Shown piece by piece: positions 1-47,700 of a stretch of DNA of 47,700 nt. A program made the position numbers and the translations under genes. The notes under the pieces were generated by a model. That model was not told the origin of the DNA. It was given only the letters and a program-made list of their open reading frames with translations, and searched no databases. The DNA is taken from positions 1-47,700 of the forward strand of contig CAZBWP010000002.1 in NCBI GenBank assembly GCA_964495295.1, written 5' to 3'. How positions within the stretch are numbered: position 1 is the stretch's first letter; each line of letters begins with the position of its first letter. The stretch comes from an uncultured Rhodospirillaceae bacterium. Lineage in GTDB: Bacteria > Pseudomonadota > Alphaproteobacteria > Rhodospirillales > Defluviicoccaceae.

Positions 1-19
1 CTAATCCTTTGACTTGCAT
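1..19 (-). CDS. 5' end of an unidentified CDS running off the left edge (MQVKGL...)
   Basis: Minus-strand ATG (rc of 17-19) is preceded by GGGGAGGG (rc of 24-31) with about 4 nt spacing. Only 6 codons are visible, so no product can be assigned. Confidence 0.25.
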
Positions 20-58
20 GGTTCCCTCCCCTGGGGTTCCCCTGAACAGAGATGAGGA

Positions 59-90
59 GCCGAGAGCCGCTGGATGCAACGGCTCTCGGC
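59..90 (-). terminator. perfect 11-bp stem-loop between the thiolase and the next minus-strand gene (terminator or processing hairpin candidate)
   Basis: GCCGAGAGCCG (59-69) is the exact reverse complement of CGGCTCTCGGC (80-90), with a 10-nt loop. No clear U-tract follows on the minus strand. Confidence 0.3.
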
Positions 91-264
91 GCCCGTGAAC
101 GGACGTCTCGCCCGACGCCGCCGTCGGCGAAGACGAGTCACGCCCGGATCCTCAACGATCCGCGACGCCGTCGTCCGACGCCAGCCCCCGACTTCGAACT
201 GACATCCGAAGCCGAGGGCCGGACGGTCGCGGCTCGCAAACCGTTACGACCGGCTTGGCCTCAA

Positions 265-323
265 GCCAGATGTCTCTGGCCAGAGGCCCAAGGCCGGATG
301 TCTCAGGCCGGATGTCTCAGGCC
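265..323. repeat. three copies of a GCC(A/G)GATGTCTC(T/A)GGC REP-like imperfect palindrome
   Basis: Copies lie at 265-280, 293-308 and 307-322; the last two are tandem with a 14-nt period. The last copy overlaps the thiolase stop codon (317-319, minus strand). Confidence 0.6.
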
Positions 324-1513
324 AGCCGCTCGATCGACACGGCGGTCGCTTCGCCGCCGCCGATGCACAGCGCCGCCACGCCCTTCTTCTGGCCGTGCTT
401 CTCCAGCGCATGCATGAGCGTGACGATGATGCGCGCGCCCGATGCGCCGATCGGATGGCCGAGCGCACACGCGCCGCCGTTGACGTTCACCTTGTCGTGC
501 GGGATGTCGATGTCGCGCATCGCCGCCATGGTGACCACGGCGAACGCTTCGTTGATCTCCCACAGGTCGACGTCGCCGGCCTTCCAGCCGGACTTCTCCA
601 GCACCTTGCGGATGGCGCCCACCGGGGCGGTGGTGAACAGGTTCGGCTCCTGCGCAAAGGTCGCGTGCGCGTGGATCATCGCCAGCGGCGTCAGGCCCCG
701 CTTCTCGGCTTCCGAGCGACGCATCAGCACCAGCGCCGACGCGCCATCAGAGATCGAGCTGGAGGTCGCCGCGGTCACGGTGCCGTTCTTGCGGAAGGCC
801 GGGCGCAGCGTCGGGATCTTGTCGACGGCAACCTCGAACGGCGCCTGATCGGTCTCGACGAGGCGGTCACCCTTGCGGGTCTTCACCAGCACCGGCGCGA
901 CTTCCTTCTTGAAGGTGCCGTCGTTGGACGCGTTCTGCGCGCGTTTCACCGACTCCGTGGCGAAGGCGTCCTGCGCCTCGCGCGTGAATTGGTACATCTC
1001 GGCGCAGTCCTCGGCGAACGTGCCCATCGCCCGCCCTTCCTCGTAGGCGTCCTCGAGACCGTCGTAGAACATGTGGTCCTTGAGCTGGTCGCCGTGGCCC
1101 AGGCGATAGCCGGTGCGGGCCTTGAGCACCAGGAACGGCGCGTTGGACATGCTCTCCATGCCGCCGGCGACGATCACGTCGTGCGAGCCGACGAGCAGGT
1201 TGTCGTGGCCGAACATCGCCGCCTTCATGGCCGAGCCGCACATCTTGGTGAGCGTTGTCGCGCCCACGTGCCAGGGAACGCCGGCAAAGTGCGCGGCCTG
1301 CCGGGCCGGGGCCTGCTTCAGGCCGGCCATCAGGCAGCAGCCCATGATCACCTCGCCGACGTCGTCCGGCGAAACCTTCGAACGCTCGAGCGCGGCCTTG
1401 ATCGCGGCGCCGCCCAGGTGGGTGGCGGTCACGGTGGCGAAATCTCCAAGCATGCCGCCCATCGGCGTGCGTGCGGCGCCGACGATGACGACGGGATCAG
1501 CGGGTGCTGGCAT
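317..1513 (-). CDS. acetyl-CoA C-acetyltransferase (thiolase II)
   Basis: 398-aa ORF with thiolase signatures: VIVGAARTPMGG at the N-terminus, active-site Cys region LTKMCGSAMKA, and C-terminal NVNGGACALGHPIGASGARI and GVAALCIGGGEA. Confidence 0.93.
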   Translation of the reverse strand: MPAPADPVVIVGAARTPMGGMLGDFATVTATHLGGAAIKAALERSKVSPDDVGEVIMGCCLMAGLKQAPARQAAHFAGVPWHVGATTLTKMCGSAMKAAMFGHDNLLVGSHDVIVAGGMESMSNAPFLVLKARTGYRLGHGDQLKDHMFYDGLEDAYEEGRAMGTFAEDCAEMYQFTREAQDAFATESVKRAQNASNDGTFKKEVAPVLVKTRKGDRLVETDQAPFEVAVDKIPTLRPAFRKNGTVTAATSSSISDGASALVLMRRSEAEKRGLTPLAMIHAHATFAQEPNLFTTAPVGAIRKVLEKSGWKAGDVDLWEINEAFAVVTMAAMRDIDIPHDKVNVNGGACALGHPIGASGARIIVTLMHALEKHGQKKGVAALCIGGGEATAVSIERLA

Positions 1514-1750
1514 GGTCTTTCTCTCTCCCTCTTGAATCGTTTCCCCAGAAGCGGGTGTGCGTGTGCGAAGATAAGGACGTGTAGCACGCCGCCGCGCGCC
1601 AAGACAAGGTCATCGGATGCAAGGCAGCCCCGCTGTCCAGAGGCCGATCGCATCGGGTGAATAGCCTCGTCGGCCATCCAGATCCCCGGTCCATGCCATG
1701 CCGCGCCGGTCGCGGCGGCGCCGTTCCCTTGGGCGTCGGCGTGGCTTGAC

Positions 1751-1828
1751 GGCGGGCCCACCAGGGCCCATCAAACGGCGGGCCCACCAGGGCCCATCAA
1801 ACGGCGGGCCCACCAGGGCCCATCGAGC
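1751..1828. repeat. 26-bp tandem repeat x3 (GGCGGGCCCACCAGGGCCCATCAAAC)
   Basis: Units at 1751-1776 and 1777-1802 are identical. The third (1803-1828) diverges in its last bases. Each unit carries two GGGCCC palindromes. The region is intergenic. Confidence 0.9.
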
Positions 1829-1889
1829 GGCGAAGAAGACCCGTTGGTTCGATGGGTACGGTTGCATCCGATCCGCCCGACGAACCGCC

Positions 1890-2087
1890 ATGGAGGCTCG
1901 GACGGCATTGGGGGACATGCTGTTGGTCCGTGAGTATCTCCACGCCGACACCGGCCGCGGCCTGGGGGCGGCGCATCAGACCGGCTGGACCGGGCCGGTC
2001 GCCAATCTGGTGATGCGCCCCTATCGCCAGGAGGTCCCGCGGTTCTGGCTGCGGGCGGCCGCGGGACGCGCCCACGATCGCGGATGA
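1890..2087 (+). pseudogene. C-terminal remnant of an MGH1/GH63-like glucosidase
   Basis: The frame encodes ...[32 protein letters not shown]... From memory this matches the conserved extreme C-terminus (EYFHGDxGxGxGAxHQTGWTG) of roughly 900-aa glucosidases. No upstream body of the gene is present. Confidence 0.45.
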
Positions 2088-3301
2088 GCGCCACACATGG
2101 CGCGCGGCGTATGAGCACCCCGACATGGCGCACGCCGCCGGTCGTCGTCGTCTATCTCAACGGCGTCGTCCAGGGGATGTCCATCGTCAGTGTGCCGGCG
2201 CTCGGCGCCGTGCTGAAGGCGCAGCTGGGCCTCAGTGACGCCGAATACGGCGCCGTGTTCCTGCCGCAGCTGGTCTTCGCGGTGATCGGCGCGCTCGGCG
2301 GCGGCGCGCTGTCCCGCCGGATCGGCCTGAAGGCGCTGCTCGTCCTGGCGCTGCTCGCCATCGTCGCAGCCCAGTCGCTGCTGGCCGCCAGCGGCGCGCT
2401 GCCCCATGCATTGGCGTTTCCGGCGCTGCTGCTCGCCACCGCCAGCCTCGGCCTCGGCGTCGGGCTGCAAGCGGCGCCCATCAACACCTATCCGGCGATC
2501 CTGTTTCCCGGCCGGTCCCATGCCGCGGTCGTCGCGGCGCACATGCTGATCGGTCTCGGTCTGGCCACCGGTCCGCTGCTCGTCGCGCCCTTCATCGCGG
2601 CCGGCGTCTGGTCCCTCTGGCCGGCGGCGCTCGCCGGCATCGCGCTCGTCCTCGCCGTGGTGACGGGCGGCGTGGCGCTGCCGCCCGAGCAGGCGCCCGC
2701 GGCCGGCGACGACGGGCACGCGCCCCGGCCGGTGGCGGCGCCGCTGTTCCGGGTGTTCGTCGTGCTCAGCATCCTCTACGCCTTCGCCGAGGGGACCTTC
2801 GCCAACTGGGTCGTGGTGTTCCTGAGCGAGGGGCGGGGGCTCGACGACGCCGTCGCCGGGGCGGCGCTGTCGGTGTTCTGGGGGGCCTTGGTGGTCGGAC
2901 GGCTCGGCGGGTCGGCGCTGGTCGGCATCGTCTCGCCGCGCCTGGTGTGGGCGGCGATGCCGGTGTTGATGGCCGCGGCCTTCCTGCTCATCCCGCTGGC
3001 ACAGGGGCCGGTCGGCGGCATCGCCGTGTTCGCCTTCGCCGGGCTCGCCTGCTCGGCCTATTTCCCGTTGATGATCGCCATTGCCGCGGAGATCTTTCCG
3101 CGCCATGTCGCCTGGGTCGCGTCGGCGCTGATCGCCGCCTTGATGGTTGGCATCGGCGCCGTCTCCTTCCTCATCGGCGCGGCCCGCGAGGTGCTCTCGT
3201 TCGAGGCGATCTACCGGCTCTCCGCCCTCTGGCCGCTGCTCGCCCTGGTGCTGGCGATCCCCGTGCTCCGCCACCGGCCGGCCGCGGCGCCCGCAAGTTG
3301 A
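2084..3301 (+). CDS. MFS-type transporter
   Basis: 405-aa ORF that is almost entirely hydrophobic, with about 12 helix-length segments rich in Gly/Ala/Leu. Start is uncertain (ATG 2084 overlaps the remnant's stop as ATGA; ATG 2111 is the alternative). Substrate unknown. Confidence 0.7.
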
Positions 3302-3435
3302 CCATGACCGCGGATAAGACTATTTTCCTTCATGGAGCGCCGTTCGCGTTTCCTTCGTTGAGTGCCGTTCGCGCGGCCACCGGGGGGCATTCGCTGCGAG
3401 CCGACGGCATGTCGAGCCCGGCAAAGGCATACAAA

Positions 3436-3463
3436 ATCCGACAGAATCCGACATTATCCGACA
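3436..3463. repeat. ATCCGACA direct repeat x3 at exact 10-bp spacing
   Basis: ATCCGACA occurs at 3436-3443, 3446-3453 and 3456-3463, in a lower-GC intergenic stretch between the MFS gene and tRNA-Ser. Confidence 0.8.
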
Positions 3464-3638
3464 TTTCGACGTCCGGTTTTCCGGAAACTCTTTGATAACA
3501 ATCGGTTGGAGGATTTTTCCGCGTCCGGAGGCGGCTTTTTCCGGCATACTTCCGACTCCCAGCGGCACCCCGCGTTGCTTTTGTGCGTTTGGCGGCCGCG
3601 TGCCCGTTAAGGGGATGGCAACCGGTCCGTGGCATTGT

Positions 3639-3668
3639 TTGACAGGCGCGCGACGGGGTGTGTAAAAC
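3639..3668 (+). promoter_or_regulatory. candidate sigma70-like promoter for tRNA-Ser
   Basis: TTGACA at 3639-3644, then a 17-18 nt spacer, then GTAAAA/TAAAAC at 3662-3668, about 30 nt upstream of the tRNA 5' end. Confidence 0.3.
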
Positions 3669-3698
3669 CCCAGGTCCGGCGAAAAATCGCCGGCGTGC

Positions 3699-3789
3699 GG
3701 ATGGGTGGCCGAGCGGCTGAAGGCGCTCCCCTGCTAAGGGAGTATGGGTCAAAAGCCCATCGAGGGTTCGAATCCCTCCCCATCCGCCA
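3699..3789 (+). tRNA. tRNA-Ser(GCU), type II with long variable arm, CCA encoded
   Basis: Acceptor GGATGGG/CCCATCC, D arm GCCGAGCGGCTGAAGGC, anticodon loop CT-GCT-AA, long variable arm GTATGGGTCAAAAGCCCATC, T arm GAGGG-TTCGAAT-CCCTC, then GCCA. Confidence 0.93.
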
Positions 3790-3807
3790 CCATGTCCCTT
3801 GCAGCCA

Positions 3808-5223
3808 ATGGATTGTGGTCCGGAGCGCCGCCGGGGAGGGGTGCAGTTGCTTGAGGCTGACCGCGTTCGCCCGCTGAATGCCGATCCCGAGCGCGCCGGC
3901 GCCTACGTGCTCTATTGGATGCAGCAGTCGCAGCGGGCGTCGGGCAACCCGGCGCTGGAGGTCGCCATCGCCGCGGCCAACCGGCTGGGGCTGCCGGTGG
4001 TCGTCGGCTTCGGCCTGACCGAGCGCTATCCCGACGCCAACGCCCGGCACTTCGCCTTCCTGTTGCAGGGGCTCGCCAACACGGCCCTCGGGCTCGCGGC
4101 CCGCGGCATCGGCTTCGTCGTCCGGCGCGGCAGTCCGGAGCGCGTGGCGCTGGACCTCGCCCGTGACGCGGCGCTGGTGATCTGCGACCGCGGCTACCTG
4201 CGCCACCAGCGGGCGTGGCGGGACGCGGTGGCGGCGGATGCGGGTCGCCGGGTCCTCCAGGTGGAGGGTGATGTGGTCGTCCCCGTCGCCCGGGTCTCGG
4301 GCAAGGAGGAATACGCCGCCCGGACGCTCAGGCCGAAGCTGCTGCGTCACCGCGACGATTACGTCGTCGACCCCGTCGAAACCGCCGTCGAGCGGCGAAA
4401 TGACGGCGCCGTGCCCGACGGCGACGTGAATCCCGCCGATCCCGCCGCGACGCTGGCCATGCTCGACGTCGACCGGTCGGTCGAGCCGGTCAAGCGCTTC
4501 ATCGGCGGCACGGCCGAGGCGCGGCGGCGGCTCCGGGCGTTTCTCGACGGTGGCCTCGCCGGCTATGCGGACGGACGCAACGAGCCCGCCGACTGGCAAG
4601 GCTCGTTCCTGTCCCCCTACCTGCACTTCGGCCAGATCTCGCCGGTGGAGGTGGCGCGCGCGGCGGCGACGGCGGACGTCGGCAGCCGCGAGGACCGGGC
4701 GGCCTTCCTCGAGGAACTGATCGTCCGCCGCGAGCTCGCCGCCAACTACGTCACCTTCCAGCCCGCCTATGACCGCTTCGACGGCCTGTCGGCCTGGGCG
4801 CGGAAGACCCTGGCCGAGCACGCCGGCGACCGCCGCGACCGGGTCTATTCGCCGGCAGAGCTGGCGGCGGCGGACACCCACGACCGCTACTGGAACGCGG
4901 CGATGCGCGAGATGGTGCACACGGGTTTCATGCAGAACTACATGCGCATGTACTGGGGCAAGAAGATCCTGGAGTGGTCGCCCTCGCCGCAAACGGCCTT
5001 CGCCACCACGCTCGCCCTCAACAACCGCTACTTCCTCGACGGCCGCGACCCCAACTCCTACGCCAATGTCGGCTGGATCTTCGGCCTGCACGACCGCGCC
5101 TGGACCGAACGGCCCATCTTCGGGAAAATCCGCTACATGAACGACAAGGGGCTGGAGCGGAAGTTCGACATGGACCGCTACATCCGGGCTGTCGATCACC
5201 TCGTCGCCGCCGAACGGGATTAG
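3808..5223 (+). CDS. deoxyribodipyrimidine photolyase, class II
   Basis: YVLYWMQQSQRASGNPALEVA near the N-terminus and C-terminal MRMYWGKKILEWS...LNNRYFLDGRDPNSYANVGW are class II CPD photolyase signatures. Start is uncertain: TTG 3799, ATG 3808 or GTG 3841. Confidence 0.9.
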   Translation: MDCGPERRRGGVQLLEADRVRPLNADPERAGAYVLYWMQQSQRASGNPALEVAIAAANRLGLPVVVGFGLTERYPDANARHFAFLLQGLANTALGLAARGIGFVVRRGSPERVALDLARDAALVICDRGYLRHQRAWRDAVAADAGRRVLQVEGDVVVPVARVSGKEEYAARTLRPKLLRHRDDYVVDPVETAVERRNDGAVPDGDVNPADPAATLAMLDVDRSVEPVKRFIGGTAEARRRLRAFLDGGLAGYADGRNEPADWQGSFLSPYLHFGQISPVEVARAAATADVGSREDRAAFLEELIVRRELAANYVTFQPAYDRFDGLSAWARKTLAEHAGDRRDRVYSPAELAAADTHDRYWNAAMREMVHTGFMQNYMRMYWGKKILEWSPSPQTAFATTLALNNRYFLDGRDPNSYANVGWIFGLHDRAWTERPIFGKIRYMNDKGLERKFDMDRYIRAVDHLVAAERD

Positions 5224-5261
5224 CCGGGTGGTTCGGGCCAGTCGTTCGGTGGATCGATCCT

Positions 5262-6365
5262 TCAGGCGGGCTGCCGGCCGGCCTGGTCGAGTTCGGCGCG
5301 GATCTCCAGCGGGGTCAGGGCGCGCCCGCCCATTTCCTTGAAGAAGAACGCGAAGTAGCCGTCGAGCTTGGCCAGGAAGGCGGTCAGCTCGGCGTCGGTG
5401 CGGACATAGGGCGTGTGCCCGGCGACCAGCGACGGGCTGTGCCAGGCGAACTGCAGGACCCGATGGCCCTGGGCGACGAGGGCGCGGGTAATGCGCTTCA
5501 GCTCGCCAAGGTCGACGCTTTCCGGGGTCAGCCGGCTCTGCTCGAGCAGGCGGAGGCGGGACAGGATGCCGGGGACGCGGAGGCGCGCGGCGAGACCGGC
5601 CTGGGTCCGCGGCGAGAGCCTGGGCCCGGCGTCGGCGAGCAGTCCGAAGAAGCCGCAGGCGAGCGGGATCTCCAGCACGCTGCGGTCCCGGGTCAGCCAG
5701 TAGGCGCGCGGCGGGAAGGCGCGGAAGTCCGGCCCGCCGTCGCCGTCCGGCAGCAGACGGGCGAACACGCTGATGTCGACCCGATAGCCGAGCGCGGCGA
5801 GCAGGCCGGGGGTATTGGCGCCGATGCCATAGCGGCCGGCCTTGTAGATGGTCGGGCGTGTGCCGAACGCCCGTTCAATGGTGTCCGTCAGCACGGCCAG
5901 CTTGGCCCCCTCCAGCGCCGGCGGCAGGTTGCCGGCGAAGCTGTTGAAGATGGTGACGTCCTCGTCGTGCGGCGGATTCACCCAGGGGTGAAGGTGCGTG
6001 CCGATCACCGCGCGGCCGGCATCGGCAAAGCCCCGCAGTGTCGCCGCCGCCGCGGCATCGGCGGCGACGGGATAGTCGACCACGTAGGTCGGGACGACGC
6101 CCCAGCGGTCACAGATCGCCTGGGCGCGGTCCTGCGCGGCGATCGAGGTGACGGCGACGGCGGCGCGCGAGTGCGGCTTGGACCAGTCGAACTCTTCCTC
6201 GGTGTCGACCACGACGGTCAGCACCGGGCGGTCGCCAAGCGGAGCGATATCGGCGAACGCATCGGCGGGCGGCGGACGGAGCCCGGCGCGGCCTCCCGGC
6301 GGTATCATGAAGACCCCTGATGGACCGGCGATTGGTGACATCGCTCCTACCCGCATGGGCACCAT
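5262..6365 (-). CDS. polysaccharide deacetylase family protein (WalW-like)
   Basis: The conserved part begins VLTVVVDTEEEFDWSKPHSR...HLHPWVNPP. The track ORF extends to 6866, but those extra 167 aa are Arg-rich and overlap the divergent ATPase gene. Start was trimmed to an ATG in the 6365/6356/6341/6308 group. Confidence 0.75.
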   Translation of the reverse strand: MVPMRVGAMSPIAGPSGVFMIPPGGRAGLRPPPADAFADIAPLGDRPVLTVVVDTEEEFDWSKPHSRAAVAVTSIAAQDRAQAICDRWGVVPTYVVDYPVAADAAAAATLRGFADAGRAVIGTHLHPWVNPPHDEDVTIFNSFAGNLPPALEGAKLAVLTDTIERAFGTRPTIYKAGRYGIGANTPGLLAALGYRVDISVFARLLPDGDGGPDFRAFPPRAYWLTRDRSVLEIPLACGFFGLLADAGPRLSPRTQAGLAARLRVPGILSRLRLLEQSRLTPESVDLGELKRITRALVAQGHRVLQFAWHSPSLVAGHTPYVRTDAELTAFLAKLDGYFAFFFKEMGGRALTPLEIRAELDQAGRQPA

Positions 6366-6817
6366 CGGCGCAAGGGAATTCACGGACGCGTTGCCCCGGC
6401 GGCGGCGTCCGCCGCGATCCGGCAGCGGCGTTGTCCGCCGCCCTGGCCGGTGGCGGTGGCGTCTCATGTCGGCGAAAGTGAACGGCGGTGTCGTCCGCCC
6501 GCTTGCAATCGGCGGTTGACGCCCAACATCATCGGCGGACCACAGACGGGTCACTGTGCCGTTTTTTGGGGGTTTGTTCATTCCTTTGCCGGAAACTTGG
6601 ATCGATTGGCGCCGATCCGGCGGCTGGCCGTGTCGGGCCGCGGCCGGACGCGCCGATGGTTTCGCGTTTCGGGGGTGGCATGGACCCGTGGCGTTTTGAT
6701 ACGATCCGCCCGGCCGGAAACGCCGACGGCGCGCGTCGCTGACGGCGCCGGCAGGCAGGGTCGCCGGGTGGGCGGCGCCGGACACGCGCCGGGCTTCCGC
6801 GTCGCAGAGAGGATGGA

Positions 6818-7765
6818 ATGTACACGGACTTCTACGGCCTCTCCGGGTTTCCGTTTCAGCTGACACCGGATCATCGGTTCTTTTTCGACAGCGGCCCGCA
6901 TCGGCGGGCCATGGCCTACCTGAACTATGGCCTGAGCAAGGGCGAGGGGTTCATCGTCATCACCGGCGAGGTCGGCGCCGGCAAGACGACGATGATCGAT
7001 CACCTGCTGTTCCAGCTTGAAGGCCGGCCGATCACCACCGCCCGCGTCGTCACCAGCCAGATCGAGGCGAACGATCTCCTGCACCTGGTCGCCGATGCCT
7101 TCGGCATCGCCACCGACGTGCGCGGCAAGGGCCAACTGTTGAGCCGCATCGGCGCGTTCCTGACCGAGACCCATGCCGCTGGCCAGCATACGCTGCTGAT
7201 CATCGACGAGGTTCAGGCGCTGTCGGGCTCGGCGCTCGAGGAACTCAGGATGCTGTCCAACTTCGGCATGGGCAACCGCTCGATGCTGCAGATCTGCCTC
7301 GTCGGCCAGCCCGAGTTCCGCAACACGCTGGCGCGCAGCAGCCTCGAGCAACTGCGTCAGCGGATCATCGCCTCGCACCACTTGTATCCGCTGGATGCCG
7401 AGGAGACGCGTGGCTACATCCTGCATCGCCTGGGGCAGGTCGGCTGGCAGAACGTGCCCGCGCTGAGCGACGATGTGTTCGACACCGTGCACGCAGGAAC
7501 GGGCGGCATTCCCCGGAAGATCAACGTTTTATGCGATCGCCTCCTGCTGTTCGGCTATCTCGAGGAGAAGACGGCGCTGACCGGCCAGGACGTTGAGGAG
7601 GTGCTGATGGACATGCGGGAGGAGATGATCCCGCCGCCGTCGGCCCGCGCCGCCGCCCAGGCCGCGGCGCGCGAGCGCATTGACAGCGGCTCGGAGTCCA
7701 ATCTCGACGAGCTGCTCGATCGGGTCTCTTCCCTCGAACATCGCCTGCGCCGCGGCGGCGAGTGA
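6818..7765 (+). CDS. XrtA/PEP-CTERM system-associated ATPase (ExeA/GspA-like AAA)
   Basis: MYTDFYGLSGFPFQLTPDHRFFF..., Walker A GEVGAGKT and Walker B LLIIDEVQ. Position is immediately upstream of the PEP-CTERM-type deacetylase and xrtA. Confidence 0.85.
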   Translation: MYTDFYGLSGFPFQLTPDHRFFFDSGPHRRAMAYLNYGLSKGEGFIVITGEVGAGKTTMIDHLLFQLEGRPITTARVVTSQIEANDLLHLVADAFGIATDVRGKGQLLSRIGAFLTETHAAGQHTLLIIDEVQALSGSALEELRMLSNFGMGNRSMLQICLVGQPEFRNTLARSSLEQLRQRIIASHHLYPLDAEETRGYILHRLGQVGWQNVPALSDDVFDTVHAGTGGIPRKINVLCDRLLLFGYLEEKTALTGQDVEEVLMDMREEMIPPPSARAAAQAAARERIDSGSESNLDELLDRVSSLEHRLRRGGE

Positions 7766-7800
7766 GCGCGAGCCACGCGGCGAAAGCGGACCGGACACCG

Positions 7801-8778
7801 ATGACAGAGATGCTACATCGCCGCTGGGCGGAGGGCGTCGACGCCGCTCCGGTCGACACCGGACGCCAAGCGGCGCCATCCGCACCGCCCCAGCCGCTGG
7901 GCGGCGACCGGCCGATCAGCGCGATGACCGTCGATGTGGAGGACTATTTCCAGGTTTCGGCGCTCGCCCCCTACGTCCGCCGCGACGCCTGGGACGCCAT
8001 GCCGAGCCGCGTCGAGCGCAACACCGACCGGGTGCTCGACCTCTTCGCGGACTGCGGCGTGCGCGCCACGTTCTTCACCCTGGCCTGGGTCGCCGAGCGC
8101 CATCCCCGGCTGATCCGGCGCATCGTCGAGGGCGGCCACGAACTCGCCAGCCACGGCGTCGAGCACGTGCGGGTCAGCGATCAGACGCCCGCGGCCTTCA
8201 AGGCCGACGCAAGCCGGGCCAAGGCGATCCTGGAAGACACGGGCGGTGTCGCCGTGCGCGGCTATCGGGCCGCCAGCTTCTCCATCGGTGCTACCACGCC
8301 GTGGGCCTTCGAGGTTCTCGCCGAGGTGGGCCACGACTACAGTTCGAGCGTCTATCCGATCCGGCACGACCACTACGGCATGCCCGAGGCCCCCCGGTTC
8401 GCCTATCGGCCGCTCGCCGACCAGGCGTTTCTCGAAGTGCCGATCAGCACGACGATGCTTGGCGGACGGACCGTGCCGTGCGGTGGCGGCGGCTACTTCC
8501 GGTTGCTCCCGTATGCCCTGTCGCGGTGGGCCCTGCGCCGCGTGACGGCCCGAGAGCGCGCGCCGCTGGTGTTCTATTTCCACCCGTGGGAGATCGATGC
8601 GGATCAGCCGCGGGTGCCGGGTGCCGCGTTCCGCGCCCGGTTCCGCCACTACACCAACCTGGAGCGCATGCAGGACAAGCTGCGGGCGGTTTTGCGCGAC
8701 TTCCGGTGGGACCGGATGGACCGACTGGTGGATGGCGTGAAGGGCACGGCACCGCCCGTGGGCGGACGCCTCACATGA
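7801..8778 (+). CDS. XrtA-system polysaccharide deacetylase (PEP-CTERM locus subfamily)
   Basis: MTVDVEDYFQVSALAPYV...RATFFTLAWVAERHP...GHELASHG and FYFHPWEID motifs. Start is uncertain: GTG 7762 (GTGA overlap with the ATPase stop), ATG 7801 or ATG 7924. Confidence 0.85.
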   Translation: MTEMLHRRWAEGVDAAPVDTGRQAAPSAPPQPLGGDRPISAMTVDVEDYFQVSALAPYVRRDAWDAMPSRVERNTDRVLDLFADCGVRATFFTLAWVAERHPRLIRRIVEGGHELASHGVEHVRVSDQTPAAFKADASRAKAILEDTGGVAVRGYRAASFSIGATTPWAFEVLAEVGHDYSSSVYPIRHDHYGMPEAPRFAYRPLADQAFLEVPISTTMLGGRTVPCGGGGYFRLLPYALSRWALRRVTARERAPLVFYFHPWEIDADQPRVPGAAFRARFRHYTNLERMQDKLRAVLRDFRWDRMDRLVDGVKGTAPPVGGRLT

Positions 8779-8796
8779 GCACGGGTGGGTGACGGC

Positions 8797-10470
8797 ATGG
8801 GTCCACTGCATCGTTCCGACACCGTGGCCGCCCCGGAAGCGGACCTGGTCGGCGTCTCGAGCCCGGCGCCGATGGCCGCCACCGCCGGTCCGGCGCCGAT
8901 GGGCGCCACCGCCGAGGGCCCGACGCCGATGGGCGATGCGGCCAGCGCGACCACGTCGGCCGACGATGCCGCGGCCCGCTGGCGCCTGCCGCTCGTCGTT
9001 CTCGGCGTCGTCCTCGCCGGCCTGTTGGGCGCCTTCGCCGAGACCGCCTGGTCGATGGTCGACAAGTGGTGGTCTGTCGGCACCTATGGCCATGGCTTTC
9101 TGATCGCTCCGGTGAGCGGCTACCTGATCTGGCGCCGCCGCGCGCTGCTGGCGGCGATCACCCCGTCGCCCTGTTTCTGGGGCCTGCCGCTAATGGCGGT
9201 GATCGGTCTCGGCTGGCTGCTCGGCGATATCGCCGGCGTCATGGTCGTCAAGCAGGCGGCGCTGGTTGCCTGGATTTGCGCGGTGGCGCTCACCGTGCTG
9301 GGCTGGCAGGTGATCCGCTGGATCCTGTTTCCACTCGGGTTTCTGTTCTTCTCGGTGCCCGTCGGCGATTTCCTGGTGGCGCCGATGCAGGACGTGACGG
9401 CGGTGATGTCCGTCGATCTGGTCCGCCGGTCCGGCGTGCCGGTGTTCATGGATGGTCTGCTGATCCACATTCCGACTGGCAGCTTCATCGTCGCTGAGGC
9501 CTGCTCCGGCGTGCGGTTCATGATCAGCACGCTGGCGCTCGGGTTTCTCGGCGCATACTTCTTCTACACCTCGTGGTGGCGGCGGCTGCTGTTCCTCGGC
9601 CTGGCCATTGTCGTGCCGATCATCGCCAACGGCATTCGCGCCTACCTGATCGTGATGATCGCCCATTGGAGCGATCACACCATGGCGGTCGGTGTCGATC
9701 ACCTGGTCTATGGCTGGGTGTTCCTCAGCTTCGTGACCTTGTGCCTGCTCGGCCTCGGCATGACGTTCCGCCAGACCGTGGAGGAACCCGGTCCCGAGGC
9801 CGTCGCCAACGATCCGCCGCGGCGCGGGAGCGGTCCGGCCCGGACGGTCGCGGCGGCGGCGGCGGCGCTTTTGCTGATCGCGACGGTTCCCGTCTACGGC
9901 AGCGTGATCGAAAGCCGCAGCCTGAGCGAACAGCACGCCGGACCGCAGGCTCCGCCGAAGGTCGGTGGTGCCTGGATGGCCGTGGACGAGGACGATCCGC
10001 TGGAGGTGCGGCTGCCCGGACTCGATCCGACGATCCAGCAATCGTATGCCGACGGTGACCGGCGCGTCCAGTTCATGACCGCCTACGTGCCGGTGCAGCG
10101 GCAGGGTCAGGAGGTTGTCAGCCAGTACCACAGCTTCGAGCAGGGCCCCTGGCTCAGGGTGCGGGGCGGGGTTGAGACCATCCCGTTCGCCGGCAACGAT
10201 CTGCGGGTTCGCGCCGTCGAGTTGCGGCGCAACTTCGAGGGGCGTCTCGTCTGGTTCTGGTATTGGGTGGACGGCCACCACACCTCGAGCCCGCTCGTCG
10301 CCAAACTGCTGGAAGTCAAGGCCAAGCTGCTCGGCGGTCGCCTGGATGCGGCGCTGATCGTGGTCGCGGCGGACTTCGTCGAGCAGCCCGCCGAGGCGAC
10401 GTCGGCCTTGGCGGCGTTCGTCGCGGATCTGGGTCCGCTCGAGGACTTTTTCGGCGACCCCGATGGCTGA
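8797..10470 (+). CDS. xrtA: exosortase A fused to a C-terminal EpsI-family domain
   Basis: Exosortase motifs WWSVGTYGHGFLI, FIVAEACSGVRFM and IIANGIRAY in a polytopic membrane body. The C-terminal ~170 aa (VQFMTAYVPVQRQGQEV...LVWFWYWVDGHHTSSPLVAKL) match the EpsI family. Start is uncertain: several in-frame Met codons precede the first TM helix. Confidence 0.85.
   Translation: MGPLHRSDTVAAPEADLVGVSSPAPMAATAGPAPMGATAEGPTPMGDAASATTSADDAAARWRLPLVVLGVVLAGLLGAFAETAWSMVDKWWSVGTYGHGFLIAPVSGYLIWRRRALLAAITPSPCFWGLPLMAVIGLGWLLGDIAGVMVVKQAALVAWICAVALTVLGWQVIRWILFPLGFLFFSVPVGDFLVAPMQDVTAVMSVDLVRRSGVPVFMDGLLIHIPTGSFIVAEACSGVRFMISTLALGFLGAYFFYTSWWRRLLFLGLAIVVPIIANGIRAYLIVMIAHWSDHTMAVGVDHLVYGWVFLSFVTLCLLGLGMTFRQTVEEPGPEAVANDPPRRGSGPARTVAAAAAALLLIATVPVYGSVIESRSLSEQHAGPQAPPKVGGAWMAVDEDDPLEVRLPGLDPTIQQSYADGDRRVQFMTAYVPVQRQGQEVVSQYHSFEQGPWLRVRGGVETIPFAGNDLRVRAVELRRNFEGRLVWFWYWVDGHHTSSPLVAKLLEVKAKLLGGRLDAALIVVAADFVEQPAEATSALAAFVADLGPLEDFFGDPDG
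8863..8940 (+). repeat. imperfect 27-30-bp tandem repeat x3 encoding P(A/T)PM(A/G)-A-T-A
   Basis: Units are CCGGCGCCGATGGCCGCCACCGCCGGT (8863-8889), a second unit at 8890-8919 and a third at 8920-~8940. They lie in the pre-TM N-terminal tail of the xrtA ORF. Confidence 0.7.
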
Positions 10471-10566
10471 TCGGGCATCGAAGGGCCGATCGTCCTCGAA
10501 CGCACGCCAGCCCCACCGCCATCGCACCAGCCGGCCCGCGCCGGCGCCCACGGTCGGCGCCACTCC

Positions 10567-10608
10567 CACAGCCCCAGCCACAGCCCCAGCCACAGCCCCA
10601 ACCACAGG
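10567..10608. repeat. 12-bp tandem repeat x3.5 (CACAGCCCCAGC)
   Basis: Units at 10567-10578, 10579-10590 and 10591-10602 (one mismatch), then a partial fourth. Lies in the 153-bp spacer between xrtA-epsI and the amidotransferase. Confidence 0.85.
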
Positions 10609-10623
10609 CACGGACAAGCCCGC

Positions 10624-12564
10624 ATGTGTGGTATCGTCGGCATTCTCGACACCGTAGGCGCCCGGCCGATCGATCGCGCCCTGCTCGCGGCGATGAACGA
10701 CACGCAGGCGCATCGCGGCCCCGATGCCGCGGGCCTGTATACCGGCGACGGCATCGGTCTCGGCCACCGGCGCCTGTCGATCATCGATCTCGCCGGCGGC
10801 CAGCAGCCGCTGTTCAACGAAGACGGCAGCGTCGTCGTCATCTTCAACGGCGAGATCTACAATTTCCAGGCGCTGACGCGGGAGTTGCAGGCCGCGGGGC
10901 ACAGCTTCGCGACGCACTCCGACACCGAAGCGATCGTCCACGCCTGGGAAGAGTGGGGCGAGGCGTGCGTCGAGCGGTTCCGTGGCATGTTCGCCTTCGC
11001 CATCTGGGACACCCGGACCCGCACCCTGTTCATCGCCCGCGACCGGCTCGGCATCAAGCCGCTGTACTACGCGGTTCTCGACGACGGCACCTTCCTGTTC
11101 GCTTCGGAGCTGAAGGGCGTGCTGCGTCATCCCGACCTGCCGCGGACGCTCGACGTGTGCGCGATCGAGGACTATTTCGCCTACGGCTACATTCCCGACC
11201 CGCGCACGATCTACGCCAGCGTGGCGAAACTGCCGCCGGGGCACACCCTGACGATCCGACCGGGCGCTCCCCGGCCGGCGCCGCGGCAGTTCTGGAACCT
11301 CGCTTTCGCCCCCCGCGACGATCGCAGCGAGCGGCAGCTCTGTGACGAGTTCCACGAGCAGTTGCGGGAGGCGGTGCGACTGCGCCTGATCGCCGATGTG
11401 CCGCTGGGTGCCTTCCTCTCGGGCGGCGTCGATTCGAGTGCCGTCGTGGCGACCATGGCGGGGTTGTCCCAGTCGCCCGTGGTCACATGCTCGATTGCCT
11501 TCGGCGAAGAAGCCTACGACGAGGCCCGCTACGCGCGCCTGGTCGCCGACCGGTACCGGACCGACCACAAGGTGCGCGCGGTCGACCCGACGGCGTACGA
11601 CCTCATCGACCGGCTGGCCACGATCTATGACGAGCCGTTCGCCGACAGTTCCGCGATCCCCACCTATCGGGTCTGCGAACTGGGCCGCGAGCACGTGACC
11701 GTGGCCCTGTCCGGCGACGGTGGCGACGAGGCGTTCGCCGGCTACACGCGCTATCGCTGGCTCGACCAGGACGAGCGCATCCGAAGGTGCGTCCCGCGCG
11801 GCTTGCGTCGCCCGCTCTTCGGCGGGCTCGGCGACCTGCTGCCGGCGAACGCCGCGTGGGGACCGAAGCTGGTGAACGCGAAGGCCACGCTGCAGTCGCT
11901 CGGCCGTGACCTGGTGGAAGGCTATTTCCACGAGATCTCGGTGATCAAGGAGGCCGACCGGATGCGTTTGTATTCGCCGACGCTCCGACGCGGGCTGCAG
12001 GGCTACCAGGCCATCGAGGTGCTGCGCGGCCATATCGAGAGCGCGCCGGCCGACGACCATGTGGCGCGGATCCAGTACGCCGACTTCAAGACCTATCTGC
12101 CCGGCGATATTCTGACGAAGGTGGATCGCGCCAGCATGGCGCACGCGCTGGAGGTGCGCGTGCCGATCCTCGACCATAAGCTGCTGGAATGGGCGGCCAC
12201 CGTGCCGACGCACATGAAATTGCGCGGCCGCGAGGGAAAATACCTGATGAAGAAGGCGCTGGAGCCGCTGTTGCCGCACGAGGTGATGTACCGCAGGAAG
12301 ATGGGCTTCGCCGTGCCGATCGCGGAATGGTTCCGCGGGCCGCTGCAAGACCGGGTGCGCGCGGCGCTGACCGGCCAGCGCCTGCAGGACACGGGCCTGT
12401 TCGACGGGACGGCGATCGCCGGACTGATCGACGATCACGTGGCCGGCACCGGCAACCACAGCGGCAGTCTGTGGGCGCTGTTGATGTTCGAGTCCTTCCT
12501 GCGGCAGGTCCACGACGTGTCGCGAGCCCCGGCCGACACCGCGCCGGCCGCCATCGAGGCCTGA
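10624..12564 (+). CDS. XrtA/PEP-CTERM system amidotransferase (asparagine synthase, glutamine-hydrolysing family)
   Basis: Starts MCGIVGIL (Ntn Cys2). Also has HRGPD, HRRLSIIDL, and the AsnB PP-loop FLSGGVDSS. Location is directly after xrtA/epsI. Confidence 0.9.
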   Translation: MCGIVGILDTVGARPIDRALLAAMNDTQAHRGPDAAGLYTGDGIGLGHRRLSIIDLAGGQQPLFNEDGSVVVIFNGEIYNFQALTRELQAAGHSFATHSDTEAIVHAWEEWGEACVERFRGMFAFAIWDTRTRTLFIARDRLGIKPLYYAVLDDGTFLFASELKGVLRHPDLPRTLDVCAIEDYFAYGYIPDPRTIYASVAKLPPGHTLTIRPGAPRPAPRQFWNLAFAPRDDRSERQLCDEFHEQLREAVRLRLIADVPLGAFLSGGVDSSAVVATMAGLSQSPVVTCSIAFGEEAYDEARYARLVADRYRTDHKVRAVDPTAYDLIDRLATIYDEPFADSSAIPTYRVCELGREHVTVALSGDGGDEAFAGYTRYRWLDQDERIRRCVPRGLRRPLFGGLGDLLPANAAWGPKLVNAKATLQSLGRDLVEGYFHEISVIKEADRMRLYSPTLRRGLQGYQAIEVLRGHIESAPADDHVARIQYADFKTYLPGDILTKVDRASMAHALEVRVPILDHKLLEWAATVPTHMKLRGREGKYLMKKALEPLLPHEVMYRRKMGFAVPIAEWFRGPLQDRVRAALTGQRLQDTGLFDGTAIAGLIDDHVAGTGNHSGSLWALLMFESFLRQVHDVSRAPADTAPAAIEA

Positions 12565-12689
12565 GCCCGACCCGCGGCGATGGCGCACGGAGCTTGGCGA
12601 AGCCTGCCGGCGCCGGCGCTGGTTGGGGTCCGGACCCGTGTTTACGGGTTGACTTGGCGCGGGGACACGGCGATACATTAGGAAGAGGG

Positions 12690-12713
12690 ATGATCTTAGT
12701 GTCAGGTCAATGA
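12690..12713 (+). promoter_or_regulatory. candidate leader mini-ORF MILVSGQ upstream of leuA
   Basis: AGGAAGAGGG precedes ATG ATC TTA GTG TCA GGT CAA TGA. This gives consecutive Ile-Leu-Val codons, with Leu encoded by TTA in a very GC-rich context, 222 nt upstream of the leuA ATG. Confidence 0.4.
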
Positions 12714-12831
12714 GCGCATCGCACTCAGTCGAGAACGGGAGGGACGGTGGTCCCGCCGGAGCCGGTCGGTTCCGGATCGTCCTGGGTGCGTCTCGCGCTG
12801 CTCTACCGCTCACGGGCCTTCGACTTATCGG

Positions 12832-12878
12832 CCCCTGAACGCGCGACCACCCGCGCTTGGGCTGGCTGCGTTCAGGGG
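12832..12878 (+). promoter_or_regulatory. 11-bp stem-loop in the leuA leader
   Basis: CCCCTGAACGC (12832-12842) pairs perfectly with GCGTTCAGGGG (12868-12878). An upstream GGGCC...GGCCC hairpin overlaps its 5' arm, giving possible alternative structures. Confidence 0.4.
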
Positions 12879-12934
12879 GAAAGTGGCGCCGTTCCGACCG
12901 CTTCCTTAAGTTGCGACACGAAGGACCCGAAATC

Positions 12935-14485
12935 ATGAGCACGAACAGCGATCCCGATCGCGTCATCATCTTCGACACGACCATGCGCGACGGCGAGCAA
13001 TCGCCGGGCGCGTCCATGAACCTGGACGAAAAACTGAAGATCGCCGCCATCCTCGAGGAACTGGGCGTCGACGTCATCGAGGCCGGGTTTCCGGCCGCTT
13101 CGCCCGGCGATTTCGAGGCGGTGCATGCGATCGCCCGATCGGTGACGGAGTCGACGGTCTGCGGCCTCAGCCGCGCCGGCCGCGGCGACATCGAGCGGAC
13201 CGCCGAGGCGATCAAGCCGGCGGCGCGCGGCAGAATCCACACGTTCATCGCCACCAGCCCGCTGCACATGCAGTACAAGCTGAAGCTCTCGCCCGACGAG
13301 GTGCTGGAGCGCATCGTCGACAGTGTGACGTTCGCCCGCCAGTTCACCGACGACGTGGAGTGGTCGTGCGAGGACGGGTCGCGCAGTGAGCACGACTTCC
13401 TCTGCCGCTGCGTGGAGACGGCGATCGCCTGCGGCGCCCGCACCATCAACGTGCCGGACACGGTCGGCTATGCGGTGCCGGACGAGTTCGCGGCGTTGAT
13501 CGCGATGCTGCGCAACCGCGTCCCGAACATCGATCGGGCCGTTCTGTCGGTGCACTGCCACAACGATCTGGGGCTGGCCGTCGCCAACTCCCTGGCGGCG
13601 GTGCGCGCCGGGGCCCGGCAGGTGGAGTGCACCATCAACGGGCTCGGGGAACGCGCCGGCAACGCGGCGATGGAAGAGATCGTCATGGCGCTGCGCACCC
13701 GCCGCGACTTCATGCCGTACACGACCGGGATCAGGACCGAGCACTTCATGCGGGCCTCGCGCCTGGTCTCCGCGGTGACCGGCTTCGTGGTGCAGCCCAA
13801 CAAGGCGATCGTCGGCGAGAACGCCTTCCGGCACGAATCGGGGATCCACCAGGACGGCATGCTGAAACATGCCGGAACCTACGAGATCATGACCCCGGAG
13901 TCCGTCGGCCTGCAGAAATCGACGCTGGTGCTGGGCAAGCTGTCAGGCCGCAACGCGTTCCGCGAGAAGCTGAAGGAACTGGGCTACGAGCTGGGCGACA
14001 ACGCGCTCACCGACGCCTTCGACCGGTTCAAGCGTCTGGCCGACCGCAAGCGGGAGATCTTCGACGAGGACATCATCGCACTGGTCGACGATGAAGTGAT
14101 GCGCGTCAACGACCGCATCAACTTGGTCTCCATGGACCTGACGTGCGGCACCCGCGAGCCCCGGGCGCGCATCGAACTCGCGATCGACGGCGCGGTCGAG
14201 GCCTGCGAAGCCAGCGGCGACGGTCCCGTCGACGCGGCGTTCCGCTGCATCCGTCAATTGGTGCCGACGGAGGCACGCCTGCAGCTCTATCAGGTGCACG
14301 CCGTCACCGGCGGCACCGATGCCCAGGCCGAGGTCACGGTGCGACTCGATGAGCATGGACGCACCGTAAACGGGCGCGGCGCCGACACCGACACCATGGT
14401 GGCGTCGGCGAAAGCCTACGTGAACGCGCTGAACAAGTTGTTGGTCAAGCGGGAGAAAACCGCGCCGTCGGCGCGGACCGCCTGA
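12935..14485 (+). CDS. leuA: 2-isopropylmalate synthase
   Basis: [28 protein letters not shown]..., [17 protein letters not shown], and a C-terminal LeuA dimerisation/regulatory domain. Start ATG 12935 was chosen inside the longer track ORF. Confidence 0.95.
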
Positions 14486-14539
14486 TTGCGCCGCGCGACG
14501 GCCTTGTCAACCGCCGGCCGTCGTGTACAAACCGACTAA

Positions 14540-15664
<1,125 letters not shown>

Positions 15665-15774
15665 TTGTTTTCAGTGAGATGTTGTGAAACGCTGATTGGC
15701 AATCGAGAACGAGTTGGGGGAGTGGACGCGTGGTCAAGGCAGCGTGTGAAACCTCCCAGGGCGATTGAGGCTCC

Positions 15775-16698
15775 GTGAACGAAAGACCGAGATCCGATCC
15801 CCGTCCCGCCGTCGCCGTCCGCGGCGTCCTGCAGCGCTTCGCCTCCGCCGGTCTGGTCATGACCGCCGTCAGCCTGTTGCTGCTCGGCAAGGTCGACGCG
15901 GTTCTCATGGAGCGGTTCCGCAGCGCCGTCAGCGATACGGTGGCGCCGCTGCTCGACGCTCTCGCCACGCCGACGGAAGCGGTCGGCGGCACCATCGCCG
16001 GCGTCTACGACCTGGTCACGTTGCGGGAGGAGAACTCCCGGCTCCGCGAGGACCGCGAACTCATGCTGCGTTGGCAGGCGATGGCCCTGCGTCTGGAAGC
16101 GGAAAACGCGGCGCTCCGCAAGCTCCTCAACCTGGTTCCCGAACCCGGCGCCAAATATGTCACCGCCCGGGTCATCGCCGATCCCGGCGGAACTTTCGCC
16201 CAGAGCCTGCTCGTCAATGGCGGTCGCGCCGATGGCATCGGCATCGGCCACGCGGTGCTGTCGAGCGATGGCGTCGTCGGCCGCATCGTCGGTGTCGCCG
16301 AGCACTCGGCCAGAATCCTGATGGTCACCGACCTCAATTCCCGCATCCCGGTCGTCGTCATGCCGTCGGGTGCCCGCGGGGTGCTGGCCGGCGACAACAC
16401 CCAGCGCCCGCGCCTGCTGCACACCGGCGCCGATGTGCGGGTCGCGCCGGGAGACCAAGTGTTGACGTCGGGAGACGGCGGGGCGTTTCCGCCGGGCCTG
16501 CGGCTGGGCATCGTCGCGACGGTGGATGAGGGCGGGATCGCGGTCGTGCCCCACGTCAGCCGCGATCGGGTGAGCTATGTGGAGGTCGTCGATTTCGGGC
16601 TGGCCGGCATCCTCGGCAGCCGCATCAAGGGCGGCGGGGCCTCCGAGCCCGACACTACGACCGGGAACGGACGACGGAGGATGGCGTCGACCCGGTGA
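15775..16698 (+). CDS. mreC: rod shape-determining protein MreC
   Basis: Positioned after mreB. Has an N-terminal TM segment, a coiled-coil (LREENSRLREDRELMLRWQ..LEAENAALRKLL) and a beta-barrel region (GIGIGHAVLSSDGVVGRIV). GTG start with GAGG upstream. Confidence 0.88.
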   Translation: MNERPRSDPRPAVAVRGVLQRFASAGLVMTAVSLLLLGKVDAVLMERFRSAVSDTVAPLLDALATPTEAVGGTIAGVYDLVTLREENSRLREDRELMLRWQAMALRLEAENAALRKLLNLVPEPGAKYVTARVIADPGGTFAQSLLVNGGRADGIGIGHAVLSSDGVVGRIVGVAEHSARILMVTDLNSRIPVVVMPSGARGVLAGDNTQRPRLLHTGADVRVAPGDQVLTSGDGGAFPPGLRLGIVATVDEGGIAVVPHVSRDRVSYVEVVDFGLAGILGSRIKGGGASEPDTTTGNGRRRMASTR

Positions 16699-17216
16699 AG
16701 CGATCGCTCTGGATGAAGCTGGACGCGACGGCGCGGCAGTTGACACCCTTCGGTTCTGCGATCCTGTTCACGGTTCTGGCCGTCCTGCCCCTGGACCTGC
16801 CGATGATCGGGAGCGTCAGTCCGGTGTGGCCCTTGATCCCGGTCTATGTCTGGTCGCTGCTGCGTCCGGATCTTTTCCCTGCCATCGCCGCATTCGCGAC
16901 CGGGGTTTTGTATGATGCCCTCAGCGGCGCGCCGATCGGCGCCAATGCCGCGGTGTTCGTCGTCGTCCAGATCGTCGTGTCCGGGGAGCGGCAGCGGCTG
17001 TTCTTTCACGGCAAGCCGTTCCCGCTCGTCTGGTTCGGCTTCGCGCTGATCCTGTTCGGCGCGCTTGCCATCGCATGGTTGCTGTCGAGCGCCTGGAACG
17101 GCATGTTGTTGCCGGCCCGGGTGCTGGGGCTGCAATTCCTGGTGACGTTCGGACTGTTTCCGCTGGCGGCGTGGGCGCTGTACGGTTGGCAGCGGTTGAT
17201 TCTGAGGCAGGCTTGA
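16695..17216 (+). CDS. mreD: rod shape-determining protein MreD
   Basis: 173-aa polytopic membrane ORF. GTGA overlap with the mreC stop, and immediately upstream of mrdA. Confidence 0.8.
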   Translation: MKRSLWMKLDATARQLTPFGSAILFTVLAVLPLDLPMIGSVSPVWPLIPVYVWSLLRPDLFPAIAAFATGVLYDALSGAPIGANAAVFVVVQIVVSGERQRLFFHGKPFPLVWFGFALILFGALAIAWLLSSAWNGMLLPARVLGLQFLVTFGLFPLAAWALYGWQRLILRQA

Positions 17217-17217
17217 G

Positions 17218-19092
17218 ATGTATCGCGACGCGGACCGGCAGAAGGTTTTCACCCGCCGGGCGCTGATGCTGGCCGGCGGCAAAATGCTGCTGCTGAGCGG
17301 CCTCGCCGGTCGCATGTATGAGTTGCAGGTGGTCGAATCGAGCCGGTATGCGACCCTGGCGGAGGAGAACCGGATCAACCTGCGCCTGTTGGAGCCGAGC
17401 CGCGGGCGAATCTTCGACCGCTTCGGGCGTCCGCTGGCGGTCAACCGCCGCACCTATCGCATCCTCCTGGTCGCCGAGGATGCGCCCGACGTGCGCGCGA
17501 CCCTGGCGGCGCTGCGCACCATCGTCGCCATCGACGGCGAGGCGGAGGCGCGTGTCCTGCGCGACGTGCAGCGGCGCCGCAAGTTCATCCCGGTCACCGT
17601 GCACGACGACCTGCAGTGGGAGCAGGTCGCCCGCGTCGAGGTGAACACCCCGGAACTGCCCGGCATTTCCATCGATGAAGGCCAGCGGCGGAGCTATCCG
17701 CACGGCACCGAACTGGCGCACGTCATCGGCTACGTGGCCGCCGTCTCCGAGAACGAACTGACCGGCGACCCGTTGCTGGAACTGCCGGGCTTTCGAATCG
17801 GCAAATCGGGGATCGAGAAGGTCCACGACCTGAGCCTGCGTGGCGCGGGTGGTCGTTCGGCGGTCGAGGTGAACGCGTTTGGCCGGGTCATCCGCGAGCT
17901 GTCGCGCAAGGAGGGCGCCGCCGGCGCCGACCTGCGAACGACCATCGATCTCGATCTGCAACTGGCCGCCAGCCGGCGGCTCGGTTCGGAAAGCGCCGCG
18001 CTGGTCGTCATCGATGTCCACAGCGGCGAGATCCGCGCGCTCGTCTCCAATCCGGGCTTCGATCCCAATGCCTTTTCGCGAGGCCTGAGCCGCGAGGAAT
18101 GGCAGGCTCTGGTCGACGACCCGCGGGCGCCGCTGACCAACAAGGCGATCGCCGGCCAGTACGCGCCGGGATCGACGTTCAAGATGGCGGTGGCGCTGGC
18201 GGCGCTGGAGCGTGGGGTCATCAACGAGGCGTCGACCGAGTTCTGTCCGGGCCACCTCAAGATCGGCAACCACGCCTTCCATTGCTGGAAGCGGGGCGGG
18301 CATGGCCGGATGAACCTGCGCAGCGCGATCGTCGAATCGTGCGACGTCTATTTCTATGAGGTGGCACGGAAACTCGGCATCGACCGCCTCTCCGCGGGCG
18401 CCGAACGGCTCGGTCTCGGGCAGACGCTCGGCATCGACCTGCCGGGTGAGCGGGCAGGGCTGCTGCCGACCCGCGCGTGGAAGCAGGCGGCCTTGGGCAA
18501 GCCGTGGCTCGCCGGCGAAACGGTGATCGCCGGCATCGGCCAGGGGTACGTTCTGTCGACGCCGCTGCAGCTTGCCGTGATGACCGCGCGCCTCGTCAAT
18601 GGCGGCCACGCGGTGACGCCGCGCCTGACCGTGCCGGCAGCGGGCGGTGCCGCGGCCGGGCAGGGGGCGGCGCCGGTGGGATTCGCTCCCCAGCATCTGA
18701 ACGCGGTGCGCGAGGCCATGGTCGCCGTCGTCGCCGACCGTCGCGGCACCGCCCGCGGCGCCGCCATCGGCGATCCCGCCCTGGAGATGGGCGGCAAGAC
18801 CGGCACCTCTCAGGTGCGGCGCATTACCGCCGCGGAGCGCGCCGCGGGCGTCCGCAAGAACGAGGACCTGCCTTGGGAACGGCGTGACCACGCATTGTTC
18901 GTCGGCTTCGCCCCGGCCCATGCTCCGCGCTATGCGGTGGCCGTGATCATCGAACACGGCGGCGGCGGCGCCAAGGCCGCGGCTCCGGTGGCGCGGGACA
19001 TCCTGCGCGAGGCGCAAAGGCTGGACGCGGAGCGCGCCGGGAGCCGGCCCGCCGCCGATGCGTCGCCGCCGCCCGACGGGGCACGGACATGA
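17218..19092 (+). CDS. mrdA: penicillin-binding protein 2 (elongasome transpeptidase)
   Basis: RGRIFDRFGRPLA in the N-terminal domain. Transpeptidase motifs STFK (PGSTFKM), SCD/SxN region (ESCDVYF) and KTGT (GGKTGTSQV). Confidence 0.93.
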   Translation: MYRDADRQKVFTRRALMLAGGKMLLLSGLAGRMYELQVVESSRYATLAEENRINLRLLEPSRGRIFDRFGRPLAVNRRTYRILLVAEDAPDVRATLAALRTIVAIDGEAEARVLRDVQRRRKFIPVTVHDDLQWEQVARVEVNTPELPGISIDEGQRRSYPHGTELAHVIGYVAAVSENELTGDPLLELPGFRIGKSGIEKVHDLSLRGAGGRSAVEVNAFGRVIRELSRKEGAAGADLRTTIDLDLQLAASRRLGSESAALVVIDVHSGEIRALVSNPGFDPNAFSRGLSREEWQALVDDPRAPLTNKAIAGQYAPGSTFKMAVALAALERGVINEASTEFCPGHLKIGNHAFHCWKRGGHGRMNLRSAIVESCDVYFYEVARKLGIDRLSAGAERLGLGQTLGIDLPGERAGLLPTRAWKQAALGKPWLAGETVIAGIGQGYVLSTPLQLAVMTARLVNGGHAVTPRLTVPAAGGAAAGQGAAPVGFAPQHLNAVREAMVAVVADRRGTARGAAIGDPALEMGGKTGTSQVRRITAAERAAGVRKNEDLPWERRDHALFVGFAPAHAPRYAVAVIIEHGGGGAKAAAPVARDILREAQRLDAERAGSRPAADASPPPDGART

Positions 19093-19107
19093 GGCGGGAG
19101 CCGTAGC

Positions 19108-20256
19108 ATGGGCCTGCAAGGCCATCGCCAACACGAGATCACGCTGGGCCGCAAGCTGTGGCAGGTGCGCTGGCTGTTCGTGCTGCTGCTCTGCGCCGCG
19201 GCGTCCGTCGGCGTCGGGCTGCTGTACTCGGCGGCCAACGGCAGCTTCGAGCCGTGGGCGGTGCGCCACGTCGTTCGCTTCGCGGTGTGCCTCGGCATTC
19301 TGCTCGTGGTCGCGCTGGTCGATATCCGCGTCTGGCTGCGCGGCGCCTACGGCATCTATGTCGTCTGTCTGATCCTGCTCGTTGCCGTCGAGGTCGCCGG
19401 GTCGGTGGGCATGGGCGCCCAGCGCTGGATCAACCTCGGGATCATCAATCTGCAGCCGTCGGAGTTCATGAAGATTGCGCTGATGCTGGCGCTGGCCCGC
19501 TACTTCCATTTCCTGGCGGTCGAGGACATCGGCCGGCCGTTGGTGCTGCTTCCGCCGCTGTTCCTGGTGGCGGTTCCGGCGCTGCTGGTGCTCCGTCAGC
19601 CAGACCTGGGAACGGCGTTGATGCTGCTGCTTGCCGGCGGGATGCTGTTCTTCGTGGCCGGCGTGCGCCTGTGGAAATTTGCGGTGGTGATCGTCGCCGC
19701 CGCCGCCGCCGCGCCCCTGGCCTGGGGCATGCTGCGGGACTATCAGCGACAGCGGGTGCTGACGTTTCTCGATCCCGAGAGCGATCCGCTCGGCGCCGGC
19801 TATCACATCATCCAGTCGAAGATCGCGCTCGGCTCCGGCGGCATCAGCGGCAAGGGCTTCCTGCAGGGCACCCAGACCCATCTGAACTTCCTGCCGGAAA
19901 AGCAGACCGATTTCATCTTCACCATGCTCGCCGAGGAATTCGGGCTGATCGGCGCGCTTGGGCTGCTGATGCTCTACGTGCTCATCCTCGGCTACTGTTT
20001 CGCCATCGCGCTGTCGTCCCGCAACCAGTTCTCGCGATTGCTCTCGATCGGTGTCGGGGTCACGTTTTTTCTCTATCTTTTCATCAACATCGCCATGGTG
20101 ATGGGGCTGATCCCGGTGGTCGGGGTGCCGCTGCCGCTGGTCTCCTACGGCGGGACGGCGATGCTGTCGCTGATGTTCGGCTTCGGACTGTTGATGAGCG
20201 CCCACATCCACCGGGATGTCCTGATCGGTCGCCGCGGGGCCGACGACGCGGCCTGA
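19108..20256 (+). CDS. rodA: rod shape-determining protein RodA (SEDS glycosyltransferase)
   Basis: QPSEFMKIALMLALARY, LRQPDLGTAL, LPEKQTDFIFTMLAEEFG and PLPLVSYGGTAML are SEDS family motifs. Confidence 0.93.
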   Translation: MGLQGHRQHEITLGRKLWQVRWLFVLLLCAAASVGVGLLYSAANGSFEPWAVRHVVRFAVCLGILLVVALVDIRVWLRGAYGIYVVCLILLVAVEVAGSVGMGAQRWINLGIINLQPSEFMKIALMLALARYFHFLAVEDIGRPLVLLPPLFLVAVPALLVLRQPDLGTALMLLLAGGMLFFVAGVRLWKFAVVIVAAAAAAPLAWGMLRDYQRQRVLTFLDPESDPLGAGYHIIQSKIALGSGGISGKGFLQGTQTHLNFLPEKQTDFIFTMLAEEFGLIGALGLLMLYVLILGYCFAIALSSRNQFSRLLSIGVGVTFFLYLFINIAMVMGLIPVVGVPLPLVSYGGTAMLSLMFGFGLLMSAHIHRDVLIGRRGADDAA

Positions 20257-20422
20257 CGGCGCGGGCCGTCCGAAGCCAAACGCCTCGACAATCGCTGGAG
20301 CACTTGCTAGATACGGTGCCTTCCCGTGCACGGCTTGGCGCGGGCGTTCGCGTCGCGTCGGCGATGCCAACGGATTTGGCCAACGCACGGGGAGGGAACG
20401 AGGCACCGCACGAGGACACGGA

Positions 20423-20715
20423 GGGCCGTTAGCTCAGTTGGTAGAGCAGCTGACTCTCGATTGGGAGCCCACGTCGGAAACGGGGTGGTGACAAGGCGTC
20501 AAAGTCGGGGAACCCGTCCGGTGCGGCCGACGGCAATCCCGAGCCAAGCCCCGCGAGGGGAAGGTGTAGAGACCAGACGGCGCCCGCCTACGTCCCGGTG
20601 ACGGGATACGGCGATGGGATGGTCCGGGCCACAAACCCCAGCGAGCGGGGGCGGCGAAAGCCGTGGTGGTGGAGTAATCAGCGGGTCGAAGGTTCGAGTC
20701 CTTCACGGCCCACCA
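20423..20715 (+). tRNA. tRNA-Lys(CUU) gene interrupted in the anticodon loop (exon 1 20423-20457, exon 2 20675-20715)
   Basis: Joined exons give a 76-nt cloverleaf: GGGCCGT-TA-GCTC-AGTTGGTA-GAGC-A-GCTGA-CTCTTAA-TCAGC-GGGTC-GAAGG-TTCGAGT-CCTTC-ACGGCCC-A-CCA. It is very close to canonical bacterial tRNA-Lys as I recall it. Confidence 0.9.
20458..20674 (+). ncRNA. group I self-splicing intron (IC3-like, Azoarcus/Agrobacterium tRNA-intron lineage), 217 nt, no ORF
   Basis: P1: exon CUCU pairs with intron GGAG (20464-20467), with U57-G64 as the wobble. P10: GAUUG (20459-20463) pairs with exon-2 UAAUC. The terminal nucleotide is G20674. GNRA-capped helices are GAAA 20477-80, GCGA 20553-56 and GUGA 20598-601. 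P4 is UCGGG/CCCGA and P5 is CCGUC/GACGG. The core GAAGGUGUAGAGACCAGACGGCGCCCGCCUA (20560-20590) closely matches my recollection of the Azoarcus ribozyme core. Confidence 0.88.
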
Positions 20716-20954
20716 ACACCTGTTGCAGCACCCGGCGGGCGGTGACGTCGGGCGCCTTTCCAGCAAATGCCACAGGACCACCCGATCGGCCTGTATCGGA
20801 AACTGGCGTCGAAAACGATCGGTCGATCAGGTCCGGCGGTCCGATCGAGCGGTGCGGCACGTCGGGCGCACGGAAGCCTCCGGGCGCCGCGCTGTCTTGA
20901 TCACGGCCCGAATCACCGTGGATCCGCTGCGGCGGCAAGGCGCCAGAGCCGCGT

Positions 20955-20989
20955 AAAAGGGGGCGGCGACCGACGCGGCCGACGCCGCC
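20955..20989 (-). terminator. candidate intrinsic terminator (minus strand)
   Basis: On the minus strand, GGCGGCG - 14-nt loop - CGCCGCC is followed by CCCTTTTAC. It lies about 260 nt downstream of the small minus-strand CDS. Confidence 0.3.
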
Positions 20990-21245
20990 GCTTATGCCAC
21001 AGAGATCTGGTTAAATTGCCCGCATTTGCCGTGTTTTTGGGCAATCATTGGAAAGTGCGGAAAAGACCGAGGGTTAGGCTTCCCCGTCCCGGACTTCTCA
21101 ACAGGCTTGTGCACTCGTTCGGGGGATTATTGTCAGTCGATGTTCGAGAACCGCCGGAAAGGCAGCAATTTGCTCCCGGTGGCGTGACCGCAGGCCGCCT
21201 CGGCCCAGGCGCTCCGAGAGATCTTCGAAAAGAATCCGGCGGTGG

Positions 21246-21464
21246 TCAGAAAGCTTCGTTGCGGCAGTCGCGGAATCCGGAACGGCGTTGACGAACGTCC
21301 GCCATCAGCGCCTGCACGTCGGCCGACCGCACCCGGTCGCGCGCCATCATCAAACGAATGATCGGGTCGGCGAGCATCTCCTCAAGGGTCGGCTCTGCCT
21401 TGGAAGACGAGGGGTCGGCGCTCCGTCTCGATGCCTCGGACCCGATCGTGTCCCGCGCTTTCAT
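21246..21464 (-). CDS. small conserved hypothetical protein (72 aa)
   Basis: MKARDTIGSE...LEEMLADPIIRLMMARDRVRSADVQALMADVRQRR. The DP-I-RL-MM-D-V motif resembles small uncharacterised alphaproteobacterial proteins I recall. ATG 21464 was chosen inside the longer ORF. Confidence 0.5.
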   Translation of the reverse strand: MKARDTIGSEASRRSADPSSSKAEPTLEEMLADPIIRLMMARDRVRSADVQALMADVRQRRSGFRDCRNEAF

Positions 21465-21546
21465 CGCTCGCCCGTCCCTTTCGCCGCGCCGACGCGACCA
21501 GCTGCCGCCCGCGCCCGGCACCATCGTCAATTCCACTCGACTAATT

Positions 21547-21575
21547 AAAATAGTATACTTCTTGCGGGTTTACAA
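21547..21575 (-). promoter_or_regulatory. candidate sigma70-like promoter for the small CDS
   Basis: On the minus strand, TTGTAA (rc 21570-21575), 17 nt spacer, TATTTT (rc 21547-21552), in an AT-rich patch. Confidence 0.3.
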
Positions 21576-21658
21576 CGATCGACACGCGCCATTGTGGATG
21601 CCAAGCGTTCCTGGTTGTGGTGGGCGCGGGGCGCGCTGGGCGAAATGCCGCTGGCGGC

Positions 21659-23161
21659 TCAGCGCATGGTCGGGAACAGGAAGTCGGCGCCGGCGGTGAT
21701 GCCGCCGTCCCAGCGGGTGGTGACGGTCTTCTGGCGGGTGTAGAAATGGACGCCTTCGGGACCGTAGATGGGGTGGCCGCCGAACAGGCTGGCCTTCCAG
21801 CCGCCGAAGCTGTGGAACGCCATGGGCACCGGGATCGGCACGTTGATGCCGACCATGCCGACCTCGATGGCGCTGGCGAAGGCGCGGGCGGCATCGCCGC
21901 TGCGGGTGAAGATCGCCGTGCCGTTGGCGAACGGATGGCCGCGGATCAGGTCCACCGCCGCGGGGTAGTCGGGGACCCGGGCGATGGTCAGCACCGGGCC
22001 GAAGATCTCCTCCTGCCAGACCCGCATGGCCGGCGTCACCCGGTCGAAGACGCTGCCGCCGATGAAGAAGCCGTTGGCGTAGCCCTGGGGCGGCCGGAAG
22101 CCGCGGCCGTCGACCAGCAGCTCGGCACCCTCGGCGACGCCGACGTCAACGTAGTCGGCCACCTTGTCCCGGTGCGCGCCGGTGACGAGTGGCCCCATCT
22201 CGGCGTCGGCATCGGTACCGGGACCGATTTTCAGCGCCTTGACCCGCGGGACGATGCGCCGGGCCAGTTCGTTGGCGACGGCCTCGCCCACCGGCACGGC
22301 GGTCGCGATCGCCATGCAGCGTTCGCCGGCCGAGCCGAAGACCGAGCCCATCAGCGCATCCACCACCAGATCCATGTCGGCATCGGGGAGGATGACCATG
22401 TGGTTCTTGGCGCCGCCGAGCGCCTGCACCCGTTTGTCGTGGGCGGCGCCGGTGTGGTAGACGTGCCGGGCGATCGGCGTCGAACCGACGAAGCTGACGG
22501 CGGCGATGGCGGGATGGCCGAGAATTGCGTCGACCACCTCCCGGTCCCCCTGCACCACGTTGAACACGCCGTCCGGCAGCCCCGCCTCGCGCAGCAGTTC
22601 GGCGAGGATCAGCGAGGCCGACGGATCCTTCTCCGACGGCTTGAGGATGAACGTGTTGCCGCAGGCGATGGCGACCGGGAACATCCACATGGGCACCATC
22701 GCCGGGAAGTTGAACGGCGTGATCCCGGCGACGACGCCGAGCGGCTGACGCAGCGTGTAGCTGTCCATGTGCGAGCCGATGTTCTCGCTCATCTCGCCCT
22801 TCAACAGGTGCGGGATCCCGACGCAGAACTCGACGATCTCGATGCCGCGGGTGACCTCGCCGGCGGCATCGGCCAGCACCTTGCCATGCTCGGCGGTGAT
22901 CGCCCGGCAGATCCCGTCGAAGTGCTTCTCCAGCAGCATGCGGAATTTCAGCAGGATGCCGGCGCGCTTCTGCGGCAGGGTGGCGGCCCAGCCGGGCAAC
23001 GCCCGGCGGGCGGCATCCACCGCCTTTTGTACATCGGCCGCGGTGCCGAATTGGACGACGCGCGTTTGCTCGCCCGTTGCCGGATTGAAGACCGGGCCAT
23101 GCCGGTTGCCGCCGGCGTCGACGATGCGGCCGTCGATGTAGTGTCGGACGATGCTTTCCAT
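21659..23161 (-). CDS. mmsA: CoA-acylating methylmalonate/malonate-semialdehyde dehydrogenase
   Basis: MESIVRHYIDGR..., FNFPAMVPMWMFPVAIACGNTFILKPSEKDP, and the catalytic Cys region GSAGERCMA. Start ATG 23161 was chosen inside the longer track ORF. Confidence 0.92.
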   Translation of the reverse strand: MESIVRHYIDGRIVDAGGNRHGPVFNPATGEQTRVVQFGTAADVQKAVDAARRALPGWAATLPQKRAGILLKFRMLLEKHFDGICRAITAEHGKVLADAAGEVTRGIEIVEFCVGIPHLLKGEMSENIGSHMDSYTLRQPLGVVAGITPFNFPAMVPMWMFPVAIACGNTFILKPSEKDPSASLILAELLREAGLPDGVFNVVQGDREVVDAILGHPAIAAVSFVGSTPIARHVYHTGAAHDKRVQALGGAKNHMVILPDADMDLVVDALMGSVFGSAGERCMAIATAVPVGEAVANELARRIVPRVKALKIGPGTDADAEMGPLVTGAHRDKVADYVDVGVAEGAELLVDGRGFRPPQGYANGFFIGGSVFDRVTPAMRVWQEEIFGPVLTIARVPDYPAAVDLIRGHPFANGTAIFTRSGDAARAFASAIEVGMVGINVPIPVPMAFHSFGGWKASLFGGHPIYGPEGVHFYTRQKTVTTRWDGGITAGADFLFPTMR

Positions 23162-23208
23162 CGGCGTCCCCGTTGCTGCGTCTGTTGCTTGGGATGCGCC
23201 CGCGATCG

Positions 23209-24327
23209 TCAGGCGGCGATCACGCGCTCGGCCGGGACGTGCTCGTAGCCGAGGTCGCGCGCCACCGCCGGGTGTGTCACCTTGCCGCGGTGGACGTTGA
23301 GGCCGTGCAGCAGATGCGGATCGTCGGCCAGCGCCCGTCGGTAGCCCTTGTCGGCGAGCGCCAGGGCGAACGGCAGCGTCGCATTGTTTAGCGCGAACGC
23401 CGACGTGCGCGGCACCGCGCCCGGCATGTTGGTGACGCAATAGTGGACGACACCGTCGACGATGTATGTCGGCTCGGCGTGCGACGTCGGTCGGCTGGTC
23501 TCGAAACAGCCGCCCTGGTCGATGGAGATGTCCACCAACACCGCCCCCTTCTTCATCTGCGCCACCAGCTCACGGCTCACCAGCTTCGGCGCGGCGCCGC
23601 CGGGGACCAGCACCGAGCCGATCACCAGATCGGCGGCGCGGACATAGCGCTCGATGGCGTCCCGGGTCGAGTACATGGGGTTGAACTGCCGGCCGAACCG
23701 CATGTCCAGTTCATAGAGCCGGTCGAGCGACAGGTCGAGCACGGTGACGTGGGCTTCCAGGCCCATGGCCATGCGCGCGGCATTGGTTCCGGCGACGCCG
23801 CCGCCGAGGATCACCACGTTGGCCGCCGCGACGCCGGAGACGCCGCCGAGCAGGATCCCGGCGCCGCCCTGTTCGCGCTCGAGACAGTGCGCGCCCACCT
23901 GCACCGACATGCGCCCCGCCACCTCGCTCATCGGGGCGAGCAGCGGCAGGCCGCCGCGGGCGTCCGTCACCGTCTCATAGGCGATGGCGATACAGCCGGA
24001 TTCGACCAGCGCCTTCGTCTGCTCCGGGTCGGGCGCCAGATGCAGATAGGTGAACAGCACCTGCCCCTCGCGCAGCATCGCGCATTCGGCCGGTTGCGGC
24101 TCCTTGACCTTCACGATCATCTCGGCGGTGGCGAAGATCTCCTCCGCCGTTTCGACGACGCGACCACCCGCCGCCGCATACTCGGCATCGCCGACGCCGA
24201 TGCCGCTGCCGGCCGACCGTTCCACGAGGATGGTGTGGCCGCGGTCGGCGAGTTCACGCACGCAGGGCGGCGTGAGCCCGACGCGGGCCTCCAGGATCTT
24301 GATCTCCTTGGGCACGCCGACGATCAT
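23209..24327 (-). CDS. ald: alanine dehydrogenase
   Basis: [20 protein letters not shown]..., the NAD fold [14 protein letters not shown], and [19 protein letters not shown] lies 8 nt upstream of ATG 24327. Confidence 0.93.
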
Positions 24328-24385
24328 CGGAAGCACTCCTGCGCACGGTTCTTGGTCTTAATCGCAGATGTGCACGGCGTGGCGC

Positions 24386-25726
24386 CTACGCCACCTCGCG
24401 CAGGACGTCGCCGAGGATGCCGAACATCCGGTCAATGTGCGGCTTCTCCAGGATCAGCGGCGGCGACAGCGCGATGATGTCGCCGGTGGTCCGCACCATC
24501 AGCCCGCGCTCGAAGCACTTGAGGAACACGTCGAGGGCGCGCTGCGTCGGTTTGCCCGCGATCGGCTCCAGCTCGATGCCGGCAATGATGCCGAGATTGC
24601 GCAGATCGATGACGTTGGGCAGGCCCTTGAGCGAATGCACCGCGTCCTCCCAGTAGCCGGCAAGGCCGGCCGCGTGGTCGAACACCTGGTCCTCGCGGTA
24701 GACCTCGAGGGTGGCAATGGCGGCGGCGCAGGCCAGCGGATGGCCCGAGTAGGTGTAGCCGTGAAAGAGCTCGATGGCGAAATCGGGCCCGTGCATGAAC
24801 GCCTCATAGATCTCCCGGCGCACGCCGACGCCGCCCATGGGCACGACGCCGCTGGTCATCCCCTTGGCGAAGGTGACGATGTCCGGTTGGACGCCGAAGT
24901 AGTCCATGGCGAACGGTGTGCCGAGCCGGCCGAAGCCGGTGATCACCTCGTCGAAGATGAGCAGGATGCCGTAGCGGTCGCAGAAGCTGCGGAGGCGCTC
25001 GAGATAGCCCTTCGGCGGCAGGAGAACGCCGGCCGAGCCGGCCAGCGGTTCGACGATCACCGCGGCGATGGTCTCCGCCCCGTTCAGCGCCACGATGCGC
25101 TCCAGCGCGTCGGCGAGGTGCGCGCCCCACGCCGGCTGGCCGCGCGAGAAGGCGTTGTGCTCCAGGTCGTGGGTGTGCGGCAGGTGATGGACGCCGGGCA
25201 GGCCGAGCCCGAACAGCTTGCGGTTGTTGGCGATGCCGCCGACGGAGATGCCGCCGAAGCCGACTCCGTGATAGCCGCGCTCGCGCCCGACCAGCCGCGA
25301 GCGCAAGGCGTCGCCGCGCACCCGGTGGTAGGCGAGCGCGATCTTCAGCGCCGAGTCGGCGGCCTCCGAGCCGGAGTTGACGAAGAAGAACCGGTCGAGG
25401 CCCTCGGGCATCACCTCGCAAAGCCGCGCCGCATACTCGAACGACAGCGGATGGCCCATCTGGAACGGCGGCGCGTAGTCGAGCCGCGCCACCTGCTTCT
25501 GCACCGCTTCGACGATGCGGCGGTTGTTGTGGCCGGCATTGCAGCACCAGAGGCCGGCCGTCCCGTCGAGGATCGTGCGACCGTCGTGCGCCGTGTACTC
25601 CATGCCGTTTGCCGCGACCAGAAGCCGCGGGTGTGCCTTGAAGTGCCGGTTCGCGGTGAACGGCATCCAGAGGTTTTGCAGGTCGTTGGGACTTGCCGTT
25701 GCGGAGTCCGGCAGTGTCGGGGTCAT
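24386..25726 (-). CDS. beta-alanine/omega-amino acid--pyruvate aminotransferase (class III PLP)
   Basis: WMPFTANRHFKAHPRLLV, FQMGHPLSFEYAARL, IVEPLAGSAGVLLPPKGYLERLR..LLIFDEVITGFGRLG and HGYTYSGHPLACAAA closely parallel Pseudomonas beta-alanine-pyruvate transaminase as I recall it. Confidence 0.88.
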   Translation of the reverse strand: MTPTLPDSATASPNDLQNLWMPFTANRHFKAHPRLLVAANGMEYTAHDGRTILDGTAGLWCCNAGHNNRRIVEAVQKQVARLDYAPPFQMGHPLSFEYAARLCEVMPEGLDRFFFVNSGSEAADSALKIALAYHRVRGDALRSRLVGRERGYHGVGFGGISVGGIANNRKLFGLGLPGVHHLPHTHDLEHNAFSRGQPAWGAHLADALERIVALNGAETIAAVIVEPLAGSAGVLLPPKGYLERLRSFCDRYGILLIFDEVITGFGRLGTPFAMDYFGVQPDIVTFAKGMTSGVVPMGGVGVRREIYEAFMHGPDFAIELFHGYTYSGHPLACAAAIATLEVYREDQVFDHAAGLAGYWEDAVHSLKGLPNVIDLRNLGIIAGIELEPIAGKPTQRALDVFLKCFERGLMVRTTGDIIALSPPLILEKPHIDRMFGILGDVLREVA

Positions 25727-25850
25727 GGCGGTACGCTCCCTGCGCCCACGCGAAAAAACGCAAAGTCCTCATAGCACACGGGCGAAGCGCCCTGGCAAGA
25801 GCAATGTCCCCGTGCCGCCGCGCGGCCGGGCGCGGCGCACACCCTCCGTT

Positions 25851-25868
25851 AACCGATTGTTGTCGGTT
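25851..25868. promoter_or_regulatory. inverted repeat AACCGA-N6-TCGGTT in a divergent promoter region
   Basis: AACCGA (25851-56), TTGTTG, TCGGTT (25863-68), between the aminotransferase (-) and oxoprolinase (+) starts. Confidence 0.3.
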
Positions 25869-25933
25869 GGGGCGCTAACACGTCCGGGCCGGACGTCAAC
25901 GGCCACCCGGGCGCGGAGGCGTTTAGAGATCCG

Positions 25934-28900
25934 ATGATCATCAGTCAGGCTGCCCCAGCGACGTTCGCCGACGGCGCGGAGACCGCGATCGATGGCAAGC
26001 GATGGTCCTTCTGGGTCGACCGGGGCGGCACGTTCACGGATATCGTCGGGCTGCGCCCCGACGGCTCCCTGGTCACCCGCAAGCTTTTGTCCGAGAACCC
26101 GGAGCACTACGACGACGCAGCGGTGCATGGGATCCGCGAACTGCTCGGGCTGGCGGCAGATCAGCCGATGTCGTCCGACGTGGTTGAGCACGTCAAGATG
26201 GGCACCACCGTGGCGACGAACGCGCTGCTGGAGCGCAAGGGCGAGCCGACGCTGCTGGTCGTCACCCGGGGATTTCGGGACGCGCTCCGGATCGGCTACC
26301 AGAACCGCCCGCTGATCTTCAGCCTGCAGATCACCCGTCCGCCGGCGCTCTACCATGCGGTGATGGAGGTCGACGAGCGGATCGGCGCCGACGGCACCAT
26401 CCTCCGCCCGCTCGACGTGACCGCAGCACGCCGGGACCTGGAGGCAGCCTTTGCGCAGGGCCTCCGGTCCGTCGCCATCACGCTGATGCACGGCTACCGG
26501 TTCACCGATCACGAGGAGCGGATCGAGAAGATCGCCCGCGATATCGGGTTCACCCAGGTCAGCGCCAGCTACCGGGTGAGCCCGCTGATGAAGTTCGTTT
26601 CGCGCGGCGATACCACCGTGGTCGACGCGTACCTGTCGCCGGTGCTGCGCCGCTATGTGGATCACCTGTCCAACGAGTTGGGCGGCGTCCGGCTGTTCTT
26701 CATGCAGTCGAACGGCGGCCTGACGGACGGGCGGCTGCTGAAGGGCAAGGACGCCATCCTGTCGGGACCGGCAGGCGGCATCGTCGGCGCAGCGCGCACC
26801 GCGGGGATCGCCGGTTTCGACAAGATCATCTCGTTCGACATGGGGGGCACCTCCACCGATGTCGCCCACTACAACGGCGAATACGAGCGCGAATTCGAAA
26901 CGGAACTGGATGGCGTTCGCCTGCGCGTGCCGATGCTGCAGATCCATACCGTCGCCGCCGGCGGCGGCTCGATCCTCAGCTTCGATGGCGCCCGCTTCCG
27001 CGTCGGCCCGCAATCCGCCGGTGCCAAGCCTGGCCCGGCCAGCTACCGACGCGGGGGTCCGCTGACCCTGACCGACGCCAATCTGCTGCTCGGCCGGATC
27101 TCACCCGATCTGTTCCCGAAGGTCTTCGGCGCGAGCGGCACCGAGGGGCTGGACGCCGCGACGGCTTTCCAGGCCTTCCAGGCTCTCACCGCCGACGTCG
27201 AACGGCACACCGGACGGAAGACGACGGCGGAGGAGGTGGCGCTCGGCTTCCGCCGCGTCGCCGTCGAAAACATGGCGAATGCCATCAAGAAGATCTCGAC
27301 GCAGCGCGGCTATGACATCACCCGCTACACGCTCACCTGCTTCGGCGGCGCCGGCGGTCAGCACGCCTGCGACATCGCCGATACGCTCGGCATGTGCAGG
27401 ATCTTCGTGCATCCGCTCGCCGGCGTGCTCTCGGCGTACGGCCTCGGCCTCGCCGATCTGCGGGCGATGCGCGAGCAGGCGATCGAGAAGCCGATCACCC
27501 AGCACCTGGTGCTCCAGCTCCGTCACCAACTGGCGCAGATGGCCACCGAGGCCCTCGCCGAAGTGAAGCGGCAGGGCCATGACGGCGGCGACGTGATGGC
27601 GATCAGCCGCGCGCATCTTCGCTACGAAGGCAGCGACACGCCACTGATCGTCGAGTTCGCCGATTATCGGAGCCTGATCGAGCGGTTCGAGGTGGCGCAC
27701 CGGCAACGCTTCGGCTTCCTGATGCCCGACAAGGGCCACATCATCGAGGCGATTTCGGTTGAGGCGGTCGGCATCGTCACCACCGAGGAAACGGTCAGCG
27801 AGGTGACGCAGCGGCAGATGCCGCTCGCACCGCTGGCCAGCACCCGCGTCTACGCGAGCGGATGTTGGACGTCGGCGCCGGTCTATCGCTATCGGGACCT
27901 GCAGCCGGGCGATCGCATCGAGGGCCCGGCGATCATCATCGAGCCGAACAGCACCATCGTCGTGGAGAGCGGCTGGGCCGGCTCGCTCACCGGACGCAAG
28001 CACCTGGTGATGACGCGGACGCAGCCGCTCGCCCGCGACCACGCCGTCGGCACCAGCGTCGATCCGGTCATGCTGGAGATCTTCAACAACACGTTCATGT
28101 CCATCGCCGAGCAGATGGGCGTGATCCTTCAGAACACCGCATATTCAGTGAACATCAAGGAACGGCTCGATTTCTCCTGCGCCGTCTTCGACGCGGCCGG
28201 CAATCTCGTCGCCAACGCCCCGCACATCCCGGTGCATCTCGGCTCCATGGGCGAGAGCGTCCGCGCCATCATCGCCGCCAACGGCGGACGGATCCGGCCC
28301 GGCGATGTCTTCGCCATGAACACGCCGCTGAAGGGTGGCACCCATCTGCCCGACATCACGGTGATCACGCCGGTGTTCGATACCGCCGACGCGCAAATCC
28401 TGTTCTACGTCGCCAGCCGCGGCCACCACGCCGATGTCGGCGGGATCACGCCGGGATCGATGCCGCCCAACAGCCGCACGCTCATGGAAGAGGGTGCGAT
28501 CATCGACAACTTCAAGCTGATCGACGCGGGACGCTTCCGCGAGCGGGAGATGATCGACGTGCTGCTCGCCTCGCCGTATCCGGCGCGCAATCCGCAGCAG
28601 AACATCTTCGATCTTCGCGCCCAGGTCGCGGCCAACGAGAAGGGCGTGTGCGAGCTTCGGAAGCTCGTCGACGACTATGGCCTCGACGTGGTCAACGCCT
28701 ACATGACGCACGTCCAGGACAACGCGGAAGAGCAAGTCCGGCGGGTCTTCGAACACCTCAAGGGCGGCAAGAGCACCGCCTACATGGATGACGGCGAGCA
28801 GATCACCGTCGACATCACCATCGACCGGACCCGGCGGCGTGCCCGCATCGACTTCTCGGAAAGCAGTCCCGAGCAGCCCAACAACTTCAACGCCCCGTTG

Positions 28901-29749
28901 GCGGTCTGCCGGGCCGCTGTGCTCTACGTCATCCGCAGCCTCGTCAAGGATGACATCCCGCTGAACGAGGGCTGCCTCAAGCCGGTCGACATCGTTGTGC
29001 CGAAAGGCTCGATCCTCAATCCCCGGGACGGAGCGGCGGTCGTCGCCGGCAACGTGGAAACGAGCCAGGTGATCTGCAACGCGCTCTATCGGGCGCTCGG
29101 CGTGATGGCCGGCTCCCAGGGGACGATGAACAACTTCACCTTCGGCAATGGCGCCTACCAATACTATGAAACCATTGGCGGTGGTTCCGGCGCCGGCGCC
29201 GAGTTCGACGGTGCGGACGCGGTCCACACCAACATGACGAATTCGCGGCTCACCGATCCGGAGGTGCTGGAATGGCGCTATCCGGTGCTGGTCGACAGCT
29301 TCGAGGTGCGCGAGGGATCCGGCGGCCGCGGGCGGCGGAGCGGCGGCAACGGCCTGGTGCGGCGCATTCGGTTCATCGAACCGATGACCGCGGCGATCGT
29401 CTCCGGATACCGGGTGGTCGAGCCGCAGGGCGTCGACGGCGGCAGGCCGGGCAGGGTCGGCCGCAACCGCGTCGAACGCGCCGATGGCACGACCCAGGAG
29501 CTCGCCGGAACGGATTGCGTCGACATGCAGCCGAACGACGTTTTCGTGATCGAAACGCCGGGAGGTGCTGGGTTCGGTGCTCCGCGGGAGGCCGAGGCGA
29601 TCCGACCGGCCCGCGCGCCGCACCGGGAACCGGCCCCGATGGTCGGCGAGACCCGGGAGGCAGGACAGAGCGACGATGTCGAGCGGACGCACGGGTCGGG
29701 CTGTGTGGCCTGTCGCGCCCGATATGGAGCGGACGCGCTTGGTGTCTGA
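25934..29749 (+). CDS. 5-oxoprolinase (ATP-hydrolysing), fused hydantoinase A/B (HyuA-HyuB) type
   Basis: 1271-aa ORF. The N-terminus has [17 protein letters not shown]. The hydantoinase A region has DMGGTSTDV. The hydantoinase B half has [20 protein letters not shown]...[14 protein letters not shown]. Confidence 0.9.
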
Positions 29750-29849
29750 TAGCCGCCGAACCGCCTCCCGACGCCGATGCCGGCCCGTGCGCTTCGGTCC
29801 GCCCGGCGACCGCGATGCGCTCGCTGCGGCCAACGGAAAGTCACCCGCG

Positions 29850-30839
29850 ATGACCACGCTGAGAAACCTGTTCTTATGGCTGGCGGCCGCGGTGTTATTG
29901 GCACCGGCCGCGCTCGCCGAAACCTGGCAGATGCCGACACCGTATCCGGTGAACAGCTTCCATACGGAGAACATTCAACGGTTCGCGCGGGACATTGAAG
30001 AGGCAACGGGCGGATCGCTGCGGATCGAGGTGCACCCGGCCGGCGCGTTGTTCCGGCACGCCGACATCAAGAACGTCGTGCGCTCCGGACAGGTGCAGAT
30101 CGGCGAATTCCTGTTGTCCCGACTGGCCAACGAGCACCCGATGTTCGAGGTCGACTCGCTGCCGTTCGTCGCCACCGACTACGAGGCGGCGGCGCGCCTG
30201 TGGACCAGCTCCCGGCCGTACGTCCAGGAGCTTCTCGCCCGACAGGGTCTGGTCGTGCTGTTCGCCGTGCCGTGGCCGCCGCAGGCGCTGTTCACCCGCA
30301 AGCCGGTGGAGAGCGTCGCCGACCTCAAGGGCGTCAGGCTGCGCGCGTACAACCGGACGCAGGAGCAGTTCGCGCGCCTCGCCGGCGCCATCCCGACCCA
30401 GGTCGAGGTGCCGGATGTCCCGCAGGCGTTCGCCACCGGTCGGGTGGAGGCGATGATCACGTCGCCGTCGACCGGCGCCAACGCGCGGGCCTGGGAGTTC
30501 GTGTCCCACTACTACGACACGCGGGCCTGGCTGCCAAAGAACGTGGTCGTCGTCAGCAAGCGGGCCCTGGACGGGCTCGATTCCCCCATCCGCGACGCGG
30601 TCATCGCCGCCGCCGCCGCCGCCGAACAGCGTGGCTGGGCGATGAGCCGGGCGGAAACCGACGCGCAGGTGGCGATCCTGAGGGACAGCGGCCTCACCAT
30701 CGTCGAGCCCAACCGGGACCTGGTGCGGCAACTGCACGACATCGGCGACACGCTGATGGCCGACTGGCTCGCGCAGACGGGGGTCAATGGAAAGGCGCTG
30801 TTGGCCCGGTTCCGCTCGGACCTCCGGGTCAGCCGCTGA
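29850..30839 (+). CDS. dctP: TRAP transporter substrate-binding protein (DctP family)
   Basis: Signal peptide MTTLRNLFLWLAAAVLLAPAALAETW, then a DctP-like body, followed by Q and M subunits. Start ATG 29850 was chosen inside the longer ORF. Confidence 0.85.
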   Translation: MTTLRNLFLWLAAAVLLAPAALAETWQMPTPYPVNSFHTENIQRFARDIEEATGGSLRIEVHPAGALFRHADIKNVVRSGQVQIGEFLLSRLANEHPMFEVDSLPFVATDYEAAARLWTSSRPYVQELLARQGLVVLFAVPWPPQALFTRKPVESVADLKGVRLRAYNRTQEQFARLAGAIPTQVEVPDVPQAFATGRVEAMITSPSTGANARAWEFVSHYYDTRAWLPKNVVVVSKRALDGLDSPIRDAVIAAAAAAEQRGWAMSRAETDAQVAILRDSGLTIVEPNRDLVRQLHDIGDTLMADWLAQTGVNGKALLARFRSDLRVSR

Positions 30840-30886
30840 CCTTGGATGCCTTGGACAGGCGGCAGCCGGCCGCCCGGGAGGCTGCG

Positions 30887-31474
30887 ATGCGCCGGATCCT
30901 GACGTTCCTCTATCGCGGCAGCGGCGGCCTCGCCGCGGCGTTCCTCGTGCTGACGTGCGGCGTGGTGGTGACGCAGGTGGCATTCAACCTGATCGGCGTC
31001 GTCGCGGATCGCGTGTTCGGCGTGACCGTCAGCCTTGTGGTGCCGTCCTACGCCGACTTCACCGGATACTTCTTCGCCGCCTCCGCGTTCCTTGGCCTGG
31101 GTTACGTCCATCACGCCGGGGCTCACATCCGGGTTGCCATCCTGATGGACCGCACCCGGGGCCGGGGGCGCGCGGCGGTCGAGATCTGGTGCCTCTGTGT
31201 GGCGGTGTTCCTGGCCGGGTACTTCACCTGTCACGCATTTGCCCTCGTGCGCGATTCGTACCGCTTCAATGACCTGTCGGTCGGTTTGGTCGCGGTGCCG
31301 CTGTGGCTGCCACAGATGGCCATGGGCGTCGGCGCCCTGGTGGTCACCATCGCGCTGTTCGACGATCTGGTCACGGTCGTCGCCGGCCACGTTCGCCGCG
31401 GCCTGCGGCAGCGAGGTTCGGCGCCCGTCGCACGCTCCCCGATGCCGCGGCCGAGAGCCGCCGGCCCGGTCTGA
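30887..31474 (+). CDS. dctQ: TRAP transporter small permease (DctQ family)
   Basis: 195-aa ORF with four hydrophobic helices, lying between the dctP and dctM homologues. ATG at 30887. Confidence 0.8.
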   Translation: MRRILTFLYRGSGGLAAAFLVLTCGVVVTQVAFNLIGVVADRVFGVTVSLVVPSYADFTGYFFAASAFLGLGYVHHAGAHIRVAILMDRTRGRGRAAVEIWCLCVAVFLAGYFTCHAFALVRDSYRFNDLSVGLVAVPLWLPQMAMGVGALVVTIALFDDLVTVVAGHVRRGLRQRGSAPVARSPMPRPRAAGPV

Positions 31475-31487
31475 GGCGACCCGGCGC

Positions 31488-32792
31488 GTGGATCCCACTT
31501 GGGTGGCGCTGTGCACCGTCGTCGTGCTGCTGGTGTTTCTCGCCAGCGGGTTGTGGGTGGCGCTCGCCCTGATGGCCACCGGTTTCGCCGCCATGGCCCT
31601 GTTCACGTCGGCGCCCGTCGGCCCGGTGATGGCGACGTCGATCTGGGGCGCGACCAATTCATGGGCGCTCGCCGCCATTCCGCTGTTCATCTGGATGGGT
31701 GAGATCCTGTCGCGGTCGCGCGTGTCCGAGCACCTGTTCAACGGTCTCGCGCCGTTGCTGCGACGGGTGCCCGGCGGCCTGATCCACATCAACGTCCTCG
31801 GCTGCGGGCTGTTCGCCGCCGTTTCCGGATCATCGGTGGCGACGGCGGCGACGCTCGGACGCATCACCGTGCCGGCCCTGCTCTCCCGCGGCTATCCGGA
31901 ACGCCTGACGCTCGGCTCGCTCGCCGGCTCCGGGACACTCGGGTTCCTCATCCCGCCGTCGATCATCCTGATCGTCTATGGCGTCGCCGTCGACGAATCC
32001 GTGGTCCGGCTGTTCCTCGCCGGGATCATCCCCGGCCTCGTGCTGATGGTGCTGTTCAGCGGCTATGTGGTGGTGTGGTCGGTGGTCAATCGTGAACGCA
32101 TGCCGCCGCCGGATCCCGCCCAGAGCCTCGGCACGCGCGTTCGGGGAATGGCGAAGCTGCTGCCGATCCTCGCCCTCATCGTCGGCATTCTCGGGTCGAT
32201 CGAACTCGGCATCGCCAGCCCGACGGACGCGGCGGCGGTCGGCGTGGTGTTGGCGTTGATCCTGTCCTGGAGGTCGCGGACCCTTGACTGGCCGTCGTTC
32301 GCCGGCGGACTCACGGGAGCGATCCGCACCTCCTGCATGATCGCCTTCATCCTGATCGGCGCGTCCTTCCTCACCGTCGCCATGGGGTTCACCGGCGTGC
32401 CGGGGTCCCTGGCGGCGTCGATCGGTGCCATGAACCTGTCGGCGGAGGCGCTGATCGTTGCCTTGACCGTGCTGTTCGTGATTCTCGGATGCTTCCTCGA
32501 CGGCATCTCCATGGTCGTGCTCACCACGGCGGTCATCCTGCCGCTCATCGAGACCGCCGGCATCGACCGCATCTGGTTCGGCATCTACCTGGCGGTGGTC
32601 GTCGAGATGTCGCAGATCACGCCGCCGATCGGCTTCAACCTCTTCGCCATCCAGGGAATGACCGGTCGCAACGTCCTCGTGCTGGCGCGGGCGGCGCTGC
32701 CGTTCTTCTGCATGCTGCTGCTGCTGATCGTGCTGCTGGTGCTGTTCCCCGGACTCGCCACCTGGCTGCCCAACCACTTGGCGACCCCGTGA
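31488..32792 (+). CDS. dctM: TRAP transporter large permease (DctM family)
   Basis: About 434-aa polytopic protein with typical DctM segments (PLFIWMGEIL, SGSSVATAATLG, VVEMSQITPPIGFNLF). The GTG 31488 start is inferred. Confidence 0.87.
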   Translation: MDPTWVALCTVVVLLVFLASGLWVALALMATGFAAMALFTSAPVGPVMATSIWGATNSWALAAIPLFIWMGEILSRSRVSEHLFNGLAPLLRRVPGGLIHINVLGCGLFAAVSGSSVATAATLGRITVPALLSRGYPERLTLGSLAGSGTLGFLIPPSIILIVYGVAVDESVVRLFLAGIIPGLVLMVLFSGYVVVWSVVNRERMPPPDPAQSLGTRVRGMAKLLPILALIVGILGSIELGIASPTDAAAVGVVLALILSWRSRTLDWPSFAGGLTGAIRTSCMIAFILIGASFLTVAMGFTGVPGSLAASIGAMNLSAEALIVALTVLFVILGCFLDGISMVVLTTAVILPLIETAGIDRIWFGIYLAVVVEMSQITPPIGFNLFAIQGMTGRNVLVLARAALPFFCMLLLLIVLLVLFPGLATWLPNHLATP

Positions 32793-32895
32793 CCGGTCCG
32801 GAGCGCGGGCACCGCCCTTAAGCGTTTCTTAGCCACCGCCGGGCTATCACGGTCCGGTCGTCCGGTTGTCCCCGCAACAGACTCGGTGCCCCCTG

Positions 32896-34137
32896 ATGTC
32901 TGACAGTCACGCTCTGCCCCTGGATCATGAGCGCAGGATCATTGTCGGCGGCGACCGCCGTCTGCTGCATCGCGGCGACGACGGACGACGCGGCGACGAT
33001 GCCGCGCCCACGCACAACAGCCTGCCGCCGGCGTCGGTCGCAGCGGGACGCACCCTCGACCGACCCGGGACGTACCTTGTCGTCCTCGGCGTGGCCTTCG
33101 TCGTGCTGTGGGGCGCCATCATCGCGGCCAACCAGCGGCTCAATCCGCTGGTCTATGACCCGACCGCGCAGGCCGAGGTGGCCGAGGCGCTCGTCGCTGG
33201 GCAGAGCTACGGCGTGTTTGACCTGAACATCGACATGCGGGGGCTGCGCCGCGAACACATCAAGCGGCTGCCGGCGGCGCCCGAGATCGCGGTCATCGGC
33301 GCCAGTCACTGGCAGGAGGGCGTCAGCAGCCTGTTCCCGGACCAGGACTTCTACAACGCGCACGTCCACCGGGATTACTACGAGGATATCCTGGCGGTCG
33401 TCGAAATGTTCGTCGCCAGCGACCGGCTGCCCGAAACGCTGATCATCAGCATCCGCGAACTCACCTTCTCGCCGCCGGCGGAGCGCACCGACTTCCTCTG
33501 GCTCGCCGGCCTCGAAGACTATCGGGCGATGGCCCGGCGCCTCGGCATCGAGCCGCACGGCTGGCTGGACACCTTCAGCATCACCCCGTGGCTGGACCTG
33601 ACCTCGCTGCCGGCGGCGTGGGATGGCGCCCGGCGATGGCTGCTGGCCGACGAACGACCGGGGCCGACGACTCGGGTCACGGCGCAGAGCCTCGACATCC
33701 TGCATCCCGCAGGGTTCATCACCTGGTCCGAGGACCACGAGGCGCTGTTCACCCAGGCGCGCGCGGTCGACGAGGCGCAGAAGGAGTTCGACTTCTCGAA
33801 GGGGCGGCGCATTGCCATCGATGCGGCCGCCGTCGACGCCATCGACCGGCTGCTCGGCTTTCTTGTCGAACGCGGCGTGCACGTGATCCTCGTGCATCCC
33901 CCGTTCAATCCCGTCTACCACGACCAACTCGTCCAAACGCCTTACGGCGACGACATGCAACGGGTTGTCGACGTCACCGCCGGCCTCGCCGCGCGGCATG
34001 GGCTGTCCGTGATCGGAAGTTTCGATGCAACGGCGATCGGCTGCGATCGCGACATGTTCATCGACTCCCAGCACGGCCGCCCCGAGTGCCTGGGCAAGCT
34101 GATCTCGCGGATGCCGCTCCGAAAATCACAGGACTGA
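32896..34137 (+). CDS. membrane-anchored DltD-like / SGNH-like protein (putative periplasmic acyl- or aminoacyl-transferase)
   Basis: Single N-terminal TM segment (YLVVLGVAFVVLWGAIIAA), then a soluble domain with a candidate nucleophile motif VIGASHW and a C-terminal DSQH (DxxH) motif. It sits directly upstream of the MBOAT, carrier protein and adenylation enzyme. The functional call is inference. Confidence 0.5.
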   Translation: MSDSHALPLDHERRIIVGGDRRLLHRGDDGRRGDDAAPTHNSLPPASVAAGRTLDRPGTYLVVLGVAFVVLWGAIIAANQRLNPLVYDPTAQAEVAEALVAGQSYGVFDLNIDMRGLRREHIKRLPAAPEIAVIGASHWQEGVSSLFPDQDFYNAHVHRDYYEDILAVVEMFVASDRLPETLIISIRELTFSPPAERTDFLWLAGLEDYRAMARRLGIEPHGWLDTFSITPWLDLTSLPAAWDGARRWLLADERPGPTTRVTAQSLDILHPAGFITWSEDHEALFTQARAVDEAQKEFDFSKGRRIAIDAAAVDAIDRLLGFLVERGVHVILVHPPFNPVYHDQLVQTPYGDDMQRVVDVTAGLAARHGLSVIGSFDATAIGCDRDMFIDSQHGRPECLGKLISRMPLRKSQD

Positions 34138-34255
34138 CCGTGGGACCGTCCGGCAGAAGTCTCGCAGCCGATCCTCTGGGGCCGCGCACGACCGCGCGCC
34201 CCGGCCCGGATCGGGCGCGCACCGCCAGGGGATCAGAAGGGGAGGGCACAGGGCG

Positions 34256-35794
34256 ATGATGTTCCACTCTTACCAGTTCATTTTCGGGTTCCTGCCGCTG
34301 ACGTTTCTCGTGTTCTGCCTCGCGGTTCACCTGCGGGGATGGCAGGCGGGACTGGTCACGTTGGGGTTGGCCTCGGTCGTCTTCTATGGCCAGTTCAGCG
34401 TGGCACTCGCCGCGATGCTGGTGGGCTCGATCATCGTCAACTTCGGCTTCGTGCGCCTGCTCGAGGCCCATCGGGACCGGAGACGCCTGGCGTCGATGCT
34501 GTTCAGCACGGCGGTCGTCGGCAATCTGGGCTACCTCGGATACTTCAAGTACGCCAACTTCTTCATCGACAACCTGAACGCGGCCGGGGGTCTCGGCATC
34601 CCGTATCTCGCGATCATCCTGCCGGTCGGGATCTCGTTCTACACGTTCGTGCAGATCGGTTTCCTGGCGGAGGTGCATGCCGGCCAGGTGCGCGGCGTGA
34701 AGTTCAGCCACTATTTCCTGTTCAGTTCGTTCTTCCCGTGCGTGACGGCGGGGCCGATTCTTCTGCAGAAGGAGATGATGCCTCAGTTCACGAAGAACGA
34801 CACCGCCGTCTGGAACAGTCTGCGGATCTCCGTCGCGCTTACGGTATTCACCATCGGCTTGTTCAAGAAACTGGTGCTCGGCGACAGCATCGCGCCCTAC
34901 GCGGACCTGGTGTTCAACGGTGTCGCCGACGGGGCCGTCGTCTCGGCGGGGGCGGCGTGGATCGGCGCGCTCGCCTATACGCTGCAGCTCTACTTCGATT
35001 TCTCCGGCTATTCGGACATGGCGCTCGGCATCGGCTACCTGTTCGGCCTGCGCTTGCCCTTGAACTTCAACTCACCGCTGAAGGCGACCAGCATCATCGA
35101 CTTCTGGCGTCGCTGGCACATGACGATGACGCGGTTCTTCACCAATTTTCTCTACACGCCGATCGGCATCCCGCTGATGCGGCGCGCCATCAGGAACGGC
35201 TACAGCCCCGGCACGCGATTCCTCGTCGCCGTCGCCGGCCCGATCACCCTGACCATGGTGCTGGCCGGCCTGTGGCACGGGGCCGGCTGGACGTTCGTGG
35301 TGTTCGGTCTCCTGCACGGTCTCGCGCTGGCGGTGAACCACGCCTGGCGTCAGTACGGACCGTCCGGCCTGCCGCGGCCTGCCGGGTGGCTGATGACCAT
35401 GGCGGTGGTGGTGACCGGAATGGTGATCTTCCGGGCGGCCGACCTGTCGGTCGCCGGCGCCATGCTCGCGTCGATGACCGGGTTGGCGTCGCTGACCGAG
35501 GCCGCACCGGCGGTCGCCGCCGCGGTCACCGGTGGGTTCGTGACCGTCGACGCCGGTCCGGCGCTGGCGCTGATCGTGGCTCTCGGTTCCATCGCGCTCG
35601 TCCTGCCCAACACCCAGGAACTGATGCGCGACCACATCTTCAGCAGCGATGGCGACGCCGCCCTGGCCGCGGATCGCGGTTCCCGCGTGGCGTGGCGGCC
35701 GTCGGTGCGCTGGGCCGCCGCGACCGGTGCCCTGTTGGTGGTCGCCCTCGGACTGGTCTCGGGGGACAGCACCTTCATCTACTACCATTTCTAG
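34256..35794 (+). CDS. MBOAT family O-acyltransferase (DltB/AlgI-like)
   Basis: MMFHSYQFIFGFLPL start, DFSGYSDMA, the conserved His segment FWRRWHMTMTRFFTNFLYTPIG, and GLWHGAGWTFVVFGLLHG. Confidence 0.9.
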   Translation: MMFHSYQFIFGFLPLTFLVFCLAVHLRGWQAGLVTLGLASVVFYGQFSVALAAMLVGSIIVNFGFVRLLEAHRDRRRLASMLFSTAVVGNLGYLGYFKYANFFIDNLNAAGGLGIPYLAIILPVGISFYTFVQIGFLAEVHAGQVRGVKFSHYFLFSSFFPCVTAGPILLQKEMMPQFTKNDTAVWNSLRISVALTVFTIGLFKKLVLGDSIAPYADLVFNGVADGAVVSAGAAWIGALAYTLQLYFDFSGYSDMALGIGYLFGLRLPLNFNSPLKATSIIDFWRRWHMTMTRFFTNFLYTPIGIPLMRRAIRNGYSPGTRFLVAVAGPITLTMVLAGLWHGAGWTFVVFGLLHGLALAVNHAWRQYGPSGLPRPAGWLMTMAVVVTGMVIFRAADLSVAGAMLASMTGLASLTEAAPAVAAAVTGGFVTVDAGPALALIVALGSIALVLPNTQELMRDHIFSSDGDAALAADRGSRVAWRPSVRWAAATGALLVVALGLVSGDSTFIYYHF

Positions 35795-35936
35795 GATCGA
35801 ACGCATGCCGCCGACGGCATTCCCGGGTGACCGCCCGACGTGGCTCACCCGATCATCGGGACATGACGGCCGCTCATGACGCTGGACGCCAACATCGTGC
35901 TTTTTGCGGACTCCGCAAGAATACTGGAGAATTCCC

Positions 35937-36167
35937 ATGACCCTGCTTGAAGACGTCGCCGCCGCCGTGCTGAAGCGTTCCCGCGACGAGATCAACGATG
36001 AGACGAGCCCGAAGACCGTGCCGTCTTGGGACAGTCTTCGTCACATCGAGCTGGTGATGACGGTCGAGCAGGCATTCGGCGTCATTTTTCCGCCGGCCGA
36101 AGTCATGACCATGACGTCGCTGGGCGCCATCCGTCAGGTGCTGCGGCAGAAGGGGGTCCATGTCTGA
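35937..36167 (+). CDS. acyl/aminoacyl carrier protein (DltC-like, phosphopantetheine-binding)
   Basis: 76-aa ORF with a four-helix-type pattern and the attachment motif SWDSLRHIELV. GGAGA RBS upstream of ATG 35937. Confidence 0.85.
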   Translation: MTLLEDVAAAVLKRSRDEINDETSPKTVPSWDSLRHIELVMTVEQAFGVIFPPAEVMTMTSLGAIRQVLRQKGVHV

Positions 36168-36245
36168 AAGCGGCCGCCGCGCCGTGGCCTCGGGCACTTC
36201 GGCAGCGCTGTCGAATCGACTGTTTGATTGGGGAGTGAAATCGCG

Positions 36246-38567
36246 ATGTTGGAGCTGATCGCTGCCGCTCAGGGGGCCGAGGCGGAATCGAAGACGCATC
36301 GGGGAGATGGTAACGATGCGCTTTTTGCAAGGCGCCTGGCGGCGTTCGCGCCGGCGCAGTTTTCGGAAGCCGAAGTCTACCGGGCGGACGCCGAGGTTGG
36401 GGTCTTCGGCCGTGAACGGGAGCGGACGATTGCATTTGAGGATCTTGTCGAGCCCCTGCTGAGCATCCATGCCGGACAGGACATCGAGGATATCGTCCTG
36501 GCCATCGTCGCGACCTATCTGTTTCGCACGTCCGGTGAAAGCCAGCTTTGCCTCCCGATCGCGGCCGGGAAAGACACGGCGGGGGCGATCGGGACGGAGA
36601 ACGCCTTCGTCCCCGTCCTCGTGCAGATTTCGCCAACCGCGCCGTTCGCGGCGGTCGTCGAGGCGGTTCGGGCGGAACGCGCGCGGGGCGCGGCACTTCG
36701 CCCCGTCGCGTTCTCCACCCTGGATCGCATCTCCGCGGCGGGTGGCGCCGGCGAGGCCTGGGCCCGGCCGTTGCCGCTCCTGATCAGCGCGACCAGCGGA
36801 CCGCCGGGCCGGTCCATCGACCGCGCCGCAACGCACCTCTGGTTCGATCGGGCGCGGCGAACGCTGGGCATACGCTTTCCGGGGTCGCTGTCGGCCGAGT
36901 TCGGCACCGCCGTCGCCGATCACCTGTGCGAACTGGCACGGGCCATCGCCGCCAGGCCCGCGGCGCCCGTCGCCGACCTCGACTACCTCTCGGCGGCGGA
37001 ACGGCACCGCATCCTCATCGCCTGGAACGACACCGGGGCCGATTTCCGCGACGCGGGCGGACTGATCGAGCAGTTCGAACACCAGGTGGCGGCCAATCCG
37101 GAGCATCCCGCGGTGCTCTACCAGGGCCGGTCGCTGACCTATGCGGCGTTCAACGGTCGGGTCAACCGGCTCGCCCACCATCTGCGGCGGTCGGGCGTCG
37201 GCGCCGACACGTTCGTCGCCATCTGTCTCGACCGGTCCGTGGACATGGTCGTCGCCATCTGGGCGATCCTGAAGGCCGGCGGCGCCTACGTGCCGCTCAA
37301 CGTCGAGGATCCGCCGCAGCGCCTCGCCGCGATCATCGGCAATGCCGGTGCGCGCATCATCCTGACCGAAGAGAAGTTCGTCGACAAGCTGCCGAAAACC
37401 GGGACGCGGCTCGTCCTCCTGTCACCGGAAGGCGCGGAGATCGCCCAAGAAAGCGCCAGCAATCCGGACCACGTGATCAAGAAGAATGATCTCGCCTACA
37501 TGATCTATACGTCCGGGTCGACGGGCGAGCCGAAGGGCGTTCTCATCGAGCACGAAGCGATCACCAATCGCATCGTCTGGATGCAGAACGAGTATCGGCT
37601 GACGCCCGAGGATCGCGTCCTGCAGAAGACGCCATACACGTTCGACGTTTCGGTCTGGGAGTTCCTGTGGCCGCTGTCGGTCGGCGCCGGGCTGGTGGTC
37701 GCCGAGCCGGGCGGTCATGTCGTGCCGAGCTATCTGTCCCGCCTGATCCAACAAGAACGCGTGACGTGTCTGCACTTCGTGCCGTCGGTGTTGCGCCTGT
37801 TCCTGGCGTGTCCGCCAGCGAAGGACTGTCCGCTTAGGATGGTCTTCTGCAGCGGCGAAGCGCTCAGCCACGAGCTGCAGGAGCAGTTCTTCACCCACTA
37901 CAACGCGGACCTGCATAATCTGTACGGCCCGACCGAGGCGGCAGTCGACGTCACCTTCTGGCAGTGCGACCGGCAGAAGCATCGCGGTCGCGTGCCGATC
38001 GGCAAGCCCATCGCCAACATCCGCATGCACATCCTGGATGAGGGCTTGCGGCCGGTACCGCCGGGGGTGGCTGGCGACCTCTATATCGGCGGCGTCGGTC
38101 TGGCGCGCGGTTACTGGAACAAGCCGGAGCTGACAGCTGAGCGGTTCATCGACGATCCGCTGGGGATCGGCATGGCCGGCAAGCTCTACCTCACCGGGGA
38201 CGTCGCCCGGTACCTGCCCGACGGCAACATCGAGTACCTGGGCCGCAACGATCATCAGGTGAAGGTCAACGGCATCCGCATCGAACTGGGCGAGATCGAG
38301 TCCGTGATCCGGCTGCATCCCGCCGTTCAGGACGCCGTGGTGATCACCGACAAGGCCGACGGCGGCAATGCCCAGTTGCTGGCGTTTCTGGTGCCGAAGG
38401 CGGAGGGCACCGGCGGCGCGGCGCTAGACCACTTGCGCGATTTCCTGGAGCAACGGCTGCCGCCGCACATGATCCCGCGGCGGCTGAACCACATCAGCCG
38501 CATTCCGCTCACGGTCAGTGGCAAGGTCGACCGCAAGGCGCTGGCGCAGTTGGCGGTGGCGGCATGA
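36246..38567 (+). CDS. adenylation enzyme (NRPS-type A domain, DltA-like role) with a truncated N-terminal condensation-like domain
   Basis: A-domain core motifs: LTYAAFNGRVNRLA, YMIYTSGSTGEPKG, FDVSVWE, NLYGPTE, GDLYIGGVGLARGY, YLTGD, GRNDHQVKVNGIRIELGEIE and SGKVDRKAL. The N-terminal ~265 aa resemble the C-terminal subdomain of a C domain and end in the C-A linker LSAAERHRILIAWNDT. No HHxxxDG motif is present. GGGGAG RBS before ATG 36246. Confidence 0.88.
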   Translation: MLELIAAAQGAEAESKTHRGDGNDALFARRLAAFAPAQFSEAEVYRADAEVGVFGRERERTIAFEDLVEPLLSIHAGQDIEDIVLAIVATYLFRTSGESQLCLPIAAGKDTAGAIGTENAFVPVLVQISPTAPFAAVVEAVRAERARGAALRPVAFSTLDRISAAGGAGEAWARPLPLLISATSGPPGRSIDRAATHLWFDRARRTLGIRFPGSLSAEFGTAVADHLCELARAIAARPAAPVADLDYLSAAERHRILIAWNDTGADFRDAGGLIEQFEHQVAANPEHPAVLYQGRSLTYAAFNGRVNRLAHHLRRSGVGADTFVAICLDRSVDMVVAIWAILKAGGAYVPLNVEDPPQRLAAIIGNAGARIILTEEKFVDKLPKTGTRLVLLSPEGAEIAQESASNPDHVIKKNDLAYMIYTSGSTGEPKGVLIEHEAITNRIVWMQNEYRLTPEDRVLQKTPYTFDVSVWEFLWPLSVGAGLVVAEPGGHVVPSYLSRLIQQERVTCLHFVPSVLRLFLACPPAKDCPLRMVFCSGEALSHELQEQFFTHYNADLHNLYGPTEAAVDVTFWQCDRQKHRGRVPIGKPIANIRMHILDEGLRPVPPGVAGDLYIGGVGLARGYWNKPELTAERFIDDPLGIGMAGKLYLTGDVARYLPDGNIEYLGRNDHQVKVNGIRIELGEIESVIRLHPAVQDAVVITDKADGGNAQLLAFLVPKAEGTGGAALDHLRDFLEQRLPPHMIPRRLNHISRIPLTVSGKVDRKALAQLAVAA

Positions 38568-38615
38568 CCGGCCGGCGCCCGCCGACCGGTCGCGGTCAGG
38601 AACGGTAACGAGAGC

Positions 38616-40220
38616 ATGCACCGGGCAGTCTGGGCCGAGAGCTTTGTCGCGCCATTCCCGTCGGCGGTCGCGGGACTCCGCCAGATCGCCGGATTCGATG
38701 CCTTCGAGGCGCTGGAGGCGATGGGCGACGCCGTCGTCTACTTCGACGCCGAGGACCGGCTGATCGGCTGCAACGACAAGTATCAGGAGCTTTATGGCGC
38801 GGCGCCCGAAGGCATCGTCCCAGGCGCGCGCTTCTCCGAACTGTTGCGGACGGCCGTGGCACAAGGCCAGATCGACGTGGAGAAGCGGTCGCCGGAGGAC
38901 TACGTGGCCTGGCGCCTCGCCCTGCGCCGTCTGCCGATGTCGAGATTCGACCTGCGCCTTCGCGATGGCCGCTACCTCCGGGTCAGCGAACGGCGGACCA
39001 GCAACGGCGGCCGCGTCGGGGTCCACACCGATGTGTCCGAGCTCAGGGATCGGGAGAACGCGCTGAAGGCGATCGGCGACGCTCTGGCAAGACAGAACGT
39101 TTTGTTCGACGCGGCGCTCAACAACATGCTGCAGGGCCTGTGCATGTTCGACGATCATCAACGGCTGATCGTCGTCAATCGGCGCTATCTCGACATGTAC
39201 GGGTTCTCGCCCCAGGTCGTGAAGCCGGGCATCACGCTCCGCGAGATCATGGAATACAGCGTCGCGCTCGGCAACTACACGCACGACGACGGCGTCCGGG
39301 CCCTCGCCGAGCGGCCGTCGCAGGCGGCGAAGCGCGAACACGTGGTCACGCTGCAGCGCCTGCGCGACGGCCGCGTCATCGCGGTCATGCATTCGCCGCT
39401 GCCGAACGGCGGCTCGGTGGCGACCTACGAGGACGTCACGCAGCGCGAGCGGAGCGAGGCGACGCTGCGCGACTATGCCGCGCGCCTGGAAGACAGCAAC
39501 CGGGAACTGCAGTCCTTTGCCTTCGTTGCCTCCCACGATCTGCAGGAACCGCTGCGCAAGATCGAGGCGTTCAGCGATCGGCTGAAGGCCAAGTACGGCG
39601 AGACGCTGGGCGATGACGGCGCGATGTATCTGGAGCGGATGCACAACGCCGCCGGCCGCATGCGGCGACTGATCACCGACTTGCTGCGTTATTCGCGGGT
39701 GACCACCCAGGCCCAGCCGTTCGAGCGCGTCGAACTGCAACGCGTCGTCGGCGACGTGATCTCGGACCTGCAGATCGCGATCGAAGAGTGCGGCGGGACG
39801 ATCGACGTGGCGCCGCTGCCGATCATCGAGGCGGACGCGACCCAGATCCGCCAGCTTTTCCAGAATATCCTGAGCAATTCTTTGAAGTTCAGAAAGCAGG
39901 ACGTGGCGCCGCGCATCTCCATTTCGGGCAGCATCTTTGTCAGGGACGCGGACGCCGAGGCGCCGGAGGACTATTGCCGGTTGGTCATTGCCGACAACGG
40001 GATCGGCTTTGACAACAAGTACGCCGAACGGATCTTCACGATCTTCCAACGGCTCCATGGCAAGACTGAATACGATGGAACGGGCATCGGATTGGCGACG
40101 GTGCGAAAAATCGTCGACCGCCACCGCGGGTCCATCACGGCGGAGGGAGCCCTGGGCGAAGGGGCGACCTTCACCATCATACTGCCGGCGCAGCAAGCAT
40201 CACAGGAGAAGAATCGATGA
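38616..40220 (+). CDS. cytoplasmic PAS-PAS sensor histidine kinase
   Basis: Two PAS-like modules (VVYFDAEDRLIGCNDKYQELYG and LCMFDDHQRLIVVNRRYLDMYG), H-box FAFVASHDLQEPLRKI, and HATPase motifs NSLKF, DNGIGF and GTGIGLATV. No TM segments. Confidence 0.9.
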   Translation: MHRAVWAESFVAPFPSAVAGLRQIAGFDAFEALEAMGDAVVYFDAEDRLIGCNDKYQELYGAAPEGIVPGARFSELLRTAVAQGQIDVEKRSPEDYVAWRLALRRLPMSRFDLRLRDGRYLRVSERRTSNGGRVGVHTDVSELRDRENALKAIGDALARQNVLFDAALNNMLQGLCMFDDHQRLIVVNRRYLDMYGFSPQVVKPGITLREIMEYSVALGNYTHDDGVRALAERPSQAAKREHVVTLQRLRDGRVIAVMHSPLPNGGSVATYEDVTQRERSEATLRDYAARLEDSNRELQSFAFVASHDLQEPLRKIEAFSDRLKAKYGETLGDDGAMYLERMHNAAGRMRRLITDLLRYSRVTTQAQPFERVELQRVVGDVISDLQIAIEECGGTIDVAPLPIIEADATQIRQLFQNILSNSLKFRKQDVAPRISISGSIFVRDADAEAPEDYCRLVIADNGIGFDNKYAERIFTIFQRLHGKTEYDGTGIGLATVRKIVDRHRGSITAEGALGEGATFTIILPAQQASQEKNR

Positions 40221-40684
40221 CGTTCCAAGGGAAGGCGATTACGATCCTTGTTGCTGATGATGATGCCGATGACAGATTGTTGATACGTGAGGCGTTTGAA
40301 GAAAACAAGATCGAGAACGATGTGAACTTTGTCGAAGATGGTGAGCAGCTTTTGGCGTATCTCCGGCGGGAGGGCGAGTATGGTAAGCTGGAGGGCCGGC
40401 CATACCCTGGTCTTGTGCTTCTGGACCTGAACATGCCGAAAAAGGACGGCCGGGAAGCGCTGGCCGAGATCAAGGCCGATCCGCAGCTTGTGCAAATCCC
40501 TGTCGTCGTGCTGTCCACGTCGAAAGCCGAAGACGATATAGAACATGCATACGGCCATGGCGTCAGTTCGTTCATTACGAAGCCGGTGACATTTGACCAA
40601 TTGGTTCAGTTGACTCGTATTCTGACGGCTTACTGGTTTGATGTCGTGGAACTGCCACCACAATGCGTGTCGCGCCTGCATTGA
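40217..40684 (+). CDS. single-domain response regulator (receiver only)
   Basis: ILVADDDADD, phospho-acceptor context LVLLDLNMPKKDG, VVVLSTS and FITKP. ATGA overlap with the kinase stop. Confidence 0.9.
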   Translation: MTFQGKAITILVADDDADDRLLIREAFEENKIENDVNFVEDGEQLLAYLRREGEYGKLEGRPYPGLVLLDLNMPKKDGREALAEIKADPQLVQIPVVVLSTSKAEDDIEHAYGHGVSSFITKPVTFDQLVQLTRILTAYWFDVVELPPQCVSRLH

Positions 40685-40697
40685 AGCGGAACAGCGG

Positions 40698-43268
<2,571 letters not shown>

Positions 43269-44702
43269 CCCAGCGGCGTCCGGATGTCGTTTTCGCGATA
43301 CTTTTCCCACATCCGCAACAGCACGTCGCTGCGCACGTTGATGATGCCGTTCTTCGGATCGTCGATCCAGATGCGCAGCTCCAGGTTCGCGGTGCTGTCG
43401 CCGAAGCCCATGAGCCGGCAGACGGGCGGCGGGTCGTGCAGCACCCGCGGCACCTCGAGGGCGGCTTCCACCGCCAGCTCCATCGCCTTGCGGACGTCTG
43501 AATCGAAGGACACGCCGAACGGCGTCAGCAAGCGCAGGCGGTTGTGCTGGAAGGTCCAGTTGATGACTCGCTTGGTGATCAAGTCCTCGTTCGGGATCAG
43601 CCACTCGGTGCCGTCGCGGGTGGTCAGCGACGCATAGCGCGCGTTCAGCGCGGTCACCCAGCCGAAGCGTTCCGAAGAAATCGTCGAGGGGTCGCCCAGC
43701 TCGATGACGTCGCCCGGCTTGATCGACCGGTCGAGAAGCAGGATCACGCCGCTGATCAGGTTGGCGATCGGCCGCTGCAGGCCGAAACCGATGCCAACGC
43801 CGAGTGCGCCGCTGAACACGGCAAACGCCGTGAGATCGATGCCGATGCCGCTCAGTCCGACCAGCACCGCTCCGCCGACCAACGCGAACTTCGTCATCTT
43901 GCTGCTGAGCACCTGGAGCGAGGGCGTAAGCCGGTCGGAGCGATTGATCCGCTGTTCGAGCAGCCGCGAGGCGGTGACCGCCAGCCAGACGAGCACGGCC
44001 AGTTGCAGGACGCCCTGCAGCGCGTCGAGGACGGAAACGTGGGAGGTGCCGATGCGCACGCCGATGCCGTCCAGAAAGACCAGCGTCGGCTGCAGCAGAT
44101 CGAGGATGTTGAGCGTCGCCAAGGCGAACGCCAACAGGGTGATGGCGTTCGCCCAGGCCTCGTTGCGAATCACGGCGGCACTGAGCCGGATGACGATCCA
44201 GACCGCGAGCAGGTTCACCACGGTCTTCAGCAGCAGCGATGGCCAACCGAACGTCGCCGCCAGCCCCATGGCTCCCAGCAGCACGACCAACGCGGCGACT
44301 GGCATGGCCAGTTGCAGGCCGAGCGTGCCCAGCGTGCGGGCCAGCCGCTCCGTCATCCGGCGGCGCGAGATGAAGGCGCGGAGCCGGCGACGCAGCGGCC
44401 GCGACACGGCGAAGGCGACGAGAAACCCGGCCGCAACGGCCGCGACCTGGATCACGGTGGACCATACCAGCACGCTGGTGAGCACCCAGTGCTCGGCCTG
44501 CATTTGCAGATTGGCGAGCGCGATGACGTCGATCAGGTAATCGTGTCCGAACATGAAGCACCTCGCTGCCGTGGCCTGGCGTACGGTCTGGCCACGTTCC
44601 CGTGTTGTCGAGCGTCTTCGTAGCATGGTAGTGCGTCATGCTCGAACCAGGCGGCGCGTGTCGGTGAAGGCGCGCGCATGACGCCTGCAGGAGGACGGAG
44701 AC

Positions 44703-45686
44703 GTGCCGACCCTTGGGGCATTCCGGCGCCCGATCACTGTCGCCCTGACGGTCCTCGCGCTGGTTGCGCCGATCGGGACCGCGGCGGCAGACAACACCCT
44801 CCTTCGCCTCGCGACGGCGGAGAAGGAGGGGGTCTACTATCCCGCCGGCGGCGCGATCTGCCGGTTCGTCAACGCCGATCGCTTCGAGCACGGCATCCGC
44901 TGCCTCACCCTGGCGACGCAGGGATCGATCGCCAACCTGCAGGGTCTCCGTCGAGGCGTCTACGACCTGGCGCTGGTCCAGTCGGACTCCCAGTTTCACG
45001 CCGTCCATGGCAGCGACGCCTTCCGGGACAGCGGTCCCAATCCCGCGCTCCGTTCGGTCTTGGCGCTGCACGTCGAAGCCTTCACCCTGGTGGCGCGGCG
45101 CGACTCGAACATCCAGGGCGTCGCCGATCTGAAGGGTAAGCGGGTCAACGTCGGACCACCCAGTTCGGGGAGCCGCGCGACTTTGACGGTCCTTCTGGCA
45201 GCGGTCGGCCTTGCCGAAGACGACCTGGCCCTCATCGCCGAACTGCCGGTGAGCGAGCAGGGCGGCGCCCTCTGTGACACCACGCTGGACGCGGTGATCT
45301 ACCTGGTCGGGCATCCCAACCGGGCCATCGAAGAGCTTGCCCGCGACTGCGATGTCGTGCTCGTGCCCATCAGTGATCCGGCGTTCGACGCGCTGCTGGA
45401 CGACCACCCGTACTATCGGCAGACCGTGATTCCGGGTGAAACCTACGTCGGCAATCCGCAGTCCGTGAGGACCATTGGGACCGTCGCGACCCTGGTCGCC
45501 TCGGTGCGGACGGATGCCCGGGCGGTCTACGAGACCGTCAGGGCCGTGTTCGACAATCTCGAGGCGTTCAAGCGCATGCATCCGGCACTGGCGAACCTGG
45601 ATCGCCAGAGCATGACGCGCGATGGCCTGACGGCGCCCCTGCACCTCGGCGCCATCCGCTACTACCGCCAGCATCTGCTGCGCTGA
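44703..45686 (+). CDS. TAXI-family TRAP transporter solute-binding protein
   Basis: Signal peptide, then LRLATAEKEGVYYPAGGAICRFVN...GSIANLQGLRRGVYDLALVQSD and C-terminal PLHLGAIRYYRQ, typical of TAXI receptors. GTG start. Confidence 0.85.
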   Translation: MPTLGAFRRPITVALTVLALVAPIGTAAADNTLLRLATAEKEGVYYPAGGAICRFVNADRFEHGIRCLTLATQGSIANLQGLRRGVYDLALVQSDSQFHAVHGSDAFRDSGPNPALRSVLALHVEAFTLVARRDSNIQGVADLKGKRVNVGPPSSGSRATLTVLLAAVGLAEDDLALIAELPVSEQGGALCDTTLDAVIYLVGHPNRAIEELARDCDVVLVPISDPAFDALLDDHPYYRQTVIPGETYVGNPQSVRTIGTVATLVASVRTDARAVYETVRAVFDNLEAFKRMHPALANLDRQSMTRDGLTAPLHLGAIRYYRQHLLR

Positions 45687-46271
45687 CCCGACCGCCACCG
45701 CCGACGGGGCAGGCGGCCGACCTCCCCGGCCCGGCCTGTTCAGCGGCTCTTGTGGACATCGCGACGGCGACGCCCTCGCACCGAGAGGCGTGGTGTGTCG
45801 CCTCTTGGGCGGGCTGGTGCGTCGCCTCACCTGCGGCAACGCCGCCGCCGCGCACCTATTCCGGCTTCGAGATGTTTCCGAGTGTCCCGGTGACCCGGCG
45901 GATCGACCGATCTGACGCCTGGGACCGAAACGTCAGATCCCATCCACGAGTGCCCCTTGACCACCTGAGCGCGCCGGTTATCTGCCGGCGTTGACACGAG
46001 CCCGTTCGATGGCGGCAGACGGCTTTCGAAATGCTGCGGCTGCCGGCAAATTCTTTTCAACACCAATGCGTGGAGTTGATGAATGTCCGCCGCGAATACT
46101 ATTAGTAATATTTGTCCTGGCGCATTGTTACACTGTGCGATCGAGGCCTTTAGCGCCTCGGAACTCATCAACTCTCTTGGTCTCGATGTGGCAGGCTGGA
46201 GAGCCATGGTTCTTGTTGTCGCCTTGTGTGCCGCGTTGACCAGCTCGTTTTCTTGAAGGGGATACATTCAC

Positions 46272-46730
46272 ATGTCTATCAAGGCCATTGCGGTGAGCGC
46301 GATCGTGCTTCTTTTGGCGGCCTGCGATCCGGTGCTGACCGCACGGACCGTGCGGCCGGACCACGGCGTCTCGTACAATCCGCAAAACTATGCCGGCATC
46401 AATTACGCCAAGATCGACCTGAACACCGGCGCGGCCGAAATCGTCGGGGGCAAGGAACAAGACGATATTCGGATCTGGTACAAGGATGCTGAGCGGGAAC
46501 TGGAGTATACGGCGACCAACGCCCGGTCGCTCGGCCTGGTCGCCCTGCGGACCCAGATCGAACGCGACCTGATCCGCACGCAGGGGTTCACCGTCGAGCG
46601 GGCGGGATCGGTGGCGCGGACGATCGTCCGGTCACTGGCGGCAGCCGGCGCGCTGCAGGCGCTGTCCCCCCTCGGTGGCGCGTTGATGGCACCGCCGCTG
46701 CACCTCCCGGCCCCCGCCGTAGCGCCGTAA
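46272..46730 (+). CDS. hypothetical lipoprotein
   Basis: 152-aa ORF with signal peptide and lipobox MSIKAIAVSAIVLLLAAC. GAAGGGGA lies upstream of the ATG. No family recognised. Confidence 0.6.
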   Translation: MSIKAIAVSAIVLLLAACDPVLTARTVRPDHGVSYNPQNYAGINYAKIDLNTGAAEIVGGKEQDDIRIWYKDAERELEYTATNARSLGLVALRTQIERDLIRTQGFTVERAGSVARTIVRSLAAAGALQALSPLGGALMAPPLHLPAPAVAP

Positions 46731-46806
46731 ACCGTCGCCCCGGCGGATCGCGACGCCGCGGTGCCGAAGCCACGGCGACGCCACGCCCGTGGCTCCGGCG
46801 TCGCGG

Positions 46807-47139
46807 CTACGCGGCTTCCGGATAGACGATGACGGCGTTGCGGCCGCCGATGGCGCGCGCCGCGGAGCGCTCGAAGCCGCGCAGGCGTTGGGCCACCACC
46901 CCTCCATCGACGATGCCTCCCGAGGCGGCGATATCAGCGCGGACGAGGTTCACGATCGCCTGGTCGCCGCCGGCGCTCTCGCCAAAGCGGGCCACGTCGG
47001 CCGCGTAACGATCGGCCTCCGCGTCGGCCATGTTCAACTCGCCGGCAGCCCACAGGCCGACGAGGTAGTTGCGGAGGAAGCGGACGGCGTCGGTGGCCAC
47101 GCGGTGACCGTCGAGCGGGGTCGAGGCGTTGGGCCTCAT
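46807..47139 (-). CDS. DUF1476 family protein (ATP synthase inhibitor zeta-subunit-like)
   Basis: 110 aa. FLRNYLVGLWAAGELNM..AEADRYAADVARF...IVNLVRADIAASGG parallels the RNRLLGEWAA...ARAYA...DFDEPGDEDV pattern of the Paracoccus zeta subunit as I recall it. Confidence 0.5.
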   Translation of the reverse strand: MRPNASTPLDGHRVATDAVRFLRNYLVGLWAAGELNMADAEADRYAADVARFGESAGGDQAIVNLVRADIAASGGIVDGGVVAQRLRGFERSAARAIGGRNAVIVYPEAA

Positions 47140-47432
47140 GGTGTTGTCCCTGCCATCTCAGTCTCCTCGTTCGCCTTGGCCGTGGACGGGACGTCGGGCT
47201 TGGGCGCCATGCCTTGGCGGCGATCCGCAAACCGACCGGACCGCCGACGACACGGACCCTGACGGCAGACTGTCGATCGGTCCAATCGATTTACAGGATC
47301 AGTCCGATAGGATAAACCTATCACGTCCCTCCCGCCGACCGGAACCGCTCCGCCGGCCGCCGGTCGCCCGGTCCACGACCTCGGGGTCGTCGTCCAGGTG
47401 TCTTCGTGCACGTTGTTTGCTGGGGTGAAGCC

Positions 47433-47700
47433 ATGCCGACTCTCCGCCAGTTCCGCTACCTCGTCGCCGTGGCCGATCAGCTGAATTTTCATCGGGCGGC
47501 CGAGGTGTGCCATGTCAGTCAACCGACGCTCAGCGATCAGATCCGGGAACTCGAGGAGCGCCTGAGGGTCCAGCTCGTCGAGCGGAACCGGCGGCGCGTC
47601 GTGCTGACGCCGATCGGCCGCGAGGTGGTGGAAAAGGCCCGGCGCGTCCTCAGGGACGTGCAGGACATCATCGATCTGACGGAGCGCGGGCGTCACATCC
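47433..47700 (+). CDS. LysR-family transcriptional regulator, OxyR-like (5' partial, continues beyond window)
   Basis: Not in the ORF track because it has no stop in the window. ATG 47433 opens MPTLRQFRYLVAVADQLNFHRAAEVCHVSQPTLSDQIRELEERLRVQLVERNRRRVVLTPIGREVVEKARRVL, a LysR HTH very similar to OxyR N-termini. Confidence 0.8.
   Translation, partial: MPTLRQFRYLVAVADQLNFHRAAEVCHVSQPTLSDQIRELEERLRVQLVERNRRRVVLTPIGREVVEKARRVLRDVQDIIDLTERGRHI

Follow-up and report, generated by a model that had tools for sequence, protein, structure and literature searches.

In the window, a 47.7-kb stretch of DNA from an uncultured Rhodospirillaceae bacterium that was analysed as a whole, two halves of a tRNA-Lys(CUU) gene are separated by 217 nt of other sequence. 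This raises the question of what the insert is, whether the gene could still deliver a tRNA that decodes AAG, and whether such an interruption is as novel as an earlier note, made from the sequence of the window, had proposed.

The split tRNA-Lys(CUU) gene and its locus

When the stretches 20423-20457 (35 nt) and 20675-20715 (41 nt) were joined, ARAGORN identified a 76-nt tRNA-Lys(ctt) whose 5-bp anticodon stem closes the 7-nt loop CU-CUU-AA and whose CCA end is encoded, in agreement with the flawless tRNA-Lys(CUU) described in the earlier note. The insert of 217 nt (20458-20674) lies between anticodon nucleotides 35 and 36. It is preceded by U20457 and ends with G20674. If both boundaries are moved one nucleotide to either side, the rule of a U at position -1 and a terminal omega-G is violated and the anticodon changes, and thus 35/36 is the sole consistent junction. 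In the unspliced 47.7-kb window, the tRNA-Lys(CUU) gene was missed both by ARAGORN and by the Rfam tRNA model. The only tRNA that was conventionally detected in the window (ARAGORN; Rfam at gathering score) is a tRNA-Ser(GCU) at 3699-3789 (+). On the unspliced region, the intron mode of ARAGORN proposed a tRNA-Arg(ccg) that would have a long variable arm and an intron of 196 nt; this was rejected as a miscall. The features of the locus outside the insert are as follows:

20285..20313, + strand: promoter-like sequence TCGACA-N17-TAGATA with TGC before it, about 110 nt upstream of the tRNA 5' end; putative, based on a conserved motif
20423..20457, + strand: 5' exon of tRNA-Lys(CUU) with acceptor 5' strand, D arm, anticodon stem 5' strand, and C32 U33 C34 U35 (ARAGORN on the joined exons; locus comparison)
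20675..20715, + strand: 3' exon of tRNA-Lys(CUU) with U36 A37 A38, anticodon stem 3' strand, variable loop, T arm, acceptor 3' strand, and CCA (ARAGORN)

Upstream of the tRNA gene lie the genes for MreC, MreD, PBP2 (17218-19092), and RodA (19108-20256), and downstream, on the opposite strand, genes for an aldehyde dehydrogenase and an alanine dehydrogenase. The closest RodA homologues are named Rhodospirillales or Rhodospirillaceae, and the order PBP2-RodA-tRNA-Lys(CUU) is common to 10 intron-bearing loci of the genome scan described below. For the analysis of presence and absence, RodA homologues were sampled independently of the intron. In this sample, an uninterrupted tRNA-Lys(CUU) gene is located directly 3' of rodA at four loci (L192, L193, L194 from Telmatospirillum sp. 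J64-1, and L196); three sampled rodA loci have no tRNA at this place and two contigs stop at the gene. The joined exons of the window, which form a canonical tRNA-Lys(CUU) cloverleaf, are identical to these four uninterrupted genes at 65-68 of the 76 nt, and nucleotides 10-48, which reach from the D arm to the anticodon arm across the junction, are identical to the intron-less rodA-linked genes. Since the joined exons match uninterrupted genes at the orthologous locus, the intron is polymorphic there. The survey of related genomes that the earlier note had proposed thus yielded Rhodospirillales loci with and without the insert, and its presence or absence at one syntenic locus offers a clean system in which intron gain and loss can be followed.

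The promoter-like motif, in the form TCGACA-N16-18-TAnAnn and often with TG before it, occurs upstream of the gene in the window, in the close relative L188, and in 11 of 16 further related loci. It is present in all four intron-less loci (L192, L193, L194, and L196) too. In a generic sigma-70 scan the motif stayed below threshold, and neither a canonical promoter nor an intrinsic terminator was detected. Short-read contigs of close relatives, whose RodA proteins are 92-100% identical, break at or inside the tRNA-Lys(CUU) gene: L188 stops exactly at the 5' splice site (at the base that corresponds to window position 20457), L001 stops inside the intron near window position 20511, and L187 stops 9 nt past rodA. 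These contig breaks may have arisen because the assembly graph forks at a tRNA half that is repeated, or because intron-plus and intron-less alleles are mixed in the population.

Group I identity and anatomy of the insert

The earlier note had interpreted the insert as a group I intron and had named the Rfam model RF00028 as a check. At the gathering score of 50 bits, RF00028 found no match anywhere in the window. A permissive local search of 20300-20850 (551 nt) yielded a match at 20493-20585 with 29.2 bits (E=1.5e-5), which spans P3-P4-P5-P6 and the P7 5' strand. This check thus turned out negative at the threshold and positive below it. Three isolates and one MAG that carry this intron type reach only 30-45 bits, and therefore a sub-threshold RF00028 score is typical of the class. 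According to Williams (2020, bioRxiv 10.1101/2020.01.27.920355), the Rfam seed is without bacterial introns and a cut-off of 18-20 bits was used. Because ARAGORN and the Rfam tRNA model miss the unspliced gene and RF00028 remains below threshold, genomes with this intron seem to be without tRNA-Lys(CUU). A family covariance model (R1) was built from the core, J2/3 to P7', of 30 relatives, whereby the window and its nearest subclade were excluded. Searched against the whole 47.7-kb window, this model of bacterial tRNA IC3 introns gave a single significant match (20489-20628, 128.1 bits, E=5.4e-36).

For the analysis of covariation, the window intron was aligned with 54 homologues and a P1-P10 structure was laid out by hand. 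In the following list, paired cells and changed pairs refer to these 55 sequences:

20458..20674, + strand: group I (IC3-type) intron, 217 nt, without ORF (RF00028 29.2 bits; family model 128.1 bits; 86% identity to its nearest relative L147 and 76% to the published seed Mpe6.Lys.4Ug)
20454..20467, + strand: P1, exon CUCU (20454-57) with internal guide GGAG (20464-67) and the wobble U20457·G20464 at the 5' splice site (read from the sequence)
20469..20488, + strand: P2 with L2 GAAA tetraloop (20477-80) and one G·G mismatch; 7 pairs, all changed on both sides, 93.5% of cells paired
20495..20500, + strand: P3 5' strand GGCGUC, partner 20579-20584 (GGCGCC), pseudoknot with P7; 100% of cells paired, 4 of 6 pairs changed on both sides
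20505..20542, + strand: P4 (20505-10 / 20537-42) around P5 (20514-33), with J3/4 AAA and J4/5 AA adjoining; P4 99% and P5 76% paired, and the Rfam alignment spans this stretch
20543..20565, + strand: P6 (GCC/GGU) and P6a (CCCC/GGGG) with GCGA cap; 98% and 97% of cells paired, with changes on both sides
20569..20575, + strand: P7 5' strand G(A)GACCA, partner 20620-20625 (UGGUCC); 100% of cells paired, 2 pairs changed on both sides
20585..20613, + strand: P8 with the internal loop UAC/AC, which is tetraloop-receptor-like, and L8 GUGA; 98.6% and 77% of cells paired, 8 pairs changed on both sides
20629..20669, + strand: P9 three-way junction of P9 (CCAC/GUGG), P9a (20636-50), and P9b (20652-63) with L9b GAAA; 95-98% of cells paired, with covariation, and the same layout in most Williams seeds
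20674..20674, + strand: omega-G, the terminal intron nucleotide; G in all 55 sequences, whereby the boundary search tried only positions after a G

In the proposed P1-P10 structure 91.7% of the cells are paired, compared to 34-45% when the partners are slid by one to three columns. In total, 37 of the 70 pairs changed on both sides, and none of 500 shuffles attained the observed value on any measure. The covariation is strong for P2-P9, including the pseudoknot of P3 and P7; in P7, for example, GACUA/UAGUC in place of GACCA/UGGUC is a compensatory exchange. P1 is retained in all 55 sequences, though the search pattern demanded it, and both P1 and a part of P4 are invariant only for this reason. 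In the minimum-free-energy fold of a 229-nt stretch with the intron and its exon flanks, 50 of the 59 nested pairs of the model were recovered. The intron alone folded no better than shuffled sequences (z=0.22), a comparison that is uninformative for a GC-rich pseudoknotted RNA. Judged from the sequence, where structure, covariation, and homology agree, the insert is a group I (IC3-type) intron, and the earlier assignment of a group I intron that splits tRNA-Lys(CUU) at 35/36 is thereby backed.

At the splice sites, the CUCU:GGAG helix P1 with its U·G wobble (U20457·G20464), the terminal G (G20674), and a possible pairing P10 between GAUUG (20459-63) and UAAUC (20675-79) were all found as the earlier note had described them. 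The constancy of the U·G wobble and of omega-G in the 55 sequences was partly imposed by the search pattern and the boundary search. The P1 loop, CGAUUG, contains the P10 strand. A P10 of 5 bp occurs only in the alphaproteobacterial subclade of the window and shrinks to 2-4 bp in the other homologues; to judge from this pattern, P10 would be a helpful element, not a conserved one. The pair G20571-C20624, beside the bulged A20570, aligns with G130-C177 of Azoarcus and is presumably the guanosine-binding site. GNRA loops cap four helices (L2 GAAA, L6a GCGA, L8 GUGA, and L9b GAAA), one more than had been noted before. P5 is fully paired in the window, and 49 of the 55 relatives have an internal loop there; the fully paired P5 could change the docking of the L9 loop. 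As noted before, a homing-endonuclease ORF is absent: none was found inside the 217-nt intron, which is occupied by ribozyme helices and is thus not a mobile intron with a homing endonuclease.

Taken together, the locus is very probably a functional tRNA-Lys(CUU) gene, split between U35 and U36 by a 217-nt ORF-less IC3 intron of the Lys.4Ug class, which was named before for tRNA-Lys introns at this site (see below). We infer the splicing chemistry from the group I family, and the sequence itself supplies the anatomy and the conservation. The gene downstream of mreCD-PBP2-rodA would be transcribed, probably from its own promoter at ~20285-20313. The intron would then fold into P1-P9 with the P3/P7 pseudoknot, whereby the GAAA loops L2 and L9b would clamp the two domains. 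Exogenous guanosine or GTP would attack after U35, which is held as the U·G wobble in P1; subsequently, G20674 would enter the G-site, P10 would align the 3' exon, and the exons would be ligated. RNase P and 3' trimming would finally give the AAG-decoding tRNA.

Alternatively, the insert could be a decayed relic that does not splice, so that the locus would be a tRNA pseudogene and AAG would be decoded by the tRNA of another gene. The sub-threshold RF00028 score, the G·G mismatch in P2, the atypical, fully paired P5, and the intron-less copies that relatives have at the same locus would fit such a decay. However, every core helix is intact, and the differences from the relatives are compensatory (A-U vs G-C in P2, C-G vs U-A in P3, and C-G vs U-A in P7). 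J3/4, J6/7, the bulged A of P7, the U·G wobble, and omega-G are kept across the homologues, the exon cloverleaf is perfect, and the match to the family model is full-length at 128 bits. We thus consider a relic highly improbable and favour the functional, splicing gene. The intron lacks an endonuclease gene and is present or absent at the same Rhodospirillales locus; it would therefore be an old passenger that is sporadically kept or lost, not an actively homing element.

Distribution of the CUU/35-36 intron and the existing catalogue

A scan of 185,579 species-representative genomes with one pattern, which combined the CUU/35-36 junction with J3/4-P4, returned 65 loci. Nine of them are chance matches in coding sequence and the other 56 are split tRNA-Lys(CUU) genes, a number that is a lower bound since the pattern was strict. 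In all 56 genes the intron follows nucleotide 35. The intron sizes span 207-305 nt and lie at 207-247 nt except for one intron of 305 nt that has an AT-rich insert in P9. By taxon, the scan gave:

Acidobacteriota (mostly Pyrinomonadaceae): 26 genomes
Alphaproteobacteria: 22 genomes
Unassigned Proteobacteria: 2 genomes
Gammaproteobacteria: 1 genome (MAG)
Chloroflexota: 3 genomes
DPANN archaea: 2 genomes (MAGs)

Three alphaproteobacterial isolates, Skermanella stibiiresistens SB22, Mesorhizobium sp. CAU 1741, and Falsiroseomonas sp. HW251, carry the CUU/35-36 intron, and the arrangement was also found on two IMG/VR contigs. A broad IC3 core pattern found at least 120 loci in the viral collection, mostly tRNA-Leu(UAA), and one of them (L011) is a tRNA-Lys(CUU) split at 35/36. 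Brute-force splicing combined with ARAGORN gave many ambiguous calls per viral locus and was used as a pointer only. The exons track host taxonomy; those of the Acidobacteriota, for example, have no encoded CCA. A crude neighbour-joining tree largely places introns of one phylum together; in this tree the window intron groups with introns from Alphaproteobacteria MAGs, with L147 as the nearest (86% identity), and the UUU seed that was published lies within the CUU cluster. The guide GGGAG can pair with CUCU, or with CUUU via G·U, which accounts for the occurrence of the intron in both isoacceptors. The family alignment and the model thus show that the CUU/35-36 type is widespread. Two of its members deviate in their peripheral helices: an Acidobacteria MAG (L169:6596-6912, -) carries about 90 nt of inserted AT-rich sequence in P9, together with a second copy of a P9b segment, and an Alphaproteobacteria chromosome (L152:7741-8000, +) has a long P8 insert that runs beyond the fetched locus.

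Three loci with a tRNA-Lys(CUU) split at 35/36 by an IC3-like intron come from the two DPANN MAGs of the scan (Pacearchaeota ARS1180 and a Woesearchaeota MAG) and from a 21-kb metagenome contig (L165:583-796, +; L166:1089-1297, +; L206:9934-10216, +). Their exons look archaeal, with the D-loop AGUCUGGUUAGAGC, the T-loop UUCAAAU, and no encoded CCA. The 21-kb contig encodes a CDC48/VAT-type double-AAA ATPase and DUF7090/DUF835-like proteins. The flanking genes of the Pacearchaeota locus (L165) were examined for their origin and pointed to neither an archaeal nor a bacterial one. All 39 archaeal group I introns of Nawrocki et al. (2018) were found in rRNA genes, and a Pacearchaeota tRNA intron was put down to mis-binning by Williams (2020). 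The three loci may be true cases of a group I intron in a tRNA gene of archaea.

On the plasmid pCTX-M3 (NC_004464.2, ~61824-62122; L207:2424-2722, +) we observed a complete, unannotated tRNA-Leu(UAA) gene with an IC3 intron at 34/35, for which RF00028 gave 36.8 bits (E=1.3e-7). Its neighbours are a hypothetical gene and an AAA-ATPase gene (probably tmrB) beside aac(3)-IId, and the module that contains it is flanked by IS26 and ISCfr1. In a blastn search, 1,331 plasmid records matched the core of the window intron, most of them (about 1,265) at 60-80% identity; the matches listed come from E. coli, Klebsiella, Salmonella, Acinetobacter, and others, and of these pCTX-M3 was the only one inspected. 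If the other plasmid matches are the same element, an intron-bearing tRNA gene travels with an aminoglycoside-resistance module. Gordonia phage Daredevil (NC_048021.1, 41847-42128; L208:1201-1482, +; also L048) carries an unannotated tRNA-Lys(UUU) gene with a 238-nt group I intron at 34/35, about 570 nt from the phage integrase gene and with no annotated gene in between. This split tRNA is probably the attP copy of a host tRNA. Copies of the attP type may explain why intron-containing tRNA genes are abundant on IMG/VR viral contigs (at least 120 loci with the core pattern).

The earlier note had suggested a host tRNA and an insertion site that were new for the IC3 lineage. In Williams (2020), the host/site types of tRNA introns were raised from 4 to 21 and include Lys.4Ug (after the fourth nucleotide of the anticodon loop, i.e., 35/36), Lys.3Ug, and Lys.2Ug. 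The seed alignment given there includes Mpe6.Lys.4Ug (exon ending in CUUU, anticodon UUU), Mle24.Lys.3Ug, and Dba165.Lys.2Ug. The window intron has the traits of the Lys.4Ug class, namely a tRNA-Lys host, the arrangement C32 U33 C34 U35 / intron / U36 A37 A38, U(-1), and omega-G. A literature search, which returned mostly organelle papers, found no explicit description of the CUU-isoacceptor form of the 35/36 intron, and a 2025 paper on a group I intron database held nothing on tRNA-Lys. Cyanobacterial "group I introns" of 22-49 nt in tRNA-Lys, -Arg, and -Gly genes (PMC5733544) were considered as prior art and discarded, as they are too short for group I ribozymes. Thus, isotype and site are already catalogued, the class having been published in 2020, and the same arrangement is widespread, with 56 species genomes and two IMG/VR contigs; the novelty claim falls, and the window intron is one more member of Lys.4Ug. 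[quoted passage not shown]

Two readings go beyond this. A speculative and rather unlikely one is that the CUU-isoacceptor 35/36 intron is an ancient lineage of its own that has descended vertically in Acidobacteriota, Alphaproteobacteria, and Chloroflexota. The guide GGGAG, which it has in common with the UUU form, would have permitted a jump between the isoacceptors through G·U wobble, and the long retention could mean a function, e.g., that the supply of tRNA-Lys(CUU) is tied to guanosine nucleotide levels. The other reading, which builds on the earlier note, is that of a host tRNA and a site so far unknown for IC3 introns, reached by recent transposition between anticodon loops. It would agree with older reviews and databases, which according to Williams (2020) knew only four bacterial tRNA hosts, and with the fact that the sole published Lys.4Ug sequence readable there sits in the UUU isoacceptor. 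However, that same source has had the Lys.4Ug class in print since 2020, with a seed that is 76% identical to the window intron; in the crude neighbour-joining tree this UUU seed nests inside the CUU clade, and the guide GGGAG accommodates CUCU as well as, through G·U, CUUU. Moreover, host and site are identical in 56 species genomes from at least three bacterial phyla, and the intron clades track the host phyla, which argues for long residence and not for a recent jump. A recent transposition to a new host is accordingly very unlikely. That the locus is an artefact of assembly or binning, a chimera of a tRNA and an unrelated ribozyme, would fit the breaks of the relatives' contigs at the 5' splice site (L188), in the intron (L001), and after rodA (L187), but has a negligible probability, as 56 independent assemblies, among them three isolates and long-read chromosomes, show the same order of exon, intron, and exon together with complementary P1 and P10.

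Comparison with known tRNA introns

The window intron is 76% identical to Mpe6.Lys.4Ug, 72% to an Arg.3Ug seed, ~66% to Leu seeds, and 55% to the Azoarcus Ile2.5Ug seed. Mpe6.Lys.4Ug shares with it the isotype, the 35/36 site, U(-1), omega-G, and the guide GGGAG, as well as P3 (GGCGUC/GGCGCC), P7 (GACCA/UGGUC), and a two-hairpin P9 with a GAAA loop. The two introns differ in that the seed sits in the UUU isoacceptor (CUUU/U) and the window intron in the CUU isoacceptor (CUCU/U), and in L6a and L8.

The tRNA-Ile(CAU) intron of Azoarcus sp. BH72 (Aol6.Ile2.5Ug) has the same IC3 architecture with GAAA in L2 and L9 and likewise lacks an ORF. Several of its core strings are almost as in the window (GUCAAA.UCGG.GAA, CCGAGCCAAGC, and GAAGGUGUAGAGAC.AGACGGC.CC), in line with the near-identity of the core stated in the earlier note. 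The similarity does not extend beyond the core, as the overall identity is 55%. Furthermore, the Azoarcus intron interrupts a tRNA-Ile, at 36/37. Its P9 consists of one hairpin and its P5 and P6a are larger; in the window intron P9 is a three-way junction (+21 nt), P8 is longer, and P5 and P6a are shorter. In length, 217 nt in the window compare to ~205 nt in Azoarcus (a seed row of 208 nt that includes 3 exon nt). The region after P7' measures 49 nt compared to 28 nt in Azoarcus, a difference of ~21 nt or one hairpin, and not the 60-80 nt of extra P9 hairpins that had been estimated before. In the Williams seed alignment, a two-hairpin P9 is the norm among bacterial tRNA IC3 introns and Azoarcus is the exception.

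The introns of tRNA-Leu (seed Ncf2.Leu.3Ug, 66% identity) resemble the window intron as IC3 introns in an anticodon loop with a P9 three-way junction. They differ in their host, tRNA-Leu, in their site, 34/35, and in being far more abundant, as they make up most of the at least 120 viral-contig matches. Lys.3Ug introns of tRNA-Lys(UUU), such as Mle24.Lys.3Ug and that of Gordonia phage Daredevil, share the isotype and an IC3-like core with the window intron, whereas they are located at 34/35, one nucleotide further upstream, in the UUU isoacceptor, and Mle24 is 55% identical to it.

Follow-up and report, generated by a model that had tools for sequence, protein, structure and literature searches.

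A probable carrier-protein-fed MBOAT-SGNH pathway for envelope aminoacylation in an alphaproteobacterium

The question raised by the locus

Four neighbouring genes of an alphaproteobacterium, encoding in order a membrane-anchored protein with a predicted SGNH/DltD fold, an MBOAT, a carrier protein and an adenylating enzyme, raise the question of whether a Gram-negative cell operates a pathway of the Dlt kind without possessing the Dlt proteins themselves. The reading favoured here, and considered probable, is that these genes form a carrier-protein-fed MBOAT-SGNH pathway that aminoacylates an extracytoplasmic component of the envelope.

The genes lie within the stretch of 47,700 nucleotides analysed as a whole (the window), and all four are on the + strand in the D-B-C-A order that the first-pass annotation had assigned to them. 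The first, g1 (32896-34137), encodes 413 residues from an ATG, with an alternative upstream TTG start possible at 32866; g2 (34256-35794) encodes the MBOAT, of 512 residues; g3 (35937-36167) encodes the stand-alone carrier protein, of 76 residues; and g4 (36228-38567) encodes a partial-C/A enzyme of 779 residues if read from a TTG, the likelier start being the ATG at 36246 behind a GGGGAG, which gives 773 residues. The gaps that separate g1, g2, g3, g4 and the following kinase gene measure 118, 142, approximately 60-78 and 48 nt, and no terminator-like site lies between the genes. The regulatory trio previously noted 48 nt downstream of g4 is indeed there (38616-43268, + strand): according to Pfam it comprises a soluble PAS_7-PAS_7 histidine kinase (HK1, 38616-40220), a single-domain response regulator (40217-40684; Response_reg E 1e-20) whose start overlaps the HK1 stop, and a hybrid histidine kinase that has both PAS_7 and receiver domains (HK2, 40638-43268). 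Directly upstream of g1, on the same strand, Pfam identifies the DctP, DctQ and DctM genes of a TRAP transporter (29565-32792). Among the window genes scanned there are no teichoic acid genes, the context being alphaproteobacterial. The window also holds no other NRPS genes and neither a PPTase nor an MbtH-like gene, and the lack of these last two counts against the proposed pathway.

Conservation of the module and exchange of the loading enzyme

The gene order was followed in a co-occurrence survey of 80 alphaproteobacterial genome loci from different families, most of which, as a caveat, come from MAGs. The g1-MBOAT-carrier core is syntenic in nearly all of these loci, and therefore its arrangement is not a product of chance. 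The g1 gene adjoins the MBOAT gene in nearly every locus and is its most tightly linked partner, while the carrier, present in 71 of the 80, is usually the directly adjacent gene or is separated from the MBOAT by the loading enzyme alone. Outside the alphaproteobacteria, the actinomycete Nonomuraea has a g1-MBOAT-CP-(C-A)-PPTase locus with the same D-B-C-A order, a recurrence that speaks for the pathway.

The variable element is the loading enzyme itself. A SerRS-like amino acid:[carrier-protein] ligase (aa:CP ligase) occupies this role in 62 loci and an A enzyme in ten, and no locus has both. The window is the minority form of the system, and g4 is a non-orthologous replacement of the SerRS-like ligase. 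The ligase linked to the module has 403 residues, matches Bll0957 (PDB 3mey) with an E of 1.8e-33 and keeps the Cys/Glu/Cys zinc ligands.

The surroundings of the module are conserved to different degrees. An ortholog of HK1 (at least 45% identity) lies no more than 8 kb from the module in 67 of the 80 loci, its position and orientation changing from locus to locus, and the response regulator is also conserved near the module in 67. In many loci a homolog of HK2 is a direct neighbour of the module, and a REC-PAS-GGDEF-EAL gene often stands beside the PAS kinase/receiver genes of the relatives. This pattern shows an evolutionary link between the module and the two-component genes downstream of g4. 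The association with the TRAP transporter is loose, with a DctM ortholog within 8 kb in 28 of the 80 loci. No genes for synthesis of an acceptor are conserved in the neighbourhood, a result that counts against the pathway.

The carrier protein and the amino acid it receives

The identification of g3 as a carrier protein with a WDSL site is sustained by its PP-binding match (E 3.3e-6); the phosphopantetheine site is Ser33 (36033-36035). The gene has a GGAG Shine-Dalgarno sequence 8 nt upstream. Beyond this, the protein gives only weak ACP matches, and at E<=1 no DltC chain appears among its matches in the PDB.

The adenylation domain of g4 (37074-38567, + strand; AMP-binding and AMP-binding_C) matches AMP-binding with an E of 6e-92 and many NRPS structures with E values down to 1e-212. 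It scores 461 bits against the amino-acid adenylation model TIGR01733, above the cut-off of 317, whereas its scores against the DltA models TIGR01734 and NF003417 (273 and 292 bits) lie below their cut-offs of 560 and 476, in agreement with the earlier description of the enzyme as NRPS-derived and not a classical DltA. The N-terminal region (36228-37037, + strand), the remnant of an NRPS condensation domain, has no Pfam match; a profile built from six orthologs matches C-domain residues ~230-460 of Txo1 (E 5e-9), as well as residues 264-345 of CDA-PS and 240-331 of EntF. Only the C-terminal lobe of the condensation domain is detectable, and it is conserved in the ortholog alignment; the lobe that bears HHxxxDG is absent. 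The A domain contains motifs A1-A10, and just 13 residues follow the A10 lysine (SGKVDR) before the protein stops, with no T domain and no TE. Since g4 lacks both the catalytic C lobe and a T domain, it cannot build a peptide alone.

The specificity code of g4 is DVWHFSLVDK, invariant in eight orthologs that are 41-83% identical, and its pocket residues are those of the serine-activating EntF in ten positions out of ten (5ja1 alignment). The best PDB matches of the pocket region are FscH, an unnamed 'Peptide synthetase' (8xjz), Txo2, Txo1 and EntF. Because the code is identical to that of EntF and does not vary among orthologs, L-serine is the predicted acyl group activated by g4. For the acyl group, which the first-pass annotation had described as unknown, the serine code provides a candidate.

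A different version of the pathway, with a transferred group that is not free serine, is rather unlikely. The group would then be another amino acid, such as Gly or Ala, or a serine modified first while bound to the carrier. For ligases of the Bll0957 type, loading of Gly or Ala has been reported (PMC9437257), and since the biochemically studied aa:CP ligases prefer these two amino acids and occur in another gene context that has no MBOAT, the relatives that possess a ligase may carry an amino acid other than serine. In the Nonomuraea locus the code of the enzyme, DLYNVMLIWK, is not that of g4 and a Cy-like domain is present, and g4 itself retains a conserved condensation lobe. These points are opposed by the complete and invariant code match of g4, by the derivation of the displaced enzyme from a SerRS with its Zn site kept, and by the lack of any conserved gene for a modifying enzyme at the loci.

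The MBOAT and its fused acyl-shuttle tail

The g2 protein is an MBOAT (PF03062, E 8.9e-17) with the histidine segment of DltB and AlgI, as had been proposed: His288 (in RWHM) and His341 (in WHG) are conserved, and both motifs align with those of DltB. Its score of 173 bits against the DltB model TIGR04091 is below the cut-off of 375, and its only sequence matches in the PDB are the DltB structures 6bug/8jem (E 4e-31), a similarity that indicates that the core of g2 is homologous to DltB.

Beyond this core, g2 has two extra C-terminal hydrophobic segments (residues 433-451 and 483-501) and ends in FIYYHF (residues 507-512, 35774-35791), with Tyr509 at 35780-35782. A C-terminal FxYxxF, in the form F[LIV]YYxF, is present in 63 of 64 g2 orthologs. 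A six-frame scan of the window for F.Y..[FY]-stop finds the g2 C-terminus only, so that the reported lack of a separate DltX-like peptide is borne out; DltX is missing because its FxYxxF is fused to the end of the MBOAT, as in PatA and AlgI. This acyl-shuttle motif resides on DltX in Dlt and on the fused MBOAT tail in PatA/AlgI, and in PatA the acylation of the tail tyrosine has been shown experimentally (PMC12148441).

The fused tail, typical of enzymes that use acetyl-CoA and not of DltB, is one argument for considering g2 and g1 an acetyl-CoA-dependent O-acetyltransferase pair similar to PatA/PatB or AlgI/AlgJ, with g3 and g4 serving an unrelated cytoplasmic purpose, for example a small NRPS-like product or a lipoamino acid. 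Related MBOATs (35-40% identity) without an annotated carrier beside them, as in Skermanella, point in the same direction. Such a division of the locus is nevertheless quite improbable, given that the carrier accompanies g1 and the MBOAT in most of the surveyed loci and that two unrelated loading enzymes replace each other at the same position. Furthermore, g4 has neither a TE nor a T domain nor the catalytic lobe of a C domain, and the window contains no further NRPS genes. The MBOAT core, for its part, has the carrier-dependent DltB proteins as its sole structurally solved homologs.

The SGNH/DltD-fold partner

The g1 protein contains one hydrophobic segment (residues 60-78), a single N-terminal TM segment, preceded by a cytoplasmic tail with a conserved DRRxLxRxxxGRR motif. 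The GASH motif provides Ser137 (GASHWQE, 33304-33306) and the DSQH motif D390 and H393 (34063-34074); the three residues are invariant in an alignment of 40 sequences that share 38-84% identity with g1.

The fold of g1 is not evident from its sequence. No Pfam or NCBIfam family matches it, PF04914 (DltD) included; some homologs match PF04914 at sub-threshold levels only, and all 186 homologs are annotated as 'hypothetical'. A sequence profile of g1 finds no match in the PDB and no significant sequence similarity to DltD is detected, both of which count against the pathway. An AF2 model (pLDDT 87.8) was compared with the PDB using Foldseek, and the ten best matches are DltD (E 2e-5 to 2e-4), with a low global TM of 0.32-0.39 that also counts against the pathway, followed by SGNH esterases such as sialate O-acetylesterase; distant relatives of g1 also reach the Pfam families DUF1574 and Lipase_GDSL_2, a transitive link. 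The first-pass annotation had called g1 DltD/SGNH-like and had made its reading depend on this fold and a catalytic triad, and neither the model nor the alignment contradicts it. Taken together, these observations lead to the prediction that g1 spans the membrane once, with its N-terminus inside and its SGNH/DltD-fold domain in the periplasm, and that Ser137 is its nucleophile.

SGNH proteins are commonly hydrolases, and this fact, along with the esterases that rank after DltD, is counted in favour of g1 being a group-removing esterase or a thioesterase-like proofreader, with another protein or the MBOAT acylating the acceptor. This role is very improbable, considering that g1 is the MBOAT's tightest partner, that it is membrane-anchored like DltD and PatB, and that the SGNH partner is the transferase in both mechanistically solved MBOAT-SGNH systems (PMC12148441).

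The proposed pathway

The mechanism with the best support is the one suggested initially, in which an acid is activated, loaded on the carrier and passed through the MBOAT and the SGNH protein to an acceptor; each of its component assignments has been verified. According to the specificity code, g4 would adenylate L-serine and thioesterify it to the phosphopantetheine on Ser33 of g3; in most relatives this step would fall to the 403-residue ligase. By homology to DltB and DltC, the aminoacyl-S-g3 would then dock at the cytoplasmic face of g2, where, with His288 and His341 as the catalytic residues, the aminoacyl group would cross the membrane and be attached to Tyr509 of the tail, which is placed putatively in the periplasm. 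The fold and the invariant residues of g1 suggest that the tail would pass the group to Ser137, and that g1 would deliver it to a hydroxyl (or an amine) on an acceptor whose synthesis is encoded elsewhere in the genome. Since the host is Gram-negative, a teichoic acid is presumably not the acceptor; candidates include LPS, EPS, a periplasmic glucan, peptidoglycan and lipids. Finally, the conserved neighbourhood suggests that the pathway may be controlled by, or may report to, the PAS-kinase/receiver/hybrid-kinase relay, joined in many relatives by the REC-PAS-GGDEF-EAL c-di-GMP enzyme. No publication describing a system of g1, MBOAT, carrier and loading enzyme was found.

Comparison with known systems

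The module is Dlt-like in mechanism and not in family membership. As in the Dlt system of Firmicutes (DltA, DltC, DltB, DltX and DltD), an adenylating enzyme, a free carrier, an MBOAT and a TM-anchored SGNH protein would act in succession, but all the Dlt equivalog models score below their cut-offs and therefore this is not a DltABCD ortholog set. DltB has about 400-425 residues and no fused shuttle tail; in the module, the tail takes the place of DltX. In place of DltA there is an NRPS-derived partial-C/A protein whose code is that for serine or, in relatives, a SerRS-like ligase. The module, in D-B-C-A order, is tied to a two-component/c-di-GMP gene set.

Carrier-dependent aminoacylation of a Gram-negative envelope component is a feature that the module would share with the dra locus of Bordetella, the enterobacterial dlt operons and AlmEFG of Vibrio cholerae. 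These dra and dlt loci are known as genuine homologs of dltABCD that keep this gene order, and AlmG is known as a lipid A acyltransferase and not as an MBOAT. EntF, in turn, serves siderophore synthesis with a complete C-A-T-TE module. All the aligned pocket residues of its A domain (DVWHFSLVD + K) recur in g4, in which, however, only half of the C domain is present and T and TE are missing; the window also contains no MbtH-like partner. The dra locus of Bordetella is mentioned in PMC9410548.

The PatA/PatB and AlgI/AlgJ/AlgX systems are also Gram-negative and have an MBOAT that is extended at its C-terminus by two helices and carries a fused FxYxxF, together with a periplasmic SGNH partner (PMC12148441). 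With the exception of Dlt, bacterial MBOAT-SGNH pairs are described as having no carrier protein and using an acyl-CoA donor (PMC12148441), whereas the module conserves a carrier and a dedicated loading enzyme in the locus, and g1 has no detectable sequence similarity to the partners of PatA and AlgI.

The aa:CP ligases (Bll0957, Atu2573), truncated homologs of methanogen-type SerRS, belong to the family that provides the loading enzyme in most of the surveyed loci, with the carrier adjacent. The window itself has no such gene, and the module-linked enzymes constitute a distinct subfamily, ~30% identical to the annotated ligases. The canonical annotated members are surrounded by ACP, acyl-CoA dehydrogenase, DUF1839 and GH2 genes, without an MBOAT gene, and the biological role of the family has been stated as unknown (PMC9437257). 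In most relatives of the locus described here, this family would supply the loading enzyme of a probable envelope-decorating module.

Organization and setting of the module

The four co-oriented genes that the first-pass annotation placed at 32896–38567 are present as it gave them: g1 (32896–34137, +), coding for a membrane-anchored protein of the SGNH/DltD fold; g2 (34256–35794, +), an MBOAT; g3 (35937–36167, +), a stand-alone carrier protein; and g4 (36228–38567, +), an NRPS-type adenylating enzyme. The gaps between these ORFs measure 48–142 nt, and no terminator-like site was found in them. Good Shine-Dalgarno sequences precede both the ATG of g3 (35937) and an ATG internal to g4, at 36246. 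A promoter scan was uninformative (2 matches, 1.0 expected).

The window has a G+C content of 66–71% and contains genes of alphaproteobacterial type, among them those for TRAP transporters, for PBP2/RodA and for the ATPase inhibitor subunit zeta (46807–47139, −; PF07345), the last a marker that fits an origin in Alphaproteobacteria. Its nearest relative in the genome collection is a locus from an uncultured Rhodospirillaceae MAG (L001), with 83–93% protein identity over the four genes of the module (84% for g1). A fused hydantoinase A/B of 1271 aa, 5-oxoprolinase-like (25934–29749, +), is placed in the window between amino-acid-metabolism genes and a TRAP transporter, and is also found upstream of g1 in L001 and in a second locus, L007. 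An ORF of 1423 aa (9190–13461, −), which has no Pfam match and an Arg/His/Asp-rich translation, was rejected as a gene and is regarded as an antisense artefact of the high G+C content.

The SGNH/DltD-like protein

The product of g1 (413 aa) has no match in Pfam or NCBIfam, and all 186 of the homologs detected are annotated as hypothetical. In an alignment of 40 homologs, 38–84% identical to g1, a GASHWQE block that includes Ser137 and a D390-x-x-H393 motif are invariant, which, as read from the alignment, is the arrangement of SGNH blocks I and V. An Arg-rich tail leads into the single hydrophobic segment (residues 60–78). The same alignment of 40 homologs gave a confident AlphaFold2 model (pLDDT 87.8, pTM 0.83). 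This was compared with the PDB using Foldseek, and the ten best matches were DltD structures (7dxm, 3bma, 6o93, 6pfx), followed by SGNH esterases. The earlier description of this protein as DltD/SGNH-like, with a catalytic-type Ser and DxxH, is supported by these results. Its global TM-scores to DltD are low (0.32–0.39), so that g1 is best described as a divergent relative of DltD and not an ortholog.

At the level of sequence, the similarity to DltD is weak: a profile made from the 40 sequences retrieved nothing relevant from the PDB sequences, and the placement of g1 depends on the fold search together with transitive matches through distant relatives. HMMER, run on the full library, identified 2214 cluster representatives with E ≤ 1e-3, of which 130 reached E ≤ 1e-30; the distant relatives, of about 360 aa, match the Pfam families DUF1574 (two above the cut-off) and Lipase_GDSL_2, both of which we take to be members of the SGNH clan, DltD included.

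A DRRxLxRxxxGRR(xx)D motif, kept in many homologs, lies in the cytoplasmic tail of g1 (residues 1–58; 32896–33070), where it might serve in regulation or bind a ligand. In the homolog P0092 a receiver domain is found at the N-terminus instead; as a general feature of the longer homologs such a domain was rejected, having been found in one of the 11 tested.

The MBOAT and its fused shuttle motif

Among solved structures, g2 (512 aa) has sequence matches to DltB alone (E 4e-31), in which the histidines of RWHM and WHG are aligned; its score on the DltB equivalog model falls far below the cut-off. The DltB-like core is followed by two additional hydrophobic segments, and the protein ends in FIYYHF. 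The FxYxxF pattern has been described as an “acyl shuttle” motif, which in Dlt is carried by the microprotein DltX, and which in MBOATs of the PatA/AlgI type is fused behind two extra helices; in PatA, the Tyr of the motif is the acyl acceptor (PMC12148441). The motif is C-terminal in 63 of 64 g2 orthologs. A scan of the six frames of the window found no second FxYxxF peptide, the C-terminus of g2 being the sole case, in agreement with the earlier remark that no DltX-like peptide is visible; its absence is explained by the fusion of the motif to the MBOAT.

The carrier protein and the adenylating enzyme

The g3 product is a generic PP-binding carrier of 76 aa with a WDSL site. Its partner g4 (779 aa counted from a TTG start) has a genuine NRPS adenylation domain, scoring above the cut-off of TIGR01733 and below those of the DltA models, and is, as had been proposed, NRPS-derived and no classical short DltA. 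Over its first ~270 residues, g4 matches condensation domains in their C-terminal lobe alone (Txo1 230–459, E 5e-9), and the lobe expected to carry HHxxxDG is missing. At the other end, 13 residues follow the A10 lysine, and the protein consequently lacks a thiolation domain. Given these two losses, g4 is a C-A remnant that can charge a carrier solely in trans.

The ten-residue specificity code of g4, DVWHFSLVDK, is invariant across all eight recovered orthologs, whose overall identity ranges from 41 to 83%, and coincides with that of EntF, which activates L-serine, at every aligned pocket position. The other best matches in the pocket region include FscH, Txo1 and Txo2, and the Txo domains are presumably serine-activating as well. 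Based on this code, serine is the predicted substrate. The window contains no MbtH-like ORF.

Two loading enzymes that replace each other

The distribution of the module was surveyed by a pattern scan with one genome per species, which found a g1 relative in 118 species; the best 80 loci were analyzed by tblastn and ORF clustering. All of these 80 belong to Alphaproteobacteria, mostly MAGs, and include Hyphomicrobiales, Rhodospirillaceae, Geminicoccaceae, Neomegalonema, Roseibium and Anderseniella. g1 and the MBOAT gene are adjacent in nearly all of them, and a carrier gene follows the pair in 71.

In 62 of the 80 loci, the position between the MBOAT and carrier genes is occupied by a gene of ~403 aa that codes for an amino acid:[carrier-protein] ligase, a truncated homolog of methanogen-type SerRS (Bll0957, 3mey, E 1.8e-33; type-2 SerRS, E 1.9e-30) in which the Cys/Glu/Cys zinc ligands are kept. 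In ten others, the clade of the window included, this gene is absent and a g4 ortholog lies nearby. No locus has both (0/80); of the other eight, four are truncated and four have neither loading enzyme within range. Two unrelated enzymes that load aminoacyl groups onto carriers and alternate at one position constitute strong comparative evidence that the cargo of the carrier would be an amino acid bound for the MBOAT.

The biochemically characterized ligases of this family load Gly or Ala, and their biological role was still unknown as of a 2022 review (PMC9437257). The 403-aa subfamily is highly conserved, with at least 69% identity among its 120 best matches. A canonical ligase next to an MBOAT gene was considered and rejected, as the Azospirillum and Shinella loci contain no MBOAT. 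In Azospirillum brasilense Sp7 p2 (L082, 5254–12920) the ligase forms part of a cassette with genes for an ACP, an acyl-CoA dehydrogenase family protein, DUF1839 and a GH2 family protein, and the same cassette is found in Shinella (L084, 5525–11297); a homolog on a Bacillus plasmid has an ACP alone as its neighbor. Since the canonical-type ligases sit in another context, the link with an MBOAT pathway is confined to the 403-aa subfamily.

The gene order of the window is also that of a locus in Nonomuraea gerenzanensis (L081, NZ_LT559118, 11.85 Mb, filed under “plasmids”; locus 8905–15489), where g1, MBOAT, carrier and C-A enzyme are followed by a PPTase of the Sfp type. There, the g1 motifs are GGSRW and DQIH, the MBOAT ends in FLYYRY, and the C-A protein (1011 aa) has a fuller, Cy-like C domain (DLLIADADG for HHxxxDG) and an adenylation code, DLYNVMLIWK, unlike that of the window. 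A further cluster, on plasmid pSC52_6 of Rhodobacteraceae bacterium SC52 (L085, 2781–7634), includes an MBOAT with 39% identity to g2; its other products are an acyl carrier protein, a HAD-IIIC protein resembling FkbH and a hypothetical protein of 358 aa, and it adjoins sulfotransferase and acyltransferase genes. This cluster suggests a wider range of carrier-protein-fed MBOAT systems with differing loading enzymes.

Regulators and other neighbors

In the window the module is followed by two kinases, HK1 and HK2, and a single-domain receiver (38616–43268, +). The PAS_7 kinase and the receiver found downstream here have orthologs no more than 8 kb from the module in 67 of the 80 loci. The position and orientation of these differ from locus to locus, a pattern that speaks for selection and against one inherited operon. 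A REC-PAS-GGDEF-EAL protein is encoded near the module and its kinase/receiver genes in 34/80 loci (e.g., L002:71–2431), and its recurrence suggests that the phosphorelay feeds c-di-GMP signaling; no such gene was found in the window.

Another conserved neighbor, here called F5, is a polytopic membrane protein of ~326 aa. Its gene lies no more than 8 kb from the module in 54/80 loci (e.g., L006:2265–3245, −, and L008:6718–7716), in many of them directly 5′ of g1 and co-oriented with it, and is absent from the window. F5 has no Pfam match, and its invariant residues include W75, Q76 and the RN pair of an RNVGL motif. A profile search gave a single full-length match, to ASBT-type transporters, which is not significant (E 0.35); F5 could have a share in the pathway, perhaps by transporting an acceptor or substrate. 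TRAP DctM is found near the module in 28/80 loci, and no conserved glycosyltransferase or other acceptor-synthesis gene was found around it in the 80 loci.

A proposed relay and its implications

A Dlt-like relay is the best explanation for the module. In such a relay, g4 would adenylate serine, its predicted substrate, and thioesterify it onto g3; the histidines of the g2 MBOAT would transfer the aminoacyl group to Tyr509 in its own tail; this tail would hand the group over to Ser137 of g1, and g1 would pass it to an acceptor in the envelope. The domain identities, invariant residues, motif conservation, synteny and enzyme displacement are read directly from the sequences; homology to Dlt and PatAB is what points to the direction of transfer, to a probable periplasmic location for the g2 tail and the g1 domain, and to a role for g1 as a putative transferase and not a hydrolase. 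The residues that can be tested are Ser33 of g3, His341 and Tyr509 of g2, and Ser137 of g1.

Taken as a whole, we consider it roughly an even call that the module represents an unrecognized class of Gram-negative envelope aminoacylation, with at least one actinomycete member, in which an amino acid bound to a carrier (here serine) leaves through an MBOAT with an acyl-Tyr shuttle of its own, and a DltD-like enzyme joins it to a polymer or lipid of the envelope, with a phosphorelay/c-di-GMP circuit in control, and, as a corollary, that the 403-aa ligases serve it. The module predicts that aminoacyl (seryl) groups decorate the envelope of Alphaproteobacteria; these could affect surface charge, sensitivity to antimicrobial peptides or phages, biofilm or host interaction. 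The mutual exclusion of the A enzyme and the SerRS-like ligase ties one ligase subfamily to a concrete pathway; if true, this would be the first physiological role for a branch of that family. The module as such would surprise specialists in envelope modification or in aaRS paralogs.

Comparison with known systems

A full-text literature search, in which subscription papers were thinly covered, did not find a published description of this gene combination. MBOAT-SGNH pathways are now divided into Dlt, which has a carrier-protein donor and a separate DltX and acts on the teichoic acids of Gram-positive bacteria, and the others, which use acyl-CoA and a fused shuttle. The first-pass annotation had recognized in the module the Dlt component set, and this stands as far as function is concerned, the two systems being functionally alike, but not as regards membership, given that the module falls outside the definitions of DltA, DltB, DltC and DltX; for DltD, the comparison is mixed. 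With the PatA/AlgI type it shares the MBOAT/SGNH pair and the fused shuttle, whereas the pathways of that type work without a carrier protein and with acyl-CoA as the donor, according to a mechanistic paper of 2025 (PMC12148441). In Gram-negative Alphaproteobacteria, the module would unite a carrier-protein donor and a fused shuttle, and so be a hybrid that bridges the two known classes.
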